DNA of 64,000 bases from Candidatus Altimarinota bacterium (lineage in GTDB: Bacteria > Patescibacteriota > Gracilibacteria > UBA4473). Each line of letters begins with the position of its first letter. Within the stretch, counting starts at the first letter, position 1. The translations under genes were made by a program, and so were the position numbers. Under the pieces are notes generated by a model that saw only the letters and a list, made by a program, of their open reading frames with translations, had not been told where the DNA came from and ran no database searches. The stretch covers positions 1,024,001 to 1,088,000 of the forward strand of contig OZ246423.1 in NCBI GenBank assembly GCA_965231215.1. The letters run 5' to 3'. Positions 1 to 64,000 of the stretch are shown one piece after another.

Positions 1-752
1 GTAATGGTGGAGCCGCCTTTACCGGACTTAATAAGGCTATTGAATCAGGACATGAATTGGTATTCAAGGTATTTTTGAAGCCGGAACCAAACGAATCCTT
101 TTATTCCACTACTGGAACGGGGAAACTCTCTCTTGTAGAGATTGGAGGGGAAGCTTTTAAATCTTTTGTAAAGAGTAATGAAGATCGATACGGAGAACTC
201 ATTAAGGCTCCGGTGGAATATGATAATTGGGATTTTTCTAAATTTAAGTTTGAACCGGTTGTAGGGCCAGAACCAGAAGCCACTGCCGAAACTATGGCTC
301 CAAAGCTTTATGCTGATAATGGGGTAACTTTTCAGTATCCGCCAGATTGGGAACTAGAAGAAAACTATTTAGGGGCTTTTGCCTTCCTAGTTTCACCACA
401 AGACAATGCAGAAGACCATCTTACGGAGAATATTAATTTGGTAAGAGAACCGCTTGATATTCCTCTGAGCAGTGCTGGGATTAATGATTATATGAATGAA
501 GTATTTGAAGAACTCAAAGTGCTCAAAAACAGCTTTAATGTTGTGAGTGATACCGAGTCACAAATTCATGGATTTAAAACGCGAGAAGTAGAATATACCG
601 CGAATATCAAAGAGAAACCAATGCGGTTTAAGCAAGTGATTGTGTTTAAAAGTGACGAAATTTATATCCTCACCTTCACCGCAGGGAGTGAGACTTTCCA
701 GGAACATCTTCCTCTATTTGAAGATGTATTAGAGAGTTTGGATTTTCTCTAG
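1..752 (+). CDS. Hypothetical protein with C-terminal PsbP/DcrB-like domain (5'-truncated by window edge)
   Basis: Frame is open from position 3 to the TAG at 750-752. C-terminal half has 'GVTFQYPPDW...ENINLVRE...IYILTFTA...FEDVLESL', typical of PsbP-like folds. Confidence 0.6.
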   Translation, partial: NGGAAFTGLNKAIESGHELVFKVFLKPEPNESFYSTTGTGKLSLVEIGGEAFKSFVKSNEDRYGELIKAPVEYDNWDFSKFKFEPVVGPEPEATAETMAPKLYADNGVTFQYPPDWELEENYLGAFAFLVSPQDNAEDHLTENINLVREPLDIPLSSAGINDYMNEVFEELKVLKNSFNVVSDTESQIHGFKTREVEYTANIKEKPMRFKQVIVFKSDEIYILTFTAGSETFQEHLPLFEDVLESLDFL

Positions 753-1297
753 AGTTCTGGCATGGCTTTCAGCTCGCCTTTGCGCTTACAGGAATTTCCA
801 TACACACTGTCACCTTGAGCTAAAGTTTCATAGTGTTGGATCATTTCTGGTTTAGCGTTGAATATTTTTAAGACTTTGATCCCCCAAATATTACAGGCAT
901 GCTCACGAGCTTGGTTTTGGCAGAAAGGTTCGAATGGAAGATTTTTTTCAAACTGCAAGCCATGACAGGCTTCATGCACTAATACACTGTGAGCATACCC
1001 TGGGCCCTGAATAAAGGTGTTTTCTAGTAATCTGATTTTTTTGCTCCCTTTTGACCCTTTTTGAGCTGTTCCAGCAGTATTGCCACTCATGATGTACGAA
1101 ATTGAAATCTGATCAATATGGTCCTTCACCATCTTATACTCTGGAGGCATTTCACGTTTAAGATCGGTTAAAACCTGTCGATACCGGTATACAGACAAGG
1201 GATCACCTAATACAAAAATCCCGTGTGGGTGATAAAACGTATAAATCCCAAAACATAAAATTGCTATAACGCTCCACTTTTTCCACTTTTTTAGCAT
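749..1297 (-). CDS. Membrane-anchored putative zinc metallopeptidase (HExxH)
   Basis: N-terminal hydrophobic segment; VLVHEACHG motif followed by a downstream E (REHAC), a gluzincin-like arrangement. Confidence 0.5.
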   Translation of the reverse strand: MLKKWKKWSVIAILCFGIYTFYHPHGIFVLGDPLSVYRYRQVLTDLKREMPPEYKMVKDHIDQISISYIMSGNTAGTAQKGSKGSKKIRLLENTFIQGPGYAHSVLVHEACHGLQFEKNLPFEPFCQNQAREHACNIWGIKVLKIFNAKPEMIQHYETLAQGDSVYGNSCKRKGELKAMPEL

Positions 1298-1332
1298 GCT
1301 TTTTTAACAGTCAGTAAGTACTATAGGCCTAT

Positions 1333-2232
1333 ATGGAACCCCAATCAAAAGTTCTGGTATACGGATCGCTCGCCTTTGATGTTTTGTTTGCGATTCAAGA
1401 TGATTTTAGAAAAAGCATCCCCCTTGAAGCAGGCAAAATTAGATCTTTCAATGCGACTTACATTGCCGATAGTAAAAATGAACATCCTGGAGGAACCGCT
1501 GGAAATATAGCCTTTTGGCTTGGGCAAGAAGGCGTTTCAGCCACAATATTTTCTAGTTTTGGAGCCGATTTTGTCACCAAGGGGTATGCCCAAAAGTTAG
1601 CCGCTTTTAACCACACTATTGTAGGGTATGAGGGAGCGCATACAGCTCATGCCTACCAGGTTTCAGACCCTCTACATCAGCAACTGATTATCTGGCAGCC
1701 TAATAGCTATAGTGAAATTGATAAGATCACGTTAGTAGAGTATCTAGAACCAGAAACGTTAAAAAACTTTGAATACGCTATATTTGCCCCAGGGACGAAT
1801 GTTTCAATTCCAAAACATCTCCTTGAATTTCGGGAGTATAATAAAGACGCTACCGTGATTTTAGACCCAGGGCAGTGGTCTCCTTTTTGGGATCCAGAAA
1901 AGTTTAAGCAGTGTTTAGGTTTGGCCGATATTTTGATTGGGAATGATATTGAATACAAACACTTCCAAAAGTTTTCGGCTTCTTTCAATCCAAATTTGAT
2001 TCAGATAGAAACTTTAGGAGAGAGAGGCGTAAAGGTAATTCGTGACGGAGTAAGCTCACAGGTGAAGGCTAATCCGTTAGATCAAGTAGTAGAAACCACT
2101 GGAGCTGGGGATGCTTTTAGGGCAGGGTTTTTGTCTATTTTGGCGAAAGGAGGAAACTTTGACACCGCTTTAACAAAAGGTTGTGAGCTGGGCGCTAAAT
2201 GTGTTACATTACCTTCCGCACAGATTGAATGA
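1333..2232 (+). CDS. PfkB-family kinase, probable adenosine/nucleoside kinase
   Basis: GSLAFD, PGGTAGNIA, DPGQ and ETTGAGDAFRAG motifs; adjacent to ahcY. Confidence 0.85.
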   Translation: MEPQSKVLVYGSLAFDVLFAIQDDFRKSIPLEAGKIRSFNATYIADSKNEHPGGTAGNIAFWLGQEGVSATIFSSFGADFVTKGYAQKLAAFNHTIVGYEGAHTAHAYQVSDPLHQQLIIWQPNSYSEIDKITLVEYLEPETLKNFEYAIFAPGTNVSIPKHLLEFREYNKDATVILDPGQWSPFWDPEKFKQCLGLADILIGNDIEYKHFQKFSASFNPNLIQIETLGERGVKVIRDGVSSQVKANPLDQVVETTGAGDAFRAGFLSILAKGGNFDTALTKGCELGAKCVTLPSAQIE

Positions 2233-2786
2233 AAACCCTTTTTTTATGTTTGGTGACGATATTCCTTGCCGGTTGTATCGGTGGGAACAATAATTCTGCA
2301 GGTTTACCGCCAGAGTTACTGGTGGATCAAAATCCACCTTCAGAAATTCCTGTGGAGGAAAATACCAATATTCCCAACCTCCCAGATGAAATACTGCCAG
2401 AAGAAAATAGCGAACCTACAGAAAATGAGAATACCAATCCAGAGCCTAAACCTCGGCCAAAACCACAAGTAAATCCAAATCAAAACTCAGCAAATGAAAC
2501 AGTAGAAGCTCGTGATTGTGAAGCCCTGAGTAAAGAGCTGACAAAATCTTTTAAAGATATCAATTTTTGTGAAGAAGACACAGACTGTAGAGTCGTAGCT
2601 GGGAGTTGTCCGTTTGGATGTTATGTATTTCATAACTTTCGGTTAGATTTTGAAGAATATCAGCAAGAGCTTACCACCTATCAAGAGCACTGCGGAAAAT
2701 GTGCTTACCGGTGTACAGCTCCGCCTACCGATATAAAATGTATACATGGACAGTGTGTAGATAGTAGTTTTGATGAAGATAAATAA
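2229..2786 (+). CDS. Cys-rich lipoprotein with Pro/Glu/Asn linker
   Basis: Lipobox LAGC, low-complexity linker and ten C-terminal cysteines; overlaps both neighbours (ATGA, TAATG). Confidence 0.7.
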
Positions 2787-4066
2787 TGCATGATTTTAAG
2801 GTAGCCGATATTAATCAGGCCCATTTTGGACGGAAAGAAATAGAACTGGCCGAAACAGAAATGCCAGGACTTATGGCTCTTCGCCAAGAATATAAAGCCG
2901 ATCAACCCCTTAAAGGAGCTCGAATCGCTGGATGTATCCATATGACGATACAAACGGCTGTTTTAATAGAAACTTTAGTAGCACTAGGCGCCGAAGTTCG
3001 GTGGAGTAGTTGTAATATTTTTTCTACCCAAGATCACGCCGCGGCCGCTATGGCCAAAGCTCATATTCCAGTATTTGCTTGGAAAGGTGAAACCGAGGAA
3101 GAATACTGGTGGTGTATTGAACAAACGATCAAAGGGCCAGATGGTTGGCGCCCCAATATATTACTGGATGATGGAGGAGACCTAACCCAACTGATTCACC
3201 AAAAATATCCAGAACTTCTCAATGATATTGTGGGAGTTTCTGAGGAAACCACCACCGGGGTGCATCGACTCTATCAAATGCATGAACAAGGAAAGCTTAA
3301 AATACCAGCCATAAATGTGAACGATTCGGTTACTAAATCTAAATTTGATAACCTCTATGGGTGTCGTGAAAGCCTGGTAGACGCTATCAAACGAGCCACT
3401 GATGTAATGGTCTCTGGAAAAGTAGCCGTTGTTGCTGGATACGGAGATGTAGGTAAAGGATCGGCTCAAAGCCTCCGTCACAGTGGAGCCAGAGTTATTA
3501 TTACGGAAGTAGACCCAATTTGTGCGCTTCAGGCCAGTATGGAAGGGTATGAAGTCACTACAATGGACCGAGCTAGTAAATTAGGAGATATTTTTGTGAC
3601 AGCTACTGGATGTTGTGATGTAATTACGCGGGAGCACATGGAGCATATGAAACACAATGCTGTTGTCTGTAACATTGGGCATTTTGATTCAGAAATTGCA
3701 ATTGAGTCTATTCGAGATTTAGAGTGGGAAGAAATCAAACCACAAGTTCATCACGTAAGTTTTGGCAATAACAAAAAAATTATTGTTCTAGCCGAAGGGC
3801 GGCTTGTAAATCTAGGTTGTGCCATGGGACATCCAAGTTTTGTGATGTCCTGCTCTTTCGCCAATCAAACCCTAGCCCAAATTGATTTGTGGAAGAACCA
3901 ATATGAAGTAGGAGTTTATACGCTTCCAAAGCACTTAGATGAGCGTGTAGCTGCCCTTCACCTGCCAAAATTAGGGGTTAAACTAGATTCTCTCACCCAA
4001 GAACAAGCTGAATATTTGGGGATTGAACAAAACGGCCCGTTCAAGCCGGAACACTATCGGTATTAA
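2786..4066 (+). CDS. ahcY: Adenosylhomocysteinase (SAH hydrolase)
   Basis: [55 protein letters not shown] and [10 protein letters not shown]. Confidence 0.98.
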
Positions 4067-4176
4067 TTTTAGATTAGGAAAATATTGATTTTTTTAAAAA
4101 TATTATATTTTGATTTTTGATTTTTTGTGAATTTAGTTAAAGTTAATATAAAGTTTTATCCACAAAAAACTTTAGC

Positions 4177-5328
4177 ATGTCATCTTTTGATACACCTTCA
4201 GAGTTAGAAGCTATAAGCACTCCAGAAGAAGTAATAGACTTTTATGCACCAAATAAAGATACGCAAAAGGAGTGGCTTTCTTCGCTTGAAGAAAAAAAAG
4301 TCTATGGACATACTGATAAGTTCATAGCGGCTATTAAAACTCAACTATCAGAATTTTTCAAAAGCGAGGATGAAATTTTTATAATTAATATTTCTGGCGG
4401 CCCTTCAGCGGGTAAATCAAGCTTGGCTAAGAAGATTAAGAAGATTTTAAAGGATAATGATTATGCAAATTCAGACCTCCCTGTGTTGATTTTAGGTCAA
4501 GATCTCTTTCATGGAACAGAACGCGGAACGTCCCAACGTGATAGAATGTCTGAGTCTCCTTTCGGGTTTTCAAAATATCACAATAAAATACTCGAATTAA
4601 GACACTTCTTTCAACAAGTTTTAGATCCTAGTAACAAAGGGAAAAGTTTTGAGATAAAAAAATTATATGATAGAGAAAATGGAGGTGTTTTTAGTGCTTC
4701 AGAGTCTTGGCAAGTACCAGAAGGTAAGTTTGTGCTTATTTCAGAGGGAACTAATGCTATTAATCTCTTTAGGCACTTTGAAGGCGGACTTTGTGGAAGA
4801 GTCAATGGTACTTCAGGAAGTTTAAAAAATATTAATGAAAGATATAGAGTACAAAATGTTTTTGTAATGGATGATCCGGGGAGACAATTACAAGGGGTAA
4901 TTGCACGTGATTGTGATAGAGATAATCTTACAGAAAAAGATAGAATGAACTTTAGAGTACATGAATTCTTATCCATGTTGGGGCCTCAAATACGTAATGT
5001 TGCTTTAGCTGATATCATAATAATGGATAAAGAAAAACAGGTTAAAAAACGCCTTACTCGTAACGATGGAGCCTTAAAAAAGCATGGAAATTTTCTGGCT
5101 GAACTAGAAGATGTACTAGAAAAATTTGAAAAATCAGATATTGAACAGCTTATTGGAAGCGAAATAAGCTTGGAAGGCTTGAGTGGACCGCCACCTGAAC
5201 TAAAAGAAATGAGGAGGGAAGTAGTTTTAAAGGTAGCTCAGAGAGTGCTAGATCGAGCACAAGCAGTGGTAGGAAACTTACAGAAAGGAGCAGAGAATAA
5301 AAAAGGACGGGGGTTTTCCAAAAAATAA
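4177..5328 (+). CDS. P-loop kinase, uridine kinase/phosphoribulokinase-like, with orphan extensions
   Basis: INISGGPSAGKSS Walker A, LGQDLF, VLISEG and ARD motifs of the nucleoside kinase fold. Confidence 0.55.
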   Translation: MSSFDTPSELEAISTPEEVIDFYAPNKDTQKEWLSSLEEKKVYGHTDKFIAAIKTQLSEFFKSEDEIFIINISGGPSAGKSSLAKKIKKILKDNDYANSDLPVLILGQDLFHGTERGTSQRDRMSESPFGFSKYHNKILELRHFFQQVLDPSNKGKSFEIKKLYDRENGGVFSASESWQVPEGKFVLISEGTNAINLFRHFEGGLCGRVNGTSGSLKNINERYRVQNVFVMDDPGRQLQGVIARDCDRDNLTEKDRMNFRVHEFLSMLGPQIRNVALADIIIMDKEKQVKKRLTRNDGALKKHGNFLAELEDVLEKFEKSDIEQLIGSEISLEGLSGPPPELKEMRREVVLKVAQRVLDRAQAVVGNLQKGAENKKGRGFSKK

Positions 5329-5372
5329 ACCTTCACCTACCAATGAGGAGGATTCGATGAGTGCTAAAATAT

Positions 5373-5400
5373 TTGACAGCAAGTCTTTTATTACTACTCT
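5373..5400 (+). promoter_or_regulatory. Putative sigma70 promoter of rpmA
   Basis: TTGACA (5373-5378), 16 nt spacer, TACTCT (5395-5400), then GC-rich GCGGCAG. Confidence 0.55.
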
Positions 5401-5421
5401 GCGGCAGTAATTTAGTACAAA

Positions 5422-5700
5422 ATGGCACATAAAAAAGCTGGTGGTAGTTCAAAAAATGGTAGAGATTCAGTCAGTAAACGTCGTGGAGTCAAACGATTTG
5501 GGGGACAACACGTAAATGCTGGTGAAGTTTTAGTTCGGCAAAAGGGAACCAAATTCCGACCTGGAGAAAACGTAGAAATGGGGAAGGATTTCACCATCTT
5601 TGCTACCGTTAACGGACAAGTAGAATTTACTGAAAAATCAGTTCAGCGTTTTGATGGGCGAAGATATGAACGAAGATTTATAAACGTAAAATCTGCCTAA
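5422..5700 (+). CDS. rpmA: 50S ribosomal protein L27
   Basis: [16 protein letters not shown]...[13 protein letters not shown]...GKDFTIFA. Confidence 0.98.
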
Positions 5701-5730
5701 GGTTGGTAAAATCAAAATTTAAACTATACT

Positions 5731-5757
5731 AATCGGGGTTGTGCCCCGATTTTTTTT
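5731..5757 (+). terminator. Intrinsic terminator after rpmA
   Basis: AATCGGGG-ttgtg-CCCCGATT followed by a T-run that abuts the uppS ATG. Confidence 0.7.
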
Positions 5758-6408
5758 ATGTCTTTTTCCCGTAACGCTTTCGGACTGATCGCAGATGGAA
5801 ACCGCCGCTGGGCGAAGTCTCAAAATTTGCCGGTAGCCGAAGGACACCAAAAAGGATTTAGTGTCGTAAAGGACATTATTTTTTCGATACTGTATGATCA
5901 CCCAGATTGGGATACGTTAGCGGTTTATGCCTTTTCTACAGAAAATTGGAAAAGATCCCCCCTAGAGGTAAAAAATTTGATGAAACTCTATCATGAGATG
6001 ATCGATGCCTGGAAAGAGGATCTTGATGAAAAACAAACTCAATTTATACATGCTGGACGTAAAGATCGCCTTCCTCATAGTTTAATACAAAAAATTAATG
6101 ATCTAGAAGCACAGACCAAAGAGTATGCAAAGTTTCGTCTAGTGCTGTGTTTAGATTATGGTTCTCAAGATGAGATTACCCGAGCTGTTTTTAAGGGAGG
6201 AACTGACTTTGCAAACTACCTCCAAGTACCAAAACTAGACTTAATTTTACGCACAGGAGGAGAAAATCGCCTCAGTAATTTTTGTCTATGGCAAGCGGCT
6301 TATGCAGAGTTCAACTTCCATGGGAAAAAACTTCCAGCACTTACAGAATCAGATATGAGATCTATCTTGGATGATTTTGCTAGGAGGGATCGTCGTAAAG
6401 GATCATAA
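5758..6408 (+). CDS. uppS: Polyprenyl (undecaprenyl) diphosphate synthase
   Basis: IADGNRRWA, YAFSTENWKR and RTGGENRLSNFCLWQAAYAE. Confidence 0.95.
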   Translation: MSFSRNAFGLIADGNRRWAKSQNLPVAEGHQKGFSVVKDIIFSILYDHPDWDTLAVYAFSTENWKRSPLEVKNLMKLYHEMIDAWKEDLDEKQTQFIHAGRKDRLPHSLIQKINDLEAQTKEYAKFRLVLCLDYGSQDEITRAVFKGGTDFANYLQVPKLDLILRTGGENRLSNFCLWQAAYAEFNFHGKKLPALTESDMRSILDDFARRDRRKGS

Positions 6409-7140
6409 AAGTTCAGCCTCTACCACTTGGCATTCTGGGATATCAAATTTTTCAAAGCTAAAAAAAGTTGAACCAGAACCAGAAAGATTTATTTTTGAAT
6501 AATTTTTTTGATCAAAAATTTCTTTGAATCCATTACCGCAATTTTCGAGTTTTGGATGCTCTAAAAAGGTTTTGGTATAAGAAGTGTTGAAATTTTTAAG
6601 CTGGCTGTAAGCGTTTTTTGTATTGCTTTTAAACGGGGGAAAGTACAAATAAATAGCCTGTCCTGAAAAATTAAAATTGAGTGGTTCAATGCTCTCCCCA
6701 AAGTGGGTTCCTAGCGCACATGGGGCCTCTTGCAAAAAGAAGGGAATATCTTTTCCAAGAGTGCCGATTTCAGTGATTAGATCTGTTGGAATGGGGCCAA
6801 GGTTGAAGTACTGAAAATAACCCTTTATAAACATCGCTGCATTAGAGCTACCACCACCAAGACCACTGCCTGTAGGAATGTTTTTGGCCACAGAGATATG
6901 TACAGGCCTTGCTTTGTGAATAATTTTTTTGATCAATAAAAAGCTTTTATAGATGAGGTTTTCTTCCATTTCACAGTCAAAATCACCTGAAATGCTAAAC
7001 GCATCAGATTCTGAAAATTCTAGGGTATCTCCCCAACTGAGTTTATGGTATATGGTCTGGATTTCATGAAAAGGAGCTTCCGTTTTTTTTTCAAAAATAT
7101 CCAGAGTTAGGTTTATCTTGGCGGGAGCAAAAATTCTCAT
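6403..7140 (-). CDS. ispE: 4-diphosphocytidyl-2-C-methyl-D-erythritol kinase
   Basis: APAKINLTL, KNIPTGSGLGGGSSNAA and LSGSGST; lies in MEP cluster. Confidence 0.92.
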   Translation of the reverse strand: MRIFAPAKINLTLDIFEKKTEAPFHEIQTIYHKLSWGDTLEFSESDAFSISGDFDCEMEENLIYKSFLLIKKIIHKARPVHISVAKNIPTGSGLGGGSSNAAMFIKGYFQYFNLGPIPTDLITEIGTLGKDIPFFLQEAPCALGTHFGESIEPLNFNFSGQAIYLYFPPFKSNTKNAYSQLKNFNTSYTKTFLEHPKLENCGNGFKEIFDQKNYSKINLSGSGSTFFSFEKFDIPECQVVEAELL

Positions 7141-8249
7141 TCCACAATTACTATTACAAAACCACGCATTCCCAACCCCTTTCCTACCTCGCTGAGGCTT
7201 TCCCCAGTTGTATAGGTGAGACCGATTTGGGAAGTTTTAATCTCTAGCAGTTTGGCTAAATGTGTTTGAATGGCATCGTGATGTGGTGCAATTTTAGGCT
7301 GAGCGCCTTCGAGTGAAATCAACACTTGTAAAATATGAACCATGCCTAAGTGTTCTAATGTAGCTTTCAGATAGCTTTCTGAATGTGTATCTCCAGCTCT
7401 GCAGACAGGATCGGCTATAGGATCAAAAGTTTTATCGCCAAAAGCCGAGAGTAGGGCATTACACAGTGCATGAAGGATAATATCTCCATCAGAGTTGCCA
7501 TCAGAACTGAGAAGACCTCCTGAAACCTCTATCCCTCCCAGCCTGAAAGGTTTTTTAGGATCAAAATCAGAGGCAAATTTATGGGCATCTTCACCAATGC
7601 CTATTTTAACCCCAGTAGCAAAATCAGAAGCATGGGTGATTTTGGTGTTACGAGGATCACATTCATAGACATAAACAGTTTCTCCAATTAAATCTAAAAG
7701 TTCGGCCTCATCTTTTGGAATGGGGTCTTTATCTTCCACTTTATGAAGGGCTTTGGTAAAGGTTGCTAAATCTGAAATCTGTGGAGTTTGAGTTTCAAAA
7801 ATTTCAGATCGTTTAAGATATTGGGTTACTTTGCCGTTTTCGACTTTTTTTATGGAGTTCGGAGTAAAGCCCCCAAAAATTACATTTTTTGTTATTTCGG
7901 CTTTTTTTATCCCCGCTTTTAGATCGTGTACCGAAAGGTGCGGATTAGCCGCGTTATGCACTATGACTCGAACATTTTCAGGATAAACGGTCTTACAATG
8001 TTCTAGTGCATTTTTAACAGAAAAAAAGCGTTCTTCTCCTCCTGGGATAAAGCCCTTCAATTTTTCCGCTTCAATAGAGATAGACTGATCGTCACTATGA
8101 ACGACCCAAATATCATCTATGGACTCACACTCAGAAAAAGTCTTTAAACATTTTTCTAACGCTGAAGCCCCTTGGTGTTCATGCAGAATTTTATCAAATC
8201 CGCAACGTAAAGATTTTCCGGCACCTAGGATAATAGCAATGTTTTTCAT
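7137..8249 (-). CDS. ispDF: Bifunctional IspD/IspF
   Basis: N-terminal cytidylyltransferase (GAGKSLR, GGEERFFSV, QTPQ, NTKIT); C-terminal MECDP synthase (GIGEDAH, SDGDIILHA, TTGE). Confidence 0.9.
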   Translation of the reverse strand: MKNIAIILGAGKSLRCGFDKILHEHQGASALEKCLKTFSECESIDDIWVVHSDDQSISIEAEKLKGFIPGGEERFFSVKNALEHCKTVYPENVRVIVHNAANPHLSVHDLKAGIKKAEITKNVIFGGFTPNSIKKVENGKVTQYLKRSEIFETQTPQISDLATFTKALHKVEDKDPIPKDEAELLDLIGETVYVYECDPRNTKITHASDFATGVKIGIGEDAHKFASDFDPKKPFRLGGIEVSGGLLSSDGNSDGDIILHALCNALLSAFGDKTFDPIADPVCRAGDTHSESYLKATLEHLGMVHILQVLISLEGAQPKIAPHHDAIQTHLAKLLEIKTSQIGLTYTTGESLSEVGKGLGMRGFVIVIVE

Positions 8250-9346
8250 ATCAGACTTTGGGCTTGCTTTCTCGCATCTTTATCCGCTTCATAGATTTTT
8301 TCAATACTATCGGAGGTTTTAATGCCCTTTGTTGAGGCCATAGAGACCGTTTCTTCGATAATTTCAAAAATACGCTGAAAAGTAATTTTCCCCTCTATAA
8401 AAGCCTTTCGGGCTTCTTCATTAGCGGCATTAAAGACAAGGGGGAGTGGCCCCATATGTTCGGTACAGTGATCGAGGACTTGAAGGGTTCTAAAGACGTT
8501 TTTATCTGGTTTAGCAAAATTAAGCTGAAGACCATTAAAATCTAGTTTTGGAAGTTGAATGTGGTGTCTTTCCGGGAAATTCAGCGCATAACCAATAGGG
8601 AGTTCCATGCTTGGAGGAGACATTTGAGCCAGAAGGCTCGAGTCTGGGAATTCCACCAGAGAGTGAATAATAGATTCTCTATGGATTACAATTTCAATTT
8701 GATCTTTTCTCGCTCCAAACAAATACATCGCCTCAAAGAATTCAAGGCATTTATTGGCCAGTGTAGCTGAATCTACCGTGATTTTGGCCCCCATGTCCCA
8801 ATTAGGGTGCTCGAGAGCTTGCTCAAGGGTAACTTTAGATAAATCTTTCCATCCAAAGAAAGGACCACCAGAACAGGTCAAAAATATTTTTTCATAGGCC
8901 TTTAAATTTCCATCGTCGTTTACTAAGCACTGAAAAATAGCTGAATGTTCTGAATCTACTGGAATGATGGGGGTATTTTTTTCTTTGGCAAGAGGTATTA
9001 TCAAATCGCCTGCAGCCACCAAGCTTTCTTTATTGGCTAAAGCCAATGGGATGCCAAGTTTGAGTGTTGCTATGGTAAATTTAAGTCCTGCAAAACCGGT
9101 TATAGCATTGAGCACAATATCGGCTTCACACTGTTTTAAAAAGGCTTCTATTTGGTGATTAGTAAACGCTGATTTGGTATTGAGTAGATTTGGAATTTGG
9201 AATTTTTGAGCTATAGCTTCAAGTTCAGAAAATCGACTGTGGGCCGAAGCCCCCACAATTTGGAATGCCTCAGGATTCCGTTCCACTAGTGTAAGTGTGG
9301 ATTGTCCAATAGATCCAGTAGCCCCAAGTATTACTATTTTTTTCAT
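8246..9346 (-). CDS. dxr: 1-deoxy-D-xylulose-5-phosphate reductoisomerase
   Basis: LGATGSIG, LANKESLV, PVDSEHSAIFQ and HPNWDMGAKITVDSAT. Confidence 0.97.
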   Translation of the reverse strand: MKKIVILGATGSIGQSTLTLVERNPEAFQIVGASAHSRFSELEAIAQKFQIPNLLNTKSAFTNHQIEAFLKQCEADIVLNAITGFAGLKFTIATLKLGIPLALANKESLVAAGDLIIPLAKEKNTPIIPVDSEHSAIFQCLVNDDGNLKAYEKIFLTCSGGPFFGWKDLSKVTLEQALEHPNWDMGAKITVDSATLANKCLEFFEAMYLFGARKDQIEIVIHRESIIHSLVEFPDSSLLAQMSPPSMELPIGYALNFPERHHIQLPKLDFNGLQLNFAKPDKNVFRTLQVLDHCTEHMGPLPLVFNAANEEARKAFIEGKITFQRIFEIIEETVSMASTKGIKTSDSIEKIYEADKDARKQAQSLI

Positions 9347-9425
9347 TCTTTCTTTTTATAAACAAAAAATTTAGTTTGTCATCCTGAGCAAATCAATGGG
9401 GGTAAATTCTAGAATCGATTAAACA

Positions 9426-10610
9426 TTAAAAACGCTGCTGGATATAAGCTTCCAAAATCTCAATGAATTGATCTTCAATATGGTCACCTTTAAGCCACTG
9501 AGATAGCTTGCCATCTATATAAACCGGCGCTTGAGCTTTTTCCATTTTTCCAGGAAGGGAGATCGCAATATCAGCATTTTTACTTTCTCCTGGGCCATTT
9601 ACGACACAGCCCATGACCGCAATATTGAGATTTTCTACCCCTGGATAAGTTTCTTTCCACTGGTTTAATTTTTGATCAATTAATTTGTTCACACGAAGAG
9701 CTAAATCTTGAAAAAACGTACTGGTGGTTCTTCCACAACCAGGGCAAGAAGTGACCTTTGGACGAAATTTTTGTAAGTCTAAACTCTGCAAAATATGTTG
9801 GCAGACTTCTACTTCTTCAGTCCGAGGAGTTTCTTTGTTTGGAGTGAGCGAAACTCGGATAGTATCTCCAATGTTTTTTTGTAGAAGCGTTCCGAGTGCG
9901 ATGCTACTAGAAACAATTCCCTGGATGCCACTTCCGGCTTCAGTTAAGCCCAGATGGAGGCAATAGTTGGATTCTTTGGTAACCAGTTCATAGGCTTTAA
10001 TGACCTGATTTACCTCAGAAATTTTTACCGACACGACAATCTGGTTTTTTGTGAGCCCATAAATTTCAGCGAGGTGGGCTGAGTTTAGAGCCGATTTGAC
10101 CATAGCTTTTACAAAAATTTCATCACTAGAGAGGGGATTAGGGGATCGAGCATTGAGTTCCATAAGGGCGTCTAAAACTTTTGGGTCTAAGCTCCCTCCA
10201 TTAACTCCAATTCTTACAGGTTTATTATTTTTGATCGCGATTTCCACCATTTCTTTAAAATTCGTGTCATCGGCATTCCCAGGATTGATCCGGTATTTAT
10301 CAAGCGCCTTGGCACAATCTGGAAAACGTTTAAGCAACTTATTCCCATTGAAGTGGAAATCTCCCACGATAGGGACATCGGATACCTTTCGAACTTCTGT
10401 TACTATGGCTGGCACAGCCTGAGCGGCCTCGTCACTATTAACCGTAATACGTACTATCTGAGCCCCAGCTTGGTTGAGTTCCAAAATCTGAGTGACCGTA
10501 GCCTTAATATCGCTCGTATCGGTATTAGTCATGGACTGAATAGCAACAGGATTGCCGCCTCCAATTTGGATGGAACCGATGGTGACTATTGGGGTTGCTC
10601 GTTGTTTCAT
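9426..10610 (-). CDS. ispG: HMBPP synthase (GcpE)
   Basis: QSMTNT, RINPGN, RIGVNGGSL, HLGLTEAG, SCPGCGRT and MGCVVNGPGE. Confidence 0.97.
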   Translation of the reverse strand: MKQRATPIVTIGSIQIGGGNPVAIQSMTNTDTSDIKATVTQILELNQAGAQIVRITVNSDEAAQAVPAIVTEVRKVSDVPIVGDFHFNGNKLLKRFPDCAKALDKYRINPGNADDTNFKEMVEIAIKNNKPVRIGVNGGSLDPKVLDALMELNARSPNPLSSDEIFVKAMVKSALNSAHLAEIYGLTKNQIVVSVKISEVNQVIKAYELVTKESNYCLHLGLTEAGSGIQGIVSSSIALGTLLQKNIGDTIRVSLTPNKETPRTEEVEVCQHILQSLDLQKFRPKVTSCPGCGRTTSTFFQDLALRVNKLIDQKLNQWKETYPGVENLNIAVMGCVVNGPGESKNADIAISLPGKMEKAQAPVYIDGKLSQWLKGDHIEDQFIEILEAYIQQRF

Positions 10611-10689
10611 GTCCTAATGATTTGGTTCTACCGTTTTGATAAGGGTTGTCGAGTCCAGAGAGTATTGACTTTTTTAAATTAAATTTTTT

Positions 10690-11613
10690 TTATTTTAATT
10701 CTGGAGGCAGGGGAAAACGAAGCCCCGATTCATCTTTGGTGAGCACAACTTCAATAATTACTTCTGGATTTTTGGTTTTGGCTTTTTCAATTACTTGATT
10801 GACTAAACTATCAGGGACAGAAGCGCCCGAGGTAAGGCCGAGGTGTTTATGTTCAAAGATATGTTCAGGAATAGCCTCCACTGTATCATAGAGTTTAGCG
10901 TCCGTATCACACTTTTGGGACGTGACCACCATTTTATTAGAATTAGAAGAATTACTGGAGCCAATCACTACGATATAATCAGATTTTTTAGCTAAAACCT
11001 TCACCGCATCTTGTCGGTTTTGAGTAGCATAGCAGAGATCTCCAGGTTCTCTAAGGTGAGGAATTTTGGTCTTTAGTTTTTCAATAAGTATTTTAGTATC
11101 ATCTACCGATAAAGTAGTCTGGGTCAGGACTACACACTTTTTTTCTTTATATTTTGAACTCATTATTTGTTCAATATTTGATTCGTTCTCAATCAATATC
11201 ATAGGGGCCACATCGGTAACGCCAATGGCCTCTTGGTGTTTTTTTTGTCCGATATAAAAAATTTCGTATCCATCGTCATGAAATTTTTGAGCTTCCCAGT
11301 GAACCTTCGTGACCAAAGGGCACGTAGCGTCAATAAGGGTAATATTTTTTTGCTCGGCTTTTCGTCGGAAACTGGGAGCCGTTCCATGAGCCGACAAGAT
11401 ATATACAGCCCCTTCAGGAATGGCTTCTAGATTATCAGAAAAGGTTACGCCCTGAGAACGAAAAGATTCTACAACAGTTCGGTTATGTACGATTTCATGG
11501 TTCACCCAAAGAGGGGCATCAAAACGTGCCAAAGCTAAATTTACAATCTCGATGGCTCTTTCCACACCGGCGCAGAATCCTCGTGGAGAAGCCAGGTATA
11601 TTTTTTGGATCAT
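10690..11613 (-). CDS. ispH: HMBPP reductase (LytB)
   Basis: PRGFCAGVERA, IVHN, DATCPLVTKVH, CYATQNRQ, SSNS and TSGASVP. Confidence 0.97.
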   Translation of the reverse strand: MIQKIYLASPRGFCAGVERAIEIVNLALARFDAPLWVNHEIVHNRTVVESFRSQGVTFSDNLEAIPEGAVYILSAHGTAPSFRRKAEQKNITLIDATCPLVTKVHWEAQKFHDDGYEIFYIGQKKHQEAIGVTDVAPMILIENESNIEQIMSSKYKEKKCVVLTQTTLSVDDTKILIEKLKTKIPHLREPGDLCYATQNRQDAVKVLAKKSDYIVVIGSSNSSNSNKMVVTSQKCDTDAKLYDTVEAIPEHIFEHKHLGLTSGASVPDSLVNQVIEKAKTKNPEVIIEVVLTKDESGLRFPLPPELK

Positions 11614-12077
11614 TAGTTTGTATCACCTACAAAGCTAAACATAACCTTTCGTTCTCGTGGATGGTCTAATTCAACCATTAAAATTTGTTGCCAGGTGCCT
11701 AGCTGCATTTTGCCTTCCAGTACGGGGATAGTCTCAGAAGCACTTCCAAGAAGCATTTGTGCCACGTGTGAGTGCCCATTGAGACACTCTTCTTTAGAAA
11801 TAGGGCAGAGCGTAGCTGGATCTCGGATTTCCAGGTCATTGTGCTGGTAGCCCTCCTCACTAGGAGGCGCGATTTCTTCGCTTATGACTCGCTTAATGTC
11901 GTTGAAAAACCCAGCTTCATCTTCATTAATTTTTATGGCTACAGTGGTATGTTGTACGTACACATTGACGATTCCTTCCTTGGCCTTAATGTCTTTTAAA
12001 AATAGTTCCACGTGCGATGTAATATTTTCAATCGCAAAAAAATCCTTTGTCTGAAACGTTAATACCTTACTCTTCAT
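11613..12077 (-). CDS. yjbQ: YjbQ / UPF0047 family protein
   Basis: HTT..I.INE, NGHSH and LGTWQQILMVELDHPRER. Confidence 0.9.
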   Translation of the reverse strand: MKSKVLTFQTKDFFAIENITSHVELFLKDIKAKEGIVNVYVQHTTVAIKINEDEAGFFNDIKRVISEEIAPPSEEGYQHNDLEIRDPATLCPISKEECLNGHSHVAQMLLGSASETIPVLEGKMQLGTWQQILMVELDHPRERKVMFSFVGDTN

Positions 12078-12093
12078 ATGTTTTTACCGGCTG

Positions 12094-12121
12094 ATACTAG
12101 GTAAAATCTGCGGAGCGTCAA
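12094..12121 (-). promoter_or_regulatory. Putative promoter of the yjbQ-isp operon
   Basis: Minus strand TTGACG, 16 nt spacer, TAGTAT. Confidence 0.5.
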
Positions 12122-12176
12122 ATTTCAAAAACTTTGATTGAAAAAATTTAATAATAAGGCATTATGCCTTCTGAAA

Positions 12177-12767
12177 ATGTCAGAAGGAATGGGCGGTCTC
12201 GAGGATTTGATGATGGGCCAGGTGTCTGAAGAAGCAAAAGAGTCCGATGAACAAATACAGGCTCGTATTGCGGCGGCTCAGGCCAAACTTGCAAAAATTC
12301 GAAAAGATGAATCAAAGGCCAAAAATTTTGATGATATTTTGGCGAAACTAATTCCAAATTTAGCTGGAAATCACCTAGAGATGGTGATCTTTTTTATTAA
12401 CCATGAGGTACCAAGTTTGACGATTTTAGCGATTCTTTCTATCGGAAATGATGAAGCAGGAAAAGTGTGCTTTGTAGAATTTCAAGAGCAGATCAAACAC
12501 AAAGCGGACTTTTCAAGTGCTAAACTTCCAGCTAAAGCAGATGAAAAAGTGTCTTATTGGTGGACGTTTATTTATGCAGCTGATCATGTAACAACGGTAA
12601 CACGTTTAAAAGACCTCAGGGAGAATGTAGATTTTGTAAAAAAATGCTCACACTACCTTGGCGTGCTACTGCATGAATTTTTGATCAATAACAAAATTGA
12701 GAACTTTAACCAAAACGCGCTTAAAAAAATCCTCAAACAATACGAAACTCAGATTTTTGCAGAGTAG
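12177..12767 (+). CDS. Hypothetical protein (N-terminal coiled coil)
   Basis: ORF with ATG at 12177 (ORF track extends to a TTG at 12138); no recognised motif. Confidence 0.6.
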   Translation: MSEGMGGLEDLMMGQVSEEAKESDEQIQARIAAAQAKLAKIRKDESKAKNFDDILAKLIPNLAGNHLEMVIFFINHEVPSLTILAILSIGNDEAGKVCFVEFQEQIKHKADFSSAKLPAKADEKVSYWWTFIYAADHVTTVTRLKDLRENVDFVKKCSHYLGVLLHEFLINNKIENFNQNALKKILKQYETQIFAE

Positions 12768-12915
12768 GGCTTAAGGCTTTCCAAGATTGTTTATTATAAG
12801 TTTTTTCCATCTTTCTCGCCCTTTTATTATGAAATCTCTGTCCTTACGCTGCAGAGTGATTCCATAGTCTTCTTTTAAAATATTTTCATGTTTTTTATTT
12901 GAATGCCAAGGATTT

Positions 12916-14226
12916 TTACTTAATCACAAACTCTACAGAAAGAATTCTGTCTTCTTCGCACTCTTTGACTCTGAACACGAATTTTTTGCCTCTCTCGGTA
13001 AGGGATAAAGACTCTCCGACTTCTGGGAATTTCTCCATTTTTTCAAGCAAGAAAAGCCCAATGGTTTTGTTCTCGTCCTCTAGTTCCCACGGCCAGAATT
13101 CTGGTGTAGTTCCGTTCATTCTTTCCTTAATAAACTCTTCGAGTTGTTCTAGTTCTACTTCGCTACTAGCGGTAAAAGATTTTTTTCCAGATTGGCGAAT
13201 TTCAAGGCGCTCTTCGTCTTGCTCATCATGAATTTCCCCAAAGATTTCTTCCAGTACATCTTCTAAAGTGATCAGTCCTACTAAACCACCATGTTCATCA
13301 TAAACTATGGCCATATGAGTTTTTTCCTGACGAAACTCATTAAGGAGCGTATCAATCTTCATCGTTACCGGAATTTTGTAGGGTTTGTTGAGAGGCAGGT
13401 TCGCAACCTTGAGGTCTTTAAATCCTTTTTCACTCATTTTTCCAATAATGCCATGGACACTTAGAATTCCCGTAATTTGATCTAGTGTTTCATGATAGAC
13501 AGGGATTCGTGAAAACTTACACTCTCGAATTTCATCAAGGGCTTCTGTAATAGTAGCGTCGTCTTTGAAGGCTGTAATTTTTGACCGAGAGGTCATAACA
13601 TTTTCAACGGTATGCTCCCCAAATTCCAAGATTTTTTCGACCCATTCTTTTTCATCACGTTCAATTTTTCCTTCAGCTTCACTTAGCTCTAGAGCGGCTT
13701 TGAGCTCATCTTCGGTCAGGCCGTGTTGTTCCTCCTCTTCTCCAGAAACATTTTGTATAAATCTGGAAAGTGGAATAACAATCGGAGACAAAAGTATTTG
13801 TAACACAGCCAGAATTGGGGCAACAAAGAGTGAAAACCTTACCGCGTGTTTATGGGCTAAACTTTTAGGGGTGATTTCTCCAAAAAGTAATATCAGGAAT
13901 GTCATAATTCCCGTGACTACTCCCACGACCAAAGCTTCACTATTTCCAGCGCCAAAACTTTCAGCACTTTTGGTGGCCATGAGCGTAGCAATGGCAGAAG
14001 CCGCCACATTTACCACATTGTTACCAATCAAAATAGTTACTAGTAACTTCTGTGGATCGGCTTTAAGCGCTTCAAGCCGAGCGATAGCCTGCAGGGTTTT
14101 GGCTTTTTCTGTTTGTTTTTTGAGAGCTGCAATACGTTCTGCCCCAACGCTAAAGAGGGCAATTTCAGCTCCAGAAAAGAATCCAGATAGAATTAAAAGA
14201 AAAAACAGAAACAAAATTTCGTTCAT
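12916..14226 (-). CDS. CNNM/DUF21-CBS-CorC 'hemolysin family' Mg2+/Co2+ transporter
   Basis: LSGFFSGAEIALFS, TILIGNNVVN, FGEITPKSLA, FSRIPVY and DEHGGLVGLITLEDVLEEIFGEI. Confidence 0.92.
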   Translation of the reverse strand: MNEILFLFFLLILSGFFSGAEIALFSVGAERIAALKKQTEKAKTLQAIARLEALKADPQKLLVTILIGNNVVNVAASAIATLMATKSAESFGAGNSEALVVGVVTGIMTFLILLFGEITPKSLAHKHAVRFSLFVAPILAVLQILLSPIVIPLSRFIQNVSGEEEEQHGLTEDELKAALELSEAEGKIERDEKEWVEKILEFGEHTVENVMTSRSKITAFKDDATITEALDEIRECKFSRIPVYHETLDQITGILSVHGIIGKMSEKGFKDLKVANLPLNKPYKIPVTMKIDTLLNEFRQEKTHMAIVYDEHGGLVGLITLEDVLEEIFGEIHDEQDEERLEIRQSGKKSFTASSEVELEQLEEFIKERMNGTTPEFWPWELEDENKTIGLFLLEKMEKFPEVGESLSLTERGKKFVFRVKECEEDRILSVEFVIK

Positions 14227-14324
14227 AATTGAAAAATATTGATATCAAAAAAGGGTAGCTCATTGGAGCTATTGAAGTGTGTTTTCGGGAACAGCATCTC
14301 CCCAGGGTCGGGTTCGTCGGTCAT
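14223..14324 (-). CDS. Putative 33-aa leader peptide MTDEPDPGEMLFPKTHFNSSNELPFFDINIFQL (MgtL-like)
   Basis: Translated by hand. Its TGA overlaps the ATG of the CNNM gene (ATGA), and it lies downstream of a TTGACG-16-TAAACT promoter. Confidence 0.55.
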   Translation of the reverse strand: MTDEPDPGEMLFPKTHFNSSNELPFFDINIFQL

Positions 14325-14347
14325 TTTTTGCAAGTGTTGTAGAAGTT

Positions 14348-14375
14348 AGTTTAACCCAAAAAATGGCGTCGTCAA
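14348..14375 (-). promoter_or_regulatory. Putative promoter for leader ORF and CNNM gene
   Basis: Minus strand TTGACG (14375-14370), 16 nt spacer, TAAACT (14353-14348). Confidence 0.55.
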
Positions 14376-14455
14376 AAAATAATTAGTTTAGCCAAAAATG
14401 AAAAAACTCTATATTTTTTTTTGCATCAAGGCGCTTTACGATACAATGAAAACAC

Positions 14456-15562
14456 ATGAAAGTTGTTATCCCACAAAACGATCTTTTGGAGAGTCTTAAA
14501 ACCGTTTCTAGAGCGGTTTCCAGCGCCAACACGCTTCCGGTGCTTGGCAATATTTTAATCAAAGCTCAAGGTAAAAAATTATATTTAGCTGCTACAAATT
14601 TAGAGATATCGATTTCTACCTCAGTAGAAGCCGATATAAAAAATGAAGGAGCCATTACGGTTCCCGCTAAGGTTTTGACTTCTTATACCTCTCTTTTAGG
14701 AAAAGAAGAAGATATTGAACTTAAAGTGGTTGATGGAACAGCTCTAGAGCTTAACTCGAAAAGCTCCAAAACCAAAATTAAAGGCATTGCAGCTGATGAA
14801 TTTCCAGAGATTGCCCGAGTAGATGGAGGGACTAAACTTGATATAGAAGCTGGTACCTTCCGAGAAACGGTACACGAAGTGGCTTTTGCCGCCCAAGAAA
14901 ATTCTTCTCGCCCCATTTTAGCTGGGGTATACCTTGCGGCAAAAGGAACAGAGCTAAAAGTTGCGGCTACAGATTCTTATAGACTATCAGAGAAAAAAGT
15001 AACCCTGCCTTCAGATGTAGGGGAAGTGATTTGTGTGATACCCGTGAGAGCTTTTTTAGAGGCCGACAGATTAGCTTCTCAACACGAAGAAAATATTACC
15101 GTTACGGTTTCTGAAAACCAAGTCATGTTTAGTGTGGGCGGAACAGAACTTGTTTCTAGGCTCATCGAAGGACAATTCCCTCCCTATGAACAGATATTGC
15201 CCTCAAGCCACAAAACTTCCGTGGAAGTAGACAAAGAAGCGCTTGGTCTGGCTGTGCGAAGGGTCTCAATCTTCGCCAAAGAAAACAACCAACATATGAA
15301 ATTAGAATTCCTTAACGATGGAACCATGAGTGTGTCGACAGACGCGACTCAAATAGGAGAAGAAAAAACAACAATTCCGGTAAAGATTGATGGAGACACC
15401 AACGTTATTGCCCTTAATGCCGACTACGTGCTAGATGTGCTTGGCGCCATGGGAAGTGATGAAAAAGTGGCTTTAGAGATTGAAGGGAAGATGAATCCAG
15501 CGGTTTTTAAGCGAATTGGAAAAGCTGACTTTGTGCATTTGATCATGCCATTGAAAGTATAG
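14456..15562 (+). CDS. dnaN: DNA polymerase III beta clamp
   Basis: LPVLGNIL, ATNLEI, RPILAGV, ATDSYRL, SRLIEGQFPPYEQILP and LIMPLK. Confidence 0.97.
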   Translation: MKVVIPQNDLLESLKTVSRAVSSANTLPVLGNILIKAQGKKLYLAATNLEISISTSVEADIKNEGAITVPAKVLTSYTSLLGKEEDIELKVVDGTALELNSKSSKTKIKGIAADEFPEIARVDGGTKLDIEAGTFRETVHEVAFAAQENSSRPILAGVYLAAKGTELKVAATDSYRLSEKKVTLPSDVGEVICVIPVRAFLEADRLASQHEENITVTVSENQVMFSVGGTELVSRLIEGQFPPYEQILPSSHKTSVEVDKEALGLAVRRVSIFAKENNQHMKLEFLNDGTMSVSTDATQIGEEKTTIPVKIDGDTNVIALNADYVLDVLGAMGSDEKVALEIEGKMNPAVFKRIGKADFVHLIMPLKV

Positions 15563-15678
15563 AAAAACTTGCATTTCCCCAAAGATCTTTATAATCAGGC
15601 CAACGAATGCATATTCTTCGTCCGTTTTTTGTATGTTAGCCCCCTTTAACTAAGCCTCAAGCGCTTGGTTTCTTCAAT

Positions 15679-18600
15679 ATGTCGGTCATTGAGAAAATTA
15701 AAAATTTACCTTTTAACCTTGATTTGAGCGAACCGCTCAAGTACTTAGAGGATCATAAAAATCTCACACTCGTAAATGTAGGGAACACCGCCGCAAAGTC
15801 TTTTTTGATTGCAGAGATGCTCCGTCACACACCATTCAAAAATATTTTCTGGGCCAGTACCGATGAGCGGATGGATGACCTGTATCCCTCTGCCTTTTTA
15901 TGGTTTGGACATTCCATCGTGAAGATTCCATCGGAGTTTAGCTATGCGAAGTTTTACCAACTTCTCAAAGCCCTTGAATCCAAAGAGCAAAACCTCTTTC
16001 TCTTTGAAGATTTTGCGGCCTATTTAGAACACAAATTTCCTACAAAAAAGGAGCTCGAAGATTCAAAAATTGTGTTAAAGAAAGGAGAATCTATAAAAAT
16101 TTATGAACTGTTTGAACGACTAGAAAAACAAGGGTATCGCCCAGCTGAAGATGACCTATTAAACCCTGGAGAATTTTTACGAAAAGGGGAGAGTTTCTTT
16201 TTGTATCCTATAAATGCTTTTGCGTGTCTACGGATCACACTCTTTGGTGATGAAATTGAAGATATTGAGGTGTATCCTCAAACCACAGATAAAGAAAAAA
16301 CCAAGTCAGAATCTCTAAAGTTGTGTGAAATTTTCCCGGCTGATTTTAAGGATAATTCCCAGCACGGAAGTTTTTTAGAGTGGTTGGGAGAAGATGAAGG
16401 GAATTTATTTATTGCGGATGATTTAGAAAAAGACATCTGCGGAGAAAGGAATTTTCATAAAGTGAAATTTACGACCTTTCCAGAAAATACAGAAAAGTTT
16501 TTTCACCTAAATTTCTTTTCCGTGCTGCCTTTTTACACTATTCCAGATTTTGTAGTAGAACTCAAAGAGCGACTTCGTCGAGAATTTAGTGTGGTCATCC
16601 TCACCAAAAAATTCACCGAAATTCACAACGTTTTTAAAGAATACGAAGTTATGCACACAGAGGACTTAAACCAAAGGGCGCCCTCTACCGTGCATATTGT
16701 AAAACTGGGGAAAGAAGACTTCATGCCACACTCTTTCCAAAACAATGAAAAGAAACTGCTGCTTTTGACCGATCGTGAAATCTTTCAGTTCAAACGAACC
16801 TCGCGTCAGAAAAAAGCCATTTCTGGAATGAACTTTGACCTGATTAACTCGCTCAAACCAAGTGACTTTGTGGTACATTTAGACCATGGGATTGCTCAGT
16901 TTGAAGGGATCGTTAGGCGCCAAGTGCAGGAAGGGATGCGGGAATACCTCAAACTTAAATATGCCGGTTCTGATAAGCTCTTTGTACCGGTTGAGTCAGC
17001 TGAAAAAGTTTCAAAATTTGTAGGAAATGATGATCCCAGGCTTACCAAACTGGGAGGAGCCGAGTGGCAAACGCTTCAGCGAAAGATCAAAGCTGAAACT
17101 GAAAAAGTCGCCAAAGAATTACTCAAAATTTACGCCGCCAGAGAACTCGCGAGAGGCAACAAGTTCACGCCTAATGACGATATGATGGATGATTTTTGTG
17201 CGGGGTTCCCGTATGAACTCACCCCAGGGCAACGTCAGGCTTGGGAAGACGTGCGAATGGATATGGAGCACAAAAAACCTATGGATCGTTTGGTCTGTGG
17301 AGATGTGGGATTCGGAAAAACTGAAATCGCTATGAGAGCCGCCTTTAAAGCCTTTCGGTCTGGATATCAATGCGCGTTGCTGGCGCCTATTACAATCCTG
17401 GCCGAACAGCACTATCAGAGTTTTATTAAACGCATTGTCGGTAAAAACTATGGCGTGCGGGTAGAGCTGATGTCACGGTTCCAGAGTGTAGCCGAACAGA
17501 AAAAAATTTTAAAAGATCTAGAATTTGGATTAGTGGATATTGTAATTGGAACCCACAGACTTCTCTCTGAAGATGTAAAATTTAAAAACCTAGGACTCTT
17601 GGTTATTGATGAAGAACAGCGGTTTGGAGTGAAACAAAAAGAACGCCTTAAAGGACTACGGTCTGATGTAGATATTTTAACTTTGACAGCGACGCCCATT
17701 CCACGAACCCTTCATATGGGACTCAATAAACTCAAAGATGTTTCTACCATCACCACCCCGCCACCAGGGCGATTACCAGTGGTAACGGAAGTTCGGAAAT
17801 ATAACCTCAATCTTATCGCTGAACGCATTATGTTTGAGAAAGAAAGAGGCGGACAAGTGTATTTTCTCCACAATGAGGTGCGAACCATTGAATCCCTCAA
17901 ACAGCAGCTAGAGTCACTCATGCCCAGTATTAATTTTATTGTCGCGCATGGACAGTTGACGCCTCAGGAACTAGAAAACCGAATTAGAAAATTCAAAGAT
18001 GGAAATGTTGATGTGCTCATTGCTTCAACCATCATTGAGAATGGAATTGATCTCCCAAATGCCAATACCTTACTAGTAAACAAAGCCGAAAAATTTGGAC
18101 TCTCACAGCTATATCAACTGCGTGGACGAGTAGGACGAGGGCGAACTCAAGCCTATGCCTATTTCCTCTACCAGGGACAAAAATTAGAGATTGATGCGCG
18201 TAAACGCTTACGAGCCATTGTAGAAGCGTCAGAACTGGGAGCGGGTTTCCAAATCGCCATGAAAGATTTAGAAATTCGTGGAGCCGGAGAGATTTTAGGA
18301 GCCAACCAATCTGGAGCCATGAAAGATACCGGAGTCTCTCACTTTGTGCGGATGCTCAATAAAACCGTCGAAGAAATGAAGTCTGGAGCCATTGCCTCAG
18401 AGGTAGAGGAAGAAGAAAATGTAACGGTAGAAATTCCGCTTTCGGCCTATATTCCACCGCACTTTATCCCGAATGCGGATGAAAAAATCCAGGTGTATCA
18501 AGAACTCGCTTCTAGTGAGAATGAAACGCACCTTGAAGATATCAAAAAAGACCTCAAAGAAGACTACGGAGTATTGCCCATAGAGGTAGAAAATTTGTGT

Positions 18601-18882
18601 AAAGTTATTGCCCTAAAACTAGCGCTTAAAGAAGCCAACATGTCAGCTGTACGTGTGCATAAACTCTCACACAAAGCCTTTGAAATTACTCTCCGGATGG
18701 GGAAAAAATTCCAACCAGACCAGCTCTTTAATCTCATCGGGAAATCTACTAAAAAGTGGGTCATTACGGCCAATGCGATTAAACTCAACCTCGATAAACT
18801 ACCGGTTACTTGGTACCAAGAGTTACTGGCCGATAGTAAATTACTGATACCGCCAAAGGGGGTGAAGAAAAAAAAGGATTAG
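15679..18882 (+). CDS. mfd: Transcription-repair coupling factor
   Basis: VVHLDHGI, DRLVCGDVGFGKTEIA, DEEQRFGV, TATPIPRTL, QLYQLRGRVGR and DLEIRGAGEILG; TRCF C-terminal domain. Confidence 0.97.
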   Translation: MSVIEKIKNLPFNLDLSEPLKYLEDHKNLTLVNVGNTAAKSFLIAEMLRHTPFKNIFWASTDERMDDLYPSAFLWFGHSIVKIPSEFSYAKFYQLLKALESKEQNLFLFEDFAAYLEHKFPTKKELEDSKIVLKKGESIKIYELFERLEKQGYRPAEDDLLNPGEFLRKGESFFLYPINAFACLRITLFGDEIEDIEVYPQTTDKEKTKSESLKLCEIFPADFKDNSQHGSFLEWLGEDEGNLFIADDLEKDICGERNFHKVKFTTFPENTEKFFHLNFFSVLPFYTIPDFVVELKERLRREFSVVILTKKFTEIHNVFKEYEVMHTEDLNQRAPSTVHIVKLGKEDFMPHSFQNNEKKLLLLTDREIFQFKRTSRQKKAISGMNFDLINSLKPSDFVVHLDHGIAQFEGIVRRQVQEGMREYLKLKYAGSDKLFVPVESAEKVSKFVGNDDPRLTKLGGAEWQTLQRKIKAETEKVAKELLKIYAARELARGNKFTPNDDMMDDFCAGFPYELTPGQRQAWEDVRMDMEHKKPMDRLVCGDVGFGKTEIAMRAAFKAFRSGYQCALLAPITILAEQHYQSFIKRIVGKNYGVRVELMSRFQSVAEQKKILKDLEFGLVDIVIGTHRLLSEDVKFKNLGLLVIDEEQRFGVKQKERLKGLRSDVDILTLTATPIPRTLHMGLNKLKDVSTITTPPPGRLPVVTEVRKYNLNLIAERIMFEKERGGQVYFLHNEVRTIESLKQQLESLMPSINFIVAHGQLTPQELENRIRKFKDGNVDVLIASTIIENGIDLPNANTLLVNKAEKFGLSQLYQLRGRVGRGRTQAYAYFLYQGQKLEIDARKRLRAIVEASELGAGFQIAMKDLEIRGAGEILGANQSGAMKDTGVSHFVRMLNKTVEEMKSGAIASEVEEEENVTVEIPLSAYIPPHFIPNADEKIQVYQELASSENETHLEDIKKDLKEDYGVLPIEVENLCKVIALKLALKEANMSAVRVHKLSHKAFEITLRMGKKFQPDQLFNLIGKSTKKWVITANAIKLNLDKLPVTWYQELLADSKLLIPPKGVKKKKD

Positions 18883-18894
18883 CTTATATTCGTA

Positions 18895-18960
18895 TGCCAT
18901 CCTCCGAATAGAGGATATTCTGAATTTTAGTGATGAGATTCTCTTCAAGCGAGAATGACG
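18895..18960. repeat. REP-like twin-hairpin element between convergent genes
   Basis: TGCCATCCTC-cgaata-GAGGAT ... GATTCTC-ttcaagc-GAGAATGAC; same layout as the element at 63375-63449. Confidence 0.5.
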
Positions 18961-18964
18961 TTTT

Positions 18965-19951
18965 TTATTTCTTTTGTAAAAGACTGAAATCTCCTTCAGG
19001 ATTATTGAGTAGGCATCTGACTCTATCTCCAAATTTTCTAAATCGTGGTATCATCCAACTTTTAACGACAATATAGCCTCCTGAATGAGTGAGCTTAAAG
19101 AGTTCTTCTGGAGCACTGCCTTGTGGAGATTGATCAGATTCAGCAAACGTTAAATCATAAGTTTCGTAATCTATTTCCTCTGGCACATTTTCTCCAATAA
19201 ACCAATTTACAAGACGAGTAGTCTTATTTCCCCTAGTGGCAAACTCCCATTGATCGGTTTTATTGGCACTCTGAGTCCAAAATTGATCCCAAGGTGTTAT
19301 TTTTTCTGGGTTTTGTATTCCAAAACCTTTTAATTTTTCTAACACGCCTTTTTCATAAAACTTATTACCCTCGGGGTTGCTATTATTACCTTTATAGTCG
19401 CAATCAACATAATCCCAATTTCCTAAAGTTGGTGGATTTCTAAATTCCTCTTCGGTACCGTTACATATCATCCGAAAAGTTGGTGAACCTGTCGCTGAAA
19501 ATAAAAAAATACCTTTAAAGTCTTCTCCCAAGTGCTCACAGAGTTTTTGAAAAAAGCGGGATTCACATTTTCTAAAGCCACTGTATAGAGCTTCTTCAAT
19601 TACGTCAGTAAGTGACTTTCTAAAATGCATTCTCAATTTAGTTTGTTGGAGTGAAAATTCATCTCTGTAAGCTGTACGACCAAAAAAATTACGAACTACA
19701 TATTGATTTCCATTAAAGCCTTCAGGAATATTTTGGTAGTCATATCGTTTTTTGACTGCAAACCCTAAATTATCAAAAACTTTACCAACCACATCATCAG
19801 GCGAGATACCTGTCTTTTGCCAATCTTTGATTTGTCTTTTTATAGGCCCTAAAAGCTCTTGTCTTACTTTAGAGTAACGTTTTTCGGCACTAATTAAGTT
19901 GCTGTAATCTGTACCTAGAAAATCAAGGAAGGAATCAATTTTAAACGGCAT
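18965..19951 (-). CDS. Hypothetical protein
   Basis: 328-aa ORF; the C-terminal 'YDLTF...LFKLTHSGGYIVV' weakly recalls a methyltransferase strand motif. Confidence 0.55.
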   Translation of the reverse strand: MPFKIDSFLDFLGTDYSNLISAEKRYSKVRQELLGPIKRQIKDWQKTGISPDDVVGKVFDNLGFAVKKRYDYQNIPEGFNGNQYVVRNFFGRTAYRDEFSLQQTKLRMHFRKSLTDVIEEALYSGFRKCESRFFQKLCEHLGEDFKGIFLFSATGSPTFRMICNGTEEEFRNPPTLGNWDYVDCDYKGNNSNPEGNKFYEKGVLEKLKGFGIQNPEKITPWDQFWTQSANKTDQWEFATRGNKTTRLVNWFIGENVPEEIDYETYDLTFAESDQSPQGSAPEELFKLTHSGGYIVVKSWMIPRFRKFGDRVRCLLNNPEGDFSLLQKK

Positions 19952-20012
19952 TTAAACCTTGTCTAAATTCTTTTCTTATGTTAAAATAATAAAAATAAAA
20001 TTAAAGTCAAAT

Positions 20013-22415
20013 ATGCTGTGGCTCCTCAAGAAATTGCAAGTAAGTGAATTTGAAGCTCCAAGGGTCTCGTTTCTCTGGAGCTTGAGATTTTTGTACCAAG
20101 TGGGATTTATCTTTGCGTGGACGGTGATTACAGCCATTTTCCTAGAAATGGTAGGGATTCAGAATGTGCTGTATTTATTTTTGATTGATGCCTGGATTAT
20201 GCTGCTGGGGAGTTATGCAGCGCACTTTTTGTTTCTCAGAATTCCGGCTAATAACTTTATTGTAATAAATATTTTAGGCTGTTTAGGCTGTTTGGCTTTA
20301 GCTGCATTTTTCCGTGAAAATATCGTCTTATTCTTTTTCTTTGCGATTGTGTGTAAAGATTTTTTCTTTGGGCAGCTCAATATTGGTTTGTACCGAAAAA
20401 ATGAATCTATGCTGTCCCCGACAGAAGCCGAAAGACTGATGCCTATTATTGATTCAGCCATTACTATTGCGACAGTATTAGCCGCGTTTTTATTCTTGGT
20501 ATTGCTAGAGTTCTTCCCAACTAAAATACTCCTTTTCTTCTGGGTTATGCCCTTGGTTTTGATGCTGGGATTGGTCACCTTTGGAGATAAAATTCTAAAA
20601 GAAGTACCAAAACTTATTCCAAGACAAAATGAAGGAGAGCATAAAAACAGTTTAGATGAAGCTATGCAGGCGGTTAAGAATGTACCATTTTTAAGATATC
20701 TTTCTGTCGTGGTATGTGCTCAAGCGGCTTTATTTACTATTGCAGAGTTTGAGTTCTTGGCTTACATCAAAGAAAAAGCCACTAAGTCAGAAATGCATTT
20801 TGATCCGCATATGTTGCAGGCCAACCTATTGCATGAGGCTCTTCCAGCACAAATGACAGGCGTTATAGATGGTATGTCTTCTAAGTACTTTATGCAGACG
20901 AGTATTGCGACAGAGCTTGGGGTTTTAGCCCTTATATTTGGACTTATAGCACTGATTGTTCAGGCGGTTTTAGCTCACAAAATTTTAGAACGCATCGGCG
21001 TGATTAAATCGATGATGGTCTTCCTCGGAGGGATGTTAGCGATGGTAGCTACCTTCGTGGCTGGAGGCATTAATATGAAATTTGTTCGAGGGTATCAACA
21101 CGGGTTTGAATCACTTTTTGATTGTGGATATCATATGACTTTTTACTCAGTATTTTCACATAGACGAGAATCTATCCGTCATTTCTTTGAAGGGTTTGTG
21201 CGCCCTGGGGGAATGATTATTGGGGTAGGCGCGATGGTGGCGGCTCAGTTTTTTATAGCTGAACCAGCGGGATTATTGATGTGCGCGATAACGGTCATTC
21301 TGATTGCATTGATGATACCTATGAAAAAGCACTATACCGCGCTTTCTCATTCTAACCTGAAGTCCAAACAAGATATTGCTGCCAAAATGCACTCTATTGA
21401 GATTCTCAGTCAAAAAGGGCATCACCAGGCAGTTGAAATCTTGGGTACAGAGCTTTTGGATAAAACACTTAATCCAGTTATTCGTGAAAAAATCATTGTG
21501 GCTTCCACCCGAATGAATCGTCCCGAGATTATTCATGCCTACCTCAAGATTTTGGGAGACAAGAAAGAAGCTGAAGAACTCAAGATTCAGGTTTTAGAGT
21601 CCTCACTTCAACTTTGTTGCATCTGTGAATACTGGCAAAAGCATGTTTTTGCTCAGTACCACTTTTTGGAAATTCTAAAACAACTTTTTGATCAAACCAA
21701 AAACAGCTATCTCAGAAAACTCATCACGATGAATATCTTTAAACACATGCCACAAGATAGAGTTGTAGAGTTCTTTTTGAAAGTTCTAGACGGAAAAGAT
21801 GAAGAACTTAAATCAGTGTGTTTTCGGTCAGCCGGAGAAATCTTTAAAGATCCAGAGTTGGTCTACTATATCCGTTCATATCTAGAGCAGGGGAGTAGTA
21901 AAATCCGAGGGTATGCCCTTATTGCTTTATGGAATTTTGAGGATCGAAACTATCTTCGCGAAGTCATTGATGGATTGCTCAAATCCAAAAATCCACAAGA
22001 CCGAATTTCGGCCGTATACGCTATTGGAGAAGTTCGAGATCGCCAGAGAGAGATTGAAGTATTGAATATGTTTGACGATATAGATGATGAAGTACATTTA
22101 CACGTACTCATTGCCCTGGCCAAGCTTGGGAATACGGCTTGTGTGCCAGCCCTTTTGGATATTCTTTTTGGAGAAGATTATCAGTTAGCGCGTAAAACCT
22201 TCTTTATGCTTAAACGAGCTCCAGAAATCGCGGCCTTCCTAAGGCGTGAAATACAGTTTGAAGTAGCGAGCAGAGTGATGCAGATTTTAGTGAAAAAACA
22301 GATTGAATCTGCAGAACATATTGCGTTGCTTCCAAAGGAGACTCGGACTTATCTTGGACGGCTTTATCGACTGGCTGAACAGTATGATGAAATCCTTGTT
22401 TTAGAAAGCAATTAA
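20013..22415 (+). CDS. MFS membrane protein (Npt/TLC nucleotide-transporter-like) fused to HEAT repeats
   Basis: About 11-12 hydrophobic segments with 'EAERLMPII', 'VPFLRYL' and 'FFEGFVRPGG', then HEAT-like repeats (RISAVYAIGE, VLIALAKLG). ATG at 20013 preferred to the TTG at 19959. Confidence 0.65.
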   Translation: MLWLLKKLQVSEFEAPRVSFLWSLRFLYQVGFIFAWTVITAIFLEMVGIQNVLYLFLIDAWIMLLGSYAAHFLFLRIPANNFIVINILGCLGCLALAAFFRENIVLFFFFAIVCKDFFFGQLNIGLYRKNESMLSPTEAERLMPIIDSAITIATVLAAFLFLVLLEFFPTKILLFFWVMPLVLMLGLVTFGDKILKEVPKLIPRQNEGEHKNSLDEAMQAVKNVPFLRYLSVVVCAQAALFTIAEFEFLAYIKEKATKSEMHFDPHMLQANLLHEALPAQMTGVIDGMSSKYFMQTSIATELGVLALIFGLIALIVQAVLAHKILERIGVIKSMMVFLGGMLAMVATFVAGGINMKFVRGYQHGFESLFDCGYHMTFYSVFSHRRESIRHFFEGFVRPGGMIIGVGAMVAAQFFIAEPAGLLMCAITVILIALMIPMKKHYTALSHSNLKSKQDIAAKMHSIEILSQKGHHQAVEILGTELLDKTLNPVIREKIIVASTRMNRPEIIHAYLKILGDKKEAEELKIQVLESSLQLCCICEYWQKHVFAQYHFLEILKQLFDQTKNSYLRKLITMNIFKHMPQDRVVEFFLKVLDGKDEELKSVCFRSAGEIFKDPELVYYIRSYLEQGSSKIRGYALIALWNFEDRNYLREVIDGLLKSKNPQDRISAVYAIGEVRDRQREIEVLNMFDDIDDEVHLHVLIALAKLGNTACVPALLDILFGEDYQLARKTFFMLKRAPEIAAFLRREIQFEVASRVMQILVKKQIESAEHIALLPKETRTYLGRLYRLAEQYDEILVLESN

Positions 22416-22534
22416 GCAGGATTTGATTTATTTTTTTGATAAGATCAATCGCAAAGTCTTTTTGAAAAATTTTTCTCAAAAATTTTAGCAGACAAATAAA
22501 TTCAGTACTTTTTTAAAAAAAATCGTTTCTTCAT

Positions 22535-22570
22535 TTGACATTTGTAGTGGATTTACCAGAATTCGCGAGA
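22535..22570 (+). promoter_or_regulatory. Putative promoter 1 of V/A-ATPase genes
   Basis: TTGACA, 16 nt, CAGAAT, then TCGCGAGA. Confidence 0.55.
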
Positions 22571-22586
22571 TTAAACAATATTGCCA

Positions 22587-22919
22587 ATGTCAAACGCCAA
22601 AAACGACGATTTTTTACAACAAATTCTTGAGGCAGAAACTCAAGCAAAACGCGACACAGCGAAAGCTCAAAAAGCGCAAGGAGCGGAACTAGCTAATTAT
22701 GAAAAAAAACTTGAAGCTAAAAACGCTGATGTTTTAGACACACAAAGAGAAAAAGCTCGAGAACAAATCAAAGATCGTCAGGCTTTGGCCAAGAAGAATT
22801 ACGAGAAAATGATCATTGAGGGAAAACGAGAAGCCGAAACACTAGAAAAAGAACTAGAGGGGAAAATCGAAAAGCAAATGCCTCTCGCTCAAAGTTACCT
22901 TGTAACAGAGCTGCTTTAA
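22587..22919 (+). CDS. V/A-type ATPase peripheral stalk subunit G/H
   Basis: Short charged coiled coil (ILEAETQAK...) directly upstream of subunit I. Confidence 0.7.
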   Translation: MSNAKNDDFLQQILEAETQAKRDTAKAQKAQGAELANYEKKLEAKNADVLDTQREKAREQIKDRQALAKKNYEKMIIEGKREAETLEKELEGKIEKQMPLAQSYLVTELL

Positions 22920-22955
22920 CAAATTAAAAATTTTAGAAGCTTTTGAAATTAGCCC

Positions 22956-22978
22956 ATTAGCAAACTAGCACATTATTA
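22956..22978 (+). repeat. Direct repeat ATTAGCAAACTAGCACATTA, copy upstream of atpI
   Basis: Identical 20-mer at 26509-26528; 17-nt AAACTAGCACATTATTA also at 26531-26547. Confidence 0.8.
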
Positions 22979-22984
22979 ACCTTC

Positions 22985-24988
22985 ATGAAATCTGACCTCA
23001 AACGCATTCGAATCACCGGATTCCGAAAACACTATAAAATTCTTATGCAAGAACTCCACCGCAGTGGAATAGTTCAGATTGATGAAAGTCCAGAATTTGT
23101 ACAAAAATCAGTAACCAAAGACGTGGATGATCATTTTGGAGTGTTTGATTTGGCACGAACTCAGTTTGCGATTGATTTCCTGTCTCCATTTGCGCCAGCT
23201 AAAAAGAAGTTAGACAATATACTTTCTGGAGGGAAATTAGTCCTTAGAGAGAAAGAGGCAAAAGAAAGACTTAAAAACTTTGGAACTCAAGCACACAAAA
23301 TTATTGAAGAGTGTGAAACCCTCGAGGCGGATCTAGTAAAGAGCAAAAATGAATTGGTTCAAATTCCAATGCAATTAGAATTAGCCAAAAATCTACACCA
23401 TTTCAAATCTGGGGTAAGCGAAAGCTACGAAACAGACCAGACTCAAACCTGGATTGGGAAAGTGCCAGTCACGAGCCAAAAATCGTTTTTAGAAATTATC
23501 GCTGCAGAATCTAATCTCTTAGATGTGCAAGTTTTGGGAAAAGACAAAAAATTTGTATATGTACGCATTACGGCGCTTAAAGAACTAATGGAATTTATCA
23601 GCCAGAAACTTCAAGAATATCAATTTGAAGCGCTGAGTCTGACCGATATCTTTGATGGATTTGAAGGAAATTCAATCTCAGAAATCAAATACGAACTAGA
23701 AAAGAAAGAAAAAAGACTCGTTAGCGATATAGCTTCATTTGAAGCTCAAATTAGTAAATTGGCCGAACATCACGATGATCTTAAAATTTTGTTTGAATAC
23801 AATCAGTGGCGGAAAACCAAAAATGACCTACAACAAAAAATCTTCATCTCAGAGCAGACCTTTGCCTTTGAAGGATGGATCATCGCCAGTGGATTTGAAA
23901 AATGTAAAACCTGGGTAAAAAACGCTTTTGTTGGAGAAGTCATAATTGAAGCAATTGAGATTGAAGAAGGCCAAGAAATGCCAGTACTTTTGAGCAACAA
24001 ACTAACCCTAAACTCATTTGAGCCAGTAACAGAAATGTACGGACTACCTCAAGCCAAAGAGTTTGATCCAACGCCCTTCTTTGCGCCCTTCTTCCTGATC
24101 TTTTTTGGGTTGTGTCTTTCTGATGTGGGATACGGATCAATTTTAGCCGGGATCGCTGCTGTGTTCTTGGTATTTGGTCAGTTCTCAAGTGCTGCAAAAG
24201 TGACGTTGCGATTACTCCTTTACTGTGGAATGGCCGCCATTGTTGGGGGAATTTTACTGGGAGGATATTTTGGAATCACTCCAGAACAAATGCCATTCCT
24301 GGTAAATCCAGAAACCGGCAAGTTCTACGGACAAATGATTAACCCAACAGAAGGATCTGGACCTATTACATTCCTCATTATTTCGCTCGCCTTGGGGGCT
24401 ATTCAACTGCTGTTTGGGATGCTTATTGCTTTTGCTCAGCAGATCAAAAACAAAGACTACGATGGAGCGTTCTTTGACACGGCAGCTTGGATATTTGCGC
24501 TGTCTACCATCGGACTTTTTGGACTCTCAGAGATGATTGGATTTGATCAGACTACTGCCAAATACCTAGCGATTACTGGAGCTGTTGGGCTCGTATTGAC
24601 TCAAGGACGACAGCAAAAAAACTGGCTTCTAAAACCCGTATTCGGTCTACTTGGACTCTACAACATTACTAACTACCTTTCTGACCTTTTGAGTTACTCT
24701 CGTATTATGGCTCTGGGGTTGGCTACCGGCGTCGTAGGATTTGCGATGAATCTAACCGCGGGAATCTTTGGGGAAATGATGCCAAACCCAATTTTGGGGA
24801 TTGTGATAGCAACCTTTGTAGTTCTCTTTGGACATTTCCTTAATTTCTCACTTTCGCTACTTGGAGCCTTCATTCACTCAGGGCGTCTTCAATTTATTGA
24901 GTTCTTTGGGAAGTTCTACGAAGGAGGGGGAAGCAAGTTTAATCCTTTTGTACGACAATCTAAATACCTCTTCCTTAAAGGAGAATAG
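22985..24988 (+). CDS. atpI: V/A-type ATPase subunit I (a; NtpI)
   Basis: MYGLP..EFDPT, DVGYG, SDLLSYSRIMALGLA and HSGRLQFIEFFGKFYEGGG. Confidence 0.96.
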   Translation: MKSDLKRIRITGFRKHYKILMQELHRSGIVQIDESPEFVQKSVTKDVDDHFGVFDLARTQFAIDFLSPFAPAKKKLDNILSGGKLVLREKEAKERLKNFGTQAHKIIEECETLEADLVKSKNELVQIPMQLELAKNLHHFKSGVSESYETDQTQTWIGKVPVTSQKSFLEIIAAESNLLDVQVLGKDKKFVYVRITALKELMEFISQKLQEYQFEALSLTDIFDGFEGNSISEIKYELEKKEKRLVSDIASFEAQISKLAEHHDDLKILFEYNQWRKTKNDLQQKIFISEQTFAFEGWIIASGFEKCKTWVKNAFVGEVIIEAIEIEEGQEMPVLLSNKLTLNSFEPVTEMYGLPQAKEFDPTPFFAPFFLIFFGLCLSDVGYGSILAGIAAVFLVFGQFSSAAKVTLRLLLYCGMAAIVGGILLGGYFGITPEQMPFLVNPETGKFYGQMINPTEGSGPITFLIISLALGAIQLLFGMLIAFAQQIKNKDYDGAFFDTAAWIFALSTIGLFGLSEMIGFDQTTAKYLAITGAVGLVLTQGRQQKNWLLKPVFGLLGLYNITNYLSDLLSYSRIMALGLATGVVGFAMNLTAGIFGEMMPNPILGIVIATFVVLFGHFLNFSLSLLGAFIHSGRLQFIEFFGKFYEGGGSKFNPFVRQSKYLFLKGE

Positions 24989-25028
24989 TATTATTGGAGC
25001 AATAAGATTCTCGGCTTAACTGAACAAT

Positions 25029-25095
25029 ATCATTGCGAGGTCTCCAAATTTACGATTTAACACGAAGTAATCTCGTTTTATTTAAGATTCCTCTA
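25029..25095. repeat. Degenerate REP-like remnant
   Basis: TCATTGCGAGG...CACGAAGTAATCTC...AGATT resembles the GTCATTGCGAG...GAAGCAATC class of palindromic repeats. Confidence 0.35.
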
Positions 25096-25252
25096 TATTT
25101 ATTTTTAGAAATATCGAAGCGGTGGTTTTAACTGTATGATTTTTTACTTAAATTTAATGGCTCAATAAGAGCCTGTAATTACAAAAACTTAGTCTACAAA
25201 AAAAATCCCTTTAAAGGCTTCATTTAATTATAATAAAAAAACACTTTTATAT

Positions 25253-25288
25253 TTGACATTCAGCCCCATTTTAAAAGAATAGCGCAGA
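25253..25288 (+). promoter_or_regulatory. Putative promoter 2 of V/A-ATPase genes
   Basis: TTGACA, 16 nt, AAGAAT, then AGCGCAGA. Confidence 0.55.
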
Positions 25289-25312
25289 AATTTTCTAACA
25301 CTAATTTTTTAA

Positions 25313-25786
<474 letters not shown>

Positions 25787-25827
25787 GCAATAATTGTTGC
25801 TTAATCCTTTAATTTTATTAAATACAC

Positions 25828-26382
25828 ATGTCTTTGCAGGATATTTTGAAAAAGATCGCTCTTAGCTCTCAAGCTGAAATTGAAAAAATTGAGGCCGAAA
25901 CGGCTCAACGTAAAGGGGAATTGGACAAGGCTTCAGAGGCTAAGGCTAAAGAACAAAAAGCTGAATTAGAAGCCAAAACTCAAGCCGCGCTTAAAGCCGT
26001 GGATGACAAAACCGCTTCTATGGCTAGGCGAGAAAACGCTCAGCTTTTGCTTAAAACCAAGCGGAAAATGCTTGATAAAGCTATGACTCAACTACTCCAA
26101 AGTTTAGAACAAGCTGATGACACACTTTATGAGGATATAACCAAAAAACTTATCGCTAAATTACCTTTTACAAAAGGCACTATGTATGTCCCAGAAGCAC
26201 GAGTAACACTCATGAAGTCTCTGGCTAAGGGGTTTGAAGTTCAAGCCCATAAATCACTCAAAGGTGGATTTATCGCGAGTGACGCTGGAGCTGAAGTAGA
26301 CAACTCTTTTGAAAATCTTGTATTCTCAGAATACGCTTCAGAGCTAGAAATGTTTCTTTCCGACCAACTAAAATTAGTGTAA
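25828..26382 (+). CDS. atpE: V/A-type ATPase subunit E (NtpE)
   Basis: MSLQDILKKI start, coiled coil, GGFI...EVDNSFE; operon position. Confidence 0.88.
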   Translation: MSLQDILKKIALSSQAEIEKIEAETAQRKGELDKASEAKAKEQKAELEAKTQAALKAVDDKTASMARRENAQLLLKTKRKMLDKAMTQLLQSLEQADDTLYEDITKKLIAKLPFTKGTMYVPEARVTLMKSLAKGFEVQAHKSLKGGFIASDAGAEVDNSFENLVFSEYASELEMFLSDQLKLV

Positions 26383-26384
26383 AA

Positions 26385-26505
26385 AATGCTGAAAAACGTC
26401 GAATTTCATCGTCAATCACAAAAATGTCCTCGGACGTGTATTAATTCTATACACTTACCTGCGGGATTTTTGTGTTTCCTTGAACTTCTCGTTTTTGAAC
26501 CTTTT
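26385..26505. repeat. About 120-nt imperfect palindromic element (RPE/MITE-like)
   Basis: Nested inverted arms AAAAACG/CGTTTTT, CACAAAAAT/ATTTTTGTG and GTGTAT/ATACAC. Confidence 0.65.
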
Positions 26506-26508
26506 TCT

Positions 26509-26547
26509 ATTAGCAAACTAGCACATTAAAAAACTAGCACATTATTA
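26509..26547 (+). repeat. Direct repeat copies upstream of atpC
   Basis: ATTAGCAAACTAGCACATTA-AA-AAACTAGCACATTATTA, ending at the start codon. Confidence 0.8.
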
Positions 26548-27554
26548 TGAGTGATCTTATTGGAATTTGTGGACAAGTACGAGGACTAGAACCTCGGCTT
26601 TTGGATAAAAATAGGCTCGACCGAATGGTAGGGGCAACAAATGCTGATGAAGCGTTTAAAGTTTTATCAGAACTACAATATGCTGAATACCTGGATCAAG
26701 AAACCACACTAGCTGATTTTGACCAAATCATTACACAAGGTCTTTTTGAAACCAAAGAAGTACTCAGTGCAGGCAGTAATGACCACCCAGGAATGCAGTT
26801 TTTGTGGCTTAAATTTGACATTAATAACTTAGCCCGAGCTCTTAAACAAAAACTCATTGAAGGTAAATCAAACCTTGAAAACTTTGCCGATGACAAAAGT
26901 TTCTCCTCTTTGGGAGACCTTACGGAAGCTGATATTCAGCGAATTGTATTTGAAAGAAAACCAAGTGGGCCACTTCCATTTCAGGTGTTAGAAGTCGTAA
27001 TGGAGGCAGAAAATACCTGGAACAAAACCAAAGAATTTAGAGATATTGAATTTGGTTTGGACCAGGCTTATTTTAATCACCTGAATTTACTGGTTACCGA
27101 ATCTGGAGATGATTTTTTAGCTGAATTCTTCGACTTTATGGTGAACCTAATTCAGGTTCGGAATGTCGCCCGCTGTGTACTGGTAATGAAAGAACCTATT
27201 CCAGAACACGGGCATTTGCCTTTCGGCCATTTCAATGCCGAAAAAGTAGCCAAGATCACCAACATCGATGATCTGGTAAAAATGGTGAAGCCAACGGAGT
27301 TTAACATCATTACGAAGCGTATTTTGGATCAAGATTCTCCAACTCAAAAAATGCTCAAAATTGAGCAAAACCTAGATGAACTTTATAACTACTTTTTGAG
27401 CAGTAGAGCCGTTGGTTCTATTGATGGCGTGGCTATACTACTCAATTATTTTGAGCAACGTTTGCAGAACGCTCGTCTGATTAAACTCGTTATGTATGGG
27501 AAAATGAATGGCCTTACTGCTGAGCAGATTTATGATTTAATTGAAAATAACTAA
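26547..27554 (+). CDS. atpC: V/A-type ATPase subunit C (d; NtpC)
   Basis: VRGLEPRLL...RM, FDINNL, LDQAYF and IKLVMYGKMNGL; operon position. Confidence 0.9.
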   Translation: MSDLIGICGQVRGLEPRLLDKNRLDRMVGATNADEAFKVLSELQYAEYLDQETTLADFDQIITQGLFETKEVLSAGSNDHPGMQFLWLKFDINNLARALKQKLIEGKSNLENFADDKSFSSLGDLTEADIQRIVFERKPSGPLPFQVLEVVMEAENTWNKTKEFRDIEFGLDQAYFNHLNLLVTESGDDFLAEFFDFMVNLIQVRNVARCVLVMKEPIPEHGHLPFGHFNAEKVAKITNIDDLVKMVKPTEFNIITKRILDQDSPTQKMLKIEQNLDELYNYFLSSRAVGSIDGVAILLNYFEQRLQNARLIKLVMYGKMNGLTAEQIYDLIENN

Positions 27555-27910
27555 TGACAGATCAAACTTTCCGATTCGCGGTAGTAGGAAACCTTAGCTC
27601 TGTACTAATCTACAAAGCTATCGGAGCCGAAACATATGCTGTGAGCCAAGTAGACACAGCCAAAGCTAAGGCCGAAGAACTCTTCAGAGCCGATCGTGGA
27701 GACGAAGCCAAAACAGCTCAATACGCCGTGGTTTTTGTGGAAGAAGAGTACTACAAAGAATTTCCAGATGATCTGGTTGAGAAATTTACCAAAAAACCGC
27801 TTCCAGCGGTTATTCCAGTACCATCACCAAATTCAGGAGACGATAACTTTGCCGGGAACCGACTCCGAAAAATCGTAGAACGAGCGGTTGGTTCAGATAT
27901 TTTGGGTTAG
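27554..27910 (+). CDS. atpF: V/A-type ATPase subunit F
   Basis: AVVG...YKAIG, PAVIPVP and IVERAVGSDI. Confidence 0.92.
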   Translation: MTDQTFRFAVVGNLSSVLIYKAIGAETYAVSQVDTAKAKAEELFRADRGDEAKTAQYAVVFVEEEYYKEFPDDLVEKFTKKPLPAVIPVPSPNSGDDNFAGNRLRKIVERAVGSDILG

Positions 27911-27911
27911 G

Positions 27912-30854
27912 CTAGTTATTGCTATCAAAATTTTGATTGGCAGCGATTAATGCTGCTACTTTTTTTTGCACTGGCCCGTAGAGTGGATTATCTGTAGCGG
28001 CCTTGTTTTCTGGATTAGCCGTAAGAAATATCCCTAAATGATCTGGCTGGGTGTTTGGAATAGTGAATTTTTTATCCAATCCTCTTTCTGTTGAATCTTT
28101 ATACCAAACTGCCACATTACGTTGATCTTTAGTATCGTGTAATCGTGGAGGGGTAATCCGAATAACCTGAGTTTCAGTATGGTACCAGAAGGCTCCCTCT
28201 GCATCTTTTTTGACATATAGAGCCTCTTTCATTACTTCCGGATTAGTAAGGCTCTGAACGGTTAAAAACGGTTGGTAGTCTGCACGAGCAAACATAATAT
28301 TTTGTACCCCCACATAGGCACATTTATCCATATTTTCAAACTGTTGTACGACTTGATTTCCAATAAGAGATTGAGCGGTTTTTATAATATCGGCACTTCC
28401 GTTAGTGAAGAGTTCGTTTCGAGCTAAAACATCGAAACTTGGTTTTTTATCATCATCAAGCAGATTAGCTACTGCATTGGGGTTATTAAGGCCTAGCTCT
28501 TTCAAACGCCGATCAATGGTTCTTTCTGAGATTGCGGCTAAACGTTTAATATTTGAGCTAATATTTCCTGGTAAATTGGGGAAGGTAAAATTTTTGATTT
28601 TTTCTACTTTACCAATAGCTCCACCATCTTCTCCACTATTCAAGAACTGAGTTAATCTTTCTAAATCTTTTCTAATAGCTGTCCAAGGAGCCTCTAATCC
28701 ACCACCTCCAGTACCAATGGCTCCCTCTGAAGATCCATCAGCTGTCGTAGCAGGGGTGTTCCCACTTCCGCCCATACCACCAAATACAGCAGTATTACCG
28801 AATCCTGATTCTCCTTTTCGAGTAATTTCCTTTAATAATACATCTTTTTCTTGATATTCTTTTTCACGTGCTTCAACCCACTTAGGATCTTGATCAATAA
28901 AAGCCTCTAGATTTTTTCTGTCTTCTACTAATTTTGGATAAACTTCTTGTATATAATTTATCTTTGGGTAGAGATTGATGATATTGCTCAGCAAGCTGGC
29001 TTCATATTCAGGAACATCTTTTAGAAGTACATCAATATCAATATCTCCAAAGTTACCATCTTGGTTTGGCTTTGCTCCTAATAACTTAAAAAATAGTCGA
29101 AAGTTATCTAAGAGTGTAGGGAAAATTCTTAAAGCTTCTTGAGCTCCACCTTTTTCAGTAGAAATTAGTTTTTCGCCTAAATTAGGTAACTCATTTGCAA
29201 AATTACCTAGGCTTTGTGCTACTAATTTCCCTTGGTTTAGGGCTTCAGCTCGCCAAACAAGACTGCTTTTTTCTTCAATTCCTCCAGAGATAGCAGATTT
29301 TTCTAATTCAGTTCGTTTCAAAATCATAAATTGAGCGAGCTTTCCTTGTAGTTTTGGAGGAAGCCGTCTTAAGGCACTTAGGGTCCGGTCTTTTCCTAAG
29401 AAATCAATAATGTGCCAGAATAGTTCTAAAGGACTGAGATAGATATCTCCATTTTGAATTTGGGACTGTATATCTTGTAGTTTACCTGGAACGGCTGATC
29501 CAAGAGCCGTAAGAATTTCATCATTTAGAGCGCTTGGGTTTTGGGTATTAGCGGTGAAGTCTTTGTCTGGTTCGTACTGCTCTAAGAGGTAGATTTCTAC
29601 TTGCTGAAAACTGGTATCCTTAAATCCCTGCAGAGCTTTGGCACGAGTATCTAAACCTTTTAGATTCCTAAGAGTATTGTAGTGGTTTAACTGCCAGTGA
29701 TTTACGGTAATGGCTGAATCTAAGAAATTTTGGCTATCTATCTTACTAGTCAAAAATTCCATATTTGGAGCTCTCAAAGCTTCAAGTACATCTAATGGAT
29801 TAAAGCTTCCTCCAAAAATATCCTTTGGCTCAATACCATTAATAGTAAAATTTGAATCGGAAGGATTTTTACTGAATTCATCTGGTTTATTGATAATGAG
29901 TTGGATTACCCTTCGACCGGCATCAAGTTCTTTCGTATTAGCACTTCCTTCAGGTTGCCTAGGAATCAAAAATTGATCTATAGCTTGTTGAATTCCAAAG
30001 ACAGATTCCTCTTTTGACTGTTTTAGGCTGCGTATATTTGACCTGATTTCATCATATCCTTCTTTGTATCTAGACTTGGCCCAGGCAACTCTTTTCCGGT
30101 AAAGAAGGTTTTGAGCAAAACCTTTACGCAGAGCTCTTTTCCACCATACAGCTCCAGTTTCTTCATCTCTTTCACCAGTCAGAATATTATATCCAGATTT
30201 CGCGTAAAATTCAGCAGCACGAGCTTCATTAATTTGATTGATTGTCTCAAAGGCTTCATCATTTACCGATTCTAAAATCTGTAGGCTTGTAAGAGACATG
30301 TTATCTAGGTTTCCTCGACTACTCTTAATTCCCTTAAGAGACTCTTCAATTTGGTTGCTTTTGACCAAAGATTTAGCCATTTTAATACTGAGAAGAGGGG
30401 AGTCCCCCAATAAATCTGCAGGATCTCCAAGAGACTTAAAGCCTTCTTTTAGTTGTGTTGTGATCACGCTGGCCGGAGTAAATCCCGCAGGAGCCGCAAA
30501 GAATGGATTCAGAAGATAAAGGTTAGTATAGCCTTTAAATTCTGGTGGTACAAAAATTCTGGACAAAAAGCTCCCCCCAAGATTAGCATTAATGGCTCCT
30601 TCAGACCCTTGAGTTACGATTTCGCTAACTCGGTTATTAAAGTTTTTAACTGTATCTGGAGCATTGATTCCTGTACCGGCTTCTTGATTTGTTTGTAGTA
30701 CTGGTGTGTCGTTATCGTTAGCCGCTCTAAGATCTAAACTTCCCAGCAATCTATTTCCTCCATTGGCTTCACTATCTTCCTGAGGCATAGCGCTATAGTT
30801 CACCCTCCGCTGATTTGCGGTTGATGTAGCGTTAAATTTTTGGAGGAATTTCAT
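27912..30854 (-). CDS. Large hypothetical protein (980 aa), mostly helical
   Basis: Long ORF with a Gly-rich linker; no recognised catalytic motif. Confidence 0.75.
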   Translation of the reverse strand: MKFLQKFNATSTANQRRVNYSAMPQEDSEANGGNRLLGSLDLRAANDNDTPVLQTNQEAGTGINAPDTVKNFNNRVSEIVTQGSEGAINANLGGSFLSRIFVPPEFKGYTNLYLLNPFFAAPAGFTPASVITTQLKEGFKSLGDPADLLGDSPLLSIKMAKSLVKSNQIEESLKGIKSSRGNLDNMSLTSLQILESVNDEAFETINQINEARAAEFYAKSGYNILTGERDEETGAVWWKRALRKGFAQNLLYRKRVAWAKSRYKEGYDEIRSNIRSLKQSKEESVFGIQQAIDQFLIPRQPEGSANTKELDAGRRVIQLIINKPDEFSKNPSDSNFTINGIEPKDIFGGSFNPLDVLEALRAPNMEFLTSKIDSQNFLDSAITVNHWQLNHYNTLRNLKGLDTRAKALQGFKDTSFQQVEIYLLEQYEPDKDFTANTQNPSALNDEILTALGSAVPGKLQDIQSQIQNGDIYLSPLELFWHIIDFLGKDRTLSALRRLPPKLQGKLAQFMILKRTELEKSAISGGIEEKSSLVWRAEALNQGKLVAQSLGNFANELPNLGEKLISTEKGGAQEALRIFPTLLDNFRLFFKLLGAKPNQDGNFGDIDIDVLLKDVPEYEASLLSNIINLYPKINYIQEVYPKLVEDRKNLEAFIDQDPKWVEAREKEYQEKDVLLKEITRKGESGFGNTAVFGGMGGSGNTPATTADGSSEGAIGTGGGGLEAPWTAIRKDLERLTQFLNSGEDGGAIGKVEKIKNFTFPNLPGNISSNIKRLAAISERTIDRRLKELGLNNPNAVANLLDDDKKPSFDVLARNELFTNGSADIIKTAQSLIGNQVVQQFENMDKCAYVGVQNIMFARADYQPFLTVQSLTNPEVMKEALYVKKDAEGAFWYHTETQVIRITPPRLHDTKDQRNVAVWYKDSTERGLDKKFTIPNTQPDHLGIFLTANPENKAATDNPLYGPVQKKVAALIAANQNFDSNN

Positions 30855-30891
30855 GCGATGTTTATAAAACTTTTTCTAGAAAAGTCAATTA

Positions 30892-31314
30892 CTAAACTAG
30901 TGAAGCTTTTATTCGCGCAATTTCATCAGCTTCTTGCTTGTTTTCTGCATTTTCTTCTACTTTTGATTCGGCTAGTTCTGCGGTATTTACTTGGTCTTTA
31001 AAGTCTTGAACGAGGCTATTAAACCAACTAGTAATATTTTCTACAATACGCCCAGTAATAGAACCTTGTGGTGATTTTTGTACAGTCATTGCAGCATCAA
31101 AGAGGTCAGTTTTTTCCTTCAGTACAGCGGCTATTTTAGCATCACGAGCCTCAAGCTTTGAAAGGGTTTCATCCAAAAATTGAGCGGCCTTTTCATCAAT
31201 GCCTCCGACTTCTTTAACATGAGCAAAAAAGTCTCGACGTACTTGTAGAGGGATGGTGTCTTGAGATGAGAACCATCGGAGAAATTGTTCGAGTTCGGCA
31301 GTATTTTGTGTCAT
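30892..31314 (-). CDS. Small helical hypothetical protein (140 aa)
   Basis: Start overlaps the stop of the 823-aa gene (TAATG). Confidence 0.7.
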   Translation of the reverse strand: MTQNTAELEQFLRWFSSQDTIPLQVRRDFFAHVKEVGGIDEKAAQFLDETLSKLEARDAKIAAVLKEKTDLFDAAMTVQKSPQGSITGRIVENITSWFNSLVQDFKDQVNTAELAESKVEENAENKQEADEIARIKASLV

Positions 31315-33785
31315 TAGGCAGCGACTATAGAAATAGGAGATCCCACAAAGTTGTATTTATTTCCTGGGTCATAGTGCTCAGGAACTCCTTCTGTTAGAAT
31401 ATTATTGGTTGGAGCATCCATACCAATAACTTCTATTCTTTCATTACGCTGTTGGATGAAGATAAGCTCTCTTCCAGTAGGAGAACTTAAGATCACTCCA
31501 GTATCTGTTTTCTCAATGATAACAAGGTCATTAATTGATCTAAAATTAGTTCGATTGATCATATCATCAGAAGTAGGAGGGTTTCCGTGTTGAAATTCTT
31601 GAAATTCAATGTCGATACTACTTCCAATTACTTTTTGTTTAAGAATTTTAAGTTGTTTATCTCTATTGGCTTCCATAGCTTCTTCAATATGTTTGTTATC
31701 GACTATATTTGATTGATCTTTGAGATAATGTAAAAATTTAGCAGAGCCACCTCGTGCTGGAGGAGCTGCATGTTTTGCCACATTATCACTTACTTGTTTA
31801 GTGTCTAACTCTAGGTTTTTTAGATCTTTGGCTTTTACTCGGTCTACTTCTAGTTTCCCTTTAGTTAAAACTTCCGCAGTTCTTAATTGGCTCATAGCTT
31901 CTTCAAATTCTTTGATTCTTGCTTCTGCTCTTTCGATAGCTTTCCCATTAGTTAGATGAGATGTAAGGGCTCCTCCACCAGCTGCCGCAGCAGGTGTAGA
32001 CCAGGTTTCAGCAGGAGGATCTTCTGGCACAAGATAATCAGTCCCATCTACTTTAATGGTAGTCCTACCTGTAGGAAGTGGTGTTGGAGCTTCAAAATGT
32101 GTATAAACTTTTTTTAGCTTATCTAAATCACCTTTATCTTTTTTATAGTCTTGGAGAGAGCTTTCCCAACTTTCTTGTAGCTCTTCAATTTTCTCAACAA
32201 AACTGTCAATTTTGTTAAGGTATGCTTCAAGTAAAGTTTTTTCTTCTTGTGGTAGGTCATTGACTATACCTTCAACTTTTCTTTTAAATACTTCATGTTC
32301 AGAGACAAAGGAACCTATTTCATCTAGTACGGTTTGATTTACATGTGATAGATTAATCACATCTTTTAATCCTCGACTTTTCCCTCGGGCTCCAAGACCG
32401 TTGTTGACGAGTTTTTTAGCTTTTTCGAAGTGTTTTTTAACTTCATCTTTTTCAAATTTTTTAAATTCAGGAGAGAAAGCTACTTCTTTTTTGCCTAGAG
32501 ATGTTTCCTCTTCAAGGTGAGCAATATAGCTCAAAAACTTTATTTTCAAACCTTTTGGCATAGAGCTTTTAATTAACGTAGTTCCAGCTGAAGTTTGTAA
32601 GAACCGCGCATAAGCTACAAATTCTTGATAAGGATTCAGCTGATCCTTGTTTGGAAAGTGCTGAAAGAGTGTTTCTCTATTAACTATTCCCTGACTATCT
32701 ACAAAAGGTTTTAGTTCTTTGAGTAAACCTGGGAGATCATTTTCTGGTGTTATTTCCTCACCAGGAACCTCTAACTTAGTCTTTATTGTATCAATCCTAA
32801 GGCCACTTTGGGTGGCATCAAATCCATCTCGTCTGTCACGAGCCAGGGTTCTAATATCTAAATTTTCATCCAAAGCTGTAGTTTCTAGAACTTTGTTTAA
32901 GTCTGTCTCATCCCAACCAAGTAGTTTATACATTTCTAATCTTTTTTCTTTTTCTAGCCCGCCAAAAAGAGATTTAGCAATATTGGTTGTAGCCGGATCG
33001 GTCATAATGTCATGTGTCAATGCTGGATCAAGCTCTTTTTCAACTCCTTCAATAATTTTTTTCTTTTGTTCGAAACTGAGGGTATCATTAAATTCTTGCT
33101 TAATTTGGCTCATTCTTTCGTTTTGGGCAGTTTCAACATCACTTTTCTTAGCGGCAATTTTTTCTTCTAGTTCAGAAAATACTTCATCGACAAAGCTAGC
33201 TCGGGTTTCAAAGTAAAATTTTTGTGAAGTGTTTGGGACACGATTACCTCCAAAGTTTTTCCAGAATCGGAAGAATTTCTTATTTTCTTCACTTTTGGTT
33301 CCGAGCTTAGTTTCGTATTCTCGTTGGTAGTTTTTTCGGAGGGTTTGAAGGGTGATAAGTGATCGGTTTACATTATCAATGGTGAGCACAGCTTCGTTTG
33401 AATTATCCTCAATATCACGAATCAGTCTTTGGTATTCAGCATTGTAGAAAACCCCATGAGAGCGTCGCCCTCGTAGTACATCAAAAATATCTTCTCTAGT
33501 TCTTTGCCTTAGGGTATCTATGTGCTTGTTCCAAGGCATTCGACCATTTTCAATATAGTCAGTCACCTCTAAGCCACGAATAGTACGGCTGTTGAAAGTA
33601 GTTAGGGCATCAATAGCTACTTCTTTGGCTTCGATTACTCGTGTTTTTTCTTCTTTTTCAGTACTTTTAGCCTTTAAAGCCTCAACTAAATCATCATTAA
33701 CTTCAGTGATGCGACCACTTGTATCTCTGTATACAAGAGGCTTAAATTGATTTAGTTGGTTCCTGAATTGTGGAAATAACTTCAT
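31314..33785 (-). CDS. Large hypothetical coiled-coil protein (823 aa)
   Basis: Long K/E-rich ORF; no recognised motif. Confidence 0.75.
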   Translation of the reverse strand: MKLFPQFRNQLNQFKPLVYRDTSGRITEVNDDLVEALKAKSTEKEEKTRVIEAKEVAIDALTTFNSRTIRGLEVTDYIENGRMPWNKHIDTLRQRTREDIFDVLRGRRSHGVFYNAEYQRLIRDIEDNSNEAVLTIDNVNRSLITLQTLRKNYQREYETKLGTKSEENKKFFRFWKNFGGNRVPNTSQKFYFETRASFVDEVFSELEEKIAAKKSDVETAQNERMSQIKQEFNDTLSFEQKKKIIEGVEKELDPALTHDIMTDPATTNIAKSLFGGLEKEKRLEMYKLLGWDETDLNKVLETTALDENLDIRTLARDRRDGFDATQSGLRIDTIKTKLEVPGEEITPENDLPGLLKELKPFVDSQGIVNRETLFQHFPNKDQLNPYQEFVAYARFLQTSAGTTLIKSSMPKGLKIKFLSYIAHLEEETSLGKKEVAFSPEFKKFEKDEVKKHFEKAKKLVNNGLGARGKSRGLKDVINLSHVNQTVLDEIGSFVSEHEVFKRKVEGIVNDLPQEEKTLLEAYLNKIDSFVEKIEELQESWESSLQDYKKDKGDLDKLKKVYTHFEAPTPLPTGRTTIKVDGTDYLVPEDPPAETWSTPAAAAGGGALTSHLTNGKAIERAEARIKEFEEAMSQLRTAEVLTKGKLEVDRVKAKDLKNLELDTKQVSDNVAKHAAPPARGGSAKFLHYLKDQSNIVDNKHIEEAMEANRDKQLKILKQKVIGSSIDIEFQEFQHGNPPTSDDMINRTNFRSINDLVIIEKTDTGVILSSPTGRELIFIQQRNERIEVIGMDAPTNNILTEGVPEHYDPGNKYNFVGSPISIVAA

Positions 33786-33805
33786 TTTTGCGCAAAAATC
33801 CCATT

Positions 33806-33834
33806 ATTTTACCACAAAAAGGCTCAAAAAACAA
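33806..33834 (-). promoter_or_regulatory. Putative extended -10 promoter
   Basis: Minus strand TTGTTT, 17 nt, TAAAAT within TGTGGTAAAAT; the same 11-mer lies upstream of the gene starting at 45524. Confidence 0.5.
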
Positions 33835-33862
33835 GGGTGCCACACCTTTTTTAAACTTATAT

Positions 33863-36787
33863 TTATCGAACTTTTTGCTGCACTTTTTTGGTATAGTCTT
33901 TCATATCTCCTAAGACTTGCTTCATAACTTTGTCAGCGACCTCTTCCATACTAGTTCCAACTTGAGTTTTTTCAGCTCCAAAAGTCTGTGCCAAAGCACT
34001 AAAAGCTCTTTTTGCAAACATTTTCAATAATCTAATTTCTTCGCCATCGCCTTCTATGCTGTCGGAGGTATCAATGGCTACCGCTGAGTGTACTCCGGTT
34101 CCAATGATACCAGTTTCAATAATTTTTTTCATTTCTCGGAATCTTCCGGCACTATCAGCTCCGTCTCCAATGAGGTAAAAGGCTGGTCGATAATTTGGGA
34201 ATTTCTTTTTTTCTGCTTCTAAGTCTCTACTCGCTTTTTGAGTTGCTTCTACCATATAAGTACCTCCATTAGGTTTAACCTCTTTGATGATTCTTTTTTT
34301 AATGGTGCTTGGTTGACCGGTACTAAATTTTGATTTCTTTCTCCGGCCATCCATTGAGTAATCATCATCAAAACTTTTGATATCAGTTATTCCTTCAGCA
34401 AATAAAAAGGCCGCAAATCGAGTGTAACCAAGTTCTTTTTCAATTTTATCAAATAGCTCACAGAAGAAGAGAAGCATTTTCTTGGATTCCCTTTTATTTG
34501 GCGCCATAGAACCACTATCATCCAAGGCTACTACTGCCATGAATTTTGGCTTTGGTTCTTCTTCTTTAAGCACTCGAGGTTGGAATACTTTACCAGTCAT
34601 TCGGCTGGCAGGGCGCATTAAGGCGGACCTATCTAATTTACTTCCTTTCTGACGGTTCATATTTTCATCTATGACAAATACTCTTTTCTTTGGCAGTGCG
34701 CGAATGAATTTTTTGTACCACTTATCTACTAAAGGCAGAACTTCTTTTCTGAGTTCTAGATATTCTGCATAATCATGGTCTGCAATTTCTAGCTCTTGTT
34801 CAAGTCTTGCTAATTGATCAATGCCTTCTGTATTATCGAGTTTTTCATCCCACCTTTCTCTTTCGTGTTCCTCCATAAATCCATCTCCTTCAATTTGATC
34901 CAATTTTTGAGAAAAAATGTCCTTAAGGCGATCTACTTGTTCTTCACTGAGGTTTTCAAGCTCTTCTTTATAAGACTCAACTTTTTCATCTTGTGCAATT
35001 TCGTCCATAATATCTTTAATCTCTTGGGCACTTTGGGCTTTTCGTATTTCTTCGGAGTATTTTTTAGCCTGTTCAAAAGATTCTTTTTCGGCTTCGGCTT
35101 GAGCATCTTCACCCTCATCAATTTCCTGCATTTCATCTAAATCTTCATCTGGAGTAATCTCATCAGATATGTCTTCTTTCTCAGTGTTATCTTGGTCTTG
35201 ATTGTCACCTTCTGGTTTTTCTTCGGTTTGGGTTGGGGTCGGATCAATGGTCTGCCACATAGCCCCATCCCAAATCTCTACCCAGGCATGACCATCACTA
35301 TCGGTGATTTGTGATTTTCCGTCTTTGGTCTTGCTTACGGCAAATCCTCCAATAGACCTGCTAGGGATACTGAGTTTACGGCAGAAATCTATAAACAGGG
35401 TTGCAGCTGAGTGACATTCAATAGCCTCTTCGGCTTCGATATTAGGTAGATAATTTTCTGAAGTAGAAGTGCTATGCAGTCGACTCTGAGTATTAGCCGC
35501 ATCTGAAAGGTCTTGTCCGTCTCCTGGATATTTATATTTTTTTTGTATGTAACTAGCCAAGGCCTGAACTTTGGCCGTATTATTCAGGCTACTACTTTTA
35601 AGTTTTTTTAAGAGGTTTTCGGTATCTGAACTATAAGTTCCATTGTAGAGAATATCCGTATCAGCCGTTTCAGGATTGTCTTGAGGCTTGCTTCCTGTAT
35701 GCACAAACTCTACCGAAAAATCACCAGCACCTTTTGCTTTTAGGAAGAAGGCTCCTTTTTCATCTTTAAATATTTCACAATTGTTACCTGAAAATTGAAG
35801 AGTAGAGGCATCTACCTCATGCCCAGGAGGGAGGGGGAGAGCATCAAATTTTTCGCCTCCAGTGAGTTTAGCGTACATTCGGTACCTTTTGCTTCCGTTA
35901 GGACTTTCGTTATAAGGAGTTTTATTAGTTTTTGCATGCCAGTTTTTCCCAGACTTGTCATAATGACTGAATCGCTTTTTCACAAATTTACCAGTAGGGG
36001 CTTTACTGCCATCTACAGGTTCAATTTCATACCGGATCACAATATTAGGTTCGCCTTCTTTATTGGAAGGTTCTTCACTCATTGGTGGGGGCGTATAGTT
36101 TTCCTCATCTTCCGGGGCTGCAGCCATTTCTTCACGAGCTTTTTGAATTTCACCTGGATCATCCTGCTCCTCTTCAGGTGTATCCTCGGAATCATCCGGA
36201 GTATCTTCAGCATCATCTTCTGAATCATCAGGTTGATCTTGTGGTGAATCTGGAGGTTCTTCTTGACCTTCAGAGTCTTCAGGAGGAGTAGGTGGTTGTG
36301 GTTGAGGTGGGGTGGGAGGAGTAGATCCTTGGTTTACGTCTTTTAGTACGTTTTTAACATTGTGTTTGGTTCCTCCAGTCCATTTATCATACCATTTTCC
36401 GGCTCCTACAGCGTGGGCAATCTTTTTTAAAATACCATCTTTGGTTTCGGTGACTTCTGGCGCAATAACTTCATTTCGTTCAATCGCCCCAACTAGGCTT
36501 TGATAGTCTTGGGTTTTTAGTTCATGTCTAATTTTGGATACTCTTTTCCTGATTTTTTCTGTATCACCAATTTGGTCTTTAGGAAAGTGAATTTTATTAG
36601 GTCTAGGTGCATCATCTGGTAGAGCCTCTCCATTAAGAATACGTTTTTTGGTTTCTTCATCAAAACCTGGAGAGATACCCCATTTTTCACCTGCTACTAC
36701 TTTAATATCAGGGTCAGACAAGATCTCAGCTAATCGGTAAGCTTCTTGATCTTGTTTAAGCTGAGATGAGGCGGCTTCCGGATTCAT
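33863..36787 (-). CDS. Transglutaminase-like domain + vWA (MIDAS) fusion protein
   Basis: Cys-His-Asp triad (IECHSAA...IPSRSIGGF...GHAWVEIW...IDPTP); vWA motifs ALDDSGSM, GGT and LIGDG; acidic Pro-rich linkers. Confidence 0.85.
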   Translation of the reverse strand: MNPEAASSQLKQDQEAYRLAEILSDPDIKVVAGEKWGISPGFDEETKKRILNGEALPDDAPRPNKIHFPKDQIGDTEKIRKRVSKIRHELKTQDYQSLVGAIERNEVIAPEVTETKDGILKKIAHAVGAGKWYDKWTGGTKHNVKNVLKDVNQGSTPPTPPQPQPPTPPEDSEGQEEPPDSPQDQPDDSEDDAEDTPDDSEDTPEEEQDDPGEIQKAREEMAAAPEDEENYTPPPMSEEPSNKEGEPNIVIRYEIEPVDGSKAPTGKFVKKRFSHYDKSGKNWHAKTNKTPYNESPNGSKRYRMYAKLTGGEKFDALPLPPGHEVDASTLQFSGNNCEIFKDEKGAFFLKAKGAGDFSVEFVHTGSKPQDNPETADTDILYNGTYSSDTENLLKKLKSSSLNNTAKVQALASYIQKKYKYPGDGQDLSDAANTQSRLHSTSTSENYLPNIEAEEAIECHSAATLFIDFCRKLSIPSRSIGGFAVSKTKDGKSQITDSDGHAWVEIWDGAMWQTIDPTPTQTEEKPEGDNQDQDNTEKEDISDEITPDEDLDEMQEIDEGEDAQAEAEKESFEQAKKYSEEIRKAQSAQEIKDIMDEIAQDEKVESYKEELENLSEEQVDRLKDIFSQKLDQIEGDGFMEEHERERWDEKLDNTEGIDQLARLEQELEIADHDYAEYLELRKEVLPLVDKWYKKFIRALPKKRVFVIDENMNRQKGSKLDRSALMRPASRMTGKVFQPRVLKEEEPKPKFMAVVALDDSGSMAPNKRESKKMLLFFCELFDKIEKELGYTRFAAFLFAEGITDIKSFDDDYSMDGRRKKSKFSTGQPSTIKKRIIKEVKPNGGTYMVEATQKASRDLEAEKKKFPNYRPAFYLIGDGADSAGRFREMKKIIETGIIGTGVHSAVAIDTSDSIEGDGEEIRLLKMFAKRAFSALAQTFGAEKTQVGTSMEEVADKVMKQVLGDMKDYTKKVQQKVR

Positions 36788-36792
36788 ATTAA

Positions 36793-39700
36793 TTAAATGT
36801 TATCAGCCGCCCGTGCAATTTCACCAGCAAGTTTTTCTCTAACACTGGCTTCATCATAGTGACTTAAATACTCTTCTTTAAGAAGGTCTAAAGCGACACT
36901 TCTAGGATCCGTAGCACTAGCCTCTACAAAATTACTGAGTCGATAAGCACATCGAGTTATGTCTCGAAGAGTAATAGGGTAGACAATATCTAAAATGTCA
37001 GTATTAGATTCAAAACCAGTGGGTTTATCGTTTACATATTGTTGTGCAAAATTGTATCTAATAACATCAGCCATTTTTACGAGCTCTAGAATTACTTGCA
37101 TATCAAATTGCTGTTTTTCATCAGCATCTATAGCTCCTGGAACTTGAGATCTATTTACATATTTATCCCACACCTTAACAAATTCGTTTTCTGATAAATC
37201 TGGATTATAAGTAAGATGTTGGAGTGAGTTAGTAGAACGAGCAATTTTTAAAGCTTCTGATGAAGCAAATTTTCTATCAAAAGGGGATTCTCCTAGTTCT
37301 TGTTTCCCATCTCTTCTGAGATGGTTATATTCAATTTCTATTTCTTGCATCCGACTTTTGGTTGCAGCTTGAGGGTCAAAGGTTCCTTCATATCCAGGAT
37401 TCATAGAACCTGCAATAACTACGCTCGGTTCCGTTTTAATAACTTTACCTCCACTAGTTTTTAGAGTCATTTGACGTTTACCATCCAAAAGAGAGTGTAA
37501 GAAAATTTGAGCTGACTCTGGCATCGCATTGAACTCATTAAAGTAGACTATCGCTCCTGGAGTTTGGATTCCTTCTACAATACTAGAAGGTACTTTTACA
37601 GTGTTTCCATCTTCTAGAAGGATTTCCTCACCCAAGTCAGCTTCAGTGGTCCATTTACTACAATCAAATGAAAAATAAGACCGGTTAGTATGATGAGCAA
37701 AAACTTGAAGTAAAACATCTTTACCAGTTCCAGTATGCCCCTTAAGCATAAGCATTCCTTCTTGCCTATCAGCCTGCATTTGGAATCTTTCAGCAATATC
37801 CTCAAGGTAACCTTGTTCTTCTTCACCAATAACCCAGCTTGGGTTTAGTTTTGGTACACCATTAATATATACCGGTTCAGAACTATTAATTTCATTTAAT
37901 TTCCTTTCGGCTTGTCTGAGATGAGGAATAAAATTTTGGGCACAGAATTCTGCGTATTGTTTGTAAAGAGTGGTGTATTGCTGTTTCCATTCTGGATTTT
38001 TTAGCTCTCCTTCTGGATGTTCCTCTGAAGGTTCGGTTCGTTCATTTTTTTCAGCGTATTTAGCTTTTAATCTGGTACGTAGGTCATCATGTTCTTTTTT
38101 TACATTGCCTCCGTTCATCCATTCATTAAGTAAACGAGAAATGTGTTTATATTGCTTTCGAGGAAGGTATCCTGGGGTAATTTCTTCACCTTTAGAATCA
38201 GCCCCAAGACGAAATTCTTGTTCTATACCTGTATCACCCCAGAGACGCTCTTGGGTTAGTTCACCTTTTTCATTGGTTATGGTGATACCAATATCTCCCA
38301 TAGCGGTTTTAGGATTATCGGTAAGAGTGGCTTGATTCATAATAAAGTCTAGCCGCGCGCTTTTTCGTCCACCTTTCTGAACTCGTTTCATAATTGGGGC
38401 ATTGATATGTCCAAAGGTATATACATTTTCTCCTCGGTCATTAGTTTTAGCATTTTGGCGTGCTATGATTTGGTTAATGACTTCGTAAGATTTTCGAGAA
38501 ATATCACTTTCTAATGCTTGAGCTTGAGGTACATTTTCAGACCGAATATCTTCAATTCCAGCTGTGATATTTTCAAAAGCTGGATCATTGGCAATAAATT
38601 CAGTTACCTCTTCTTTGGTAACCAGTCCAGATTCATTACTGAGAGTTTCAAAGTAATTATTAATATCGAGTTTAACATTTTCTACTTTTCTCATAAGAGC
38701 ACTTTCGGCTTCAGCACGAGCTTCTCCTCGTGCATCTTTAAAGCTACTTATTTTTTCTGCACAGATTCTGTGAATAGTTTCTTGAGATTGAAGAATGGCT
38801 AAACGAGCTTGTTCACCATCTTGTGAAGTTTGTTTGTAGTGTTCTTCCATACTTCTTAGATGGGCTATTCTTTCATTTCTATGCCAAACCATGTAGGCTT
38901 CATAAGTTTTTTTATTATCTATTTCACTTTCTACTTGTTCCACGATAGCCGCAAGGTCAGTTTCTAGACCGGATAGATGAGTTGTATAAAGGCTTTCTCT
39001 GTGAGATCGAGCGTTACTTAGAACTGCTTCAACATCCCTTTTAATGGTGCTTCCTTCTGCTAAAACTGGGTTAAAGTTTTGAAGAATTCGTAGACTCGGA
39101 GTTAGCTCATCCATTTGACTTGGACGTGAAGCTGCTTTGATTTTTGGCCCAACCTCGTTTACTAAAGCCTGGGCTCGATCTGTTTTTTTAGTTTCAATTT
39201 CATCGAAGATTGGTTTAAGGATGTAGTTTACATGAACTTCAGTAACGCCTCCGTCTTCTAGAGCTTGTTTTAATTCCGCTATAGATTTTTCAATGCCTCC
39301 AAAATCTTCGATAGTTTTGGCTTCATCTATTTGGGCACCAAGTCCATCTCTAATTTCTTTTGTTTTTTCATCTAATACTGGTTTTTCAGCATCGGTTACT
39401 TCATTTGGAGTTTCTTCACTTCCAGAAACAATAGAAGCAATATCAATACTGCTAGTTAATCGAATAGTCCGAATAGCATGTGAGAGCTCAGAAAGGTTTG
39501 ATTCACAGGTTTTAAGGTTTCCTTGGTCATCAATGATTTGTACTTGAGTTTCGGTAGTAGTGAAATCCTGAATCCCATCATATTGGAATAAAATTTCACC
39601 ATCATGTAGACCGATGAAGTAGATTTTTCCTTCTTCAGTAAGAATATTGATTATTTCTCCTCCTGGTACTTCTTTAATTTTTTTTACTTTTGAGTTTCGG

Positions 39701-40596
39701 ATTTCCTCAGGAAGTCGAATTGCATTCTTACTAGCTTCGTCTTCGTGGTTGAAAGTTACATGATAAAGATATTCTGGTTTTTCTTTGTCACAATAACTTA
39801 GACCGTCTCGAGATTTAGTTACGGCAGGATTCTGAATATTATCACTCAAAAACTCGTTCCCTCCATTATTGAGACTAACTACTTTTACTCCATTTCTATT
39901 AACGAGTGCTAGAAGCCTTCCATCTAAAGCTACAACATCATGGTTTTGTAAATCTAGACCATCTATTTGTCCATATATACTTTTGAGATCTTCATCTTGT
40001 TCATAGTTAAAAATAGTGAAACGTTTCCAATTATGTGGTGGCTCTGTTTGACCTTGCTCGTTGGTAGTTTTGAATATGATTTTTTCCCCTTTAGAATCAT
40101 AAAAAATGATGAATTTACCATCATCCAAAATGGCTGGCGTTCTGACTGGAACAAACTGACTTTGGACTAGCTGGCTGACTGCGATTTCACCAGAATTATT
40201 AGTTTGTATATTAATCAATTGTTTAAGTCTAGCGGCTTTTGTAGGATCGATTCCCTCTAGTTGATCTACACCACAGAGATTTCCATAAGTACTATCAATA
40301 ATGCTTATTGTGTCGGCGTCTTCTTTTTCTTCAGGTAATGTAAGACCTTCTTTTTCGAGCCATTGGTTTATGGTGTATTCGAGCTTTAGCTCATTTTCTG
40401 TAAAACTAGTATCCTCTATACCTTGATGATCTAGCACTCTTACAGTGCTGCCATCGATATAAAAAGAACAGTTTTTCCAAGAAAGTAGTTCACTACCTTC
40501 GGGGATTTGTTTTGCATTGAAGTCTTCAACGCGTTTGAAACTTGGGGAAGGCAGCCCTAAGTTTTTGTCCGCAGCCGTTTCATGTGATTTTGCCAT
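36793..40596 (-). CDS. MoxR/CbbQ/midasin-like AAA+ ATPase with long N-terminal beta-rich and helical regions
   Basis: Walker A GHTGTGKD, Walker B variant IVYFNEFN, LHSLLD, GSMNPGYEG, SR and ITLRD. Confidence 0.85.
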   Translation of the reverse strand: MAKSHETAADKNLGLPSPSFKRVEDFNAKQIPEGSELLSWKNCSFYIDGSTVRVLDHQGIEDTSFTENELKLEYTINQWLEKEGLTLPEEKEDADTISIIDSTYGNLCGVDQLEGIDPTKAARLKQLINIQTNNSGEIAVSQLVQSQFVPVRTPAILDDGKFIIFYDSKGEKIIFKTTNEQGQTEPPHNWKRFTIFNYEQDEDLKSIYGQIDGLDLQNHDVVALDGRLLALVNRNGVKVVSLNNGGNEFLSDNIQNPAVTKSRDGLSYCDKEKPEYLYHVTFNHEDEASKNAIRLPEEIRNSKVKKIKEVPGGEIINILTEEGKIYFIGLHDGEILFQYDGIQDFTTTETQVQIIDDQGNLKTCESNLSELSHAIRTIRLTSSIDIASIVSGSEETPNEVTDAEKPVLDEKTKEIRDGLGAQIDEAKTIEDFGGIEKSIAELKQALEDGGVTEVHVNYILKPIFDEIETKKTDRAQALVNEVGPKIKAASRPSQMDELTPSLRILQNFNPVLAEGSTIKRDVEAVLSNARSHRESLYTTHLSGLETDLAAIVEQVESEIDNKKTYEAYMVWHRNERIAHLRSMEEHYKQTSQDGEQARLAILQSQETIHRICAEKISSFKDARGEARAEAESALMRKVENVKLDINNYFETLSNESGLVTKEEVTEFIANDPAFENITAGIEDIRSENVPQAQALESDISRKSYEVINQIIARQNAKTNDRGENVYTFGHINAPIMKRVQKGGRKSARLDFIMNQATLTDNPKTAMGDIGITITNEKGELTQERLWGDTGIEQEFRLGADSKGEEITPGYLPRKQYKHISRLLNEWMNGGNVKKEHDDLRTRLKAKYAEKNERTEPSEEHPEGELKNPEWKQQYTTLYKQYAEFCAQNFIPHLRQAERKLNEINSSEPVYINGVPKLNPSWVIGEEEQGYLEDIAERFQMQADRQEGMLMLKGHTGTGKDVLLQVFAHHTNRSYFSFDCSKWTTEADLGEEILLEDGNTVKVPSSIVEGIQTPGAIVYFNEFNAMPESAQIFLHSLLDGKRQMTLKTSGGKVIKTEPSVVIAGSMNPGYEGTFDPQAATKSRMQEIEIEYNHLRRDGKQELGESPFDRKFASSEALKIARSTNSLQHLTYNPDLSENEFVKVWDKYVNRSQVPGAIDADEKQQFDMQVILELVKMADVIRYNFAQQYVNDKPTGFESNTDILDIVYPITLRDITRCAYRLSNFVEASATDPRSVALDLLKEEYLSHYDEASVREKLAGEIARAADNI

Positions 40597-40616
40597 TTTT
40601 TAATATAAACGAGCAA

Positions 40617-43600
40617 TTAAGGGGTAATACTAAAAGTAACTTCACCTGATGGGTGAACTTTTGCCGCTACCTCAGGAATTCCATTGGCAGGATCGGCTTT
40701 TTGTATTCGATAAAAATTTCCATTTGCTAGAATCTGTGATCCAGCAAAAAATCCAGCATCTCCTGGTTTTGAAGGGAAAGAAAACTCTCCAAGACCAGTT
40801 TTTTCAAAAAGTAATTTAATTTTCTTACCTAAAGCTCCAGTAACCGTAATAGAATTATTTGGAGCATTTGTAAGTTCCTGAACTCTTAGACTTTTGGTTT
40901 GTTTTGTGAAGTAAGTTGCATTCTCTAATGTAATAGCGTCAGGATTAAGTATTTCTAGTTTTTCAGTTTTTGGTTTTGTTACTGGTTCTTTTGGGAGCTT
41001 AGTAATTTGGAAAAAACTTAAACTTCCATCAGCATTCTCAACTTTTTCAATACGAATTCTTGAACCATCAATTTTACTAGTAAGTATGTTACCTTCTAGG
41101 ATGGCGTTAGCTTCAATCAACTCCATTTTTCCTTTTCTGGTAATGAAAAGTACATTTCCTGAACCGTCTTGGAAATTTAGATCTTTAGCCTCTCTTACCA
41201 GTTCAGTTATTTCATGAGTGTTGTTGTCTTTAAGTTTATCTGTGTTTATGTTTTTACCTTCTTTGGCTGATCCTAGACCGGCTTCAGCGGCCTTTCTAGA
41301 TTGAACTTTTCGTCCAACGGTATAGACTTCGTAGAAAGTACTACCGTCTTTATTCACAATTTTGCTATGAGCATCTTTAATTCCGGCCTCTTGTAATTGT
41401 CTTACGACGGTATTGGCTTCTTCTAGAGTTCGATGTTGAGAGACTGGATCACCTTTTTCTCCTTGTTTTTCAAGTTTTTTAATGAGTTCATTTCTCTGTG
41501 CTTCCAACTTTCGTTGTCTTGTCTCATGTTTGTTTTTTCTAAACCTCTTTGGAGTTTTTTCACTATGCTGTTGTATTTGATCATTCAGATTTTGAAGCTC
41601 ATTTACTGTCGTATTCTTTTTTGGTAGTGAAGTGAGGTGGACTTCGTAGATTGGTTTTTCTCCGCTAGTGACTTCTTTGATTTTTCCTGTAGCGCCAGTT
41701 TCTTGGATTTCTTTGAGTACCGCTTCTGCTTCGGTTCGGTTTTCATGCTTAGAAACTGACTCATTCTTATTGGCAGCTTCTTGCATTTGCTTAAGCAGTT
41801 GTGATCTTTCACCTTCTAATCTTCGGAGCTCTCGCCCTCGCCACAAAGCCTTAGCTTTACCTCCTTTTATTAAGGTTGGTTCTGGCATGGCTCTAAGTTC
41901 AGCAATACTGGCATTAACATCTTTTAATGCATCTGGGGCTGATTTTGGTTCCGCTTTAAGTAATTCTTGTCGGTATTGTCGTCGAAGTTCTCGATATTTT
42001 TGATTAATAGCGGCTATATCTTCTCTTCCTTTTAATACGGCTTCTTGGGCTATATCTCTGGCATCTTGAAGTTCTTTGATATGATCCGCGTTGTCCTCTT
42101 TCTTAGCTTTAGCCTCAACCAGTTGTTGTTCTTTTTGTCTGAGAGTTTTTTCAGCTTCGCTAAGTCTTTGACGGGCTTCAAGTTCTTTGACTCTGTTTTG
42201 ACGCATAGATCCGTGATACTTCGCTTCGGCGGCTCTTCCTTGAGCCGATTCTGTTTTTCGAATAGAGCCCCAAAGTCTTTTAACAGGGGCAGGAATCCAA
42301 TTTTGTCTTTTTGGTTTGACCCCCAATGAAGGAGGCCTGCTAACAGTTATAGTAGGGCTATGAGCTGCGATAACTTCAGGTTTAGTTTGAGGTTTTCCAT
42401 TGGCGCCTATTTCGGTAAATTCGAACGTTACATTATCACCTTTTTTTTGAGTAATTTTTCCCCTTCTTAATTTTCCATCTTTTTTTATAATGACGGGTTC
42501 TCCAGCGATGAATGGTTCCCCATTTATGTTTACAATGTCATGGGTCAATTGTGTATCAATTTCGTTGATCTGTTTCTTGGTGGCCTTGATTTTTGCTTCT
42601 ATGGCTTTTTGTGTTTTATCATGAGCTTCTTTTTTAATTTTTTTATTTGTAAGGTCGTTTTGTAGCGCTCGACTTTGAGCCTCTAGAGTTTCTAGGTCTC
42701 TTTGTCTAGCTTCTTTTTGTTTTTTGAGGTTAAACTTATAGGCTTCAACGGGGTCTTTTGGTGTTCTGGCAAAGAAATCTTTGGCTCTTTCTTTCATTTG
42801 TTTTCGCGCCTTTGGGGCTAAGCTGGCTACTTTTTTGGGTTCAGCACCCCGGCCTAATTGTGGAAGTAAGAAAAACAGCATCCACTCTTTGGCAAATTGT
42901 TCACCGCTCATTTCATGTCCAATGTGTCCATTGGTGGCGCTGTGCGCAGTGGTAGCTGTAATGGCCATGAGTCCACTATCAAATCCAGTTCGGAGGGTTC
43001 TTTGAGCTAGGTAATTTCCAAAACCGCTTCGGGTTCTTTTTCCAGTATTTCGTACAGCCCAGTTTGGAAGAGTTTCTCCAAGGGTTCGTACTTCCTGGAT
43101 GCCTAATTTTTGCATTCCTTTTCCATAAACAAAATTTCCTCCTCGGAATACGTTGAACATAAGGGCACTCATAAGGTTTCCGTTGAGAGAAGTATCCATT
43201 TGTCCTTCAACGATCATGTTTTGGGCTTGGTTAAACATTAACCCCTCGAAAGAAGCAGCTCCAATTCCAGCAGCTAGTCTGGCGCCTCGGATACTATTGG
43301 CTTTAGCGCCAACATTAGCTACTGCGTCAGCTCCAGCCATGGCTGCGGCTGCCCATGAAAGTCCTTTTGCAGCGGCCCATCTAGCTCCTGCGGCTAGGCC
43401 TCCAGAGACCAATATAAGTGGAATATTGATGGCAATTTCTTTCCAAATCCAATCTTTGGTAGTTTCGGTCATATCCCATCCTTTCTCTAGTCCATGAATA
43501 TCTTGATAATCGGTTAAAGCTTCCGCGACTAGACCATCAACTCCAAGGTCACTAGCGGTTTTTTCGTTAATAGCAAAGTGAAGCTTGGCTCGATCAATCA

Positions 43601-45524
43601 TTTGATCACGCGTATAGGTGCGGTCTACTTTAGAAAGCATTTCAAGTACTTTGTAGGCCACATTTTTTACTTCAGTCACGTCGCTTGGGTTGCTGGCTTT
43701 GAATTTTGTCTCAGTATTATTTTTGGGGTCTCTGATAGTGAGTTCCTCCCCACTAGCCAGTTGACCTCTTATGCGTTCAGCAGTTCCATCATCTTCAAAT
43801 TTATTAATAATTTCACTTACACTTGGTAGATCATCATCAATGTCTTCAATTTCGTCTCGAACATCGTTATCACTTACTTTTGATTTAGCTTCTAAGATTT
43901 TAGGGTGACCAGCAAAGAGTGATCCATACATCTCTGCTGCGGCATCGTACAAACTTTCATCATGGAAAAGTCTTTTAGCAAGAGCTAATTGAGCTTTTTT
44001 GAATTTTGCCACATCTTTAAGAGAAACAGCCCCAGCGGGTTTATGAATACCAGCATCAACTACATCAGAAGACTGCCAAAACTTTAAATAAGTTTTATGG
44101 AATTGGTCTAGGGTAGTACTAAGCGCTGGCTTATTCGATTTTAGCTTCACAATAGCACTTTCTAGGTCAGTAGCTGCGCCAGAGATAATAAGTCCTTGCA
44201 GAGTGTTTGTAAGTTCAGTGTATTTTTGTGCATCTCGTATAATGGCATTATCTGCCTGAGAGGTGGCACTGCTTTCAAACGCATTTTGAATGGCCCATTC
44301 ACCTTGTCTGTCTAAAGCGAGTGAGTTTATATAACTTCTATAGAGTGTTAGTCCGGTAACATCCTGAGTTTTAGCTACCAGGGTGTTTTCCATGGCCTCA
44401 ATTGACCCCAGTATTTTTTCAACTTGGGTTCCAACTTCTGCATCACTTTTTAGACTTTCTAAAAGATCTTTAGCTTTTTTAGTGTTTTCTTCCTTATTAG
44501 TTGTAAGTAACCATTGAGCTTCAAAAATTGTTCTTTGGTTGGCTGAGAATTTTGGATTTTTAGAAAGTTTTTCAAATAGCTCTGAAGTTTCTTTTGGAGT
44601 GGTTGGAAGAGTTTCGCCTGTAGCGATATAAAATTCCATTTTAGCCACTATTTCCTCGCGTTCCTCTGGTTTATGCTGATTAAGCCAGGTGAATACATCT
44701 TTGTATTCTACAAAGGCGGAATGAGCGGTGTTAAACTTTTTAAAATCTCCCGCTACATCTGGAGGCAAAGAGGTCAGAGGGATGGTTAGATCTAGAATCT
44801 GAGATTCAACCTCCGTAGTAGCAATATTGGTTCCAGTATTTACTGGAGGTTTAGGACATTGGTCACTTTCTATGGCACTGATAACCGCACCAGTATTTAT
44901 GTTTATGGTTACGAGTTTTCCATCTATACATTCTGTTTTAGTTTTTACTTCAGGGTGTGGTCTTTCAGACTCTAGAGGTTGATCATCTCTTGGTGGGGGT
45001 TCTTGTTGTTGAGTGTCGATTCTGATTTTCCCATCTAGGTACTCTCCAGAAGCAATAGCTTCATGATTGTCGAGCCTTACATTCTGTCGTTTTTTCTTTC
45101 TTCTCCCTTGGCTGTCGGTGTAGTAAGTTATTTTTTGAGCTTTTCCAGAGTACTGGATTTTGAACCAATAATGATCAGCTCCACCACTATTTCCACTAGT
45201 ATCATGAGTTTTATCTTCAAGCCCTAAAATTTTCACTTTAGCGCCCTTTGGCACCACGAAATCTTCCTCATGATCACCGGCATGAGTTCTGAGTCTTAGT
45301 CCAGTGTGAAGTGTAATAATTCTTGAATGAGTATTTTCAATGATGACTTGCTTTTTGAGTTCATCCAGATTTAGACCTGTTCTCATTGAGAGTATTTCAA
45401 GTTGATCAGATAAGCTCCCCTCTACATGCGCATCAGTGCCTCTCTCCACATTGTTGGGGGAGGGCTTTTTCCAGACGAATTTAGTTGCCTGAGGGTCTTG
45501 GGTAAAAGTAAATACTAGTTTCAT
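40617..45524 (-). CDS. Giant multidomain protein (1635 aa): SH3b-like, Gly/Ala-rich hydrophobic core, coiled coils, two SPOR-like repeats
   Basis: Long ORF; the domain calls are by-eye pattern matches (see findings). Confidence 0.7.
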   Translation of the reverse strand: MKLVFTFTQDPQATKFVWKKPSPNNVERGTDAHVEGSLSDQLEILSMRTGLNLDELKKQVIIENTHSRIITLHTGLRLRTHAGDHEEDFVVPKGAKVKILGLEDKTHDTSGNSGGADHYWFKIQYSGKAQKITYYTDSQGRRKKKRQNVRLDNHEAIASGEYLDGKIRIDTQQQEPPPRDDQPLESERPHPEVKTKTECIDGKLVTININTGAVISAIESDQCPKPPVNTGTNIATTEVESQILDLTIPLTSLPPDVAGDFKKFNTAHSAFVEYKDVFTWLNQHKPEEREEIVAKMEFYIATGETLPTTPKETSELFEKLSKNPKFSANQRTIFEAQWLLTTNKEENTKKAKDLLESLKSDAEVGTQVEKILGSIEAMENTLVAKTQDVTGLTLYRSYINSLALDRQGEWAIQNAFESSATSQADNAIIRDAQKYTELTNTLQGLIISGAATDLESAIVKLKSNKPALSTTLDQFHKTYLKFWQSSDVVDAGIHKPAGAVSLKDVAKFKKAQLALAKRLFHDESLYDAAAEMYGSLFAGHPKILEAKSKVSDNDVRDEIEDIDDDLPSVSEIINKFEDDGTAERIRGQLASGEELTIRDPKNNTETKFKASNPSDVTEVKNVAYKVLEMLSKVDRTYTRDQMIDRAKLHFAINEKTASDLGVDGLVAEALTDYQDIHGLEKGWDMTETTKDWIWKEIAINIPLILVSGGLAAGARWAAAKGLSWAAAAMAGADAVANVGAKANSIRGARLAAGIGAASFEGLMFNQAQNMIVEGQMDTSLNGNLMSALMFNVFRGGNFVYGKGMQKLGIQEVRTLGETLPNWAVRNTGKRTRSGFGNYLAQRTLRTGFDSGLMAITATTAHSATNGHIGHEMSGEQFAKEWMLFFLLPQLGRGAEPKKVASLAPKARKQMKERAKDFFARTPKDPVEAYKFNLKKQKEARQRDLETLEAQSRALQNDLTNKKIKKEAHDKTQKAIEAKIKATKKQINEIDTQLTHDIVNINGEPFIAGEPVIIKKDGKLRRGKITQKKGDNVTFEFTEIGANGKPQTKPEVIAAHSPTITVSRPPSLGVKPKRQNWIPAPVKRLWGSIRKTESAQGRAAEAKYHGSMRQNRVKELEARQRLSEAEKTLRQKEQQLVEAKAKKEDNADHIKELQDARDIAQEAVLKGREDIAAINQKYRELRRQYRQELLKAEPKSAPDALKDVNASIAELRAMPEPTLIKGGKAKALWRGRELRRLEGERSQLLKQMQEAANKNESVSKHENRTEAEAVLKEIQETGATGKIKEVTSGEKPIYEVHLTSLPKKNTTVNELQNLNDQIQQHSEKTPKRFRKNKHETRQRKLEAQRNELIKKLEKQGEKGDPVSQHRTLEEANTVVRQLQEAGIKDAHSKIVNKDGSTFYEVYTVGRKVQSRKAAEAGLGSAKEGKNINTDKLKDNNTHEITELVREAKDLNFQDGSGNVLFITRKGKMELIEANAILEGNILTSKIDGSRIRIEKVENADGSLSFFQITKLPKEPVTKPKTEKLEILNPDAITLENATYFTKQTKSLRVQELTNAPNNSITVTGALGKKIKLLFEKTGLGEFSFPSKPGDAGFFAGSQILANGNFYRIQKADPANGIPEVAAKVHPSGEVTFSITP

Positions 45525-45613
45525 TGCGCGCGAAAATATCAGGTGATTTTACCACATTTTTGACTAAAAATCCAGTGTTTTGAGTCTTTTGCTAAAAAAT
45601 TCGGATAAAAGCT

Positions 45614-45649
45614 TTGACATACGCACTAAAATCTCGAGAATCCGCGAGA
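45614..45649 (+). promoter_or_regulatory. Putative promoter 3 of V/A-ATPase genes (atpA)
   Basis: TTGACA, 16 nt, GAGAAT, then CCGCGAGA. Confidence 0.55.
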
Positions 45650-45681
45650 ATTTTAATCCACAATTTTATTTTTTTTGAATC

Positions 45682-47445
45682 ATGAGTGACAAAAAGCCAG
45701 TTATCGTCAAAGTTTCAGGGCCATTAGTTGTGGCCGATAACATGTCTCACGCAAAGATGTACGAGGTAGTACGGGTGGGGGACGAAGGACTCGTAGGAGA
45801 GGTAATCCGACTTGAAGGAAATGAAGCCTATGTTCAAGTCTATGAAGAAACAGCCGGAGTCGGCCCAGGAGAGCCTGTAGAAACAACAGGAAAAACTCTT
45901 TCTGTAGAGTTGGGGCCAGGGCTTTTGGAGTCTATTTATGATGGAATTCAACGACCTCTCGGAGTATTAGAAGAAAAATCAGGCTATTTCCTAGCTCGCG
46001 GGATTGACGCTGATGGTCTAGATCAAAATAAAAAATGGGATTTTGTGGCTACGGTCTCTACCGGGAACACGGTTGAAGCTGGAGACACTATCGGAACGGT
46101 TCAAGAAACGACACTGATTCTGCATAAAGTGATGGTTCCAGCTGAAGTAAAAGGCAAAGCTAAAGTAAAATCTATTGAGTCTGGTCACTTTAAAGTGAGT
46201 GATACGGTAGCCGTAGTAGAAGATGAAGAGGGGAAAGAACATAACGTAGCCATGCGTCAGTACTGGCCAATTCGAAACAGCCGAAAAATTAATCGAAAAT
46301 TAATTCCATCCGAACCACTGCGTTCTGGATGTAGATCAATTGATACATTCTTTCCGTTGGTGAAAGGAGGTGCCGGATGTATCCCTGGGCCATTTGGTTC
46401 TGGGAAAACCGTAACGCAACAATCTCTGGCTAAATACTGTGATGCACAAGTAATTATATACATCGGTTGTGGAGAGCGAGGGAATGAGATGACAGAAGTA
46501 CTAAATGAGTTCCCCCATCTGATCGATCCAAATAGTGGAGAGCCACTCATGAAACGAACGGTGATGATTGCCAATACGTCGAACATGCCAGTAGCGGCTC
46601 GTGAGGCGAGTGTGTACACCGGCATTACTATTGCTGAATATTATCGAGACATGGGATACAACGTAGCCCTCATGGCTGATTCTACTTCACGATGGGCAGA
46701 AGCCATGCGTGAGATGTCAGGACGTCTTGAAGAGATGCCTGGGGAAGAAGGATATCCAGCTTACCTAGGGTCTAAAACGGCTGAGTTCTATGAACGAGCT
46801 GGAGCGGTTGAATGTCTTGGATCTGAAGGCCGAACAGGTAGCCTTACCGTAATTGGAGCCGTATCGCCTCCAGGAGGAGATCTTTCTGAACCTGTATCAC
46901 AAAATACACTTCGAGTGACTAAAACTTACTGGGGACTGGATTCTAAGTTGTCATACCAGCGTCACTTCCCAGCCATCAATTGGCTTAAATCATACTCTCT
47001 GTACACCCCAAATATTGAGAAGTACATGAAAGAAGAAGTAGCTCAAGATTACTGGGAGATTCGAGAAACAGGTATGAACCTCCTGCAAGAAGAATCTAAA
47101 CTACAAGAAATTGTACGTCTAGTTGGGCCAGACGCGCTTTCTGTGCGAGAAAAATTAGTATTACTTACAGCCAAATCTATTCGTGAGGATTTCCTCTACC
47201 AAGATAGTTTTGATGCAGAAGATGCCTACACTATTCCTCAAAAGCAATACCAAATGCTTAAGACTATTGTAACGTTATACCACGAAGGAATGAAGCTCGT
47301 TGATAGAGAAGAATTTGATTTCAGCAAAGTAGAAGAATCACCAGTAATTCAAGAAATTGCCAACGTGAAAAATCTTTCAAAAGAGGAAACAGAAGATTAT
47401 GAAAAAGTGCGACAAAACATTACTAAAGAAATTGGAGCACTCTAG
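45682..47445 (+). CDS. atpA: V/A-type ATPase catalytic subunit A (NtpA)
   Basis: QVYEETAG, SVELGPG, PGPFGSGKTV, GCGERGNE, ANTSNMPVAAREAS and RHFPAINW; no intein. Confidence 0.98.
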   Translation: MSDKKPVIVKVSGPLVVADNMSHAKMYEVVRVGDEGLVGEVIRLEGNEAYVQVYEETAGVGPGEPVETTGKTLSVELGPGLLESIYDGIQRPLGVLEEKSGYFLARGIDADGLDQNKKWDFVATVSTGNTVEAGDTIGTVQETTLILHKVMVPAEVKGKAKVKSIESGHFKVSDTVAVVEDEEGKEHNVAMRQYWPIRNSRKINRKLIPSEPLRSGCRSIDTFFPLVKGGAGCIPGPFGSGKTVTQQSLAKYCDAQVIIYIGCGERGNEMTEVLNEFPHLIDPNSGEPLMKRTVMIANTSNMPVAAREASVYTGITIAEYYRDMGYNVALMADSTSRWAEAMREMSGRLEEMPGEEGYPAYLGSKTAEFYERAGAVECLGSEGRTGSLTVIGAVSPPGGDLSEPVSQNTLRVTKTYWGLDSKLSYQRHFPAINWLKSYSLYTPNIEKYMKEEVAQDYWEIRETGMNLLQEESKLQEIVRLVGPDALSVREKLVLLTAKSIREDFLYQDSFDAEDAYTIPQKQYQMLKTIVTLYHEGMKLVDREEFDFSKVEESPVIQEIANVKNLSKEETEDYEKVRQNITKEIGAL

Positions 47446-47536
47446 CGCTTTCCCAAATCTGAGAAGAAGCTCTCTAAAGATACAGTCTTGAGACTTTGGG
47501 CAAGCCAGAATATTAAAAGACTAAAGACAATCAATA

Positions 47537-48058
47537 ATGAAAAAATTTCTCCCAGTTCTGGTTCTGCTTATAGCTTTAACGGCTTGTGAAAAACGAACCG
47601 AAGACAGTCCATCAGCGTCCCCTCTTGATATGCCAGGAGGAACCACTAAACAAGAATTTAAAGCTGAAAATGAATCTAATACTAACCAAACATCAGAAAT
47701 GACTAAAAAAGACACCCCAGCCGCCGAAGAGGTAACCGATCTAAAGATTGATATTGAAGTCGAAGGGGAAGGCGCCGTGGCCAAAGCAGGTGATACGGTA
47801 AAAGTGCACTATACGGGAACGCTACAAGACGGTACAAAATTTGATTCTAGTCGAGATCGAGGACAGCCATTTCAGTTCAACCTTGGAGCTGGACAAGTGA
47901 TTGAAGGTTGGGACGTAGGCGTTGAAGGGATGCGCGTTGGAGAACAACGAACCCTTACTATCCCACCACATATGGGATACGGAGAATACGGTATTGGACC
48001 TATTCCTGGAAACGCGGTTCTTATTTTTGATGTGGAGCTCGTAGAAATTGTGGATTAG
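47537..48058 (+). CDS. FKBP-type peptidyl-prolyl isomerase lipoprotein
   Basis: Lipobox LTAC; [27 protein letters not shown] and [13 protein letters not shown]. Confidence 0.93.
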
Positions 48059-48103
48059 GTTAATTGCTTTAGTAGATTTTTTCATCAATTAAAAAATATA
48101 ACA

Positions 48104-48118
48104 CCCCATGCGATGGGG
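48104..48118. terminator. Hairpin between convergent genes
   Basis: CCCCAT-gcg-ATGGGG. Confidence 0.45.
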
Positions 48119-48143
48119 GATTAGAGGTGAATCTTCAAAATTT

Positions 48144-48914
48144 TTATGTATTGGTATCCAAAAAATCTATAACTTCTTCGGCAATTTGTTCTGGCGTGTA
48201 CTCACTCTTTTTCATAAAGGCGTCTACCCCTAAAGATTCCGCTTTTTTTACATCTTTTTGTTGGTTGAGATTACTAGTAACAAAGACCGGAGTATTGAGT
48301 TTAGCGTTGCCTTTAATATTTTTAATAACTTCAAACCCATCCATATCTGGCATAAGGATGTCTAGTAGTATGGCGTCTGGCTGAATTTCAACGGCCTTCG
48401 TGATTCCGTCAAAGCCATTATTACTGGCATAAACATGACAGTTTTTTTGTTCTAAAGAGAGGGTTAATAGATCAATTTCATCTTCATTATCCTCAATTAT
48501 TAAGATGGCATAGCCGTTCATTTGTCCTGGCTTATCCATGCTATCTACTCGGAGATAGTCTTTCACTCTTTGAATCACTTGTTGGGGCGTAAGCTCAGAC
48601 TTATTGATATAATCGGTAACGCCTAACCTATAAGCCTCTTTGATAATTTTATCATCAACAAGATTACTAATAATTAGGATAAGGCAGTCTAGGTTTGTAT
48701 TTTGACGGAGGCCTTCAATCACCTCTAAGCCATCCATATTGGGCATCATGATATCTAGCAGTATGACATCAGGGTTCATTGAGGCTGCTTTTTGAATACC
48801 TATGGAGCCCTCTTCACTAGAGTCAACCGTATATCCAGCCTGTGAAAAGGCTAAAGTATATATAGTTCTTAAATCAGGATTATCCTCTATAATAAGGATT
48901 TTCTCTTGTTTCAT
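48144..48914 (-). CDS. Response regulator with two tandem receiver domains and no output domain
   Basis: Two copies of ILIIEDN...PD.ILLDI.MP.MDG...SNL...KSE.TP.Q. Confidence 0.9.
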   Translation of the reverse strand: MKQEKILIIEDNPDLRTIYTLAFSQAGYTVDSSEEGSIGIQKAASMNPDVILLDIMMPNMDGLEVIEGLRQNTNLDCLILIISNLVDDKIIKEAYRLGVTDYINKSELTPQQVIQRVKDYLRVDSMDKPGQMNGYAILIIEDNEDEIDLLTLSLEQKNCHVYASNNGFDGITKAVEIQPDAILLDILMPDMDGFEVIKNIKGNAKLNTPVFVTSNLNQQKDVKKAESLGVDAFMKKSEYTPEQIAEEVIDFLDTNT

Positions 48915-48928
48915 TTTGTATTTGTTTG

Positions 48929-51052
48929 CTAACTTTCATTGTAAGGAAGCGTAAACTTAAACGAAGAACCTGAGTTAACCTTGCCTTCACTTTTGATCCA
49001 GATTGTGCCACCAAATTTTTCAATAATTTGTTTTACAATATTGAGTCCCAAGCCACTTCCAGAGTAAGACTTTTGGAGGGGATTTTCAGCTTGTTGAAAC
49101 TTGTTGAAAATGTACTCTTGTTTGTCTTTAGGAATACCAATACCATCGTCTGTAATTTCTATGAGAATATTTTCTTTGTTTTTATAGCCAATTTTGACCT
49201 CAATATGTCCGTTCTCTGGCGTAAATTTGTAAGCGTTTCCAAGGAGATTAGAAAATACCATATAGAGTTTTTCTGGATCTATATGGACAGTGGGATTTAT
49301 TTTTTTGGTATTTTTTAGAGTCAGAGTTATGTTTTTCTTTTTACAGATGACTTTAAATTCTTTAATTGTAGATTTTAGAAAAGAGGTGAGCTTTATATTT
49401 TCTGAATTAAACTCCATCTTTCCTGATTCAAGCTTGCTAATATCCAGCATCTTATTTACCAGCTGTATGAGATCATTGGTACTATTAAAGATTCGCTGAA
49501 CAAATTCTGTTTGTTTAGTATTGAGTTTTCCATAATCTCCGGAGAGTAGAAAGTCAGTATAGCCTTTAATAATGCTCATGGGGGTTCTCAACTCATGTGA
49601 AGCAATAGAGAGAAAATCATCTTTAAGATGATCTAGTTCTCTAAGTCGGTCGTAGGATTTGGTGAGTTGAATATTGGTCTTTTGGAGGGCTTCGGTTTTT
49701 TCTTGAACCTCATCCGTGAGTTTTTGGTTGTAGTAGATCACAGACAGGGAAAGAGAGATGTAATTGGCAGCCTTTTCCAGGGCTTCAATTTCTCGAGCAA
49801 AATAGGGATTTTCATACGGCTTTTTCCCCAAAACAAAAAACCCAAAGAGCTTTTTTTTATTTTTACAAAGCGGGATGCAGACCTCACCTAAATCTTTTAA
49901 TTCATGGTAAAAAGGGGGAGCAATACTGGAGTCTTCGGCTTTTATTTCTACCTCTTCAAATACCAAAGGCGCCTTGTTTTTTTGGAAGTAGGCACATAGG
50001 TGTTTGTAATTTTTTCTATCTTTTTCCGGAATAAGTATCAGGTTGGCTTTGCTTATATTTAGTTCTTTCCTGAAGGTATGATTTATAGCTTTTTTAAGAG
50101 GGCTAATTTGAGAATGGAAACTCTGTTGATTGATGAATTTTTGGATTTCCTCTGCAAAATGTTTGGTATTAGAAAGTCTGAGTAGTTTTTCAAAAAACGA
50201 TACCTTTATAATAGAGGTAAAAAAGTTATAAAAAAGGATCGCCGTTGTGAGGAAGATGATGTCACTTCTAATGCCCAGTTCCATGTGAGCTTGTTCATTT
50301 ACATAAAAGAAAACAAGATAGGTACAAGCTAGAGCCAAGAAAAACGAAATAACTTTTTGTAAAAAATCTAAAATAATCCTCTGATATTCAAAGAACCTAA
50401 ACCGTATGACGACGTAAGCAAAGAGGATCATCTGACCAGAAGCCAGGACATTCAGAGTGGGAACAATATTAATATCGTAGAACAAAAAGAAATTAGTAGA
50501 TCCAAAACCGAATGTAAGCACATCCCCAATAAGCACATAAGCAATCTGTCTCTGCCTGATCCCGGTGTGTTTAGAATAGTTTTGAGCCAGTACTATCAGT
50601 GATAGTAGAATATAGCCCATCCATATAGCCAACCAGAAGTGATAGAGAATTCCAGTATTAGCCCAGTATCCAAAATCAAATTTAAAGACCACCTCTTCAA
50701 TAAATAAAGTAGTGGGGACTGTGCAGACAAAGCAAAGGTTTATGAGGTATCCAAAACGGATATAGTATTTGTATTGCTCTTGAATTTTTAGCAGACACGC
50801 CACAAAGTGGAAGTGCGCTACAGCTATAAAAATAGCTCCAATATGCAGCATTCGAAAGGAAAGTTCGGATAAATTTTTGTCATAAGGAACCGCCGGGAAA
50901 AAATACATAGCTGCCCACAGAGACATAAAAAAGCAGAATATGGCAAAGGTTCTGTTGATCGGGTTTTGTGGATCTCGGCTATAAGTAAAAATCCCAGAGA
51001 TGATTCCCACAATAGTGTTGAAGATAGTCCCAAGTAGTAAAAACGAATACAT
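48929..51052 (-). CDS. Sensor histidine kinase, N-terminal 7TM-type domain, GAF-like region, HisKA-HATPase
   Basis: Hydrophobic N-terminal ~280 aa; ASHELRTP, NLLGNAYKFT, DDGIGIP and GSGLGL. Confidence 0.93.
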   Translation of the reverse strand: MYSFLLLGTIFNTIVGIISGIFTYSRDPQNPINRTFAIFCFFMSLWAAMYFFPAVPYDKNLSELSFRMLHIGAIFIAVAHFHFVACLLKIQEQYKYYIRFGYLINLCFVCTVPTTLFIEEVVFKFDFGYWANTGILYHFWLAIWMGYILLSLIVLAQNYSKHTGIRQRQIAYVLIGDVLTFGFGSTNFFLFYDINIVPTLNVLASGQMILFAYVVIRFRFFEYQRIILDFLQKVISFFLALACTYLVFFYVNEQAHMELGIRSDIIFLTTAILFYNFFTSIIKVSFFEKLLRLSNTKHFAEEIQKFINQQSFHSQISPLKKAINHTFRKELNISKANLILIPEKDRKNYKHLCAYFQKNKAPLVFEEVEIKAEDSSIAPPFYHELKDLGEVCIPLCKNKKKLFGFFVLGKKPYENPYFAREIEALEKAANYISLSLSVIYYNQKLTDEVQEKTEALQKTNIQLTKSYDRLRELDHLKDDFLSIASHELRTPMSIIKGYTDFLLSGDYGKLNTKQTEFVQRIFNSTNDLIQLVNKMLDISKLESGKMEFNSENIKLTSFLKSTIKEFKVICKKKNITLTLKNTKKINPTVHIDPEKLYMVFSNLLGNAYKFTPENGHIEVKIGYKNKENILIEITDDGIGIPKDKQEYIFNKFQQAENPLQKSYSGSGLGLNIVKQIIEKFGGTIWIKSEGKVNSGSSFKFTLPYNES

Positions 51053-51133
51053 CGAACTTCATTTTAGCGTCAGTTTCAATTTTGTTCTACGTAAATTTCC
51101 CTTTTCCTAGATTGCCTTAACTTAAATTTAATA

Positions 51134-52573
51134 TTACTTGTGGGCGGTGATTATTAATTGAGGTCCATTAGCACTTATACGCTTTATGTTTACTTTAGAG
51201 GCGGGAATCTCAGCTTCTTCGCAGAGACGGAACATATCGGTCTCATTTCTTCGGAAAAGGTACCAGTTGGTTATTCTTAAAAAAGCGGCTTCATTATGGT
51301 CAGTATTGAATTGTCCGATTCTAAAACTTCCACTAGGTTTGAGCATTCTATAAAAATGTTTTAGAGCCTTAGCTGTAAATTTATCATCAAAATAATCGAG
51401 CAAACCTACCGTAAGGATTTCGTCGTAATTGGCGGTAGTTTTCCGGTTTCCGATTTCGCGAATAATGTTACACTCTTCTATTCTGAAATTGGGGTGTTGT
51501 GCGAGCCTGTTTTGAGCGAAACCTACGGCGTCAGGATCCCCATCTACAGATCGCCAATCAAGGTGTTCAGGGTTAAGGTTTGCTATTTGCATTTGTTTGA
51601 TAAGGTCGGCTTCAAGCCTGGCTGGGCCACTAGCAAAATTAAGTACTTTTAGCGGTTTTTCTTGGGCAAGCTCAACGGCTCTATCCCTAAGGAGATCATC
51701 AATAATGGTATATCTTCGCTGGGCTACATCTTCGGCAGAAGTGGTAGAAAGTAAGGTTTGGTTCCAATTTTTGACCCTGTAATCCCCAGCAATGTCTTGT
51801 TCGTCTGATATTTGAAAGTTATAAATAGCCTCCATCATATCAAAGGTTCCGGCATATCCTCGAGGGCGCCAAAGACTTTGTCCCATCAGACTCATGGGGG
51901 AGAAGGCCATCCCGAATTCAGCAATAATCTGCATGAATTGGTCTGGACATAATTGGCGGGCTTCAATAGTCGCTTCTATGCCCTGACAGAGTTTTAAAAA
52001 TTCTTCTTGTTGGGCTTTATCTTGCGGGCCTCCTTGGTCCACTAGTTTTTTTATTCGTGCCAGGATTTTAGTGAATATTTCTTTATTGAGTCCCTCTGTG
52101 TTTGGAGTCTCAAAGAGTGGAGGAGCATGCCTATTTGTAAAAAGCATATCCTCTAAAATTTTAGTTCTCCGAATAATTTCTGAAGTAAACCCAGGAATAT
52201 TTAAAGCGGCTGCAAAAATGCTCCGCATATTTGACGGGACTTGAGTTAAAAGAGCTTGAGGATTTATTTGGTTATCCCCTACGAGCCATTGATCCTTGGC
52301 CTGAGGATGAAGTAAGCCTACAAATACTTTATAGATACCAGGGGTATTACTAATAAAAAGAATTTCTTCTGGAATGCGGCAAGATTGTGTTTGATGCCAG
52401 AGCTCATGGTTGGTTGAAGGGGTGAGGCAATAACTAATTTGTCCATTGATATGAGCTTCCAGATTTACCAAAGGGATAGGGGGTTTGGGTAATCCAAAAT
52501 TTTGGCCTAAGACAACAGGTACTTCATCTAAATCACTGCCAGGCTCTAGGTTTTTTTTTGTGAGAGAGTTCAC
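51134..52573 (-). CDS. Class I SAM-dependent methyltransferase, PhcB-like
   Basis: RPRGYAGTFDMM...Y, VLNFASGPA, VDGDPDA, YDEILTVGLLDYF, LKPSG and WYLFRR; GTG start. Confidence 0.72.
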   Translation of the reverse strand: MNSLTKKNLEPGSDLDEVPVVLGQNFGLPKPPIPLVNLEAHINGQISYCLTPSTNHELWHQTQSCRIPEEILFISNTPGIYKVFVGLLHPQAKDQWLVGDNQINPQALLTQVPSNMRSIFAAALNIPGFTSEIIRRTKILEDMLFTNRHAPPLFETPNTEGLNKEIFTKILARIKKLVDQGGPQDKAQQEEFLKLCQGIEATIEARQLCPDQFMQIIAEFGMAFSPMSLMGQSLWRPRGYAGTFDMMEAIYNFQISDEQDIAGDYRVKNWNQTLLSTTSAEDVAQRRYTIIDDLLRDRAVELAQEKPLKVLNFASGPARLEADLIKQMQIANLNPEHLDWRSVDGDPDAVGFAQNRLAQHPNFRIEECNIIREIGNRKTTANYDEILTVGLLDYFDDKFTAKALKHFYRMLKPSGSFRIGQFNTDHNEAAFLRITNWYLFRRNETDMFRLCEEAEIPASKVNIKRISANGPQLIITAHK

Positions 52574-52703
52574 GAAGTTTTGTTTTTAATTTTTTTAAAT
52601 AAAGCACACTTACGAGTTGCCGTGAAATAAGTATTTTCATTAAAGTTTCATGAGAAGTAGGGAATTATTTGGGGCCCTGTAAAAAATTAATACAATCAAT
52701 CTG

Positions 52704-54035
52704 ATGACAAAATTTAATATCAAAACCCCGAGCGGATTCCCTGAATTTCCACCTCAAGTCGAACCAGTGCGCCAAAAGTGGATTGAGATTATTACTCGTA
52801 CTTTCCACAATCATGGATTTATTTTTATCACTACTCCGTTAGTGGAGCGAGAAGAAAATCTTTTGGGGAAAGGAGGGAATGCTAAAGAAATGTATGTACT
52901 AAAACGTCTTTTAGATGAAGATGGAGAGAGTTCGCATTCAGGCAATGCTTTACGGTTTGATCAAACAGTGCCTCTAGCCTTATACGTAGCACGACATCAA
53001 AATGATTTGAGTTTTCCGTTTCGGAGGGCCGTTGTCGGGCCTGTGTTTCGTGGCGAGAGAGCTCAAAAAGGCCGTTTCCGACAGTTTGACCAATGTGACA
53101 TTGATGTCATTGGGAACGGGGAACTTTCGCTTTTAAATGACGCGCAGATTCCAGCAATCATTATTGAAATCTTTAAGCAGCTTAATGTGGGGGATTTTGT
53201 GGTACGGATTAATAACCGAAAAATTCTAACAGGGCTTTTTCAGTCTTTAGGCATTCCTGAAGCTGATATGAAAAAAACACTCGATATTGTAGATGATTTA
53301 GAAAAACTCCCGAGAGAAGAAATTCTAGAATCCTTTACCGCCAATGGATTAAGCCACAGACAAGTAGATACAATTTTAGAATTTGTATCTACCGATCATC
53401 ATGATTTTGAAGCTTTAAAAAACGTATGTGACCAGGCCGTTTTTCAGGAAGGAGTAAAGGAGCTACAGCAAGTTATAGAAGCTCTAGAAGCTATGGGAGT
53501 AGACGCAAACTATTACACGATTGATACGGCTATTGCTCGAGGTTTGGATTACTATACAGGGACAGTTTATGAGACTAATATTAAAGATCATCCAGCCTTT
53601 GGCTCTGTTTGTAGTGGAGGACGTTATGATGATCTGGCGGCCATTTTTACTGGAGGGAAGCGTTTTCCAGGAGTAGGCATTTCTATCGGTTTAACGCGTC
53701 TTTTTGCTCAGTGTTTGGAAGCGGGACTCCTTCCAGCATTACCCGTTTCCCCAACACAGGTTTTGCTAATTTCAGTCGATGATAAAGCGCTTCCTCAATT
53801 ATTAGAATTAGGAGCTGAACTAAGAGCCTCTGGCATAGTAGCTGAAAACTACTTAGAAGATAAAAAATTAGCAAAGAAGTTTGATTATGCCGACAAACTC
53901 GGGATTCCCTACTGCCTGGTTATGGGGGAAAACGAAATGGCAAAAAATAAGGTTCAACTTAAAGATATGCAAACGGGTCAAAGTGAGGCAGTGTCTTTAG
54001 ATGAAATCGTAAATGTCTTAGCCTCAAAATTATGA
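52704..54035 (+). CDS. hisS: Histidine--tRNA ligase
   Basis: ALRFDQTVPLA, FRGERAQKGRFRQFDQCDID, ARGLDYYTG, SGGRYD and GISIGLTR. Confidence 0.97.
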   Translation: MTKFNIKTPSGFPEFPPQVEPVRQKWIEIITRTFHNHGFIFITTPLVEREENLLGKGGNAKEMYVLKRLLDEDGESSHSGNALRFDQTVPLALYVARHQNDLSFPFRRAVVGPVFRGERAQKGRFRQFDQCDIDVIGNGELSLLNDAQIPAIIIEIFKQLNVGDFVVRINNRKILTGLFQSLGIPEADMKKTLDIVDDLEKLPREEILESFTANGLSHRQVDTILEFVSTDHHDFEALKNVCDQAVFQEGVKELQQVIEALEAMGVDANYYTIDTAIARGLDYYTGTVYETNIKDHPAFGSVCSGGRYDDLAAIFTGGKRFPGVGISIGLTRLFAQCLEAGLLPALPVSPTQVLLISVDDKALPQLLELGAELRASGIVAENYLEDKKLAKKFDYADKLGIPYCLVMGENEMAKNKVQLKDMQTGQSEAVSLDEIVNVLASKL

Positions 54036-55423
54036 AAAATTACGATCTAATTATTATTGGAACCGGTGGTGGAACTAAACTCCGACCAGCCGCAGACTTG
54101 GGACGTAAAGTCGCCATTATTGAAAAAGAAGCCCTTGGTGGAACGTGCCTTAATAGAGGATGTATTCCTTCAAAGATGCTTATCTATCCAGCTGATTTGG
54201 TAACTCATTGGAAAGAAGATCATGCCAAATTTGAGATCAAAACTGACCCCCGCTTTGAACTAAATTTTGAGAAACTTACGACGCGCACGACCGAAACCGT
54301 AACAAAAGATTCAGAAAGCATTAAGCCGGGCTATGAGCGTCATCCAAACATTGATCTCTACCAAGGTCATGCGCGCTTTGTAGATAACAAAGTGATTGAG
54401 GTGAATGGAGAACAACTCACCGCTGAAAAAATTTATATAGCTACGGGAACCCGCCCACAAATCCCCAATATTCCAGGACTGGAAGGCACGCCCTATTTCA
54501 CCAGTACAGAAGCTTTAAGGAATAAAACCCAACCCCAAAAGATGATCGTCATTGGTGGTGGGTATATTGCGGTAGAGCTAGGACATTTTTATGGAGCCAT
54601 GGGAACTGACGTCCATTTTTTGGTTCGAAGTTCAATGGTTAAAGCTGAAGATAAAGATATTCGTCAAATATTTGAACAAGATTTTAGTTCAAGATACAAC
54701 GTCCATTTTGGTCTAAGGCCGACCAAAGTTGAATACAAAAACAACACCTTTTGTGTAACGACTAAAAATAAAACAGGGGACACAGAAGTAATGGAAGCCG
54801 ATTCGCTTTTTGTAGCCACTGGTGTGGTGCCAAATACCGATGATTTAGGTCTGGAGCATACCAATGTAAACTTAAATAATGAAGGCTGGGTACAGGTAAA
54901 TGACTATCTGGAAACCGATGAGCCAGGCGTCTATGCGCTTGGGGATATCCTGGGACGATACCTTTTCCGACACAGTGTGAACTTTGAAGGGGAGTACCTA
55001 TTTGCTCAACATTATTGCCATATTGGGGAAGGGCCTATCAAATACCCACCCATGCCTCATGCGATTTTTTCTTATCCACAAATTGCCGGTGTTGGAGTAA
55101 CTGAAGATGCGCTACTTGCGGAGGGAAAAGTAGAAGGGACCGATTACGTTGTAGGTATAAATCACTATAAAAATTCAGCTATGGGAATGGCTATGCGGCC
55201 AGAAGTAGGCATGGTGAAATTGATTGCTGATAAGCGATCTCGGAAGCTTATTGGAGCTCATATTATCGGCGAAAAATCTTCAGACATCATTCATATGTTG
55301 ATTGCCTATATGACCATGGAGGCCATGGTGGATCAATTACTGGAAATGATTTATATTCACCCAGCCTTATCTGAAAATATTCGGAACGCTGCCCGAAAGT
55401 TAATTATAGCTCTTAGTAAATAA
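54032..55423 (+). CDS. Flavoprotein disulfide reductase (dihydrolipoyl dehydrogenase / mycothione reductase-like)
   Basis: GGTCLNRGCIPSK, VIGGGYIAVE and HPALSE. Confidence 0.88.
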   Translation: MKNYDLIIIGTGGGTKLRPAADLGRKVAIIEKEALGGTCLNRGCIPSKMLIYPADLVTHWKEDHAKFEIKTDPRFELNFEKLTTRTTETVTKDSESIKPGYERHPNIDLYQGHARFVDNKVIEVNGEQLTAEKIYIATGTRPQIPNIPGLEGTPYFTSTEALRNKTQPQKMIVIGGGYIAVELGHFYGAMGTDVHFLVRSSMVKAEDKDIRQIFEQDFSSRYNVHFGLRPTKVEYKNNTFCVTTKNKTGDTEVMEADSLFVATGVVPNTDDLGLEHTNVNLNNEGWVQVNDYLETDEPGVYALGDILGRYLFRHSVNFEGEYLFAQHYCHIGEGPIKYPPMPHAIFSYPQIAGVGVTEDALLAEGKVEGTDYVVGINHYKNSAMGMAMRPEVGMVKLIADKRSRKLIGAHIIGEKSSDIIHMLIAYMTMEAMVDQLLEMIYIHPALSENIRNAARKLIIALSK

Positions 55424-55442
55424 TTTTAGATAAATTTTGAAT

Positions 55443-56084
55443 ATGAAATTTGCGCCATTACTCATTTTGATTTTAGGCCTTATCCTTGTTGGCTGTGGGG
55501 GCCCAGAGATTGCTGAGGATCGTCCCAAAACTGGAAAAATTGTAGCGTTGGGGGATAGCAATACAGAAGGGTATGGGGTAGAAGAATCAGAAACCTATGT
55601 GAGTTTGCTCAATAAAAAACTCCAAGAGGAAGGTTACACCGAATATGAAGTGATTAACCTGGGTGTTAGTGGTGATAAAACCAGCGATGGACTCAAACGG
55701 GTAGGGGCTGTGCTCGAACAAGATCCGGAAATTGTGATGGTAGCCCTTGGGGGAAATGACTTTTTACGAGGACAACCTATGGCAAAAGTACAACAAAACC
55801 TCAGAGACATTATCATTGCTGTACGGGCCCAAAAAGCAGACGCTCTTTTGGTCGGTGTTATCGCTCCTCCTACTAGAGGTTTGGGATATATGGGGAGTGC
55901 CAAAGATATGTATAAAGCGGTCGCCAAAGAATTTGAAATCCCACTTTTCCCTAATATTCTTAAAGGCATTAGCCTAGATCAACGGTATATGCAGTCAGAC
56001 AAAATTCATGCCAACCCTAAAGGACATGAGGTGATTGCCGAAAACATGTGGGAGTATCTGCAGCCTCTGTTAAGAGAAAATTAA
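55443..56084 (+). CDS. SGNH/GDSL arylesterase lipoprotein (TesA-like)
   Basis: Lipobox LVGC; ALGDSNTEG, GVSGD, LGGND and DKIHAN. Confidence 0.9.
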   Translation: MKFAPLLILILGLILVGCGGPEIAEDRPKTGKIVALGDSNTEGYGVEESETYVSLLNKKLQEEGYTEYEVINLGVSGDKTSDGLKRVGAVLEQDPEIVMVALGGNDFLRGQPMAKVQQNLRDIIIAVRAQKADALLVGVIAPPTRGLGYMGSAKDMYKAVAKEFEIPLFPNILKGISLDQRYMQSDKIHANPKGHEVIAENMWEYLQPLLREN

Positions 56085-56172
56085 ATTTAGGTAGCTGAAG
56101 TTACGTTCACTATTTCTTTTTATGAATCGGTTCTGTTACACTTGAGATGCACATTTTTTAACTTACTTTTTC

Positions 56173-56829
56173 ATGCAATTTTTCTTAGATACCGCTGACC
56201 TCGACGATATTAAAAAATACGCCGCTTGGGGCATCGTAGACGGTGTTACCACCAATCCTTCACTTATTGCTAAAGAAGGAGTAGATCTCGAAACCCGTAT
56301 TAAAGAAATTGCGGAAGTAGTAGATGGCCCAATTTCTGCAGAAGTAGTAAGTGAAGACGCGGAAGGGATGATCCAGGAAGGCCGACGAGCTGCCAAATGG
56401 CATAAAAATATTTTTGTAAAAGTCCCAATGACTTCTGAAGGACTCAAAGCGGTTAAAGTTTTTTCTGCCGAAGGAATTCGTACAAATGTAACCCTTGTTT
56501 TTTCAGTTTCTCAGGCGGTAATGGCAGCTAAAGCTGGAGCCACGTTAATCTCGCCGTTTGTCGGAAGACTCGACGATATTTCAGAAGAGGGGATGCAACT
56601 TATTGCTGATATTCGGCAAGTATTTGATAATTATGGATTTGAAACATTGATTTTGTCGGCGTCTATTCGTCATCCAAAACATGTAGTAGATTCTCTGTTG
56701 ATTGGAGCTGATATTGCTACTATGCCTCCCAGTATTTTTGATAAGTTAGTAAAACACCCACTCACCGATAAAGGGCTAGAGGCCTTCTTGGCTGACTGGG
56801 AAAAGGTGAAAGATATACAAAAAAATTAA
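56173..56829 (+). CDS. tal: Transaldolase (short TalC/FSA family)
   Basis: [14 protein letters not shown] and NVTLVFS; has the transaldolase-type Glu (ISAEV) and Phe (SPFVGR) rather than the FSA Gln/Tyr. Confidence 0.9.
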
Positions 56830-56840
56830 TAAAAACATCA

Positions 56841-58115
56841 ATGCTTAAAATCGACTTTAACAACTGTTATAAAATAGCTGAAGATCATGGTATGCCAAAA
56901 AGCACTTTTGCAGACCACAAAAATTATTTAACACCAAGCTTGCAGGGGATTGAAGCTCGGGATCAGGGATTTTATAAAGTAATCGATGACGAAAATATAT
57001 TAGATCAAATTCAGCACTACGCTGATTCAGTAGAGGGTAAATATTCAGATATCGTAGTTTGTGGGATTGGCGGGTCTTCATTGGGCCCCATCTGCCTAAG
57101 AGAGGCTTTTACCGATTTTTTTGCGGATCATAAACCCCGCCTTCATGTGTTGGAGAATATTGATCCAGATTTCCTCGGAGAAGCGGTAGATTACCTGGAT
57201 TTAGATCGAACACTTTTTTTGATCATTAGTAAGTCAGGAGGGACACCAGAAACAGTCGCTCAATATATGTTTTTTCGAAAACTTCTAGAAGATAAAGGAA
57301 GTAATATTCAAGATCATTTTGTATTCGTTACAGATCCAAGCCAAGAAGTAAGTCTGCTACGAACCATTGGCAACCAGGAAAATATCACAATGTTTGATAT
57401 TCCCCCAAGTGTAGGAGGGAGGTTTAGTGTACAGACGCCTGTAGGGTTACTGCCAGCCGCGCTAATAGGCATTGACATCAAAGACTTGATAGCCGGTATG
57501 CAGGATATGAGAGATTCTTTTTTGAATACAAATTTTGATCAAAATTTGCCTTTTCAGTTAGCGTGTACACAAACGGCTACTTACTTGAAAGGAAAACCAA
57601 TGAACATTCTGATGCCCTATCATACAAAACTTCGCCAGTTTGGAGCCTGGGCCGTACAGCTTGTGGCCGAATCTACAGGGAAAGTAGCGGCCGATGGAAA
57701 TCACGTTGGCATTACGCCTATTCCTTCACTGGGAGTTACCGATCAGCATTCTCAAGTGCAGCTTTTTGCTGAAGGGCCAAATGATAAGCTTATTATCTTT
57801 ATAGGGGTGGAAACCTTTAATTATTCACTCGACATTCCTGTGAGTGTAGACAGTCCTAAAACCAATTTTCTTGAAGGTAAAACTTTTAAAGATTTATTGC
57901 ATGCGGAGCAACAAGCTACAGCTCAAGCTCTGACAGAGGCTGACAGGCCTAATATTACTATTACCCTGCCTGAACTTTCTCCATACTATCTTGGGCAACT
58001 GTTTATGCTCTTTGAAGGAGCTACGGCTTTTTGGGGAGAGTTTTTCCAAATTGATGCGTTTAATCAACCAGGAGTAGAAAGAGGGAAGGTCTTGACCCGA
58101 GAGTTGCTGAGTTAA
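56841..58115 (+). CDS. pgi: Glucose-6-phosphate isomerase
   Basis: GIGGSSLG, SKSGGTPET, VGGRFSV, QLVAESTGK, DQHS and AFNQPGVERGK. Confidence 0.95.
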   Translation: MLKIDFNNCYKIAEDHGMPKSTFADHKNYLTPSLQGIEARDQGFYKVIDDENILDQIQHYADSVEGKYSDIVVCGIGGSSLGPICLREAFTDFFADHKPRLHVLENIDPDFLGEAVDYLDLDRTLFLIISKSGGTPETVAQYMFFRKLLEDKGSNIQDHFVFVTDPSQEVSLLRTIGNQENITMFDIPPSVGGRFSVQTPVGLLPAALIGIDIKDLIAGMQDMRDSFLNTNFDQNLPFQLACTQTATYLKGKPMNILMPYHTKLRQFGAWAVQLVAESTGKVAADGNHVGITPIPSLGVTDQHSQVQLFAEGPNDKLIIFIGVETFNYSLDIPVSVDSPKTNFLEGKTFKDLLHAEQQATAQALTEADRPNITITLPELSPYYLGQLFMLFEGATAFWGEFFQIDAFNQPGVERGKVLTRELLS

Positions 58116-58191
58116 AAATTTTAGCTCAAAGATTGTCGAATCAATCCCGCTCTAATTCAGCCGAAATGCGGGACATGCTAAAATATTTTTG

Positions 58192-59118
58192 ATGAAACTC
58201 CTCCAACATTTACTCTCTACCAACGCACCAGCTGACGTGCAAAATACGATTCTTTTTGCGGCTAAAGCCGGTGTAAAGATTTACCAAGCGCTGAAAGAAA
58301 AAGAGATCAATTATTCACATCATTGTAATACTTCGGGAGAAGTACAACTAAGCCATGACTTAATCGCCGACGACATCTTGAAGCAACAATTACAAGCATC
58401 AGATTCGGTAAGTTGTTTTGTTAGTGAAGAACGTGAAAGCGATGTGTGTTTTATTCAGCATCAGCAAGATAAGTTGCTCGTGGCTTTTGACCCCATAGAC
58501 GGAAGCTCTGTCGCTGGAGCGGGGTTAGCTGTAGGAACTAGCTTAGGGATCTATAGAGGAAAAAAATCATTCACTGAATGTGTAGGTCGTGATCAGGTAG
58601 CAGCGATGTATATGCTGTATGGTCCTAGAATTATCTTGGTCTATTCTGTGGGGGAAGGGGTGCATCTGTTTGGATACAAGGAAAAGGAACAGTACTTTGA
58701 ACTTCAGCAGTCAGATCTCTCGTTAGAAAATCAGGTAAAAGTCTGTGGTATTGGTTCCCTTCAAACCTCTTGTGAAATAAAAGGGTTCCCCGATCTTATA
58801 AACCACTGGCAGGTAAAAGGATTTGCTCAAAGGTATTCGGGAAGCATGGTCGCTGATATAAATGGTATTTTATATAGAGGTGGTGGAATTTTTGCTTATC
58901 CGTCTTCTAAACTGAGATTGCTTTACGAATGCAATCCATTTGCTTTTCTCATAGAGCAAGCGGGAGGAAAAGCCGTGAATATGTGTGGACAACACATTTT
59001 AGATTTACCAGTAAAGGCTATTGATGCGACTTCTCCAATCCTAATTGGGGCTAAAGAACCAGTAGAGGCGGCTGAAAAATTCTTACTTGATAATTGCTCT
59101 ATAAATGAGTACAATTAA
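58192..59118 (+). CDS. fbp: Class 1 fructose-1,6-bisphosphatase
   Basis: SEE, FDPIDGSS, LYGP, RYSGSMVAD and KLRLLYECNPFAFLIEQAGG. Confidence 0.88.
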   Translation: MKLLQHLLSTNAPADVQNTILFAAKAGVKIYQALKEKEINYSHHCNTSGEVQLSHDLIADDILKQQLQASDSVSCFVSEERESDVCFIQHQQDKLLVAFDPIDGSSVAGAGLAVGTSLGIYRGKKSFTECVGRDQVAAMYMLYGPRIILVYSVGEGVHLFGYKEKEQYFELQQSDLSLENQVKVCGIGSLQTSCEIKGFPDLINHWQVKGFAQRYSGSMVADINGILYRGGGIFAYPSSKLRLLYECNPFAFLIEQAGGKAVNMCGQHILDLPVKAIDATSPILIGAKEPVEAAEKFLLDNCSINEYN

Positions 59119-59139
59119 CAGAAATAAAAAAATAGAAAA

Positions 59140-59847
59140 ATGTCAGACCAAACCTTCACCACGGTACAAGAAGCGCTTAATCACCCAGAGATTTTTCGAG
59201 TAAGTATTTTTGGTTCAGCTCGAACTAAACCTGGGGATAAAGAATACGATTTAGTACATGATCTAGCTTATGACCTGGGGAAAAGAGACATCAGTGTGGT
59301 AACTGGAGGGGGACCTGGTCAAATGGAAGCCGGAAATCAAGGGCATAAAGAAGCGTGCTCAAAAGCCAACTCTATTGGCCTTACGGTACACCTGCCTTTT
59401 GAAAATGAAGGAAACGAGCACCTAGATATGCAAAAACATTTTCAAAAATTTGGAAATCGTTTAGATCACTTTATGGCTCTTTCTAATGCCGTAGTAATTT
59501 CTGCGGGAGGCATTGGCACGTGTTTGGAATTTTTCTATACGCTCCAACTCACCCAAGTAAAACACATCTGCCCCATTCCCATTATTTTGATGGATCCTAT
59601 GTGGGAAGACCTACACGACTGGCTTAAAAATGTAGCGGTTAAAAGAGGTTTTGTCAGTGAAAAAGATCTCCATAATGTTCTAATAGCTAAAAATAAACAA
59701 GAAGCACTCCAAATTATTGAACAGACTAAAAAAGCTTTTGATGAAGGCGGTGGTGAAGTGTGTGTTAATGCTCAAATATATAAAATCACTCAAAAATCAG
59801 CCGATAATGTGGTAGAAAACCCAGATATGAAAGATTTAGCTCGGTAG
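59140..59847 (+). CDS. LOG-family (Rossmann fold) nucleotide phosphoribohydrolase
   Basis: IFGSAR, VTGGGPGQMEAGN and AGGIGTCLE. Confidence 0.88.
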   Translation: MSDQTFTTVQEALNHPEIFRVSIFGSARTKPGDKEYDLVHDLAYDLGKRDISVVTGGGPGQMEAGNQGHKEACSKANSIGLTVHLPFENEGNEHLDMQKHFQKFGNRLDHFMALSNAVVISAGGIGTCLEFFYTLQLTQVKHICPIPIILMDPMWEDLHDWLKNVAVKRGFVSEKDLHNVLIAKNKQEALQIIEQTKKAFDEGGGEVCVNAQIYKITQKSADNVVENPDMKDLAR

Positions 59848-59937
59848 ATTAAGATTTGGTAGTTTTGGTCACACGCTTTGATTTGGTTCATACTTTAAGT
59901 GTGTTAAAATTTGGGCTGAAATAATTCACAAAATTTT

Positions 59938-61365
59938 ATGGCGCAGTCTGATATTGGTTTGATAGGGTTGGCAGTAATGGGACAGAATTTAGCTCGGAAT
60001 ATTGCCTCTCGAGGTTTTTCAGTTTCGGTTTACAATCGGACCACGGCCACTATGGAAGCCTTTATTAAGGACCATGGAACAGATAATTTGGTCGGTCAAA
60101 CAGAGTTAAAAGACTTTGTAGAATCTATAAAAAGTCCACGAAAAATTATTATTATGGTAAAGGCTGGGGCTCCAGTAGATATGGTGATTGAATCTTTATT
60201 ACCATTGCTCGATAAAGGAGATACAATTATCGATTGTGGTAACACACACTTCCCAGACACTATCCGACGAGAAAAAGAACTCAGCCAAAAAGGATTTCAT
60301 TTTTTTGGAAGCGGGGTAAGTGGCGGAGAAGAAGGCGCACTCAAAGGCCCCAGTCTCATGCCCGGAGGCTCAAAAACCGTTTGGAATGAGCTCAAACCTA
60401 TTTGGGAAGCCATTGCCGCCAAAGACTTTGAGGGAAATCCGTGTACCACTTATATCGGGGAGAATGGAGCTGGGCATTATGTAAAAATGGTGCATAATGG
60501 AATTGAATATGGAGTCATGCAGATGATGGCTGAAGCCTATGACTTACTCAGCCGTAGTTTTGATCTATCTCCAGACGAAATAGCCGATATTTTTGAAAAA
60601 TACAATCAGGGAAAACTTCAGTCTTTCCTTTTTGAAATTTCGGTGCCGATTCTACGGCAAAAAGATGACCTTACCGATGATTATCTGATTAATAAAATTT
60701 TGGATAAAGCCGGTCAGAAAGGGACTGGGCGATGGACGGCCATTGAAGGGATGTCTAGAGGCGTAGATATTTCGGTGATCATTCAGGCCGTAAATGCCAG
60801 AATTGTTTCTAGCCGCAAAGACTATAGAACTCAGTTAGCTAAAAAGTATGAAGCCCCCCACAAAAATAATACGCTCCCAAAAGACGAATTAGAGGATATT
60901 ATACCCGTGTTGGAAAAAGCCCTCTATGCGGGAATGCTAATCAGTTATGCCCAGGGGTTTGACCTGCTTCGGGCAGCGGCTGAAGAAATGGAGTGGGATC
61001 TAAATTACGCCGAAATTGCTCGAATTTGGGAAGGGGGTTGTATTATTCGAGCTCAAATACTAAAAACCCTTCATGAAGCCTTCAAAAGCGCTAATAATGC
61101 GCCACTCTGGGAGATTGATGCAATCAGAAAAGACCTGCAAGATACATGGTTAGATATGCGAACGGTAGTGCAATTAGGAGCTCAAGTAGGCACCCCCATG
61201 TTTTGTTTAGGAGCTGGGCTTAGTAGTTTTGAATCTATGACAAGCGAAAGAGTATCGGCTAACTTTATCCAAGGGCAAAGAGACTTTTTTGGAGCTCATA
61301 CTTATCAGCGAACTGATCGTGAAGGCACCTTTCACACGGACTGGTCAGAGCACTGGAATGATTAA
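59938..61365 (+). CDS. gnd: 6-phosphogluconate dehydrogenase, NADP-dependent
   Basis: GLAVMGQN, YNRT, VSGGEEGA, HYVKMVHNGIEY and QRDFFGAHTY. Confidence 0.97.
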   Translation: MAQSDIGLIGLAVMGQNLARNIASRGFSVSVYNRTTATMEAFIKDHGTDNLVGQTELKDFVESIKSPRKIIIMVKAGAPVDMVIESLLPLLDKGDTIIDCGNTHFPDTIRREKELSQKGFHFFGSGVSGGEEGALKGPSLMPGGSKTVWNELKPIWEAIAAKDFEGNPCTTYIGENGAGHYVKMVHNGIEYGVMQMMAEAYDLLSRSFDLSPDEIADIFEKYNQGKLQSFLFEISVPILRQKDDLTDDYLINKILDKAGQKGTGRWTAIEGMSRGVDISVIIQAVNARIVSSRKDYRTQLAKKYEAPHKNNTLPKDELEDIIPVLEKALYAGMLISYAQGFDLLRAAAEEMEWDLNYAEIARIWEGGCIIRAQILKTLHEAFKSANNAPLWEIDAIRKDLQDTWLDMRTVVQLGAQVGTPMFCLGAGLSSFESMTSERVSANFIQGQRDFFGAHTYQRTDREGTFHTDWSEHWND

Positions 61366-61374
61366 TACCACCTT

Positions 61375-62829
61375 ATGAAAAACGACTTTCAAACCATTTT
61401 CAGAATTACCGATCCCTTCATCTTTACCGTCTTTGGAGCTTCAGGAGACTTAGCGAAGCTTAAGATTTTTCCAGCGCTCTTTGCCTTAGCCGAACAAAAC
61501 CGATTTCCAAAAGAGTTTGCTATTGTAGGGTACGCACGAACCCAAAAGACTCAGGAAGAATTTAGAGCTGAATTTTCGGCCTCTATCAAAGACCACTACA
61601 AAGGTGCTTGGGGCGAATATCAAGACCAAGTATTAACAAAACTACTGACTCATGTAGGGTATTATTCGGGGCAATATGATCGTCATGATGACTTTAAAGG
61701 ATACAAAAATTTTCTTTCTGAAAAGTTTAAAAAACTAGCTGACATTACACAAATCAGCTACTTTTCAGTGCCGCCATTTGTAGTAGATCCAATTATGCGG
61801 AATTTAGCGGAAGTTTTTGAACCCCAAGAAAATGATCTCAGAATTATTCTAGAGAAACCATTTGGTGATGATGAAGCCTCGGCTCGTCAACTCTTTAGAT
61901 GTATTAATAAATTTTATAGGCAAGACCAGGTGTATCTTTTAGACCACTACCTGGGCAAAAAAGCAGTGCGAAGTTTGATTCCGCTGCGGCATATGAACCG
62001 GATTCTAAATACTATGCTCAAAGGCCCTGAAATTGCTAATATCCAGATTTCGGCGTTAGAACCTATGGGAGTGGGGGAACGCATTGGGTATTTTGATGAA
62101 GTAGGGACACTCAAAGATGTGGTTCAGTCACATTTACTTCAAGTTTTGGCGATGTTGACCATGTCCATTCCTATTGAAGCTAATGCTGAAAGAGTTCAAG
62201 AAGAACGTGCCGCTATACTGGCGGCCCTAGAATTTGTCCCAGACAAAAACAATATTTCTCTAGGCCAATATGCAGAATACAAAAGTGAAGATGCGCAAGT
62301 AGCCAATTCTTCAACCAAAACTTTTGCAGCACTGAGATTAAATATTAATCGAGAGACCTGGTACAACGTGCCTATCTTTATGCGAACCGGGAAAAAGTTG
62401 CATGAAAAACATACGTTTCTGGTAGTAGAACTCAAAAAGTTTGCGTTTCAGGATGAATCGCATGAGCCTAATCGAGTGATTATCGAGTTTTTTCCTTCAG
62501 AATCTATTCAAATTCGTTTATTAGATGAAGATGGAGCCACAATGAGGCAGGGAGAAATTGCCGCCAGTGAATCTATTGCCTGTCATGGAGATTACTGTTT
62601 GCCCGAACATGGGTTGCTACTCTTAGACGTCATTCGCGGAGAAAAACGCTACTTCCTTAGCATGGACGAAATCATTGCTTCATGGCATATCATTGATCAG
62701 GTTATGGATTTTATTCAGACTCAAAAAATTAAACCAGAAATCTATGCTTCTGGAACCGAAGGGCCAAAAAATCAGCAAAATTTAATGAAGGGAACCGACT
62801 TCTCTTGGTATGATCCCCATGGGAAATAA
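61375..62829 (+). CDS. zwf: Glucose-6-phosphate 1-dehydrogenase
   Basis: FGASGDLA, EKPFG, DHYLGK and RTGKKL. Confidence 0.95.
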   Translation: MKNDFQTIFRITDPFIFTVFGASGDLAKLKIFPALFALAEQNRFPKEFAIVGYARTQKTQEEFRAEFSASIKDHYKGAWGEYQDQVLTKLLTHVGYYSGQYDRHDDFKGYKNFLSEKFKKLADITQISYFSVPPFVVDPIMRNLAEVFEPQENDLRIILEKPFGDDEASARQLFRCINKFYRQDQVYLLDHYLGKKAVRSLIPLRHMNRILNTMLKGPEIANIQISALEPMGVGERIGYFDEVGTLKDVVQSHLLQVLAMLTMSIPIEANAERVQEERAAILAALEFVPDKNNISLGQYAEYKSEDAQVANSSTKTFAALRLNINRETWYNVPIFMRTGKKLHEKHTFLVVELKKFAFQDESHEPNRVIIEFFPSESIQIRLLDEDGATMRQGEIAASESIACHGDYCLPEHGLLLLDVIRGEKRYFLSMDEIIASWHIIDQVMDFIQTQKIKPEIYASGTEGPKNQQNLMKGTDFSWYDPHGK

Positions 62830-62838
62830 TAAAAGATT

Positions 62839-63360
62839 ATGGGAAGTGTTAGATTAATAATGCCGGATATTAAATACCGAAAATCATTTCTAGAAGCCAT
62901 GGATGATTTTGAAAATGCTAAAATTGATGAATGGTTTTGGCCCCATGCAAATTCATCAAGAGAAACACTTCAGCCGTATTTGCAGATAATGAAAGAAAAC
63001 CATTTGGGCATCAATATTCCTAAAACTTTTGTTTCCAGTTCAATGTTCTGGCTACTTGAGGGTACAGAGGTCATTGGAAGAGTTCATATTCGTCATAAAT
63101 TAAATGAAAAACTTTTACAGAAAGGGGGGCACATTGGATACTACATTAAACCATCTAGGTGGAACCAGGGTTATGGAACTCAGGCTCTGAAGTTAGGACT
63201 TAAAAAGATGCCTGAGTGGGATATTCAAAAAGTTTTAGTGACGGCCGATGATAAAAATACAGCTTCATGGAAGATTATTGAAAAATGTGGAGGCGTATTG
63301 GAAAATAAGATTGTTGATGGAGAAAGTAATTTGATAAGAAGATATTGGATTAAGTTGTAA
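62839..63360 (+). CDS. GNAT N-acetyltransferase
   Basis: GGHIGYYIKPSRWNQGYG and NTASWKIIEKCGG. Confidence 0.9.
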   Translation: MGSVRLIMPDIKYRKSFLEAMDDFENAKIDEWFWPHANSSRETLQPYLQIMKENHLGINIPKTFVSSSMFWLLEGTEVIGRVHIRHKLNEKLLQKGGHIGYYIKPSRWNQGYGTQALKLGLKKMPEWDIQKVLVTADDKNTASWKIIEKCGGVLENKIVDGESNLIRRYWIKL

Positions 63361-63374
63361 AGTTTCATTTTTTT

Positions 63375-63449
63375 TGTCATCCTGCGCTTGTTTCAGGATC
63401 TTCCGAATTTTAAAAATATCGAAGATGCTGAAATAAATTCAGCATGACA
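63375..63449. repeat. REP-like twin-hairpin palindromic element
   Basis: TGTCATCCTG-cgcttgttt-CAGGATCTT ... AAGATGCTGAA-ataaa-TTCAGCATGACA; ends are complementary. Confidence 0.75.
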
Positions 63450-63457
63450 CTTTTGAT

Positions 63458-64000
63458 ATGGCCAATATCCAGACCTTTACCAACTCAAAAGACTTTGTAA
63501 ATAAGTCTGTTGAACTCGTGAATCAGACTCGAGACCACGCAGAAAAAAACTTCAGAATGGCTTTAAGTGGAGGAAGTTCAGCGGGCATTATTAATGCCTT
63601 ACAGCAAAAGAAGTTCTTATTTTTTCAGACAGAAATCTGGCAAGTAGATGAGCGGTTTGTATCACCAGATCACTCAGATTCTAACGCGAATTTGTTGAAA
63701 GGATACCTAGAAGGATCTGACTGGGATGAACGATTTTTCCCCATTTTAGATACGCCAGAAGCCAGCATTAAGGCCTATCAGGAAATGTTTGAACCGGATC
63801 TAGAAGGTTATCTTTTTGACCTAGTTGTCTTGGGGATTGGGCCAGATGGCCATACGGCATCTCTTTTTCCTGGAGCCGAAATCCTTGATAATGATTCAGA
63901 TTTAGTAGCCGTAACTCAGACAGATAAATTTGCGGTTAAGACTCGACTCACCTTAACCTTCGAAGCTCTCAAAAGAACTCGAAAAATTATAGTGCTTATG
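63458..64000 (+). CDS. pgl: 6-phosphogluconolactonase (3'-truncated by window edge)
   Basis: Hand translation: MANIQTF...ALSGGSS...VDERFV..DHSDSN...DLVVLGIGPDGHTASLFP...RLTLT. Confidence 0.93.
   Translation, partial: MANIQTFTNSKDFVNKSVELVNQTRDHAEKNFRMALSGGSSAGIINALQQKKFLFFQTEIWQVDERFVSPDHSDSNANLLKGYLEGSDWDERFFPILDTPEASIKAYQEMFEPDLEGYLFDLVVLGIGPDGHTASLFPGAEILDNDSDLVAVTQTDKFAVKTRLTLTFEALKRTRKIIVLM

Follow-up and report, generated by a model that had tools for sequence, protein, structure and literature searches.

A PhcB-related methyltransferase gene linked to a membrane histidine kinase gene in a genome of the Patescibacteriota: a candidate make-and-sense cassette

The window, i.e. the whole stretch of 64,000 nucleotides that was analysed, carries three co-oriented genes on its minus strand. 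A preliminary description had called these a methyltransferase, a membrane histidine kinase and a tandem-receiver protein, and all three were recovered as open reading frames (ORFs) with exactly the same coordinates. The features of the locus are as follows.

51134–52573, minus strand: methyltransferase gene, 479 aa, GTG start (uncertain) (ORF)
Within the methyltransferase: helical N-terminal extension (residues ~50–160), family-specific helical lid (~160–300), Rossmann core (304–479)
51821–51868, minus strand: family signature RPRGYAGTFDMMEAIY, residues 236–251, upstream of SAM motif I
Residues 310–321 of the methyltransferase: SAM motif I, VLNFASGPARLE (translation)
51053–51133, minus strand: methyltransferase–kinase spacer, 81 nt, with no terminator-like hairpin and with TAAAAT near the kinase ATG
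48929–51052, minus strand: membrane histidine kinase gene, 707 aa (ORF and Pfam)
50387–51022, minus strand: HisKA_7TM sensor domain, kinase residues 11–222 (Pfam)
48941–49624, minus strand: kinase core, HisKA (residues 477–544) and HATPase_c (residues 592–704) (Pfam)
48144–48914, minus strand: tandem-receiver gene, 256 aa (ORF and Pfam), with REC1 at residues ~6–117 and REC2 at ~137–247
48104–48118, minus strand: terminator-like hairpin and T-run, 26 nt past the regulator stop codon (consensus match only)

The kinase and regulator genes are separated by 14 nt, and the terminator-like hairpin with its T-run likely marks the end of the operon. The kinase gene had been proposed to have its own −10 box. 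The hexamer TAAAAT is indeed present 11–16 nt 5' of the ATG, but no −35 element was seen at the proper spacing, and a consensus scan of the minus strand of the spacer detected no promoter-like or terminator-like site. Judging from these features, co-transcription of the methyltransferase and kinase genes is plausible.

The methyltransferase matched only generic class I families in Pfam (Methyltransf_12, _25, _31 and _23; residues 304–443), all below threshold (Methyltransf_12: 26.4 bits, cut-off 30). It did not match PF12147, and hydropathy analysis detected no hydrophobic segment. An AF2 model was obtained with a pLDDT of 89.7; residues 1–50 were weakly conserved and folded with low confidence. 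The closest PDB chain was 3ocj (Z 21.6, rmsd 4.4, 273 residues aligned; VIA), a structural-genomics entry described as a ‘putative exported protein’ of Bordetella parapertussis. The alignment spanned model residues 61–479, although 3ocj is shorter (300 residues), without the additional N-terminal extension, and the A3 profile matched 3ocj across the Rossmann core (E 4.8e-12). Other near fold neighbours were SgvM, TmtA/GtmA, Coq5, the CurJ and citrinin C-methyltransferases and juvenile-hormone acid methyltransferase, i.e. by the predicted model the neighbours are small-molecule methyltransferases. The modelled fold and the sequence identify the 479-aa protein as a soluble, SAM-dependent methyltransferase of small molecules.

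All motifs quoted in the preliminary description were found in the translation, including GLLDYF (residues 390–395) and WYLFRR (residues 437–442). The columns of these two motifs and of RPRGYAGTFDMMEAIY are invariant or nearly so across relatives, so the motifs are a family signature and not a chance occurrence. The family is large: profile A1 collected 2380 representatives (E ≤ 1e-3), mostly of ~300 aa, aligned to residues ~160–460 and with four motifs in common. The signature recurs in 150 family representatives and in a PhcB-like protein of Paraburkholderia, and at least 9 of the 120 relatives listed bear the JGI name ‘extracellular factor (EF) 3-hydroxypalmitic acid methyl ester biosynthesis protein’. 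The PhcB-like protein used for comparison was the 468-aa methyltransferase of the Paraburkholderia graminis pPHS1_P operon, not the authentic Ralstonia PhcB; this operon continues with a 445-aa kinase, a 134-aa receiver and a 344-aa receiver. The two methyltransferases matched by BLASTP (E 6e-15, residues 232–447, motifs covered) and by hhalign (98.3%). The matched part corresponds to the C-terminal ~250 residues, whereas the N-terminal half differs, and in the phylogenetic tree our protein was placed in a different, well-supported clade (0.918). The signature had been ascribed to the PhcB family. This stands insofar as the protein belongs to a large family that includes the enzyme of a Burkholderiaceae methyltransferase–kinase–receiver–receiver operon, but it lies outside the PhcB-like clade. 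Owing to this clade distance, the substrate of PhcB is not transferable to the 479-aa methyltransferase.

The kinase, one of just two HisKA kinases in the genome, matched HisKA_7TM (38.5 bits, cut-off 28.6), HisKA (64.8 bits) and HATPase_c (100.6 bits). Hydropathy indicated two hydrophobic helices in addition to HisKA_7TM. Its middle region is probably a divergent GAF-like domain, with sub-threshold GAF matches only in two orthologues (G017 and G007). Only the kinase cores aligned between this protein and the Paraburkholderia kinase, and by sequence comparison the sensor is unrelated to the PhcS-type sensor. The regulator consists of two Response_reg domains (143 bits) without an output domain in Pfam. 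REC1 and REC2 are 44% identical, and both retain the acidic pocket, the acceptor Asp, the Ser and the Lys (alignment as read by eye).

A conserved linkage of the methyltransferase to HisKA_7TM kinases, which had been suggested as a check, was borne out in the neighbourhood surveys. Among 25 public loci chosen solely by two methyltransferase peptides, a kinase was located directly downstream on the same strand in 20 and within three genes in 3 more; the remaining 2 (L002 and L003) had none. The kinases of 21 loci were scanned, and HisKA_7TM was detected in 19 of these loci. Matches to the family-specific region were recovered at 13 loci when an even sample of the phylum (400 other genomes) was searched; the kinase followed directly in 12, and the 13th stops at a contig edge. 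The linkage spans three separate methyltransferase clades. Within its own family the cassette is rare (2/43 genomes, profile A1), and in both of these other carriers (G017 and G007) the gene for the enzyme immediately precedes that for the kinase orthologue. None of the 4 other genomes belonging to the genus was found to carry the cassette. The pairing of a methyltransferase with a sensor kinase thus recurs across ultra-small bacteria; literature searches returned no description of a methyltransferase–7TM kinase pairing.

The methyltransferase and kinase genes are very tightly coupled in many loci and often overlap, as would be expected if the linkage reflected a protein–protein partnership in which the enzyme methylates the kinase or receiver, as in CheR-like adaptation, or forms a regulatory complex with them. 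Weak CheR matches point the same way (NF007902, E 0.041, for this protein; PF01739, E 0.001–0.007, for relatives), as does a match of the A3 profile to the CheR chain 5ftw_A (E 3.1e-8), albeit amid many generic methyltransferases. We nevertheless regard a protein substrate as very unlikely. CheR is absent from the best 50 structural neighbours of the model, the fold neighbours being small-molecule methyltransferases with a helical lid, and the homologous PhcB yields a small-molecule ester, methyl 3-hydroxymyristate, sensed by PhcS (PMC8578825). Moreover, family members occur without a nearby kinase (L002, L003) and inside a type I polyketide synthase, and fusions to acyltransferases point toward lipid chemistry.

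These acyltransferases are of the PlsC type (PF01553) and adjoin or are fused to the methyltransferase in 13 of the 23 loci scanned, with fusions in L012, L015 and L022. L012 additionally carries an Autoind_synth/FeeM GNAT, and in L011 the methyltransferase is accompanied by a FadL/TodX porin, a hybrid kinase and a PhcR-like REC-kinase protein. In the genome studied here, no ketoacyl synthase, ACP, PlsC, DegV or AMP-binding (acyl-activating) enzyme was detected, and no acyltransferase was found, either adjoining the cassette or elsewhere. The expected lack of fatty-acid synthesis genes is thus supported, and a fatty-acyl substrate would need to be imported. A lipoprotein-type GDSL lipase gene is located three genes away (55437–56084).

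The same observations could be accounted for by membrane-lipid handling, in which scavenged lipids or free fatty acids are modified for remodelling or detoxification (methyl-esterification), in other lineages with a PlsC-type partner, and the kinase, as part of a homeostatic loop, monitors the amount of free fatty acids or the make-up of the membrane. The frequent acyltransferase neighbours, the almost wholly membrane-embedded sensor, the external origin of lipids implied by the missing synthesis and activation genes, and the nearby lipase gene are consistent with such a role. We consider it unlikely, since this genome has no acyltransferase at all and the cassette is patchy, while a housekeeping role would be expected in more genomes. 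Furthermore, orthologous kinase cores are paired with chemically unrelated enzymes, namely GNAT-like proteins, some of which follow an ornithine-decarboxylase-type enzyme or carry a fused SET or class I methyltransferase domain; this fits ligand-specific sensing better than a general sensing of the membrane.

The exchange of partners was most evident in G004, a genome of the same genus. At the same site, its flanking proteins were 61–86% identical and its kinase core 59% identical to ours, the highest value among 15 homologues, but the 7TM region was only 18% identical and the gene upstream of the kinase encodes a GNAT-like protein, not a methyltransferase. The 7TM regions of this genome, G017, G007, G015 and G051a formed one group, 30–53% identical to each other and at most 24% identical to the rest. 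Upstream PhcB-family enzymes were encoded in 3 of the 5 members of this group and in 0 of the 11 others, the compared genomes being relatives and not independent samples. In the two remaining members, the methyltransferase-bearing protein is of a different kind (G015) or missing (G051a). In these sequences the type of upstream enzyme co-varies with the membrane sensor, independently of the kinase core. As the upstream gene adjoins the 5' end of the kinase gene, one recombination tract might account for part of this pattern.

The co-variation also bears on whether the methyltransferase produces an intracellular metabolite or cofactor that is not the ligand of the kinase, the two-component system being only its regulator or co-regulated with it. 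The generic sequence of the family, with sub-threshold Pfam matches only, and the unassigned role of most ~300-aa members would suit this. It is however distinctly unlikely, given that the kinase directly follows in 20/25 and 12/13 loci across three methyltransferase clades and that the enzyme type tracks the sensor domain instead of the kinase core.

Taken together, these gene associations led us to hypothesize, with moderate confidence, that the locus is a make-and-sense (or convert-and-sense) cassette, in which the product of the methyltransferase would be the ligand of the kinase. The soluble enzyme would methylate a small molecule, probably lipid-like and carboxylate-bearing. The methylated product would partition into the membrane and be detected by the multi-helix HisKA_7TM sensor, whereupon the kinase would phosphorylate the tandem-receiver protein. 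Having no DNA-binding domain, the latter would act as a relay, a sink or a protein-binding partner. The lipid-like product might be released as a population or host-proximity cue. If so, a bacterium with a tiny genome would both produce and detect a methylated signal of its own.

A comparable arrangement is seen in Saccharibacteria and other Patescibacteria (L005–L026, L059–L074), in which a family methyltransferase is likewise encoded directly upstream of a HisKA_7TM kinase. In contrast to our locus, their methyltransferases are ~300 aa long and fall into a clade of their own (support 0.998), there is often a PlsC-type acyltransferase upstream or fused and a second class I methyltransferase downstream, and the kinases (~540 aa) are ~170 residues shorter; an adjacent receiver gene was not found in most of them. 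The alpha-hydroxyketone systems CqsA/CqsS of Vibrio and LqsA/LqsS of Legionella are similar in logic only. They too have a signal synthase gene beside a multi-pass kinase that senses a hydrophobic signal in the membrane, but the synthase is a PLP-dependent acyl-CoA transferase and not a methyltransferase.

The preliminary description had proposed a module analogous to phcBSRQ. Its likeness holds for the gene order (methyltransferase, membrane histidine kinase, receivers) and for the methyltransferase core, which is homologous to that of the Paraburkholderia phcBSRQ-like operon and has all four signature motifs in common with it. It does not hold for the sensor, which combines HisKA_7TM, two helices and a GAF-like region, whereas the Paraburkholderia kinase has a weak MASE8-like sensor, nor for the receivers, since a PhcR-type receiver-kinase is absent from the cassette and a tandem receiver takes the place of PhcQ. 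The methyltransferase also differs in its clade and its unrelated N-terminal half, and the host genome in its lack of fatty-acid synthesis genes. As the preliminary description had indicated, the phc operon codes for receiver proteins without DNA-binding domains (PMC8578825), as here, and in both systems synthase and sensor co-vary, the Ralstonia PhcB and PhcS sequences sorting by signal type (PMC8578825).

The preliminary description had proposed three co-oriented genes for a PhcB-like synthase, a sensor and a relay protein, and the open reading frames predicted here coincided with them exactly.

Genes of the cassette (positions in the window)
51134-52573, minus strand, methyltransferase (479 aa, GTG start)
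48929-51052, minus strand, HisKA_7TM histidine kinase (707 aa)
48144-48914, minus strand, tandem-receiver protein (256 aa)

The intergenic gaps were 81 nt (methyltransferase-kinase) and 14 nt (kinase-receiver). A consensus scan scored nothing as terminator-like or promoter-like on the minus strand between the methyltransferase and kinase genes, and a terminator-like hairpin matched the consensus 3' of the receiver gene. A single transcript for the cassette is plausible from these features. A mobile or foreign island was considered and rejected, as the GC content was only slightly low (0.360 in 48001-50000 vs 0.36-0.43 over the window) and neither an integrase nor repeats were noticed. Also on the minus strand, 27912-45524 held five successive very large open reading frames (980, 823, 974, 1267 and 1635 aa). 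Pfam assigned three of them no family (980, 823 and 1635 aa); the 1267-aa protein had a dynein-type AAA_5 domain and the 974-aa protein a transglutaminase core.

The kinase passed the PF16927 gathering score for HisKA_7TM at residues 11-222 (38.5 bits, cut-off 28.6), with HisKA (64.8 bits) and HATPase_c (100.6 bits) C-terminal to it. Hydropathy placed eight or nine hydrophobic segments in the N-terminal 282 residues of the kinase; the methyltransferase had none. The 256-aa protein consisted of two receiver domains (REC-REC) with no further Pfam domain. Its halves were 44% identical, and their alignment with each other was read as keeping the acceptor aspartate and partner residues in both. The methyltransferase gave only sub-threshold matches to generic class I methyltransferases in Pfam (residues 304-443), and an NCBIfam scan of the cassette proteins gained no specific family.

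The close homologues of the methyltransferase were three metagenomic proteins (P0002-P0004; 43-45% identity). A profile built from these four sequences (A1) was searched against 1.84 billion cluster representatives, of which 2380 matched at E ≤ 1e-3, 711 at E ≤ 1e-10 and 12 at E ≤ 1e-30. Most were proteins of ~300 aa, aligned to residues ~160-460. The family signature was approximately KPxGYAGDFxxIDxIY, LNxASGPxR, DLIWSAGLFDYFxD and WxLxHRS, and the 479-aa protein had all four motifs (residues 236-251, 310-321, 390-395 and 437-442). The first, third and fourth, which the preliminary description had pointed out, proved to be a real family signature whose columns are near-invariant among relatives. 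The family model (profile A3) matched the 479-aa protein with E 8.5e-82 over positions 10-307 of 310, so that the match reached upstream of the Rossmann core. PF12147 (Methyltransf_20) gave no match to it at E ≤ 0.1; the orthologue in the related genome G017 scored barely above the PF12147 cut-off (21.6 bits vs 21), and several family relatives passed too. Metagenome scans with A1 and with P0003 yielded no confirmed relative.

The AF2 model of the methyltransferase (pLDDT 89.7, pTM 0.86, residues 1-50 disordered) had an all-helical N-terminal half above the Rossmann core. The first ~110 structured residues were an extension confined to a small clade (P0002-P0004, P0006-P0008 and the G017 protein), and residues 50-230 had no usable match in the Protein Atlas. 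The nearest solved chain found with VIA was 3ocj (Z 21.6, 273 residues aligned, spanning 61-479), followed by SgvM (Z about 20), TmtA/GtmA, Coq5, the CurJ and citrinin C-methyltransferases and juvenile-hormone acid methyltransferase. The neighbours of the predicted structure are small-molecule methyltransferases. Searched against solved structures, A1 gave only a weak match to glycine-sarcosine methyltransferase, and A3 gave generic class I methyltransferases. One alternative is that the enzyme acts on the kinase itself, in a CheR-like manner. A CheR chain did match the generic core of A3 (E 3.1e-8); in the 479-aa protein NF007902 reached 13.1 bits against a cut-off of 435, and CheR was absent from the best 50 VIA chains listed for the model.

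To survey the neighbourhood of the enzyme, 25 public loci were chosen solely by two methyltransferase peptides in a scan of genome contigs, and 74 of their 179 neighbouring open reading frames were scanned with Pfam. The family methyltransferase was present in all 25, none of which came from Ralstonia. A histidine kinase lay directly downstream on the same strand in 20, with gaps under about 50 nt or an overlap, and within three genes in three more (L004, L012, L020); two loci (L002, L003) had no kinase. HisKA_7TM was found in 19 of the 21 loci with a scanned kinase, the remaining two (L011, L018) having hybrid kinases without it. One of the loci lacking a kinase (L002, 7198-8289, Luteimonas sp. 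J29) carried the family methyltransferase followed by a YbjN 'putative sensory transduction regulator' protein. An evenly drawn set of 400 other genomes from the phylum contained 25 with a match to the family model (E ≤ 1e-10). Thirteen of these loci matched its family-specific part, with a kinase directly downstream in 12 and a contig edge in one; the other 12 matched the Rossmann core only and had no kinase within 1.5 kb. The neighbourhood survey that the preliminary description had put forward thus bore out the linkage, with the kinase directly downstream in 20/25 and 12/13 loci. Mere adjacency of the two genes is ruled out by these conservation counts. A metabolic role of the methyltransferase unrelated to the kinase was also considered; these linkage counts weigh against it.

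Close to the organism the enzyme was rare. A single-protein search of 60 relatives found it in two (G017, G007) and in none of the four genomes of the same genus, and an A1 search of 43 family genomes found it in two (the genome studied here, G000, and G017). In both G017 and G007 it stood directly upstream of the kinase orthologue (47% and 38% identity).

Several related loci contained genes of lipid metabolism. A PF01553 acyltransferase lay beside the methyltransferase in 10 of 23 scanned loci and was fused to it in three more (L012, L015, L022). In L012, from an uncultured bacterium, an Autoind_synth/FeeM-type GNAT (2336-3115; PF00765, 52.8 bits) was placed between the acyltransferase-methyltransferase fusion and a split HisKA_7TM kinase. 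L025 had an acyl-CoA dehydrogenase upstream. By tblastn, a family-type domain 33.5% identical to a family methyltransferase was found within an annotated type I polyketide synthase of Enterobacter ludwigii (plasmid NZ_CP134637.1, 46740-47513). This gene context points to a lipid-like chemistry. It would also suit a rival explanation, in which the cassette serves membrane-lipid homeostasis; the lipid-gene content of the host genome bears on both.

G000 is a single contig of 1,326,059 bases rated 99.3% complete; the genomes of the relatives and the phylum sample were about 0.5-2 Mb. Searches for a ketoacyl synthase, an acyl-carrier (PP-binding) domain, a PlsC-type acyltransferase, DegV and AMP-binding acyl-activating enzymes (PF00109, PF00550, PF01553, PF02645 and PF00501) gave no match anywhere in G000, and control genomes gave matches. 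The fab-gene check named in the preliminary description was thereby answered, with neither a ketoacyl synthase nor an acyl-carrier domain detectable. An endogenous 3-hydroxyacyl pool, the precondition for a 3-hydroxy fatty acid methyl ester, looks to be missing. Because G000 had no lipid synthesis or activation gene among those searched, a fatty-acid substrate would need an external source, which would leave room for the host cue suggested in the preliminary description. A GDSL-type lipase/acylhydrolase with a lipoprotein-like N-terminus was encoded three genes from the cassette (55437-56084, plus strand), and was found at the same place in the same-genus genome G004 (61% identity). Such a lipase could release fatty acids from host lipids.

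The signalling set of G000 was small, with two HisKA kinases and three receiver-containing proteins; PF16927 kinases and methyltransferases of this family were each represented once. With one of just two HisKA kinases encoded in 1.33 Mb, the cassette accounts for much of the organism's sensory capacity.

The same-genus complete genome G004 kept the neighbourhood of the cassette.

Flanking genes of the cassette site, G004 vs G000
Histidyl-tRNA synthetase, 64% identity
Pyridine-nucleotide oxidoreductase, 77% identity
587-aa ATPase, 84% identity
218-aa protein, 86% identity

At the cassette site itself (L045, G004:C1:445000-458000, 4908-8183), G004 encoded a 246-aa protein, a 707-aa HisKA_7TM kinase and a single receiver. 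The HisKA-HATPase cores of the G004 and G000 kinases were 59% identical, the highest value among 15 homologues compared, whereas the 7TM regions were 18% and the middle regions 24% identical. The family of the 246-aa protein also occurred upstream of kinase homologues in G032, G034, G016, G023 and G048 (phmmer E 1e-5 to 1e-21). The top matches of its moderate structural model (pLDDT 67) were all GNAT acyl-/acetyltransferases, and weak (best E 7.5e-5, TM 0.45). An ornithine/arginine-decarboxylase-type gene preceded the GNAT-like gene in G016 (L046), G034 (L053) and G048 (L054), and the GNAT-like protein was fused to a SET domain in G048 and to a class I methyltransferase in G023. The arrangement in G016, G034 and G048 resembles an enzyme-sensor cassette of another kind, one that perhaps makes an acylated amine.

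Among 16 kinases compared, the 7TM regions of G000, G017, G007, G015 and G051a formed one group, 30-53% identical to each other and at most 24% identical to the rest. The PhcB-family enzyme was upstream in three of these five and in none of the 11 others. Of the remaining two members, G051a had no enzyme and G015 had a different, 733-aa protein upstream (L049, 48-2246), whose C-terminus matched Methyltransf_23 (E 0.001). A 582-aa protein of G033 (L052, 4445-6190), also upstream of a kinase homologue, was related to it (mutual E 1e-57) and had no match in a Pfam scan. The C-terminus of both proteins looks like a class I methyltransferase, and a GHFPEAEIVP stretch may hint at hot-dog dehydratases. 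In a third genome of the genus, G003 (L084, G003:C22:1-3648), a 3.6-kb contig carried only a 215-aa sensor-less kinase core (976-1623) beside the gene for histidyl-tRNA synthetase; this may be what is left of the site, or the site may be arranged differently there.

The co-variation of enzyme and sensor is suggestive of functional coupling rather than proof of it, because the genomes compared are kin, the sample is small and one recombination tract could have exchanged the upstream gene along with the 5' part of the kinase gene.

Taken together, these results led us to propose a mechanism in which the methyltransferase would act on a small, probably hydrophobic molecule, the adjacent membrane sensor of the kinase would detect the product (or substrate), and the kinase would pass phosphate to the receiver-only protein. 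The evidence favours the enzyme's product or substrate as the cue of the adjacent sensor: the predicted fold is of the small-molecule type, the enzyme is homologous to a family of signal synthases, lipid enzymes are fused to related methyltransferases, the kinase is linked almost without exception in three separate clades of the methyltransferase, and enzyme and sensor co-vary. The rival readings weighed were membrane-lipid homeostasis, an action of the CheR type on the kinase and a metabolic role unrelated to it.

A more far-reaching reading would make the cassette a private channel. Ultra-small bacteria unable to make or activate fatty acids would bolt interchangeable modules of an enzyme and a membrane sensor onto a conserved kinase core. 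In G000, the methyltransferase would take a carboxylate from the host, e.g. a free or 3-hydroxy fatty acid that the nearby lipase sets free, and make from it a methyl ester soluble in the membrane and read by the cassette's own 7TM sensor; this ester would signal host contact or kin density. In a sister species, a GNAT-type amine acylase and an unrelated sensor suited to it would have been brought in at this chromosomal position, a pherotype-like diversification across enzyme classes. That all of this should hold jointly we consider unlikely.

To our knowledge, the ways in which candidate-phyla-radiation bacteria sense hosts or each other are almost unexplored. A compact, conserved enzyme-kinase pair offers a directly testable entry point, and the exchange of enzyme and sensor within a genus, if general, would show new signal-receptor pairs evolving by module exchange. 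Our literature search found no description of the pairing of a methyltransferase with a 7TM kinase. The literature found on HisKA_7TM covered archaeal kinases only, a search on quorum sensing in Patescibacteria with kinase and methyltransferase gave nothing on the pairing by title or abstract, and searches for PF12147, Methyltransf_20 or K19620, and for PhcB with cyclic nucleotide-binding, found nothing. A survey of quorum-sensing genes in candidate-phyla-radiation lineages flagged PhcS homologues as likely false positives, and PhcB was absent from its main text, as far as the available portion of that article goes (PMC7567580). The present analysis adds the extended clade of the methyltransferase, the tandem receiver, a host genome in which none of the lipid genes searched for was detected, and an exchange of both enzyme class and sensor at one site around a conserved kinase core.

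Within the methyltransferase family, a subgroup of ~480 aa combined a cyclic-nucleotide-binding domain with PF12147. Among the matches listed, 9 of 120 rows carried the JGI name 'extracellular factor (EF) 3-hydroxypalmitic acid methyl ester biosynthesis protein', which we take to be the KEGG name for phcB. A tblastn search of plasmids with one protein of this subgroup gave no Ralstonia match and led to an operon on a plasmid of Paraburkholderia graminis, whose record does not name the genes phc and which encodes in a row a 468-aa methyltransferase, a 445-aa kinase, a 134-aa receiver and a 344-aa receiver. Its methyltransferase stood in for Ralstonia PhcB in our comparisons; homologues of PhcB and PhcQ are reported from Ralstonia, Cupriavidus and Paraburkholderia in the accessible part of PMC6989110.

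The preliminary description had likened the 479-aa protein to the PhcB family. Homology of the core and motifs to the Paraburkholderia protein was upheld (BLASTP E 6e-15, 24% identity over 229 columns, residues 232-447, with four motifs in register; hhalign 98.3%); the N-terminal halves did not align, and the clade and full-length architecture differed. In a midpoint-rooted FastTree phylogeny (58 family members, 272 columns, SH-like supports), the 479-aa protein fell in an 'extended' clade (0.918), and 18 Patescibacteria-type loci and one Pseudobdellovibrionaceae MAG formed a clade of 19 (0.998). The Paraburkholderia protein grouped with L011 (0.935), apart from the 'extended' clade. By these comparisons, the 479-aa protein is a distant relative in the same family as the Paraburkholderia PhcB-like protein, not its orthologue. 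The kinases aligned over residues 440-703 of the cassette kinase only (BLASTP, 21% identity, E 5e-10), with no significant match between their membrane parts; the Paraburkholderia kinase had a weak MASE8 match, whereas the cassette kinase had HisKA_7TM.

The gene order likened to phcBSRQ in the preliminary description was confirmed: the cassette shares with the phc operon, as described in the available portion of PMC8578825, the succession of synthase, kinase and receiver protein(s) without a DNA-binding domain. Phc includes a PhcR-type protein (receiver plus histidine-kinase domain), whereas REC-REC is the sole regulator of the cassette. The proposed mechanism would work like Phc; the cassette is not classed as a Phc system, since enzyme orthology, a PhcS-type sensor and a PhcR-type protein were each looked for and none was found. 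Among the cassettes seen, the layout nearest to Phc was that of L011 (1928-8734), with a FadL/TodX outer-membrane porin, a 569-aa family methyltransferase, a hybrid kinase and a receiver-kinase protein (REC-HisKA-HATPase) in a row, the last having the domain composition reported for PhcR in the portion of PMC8578825 at hand.
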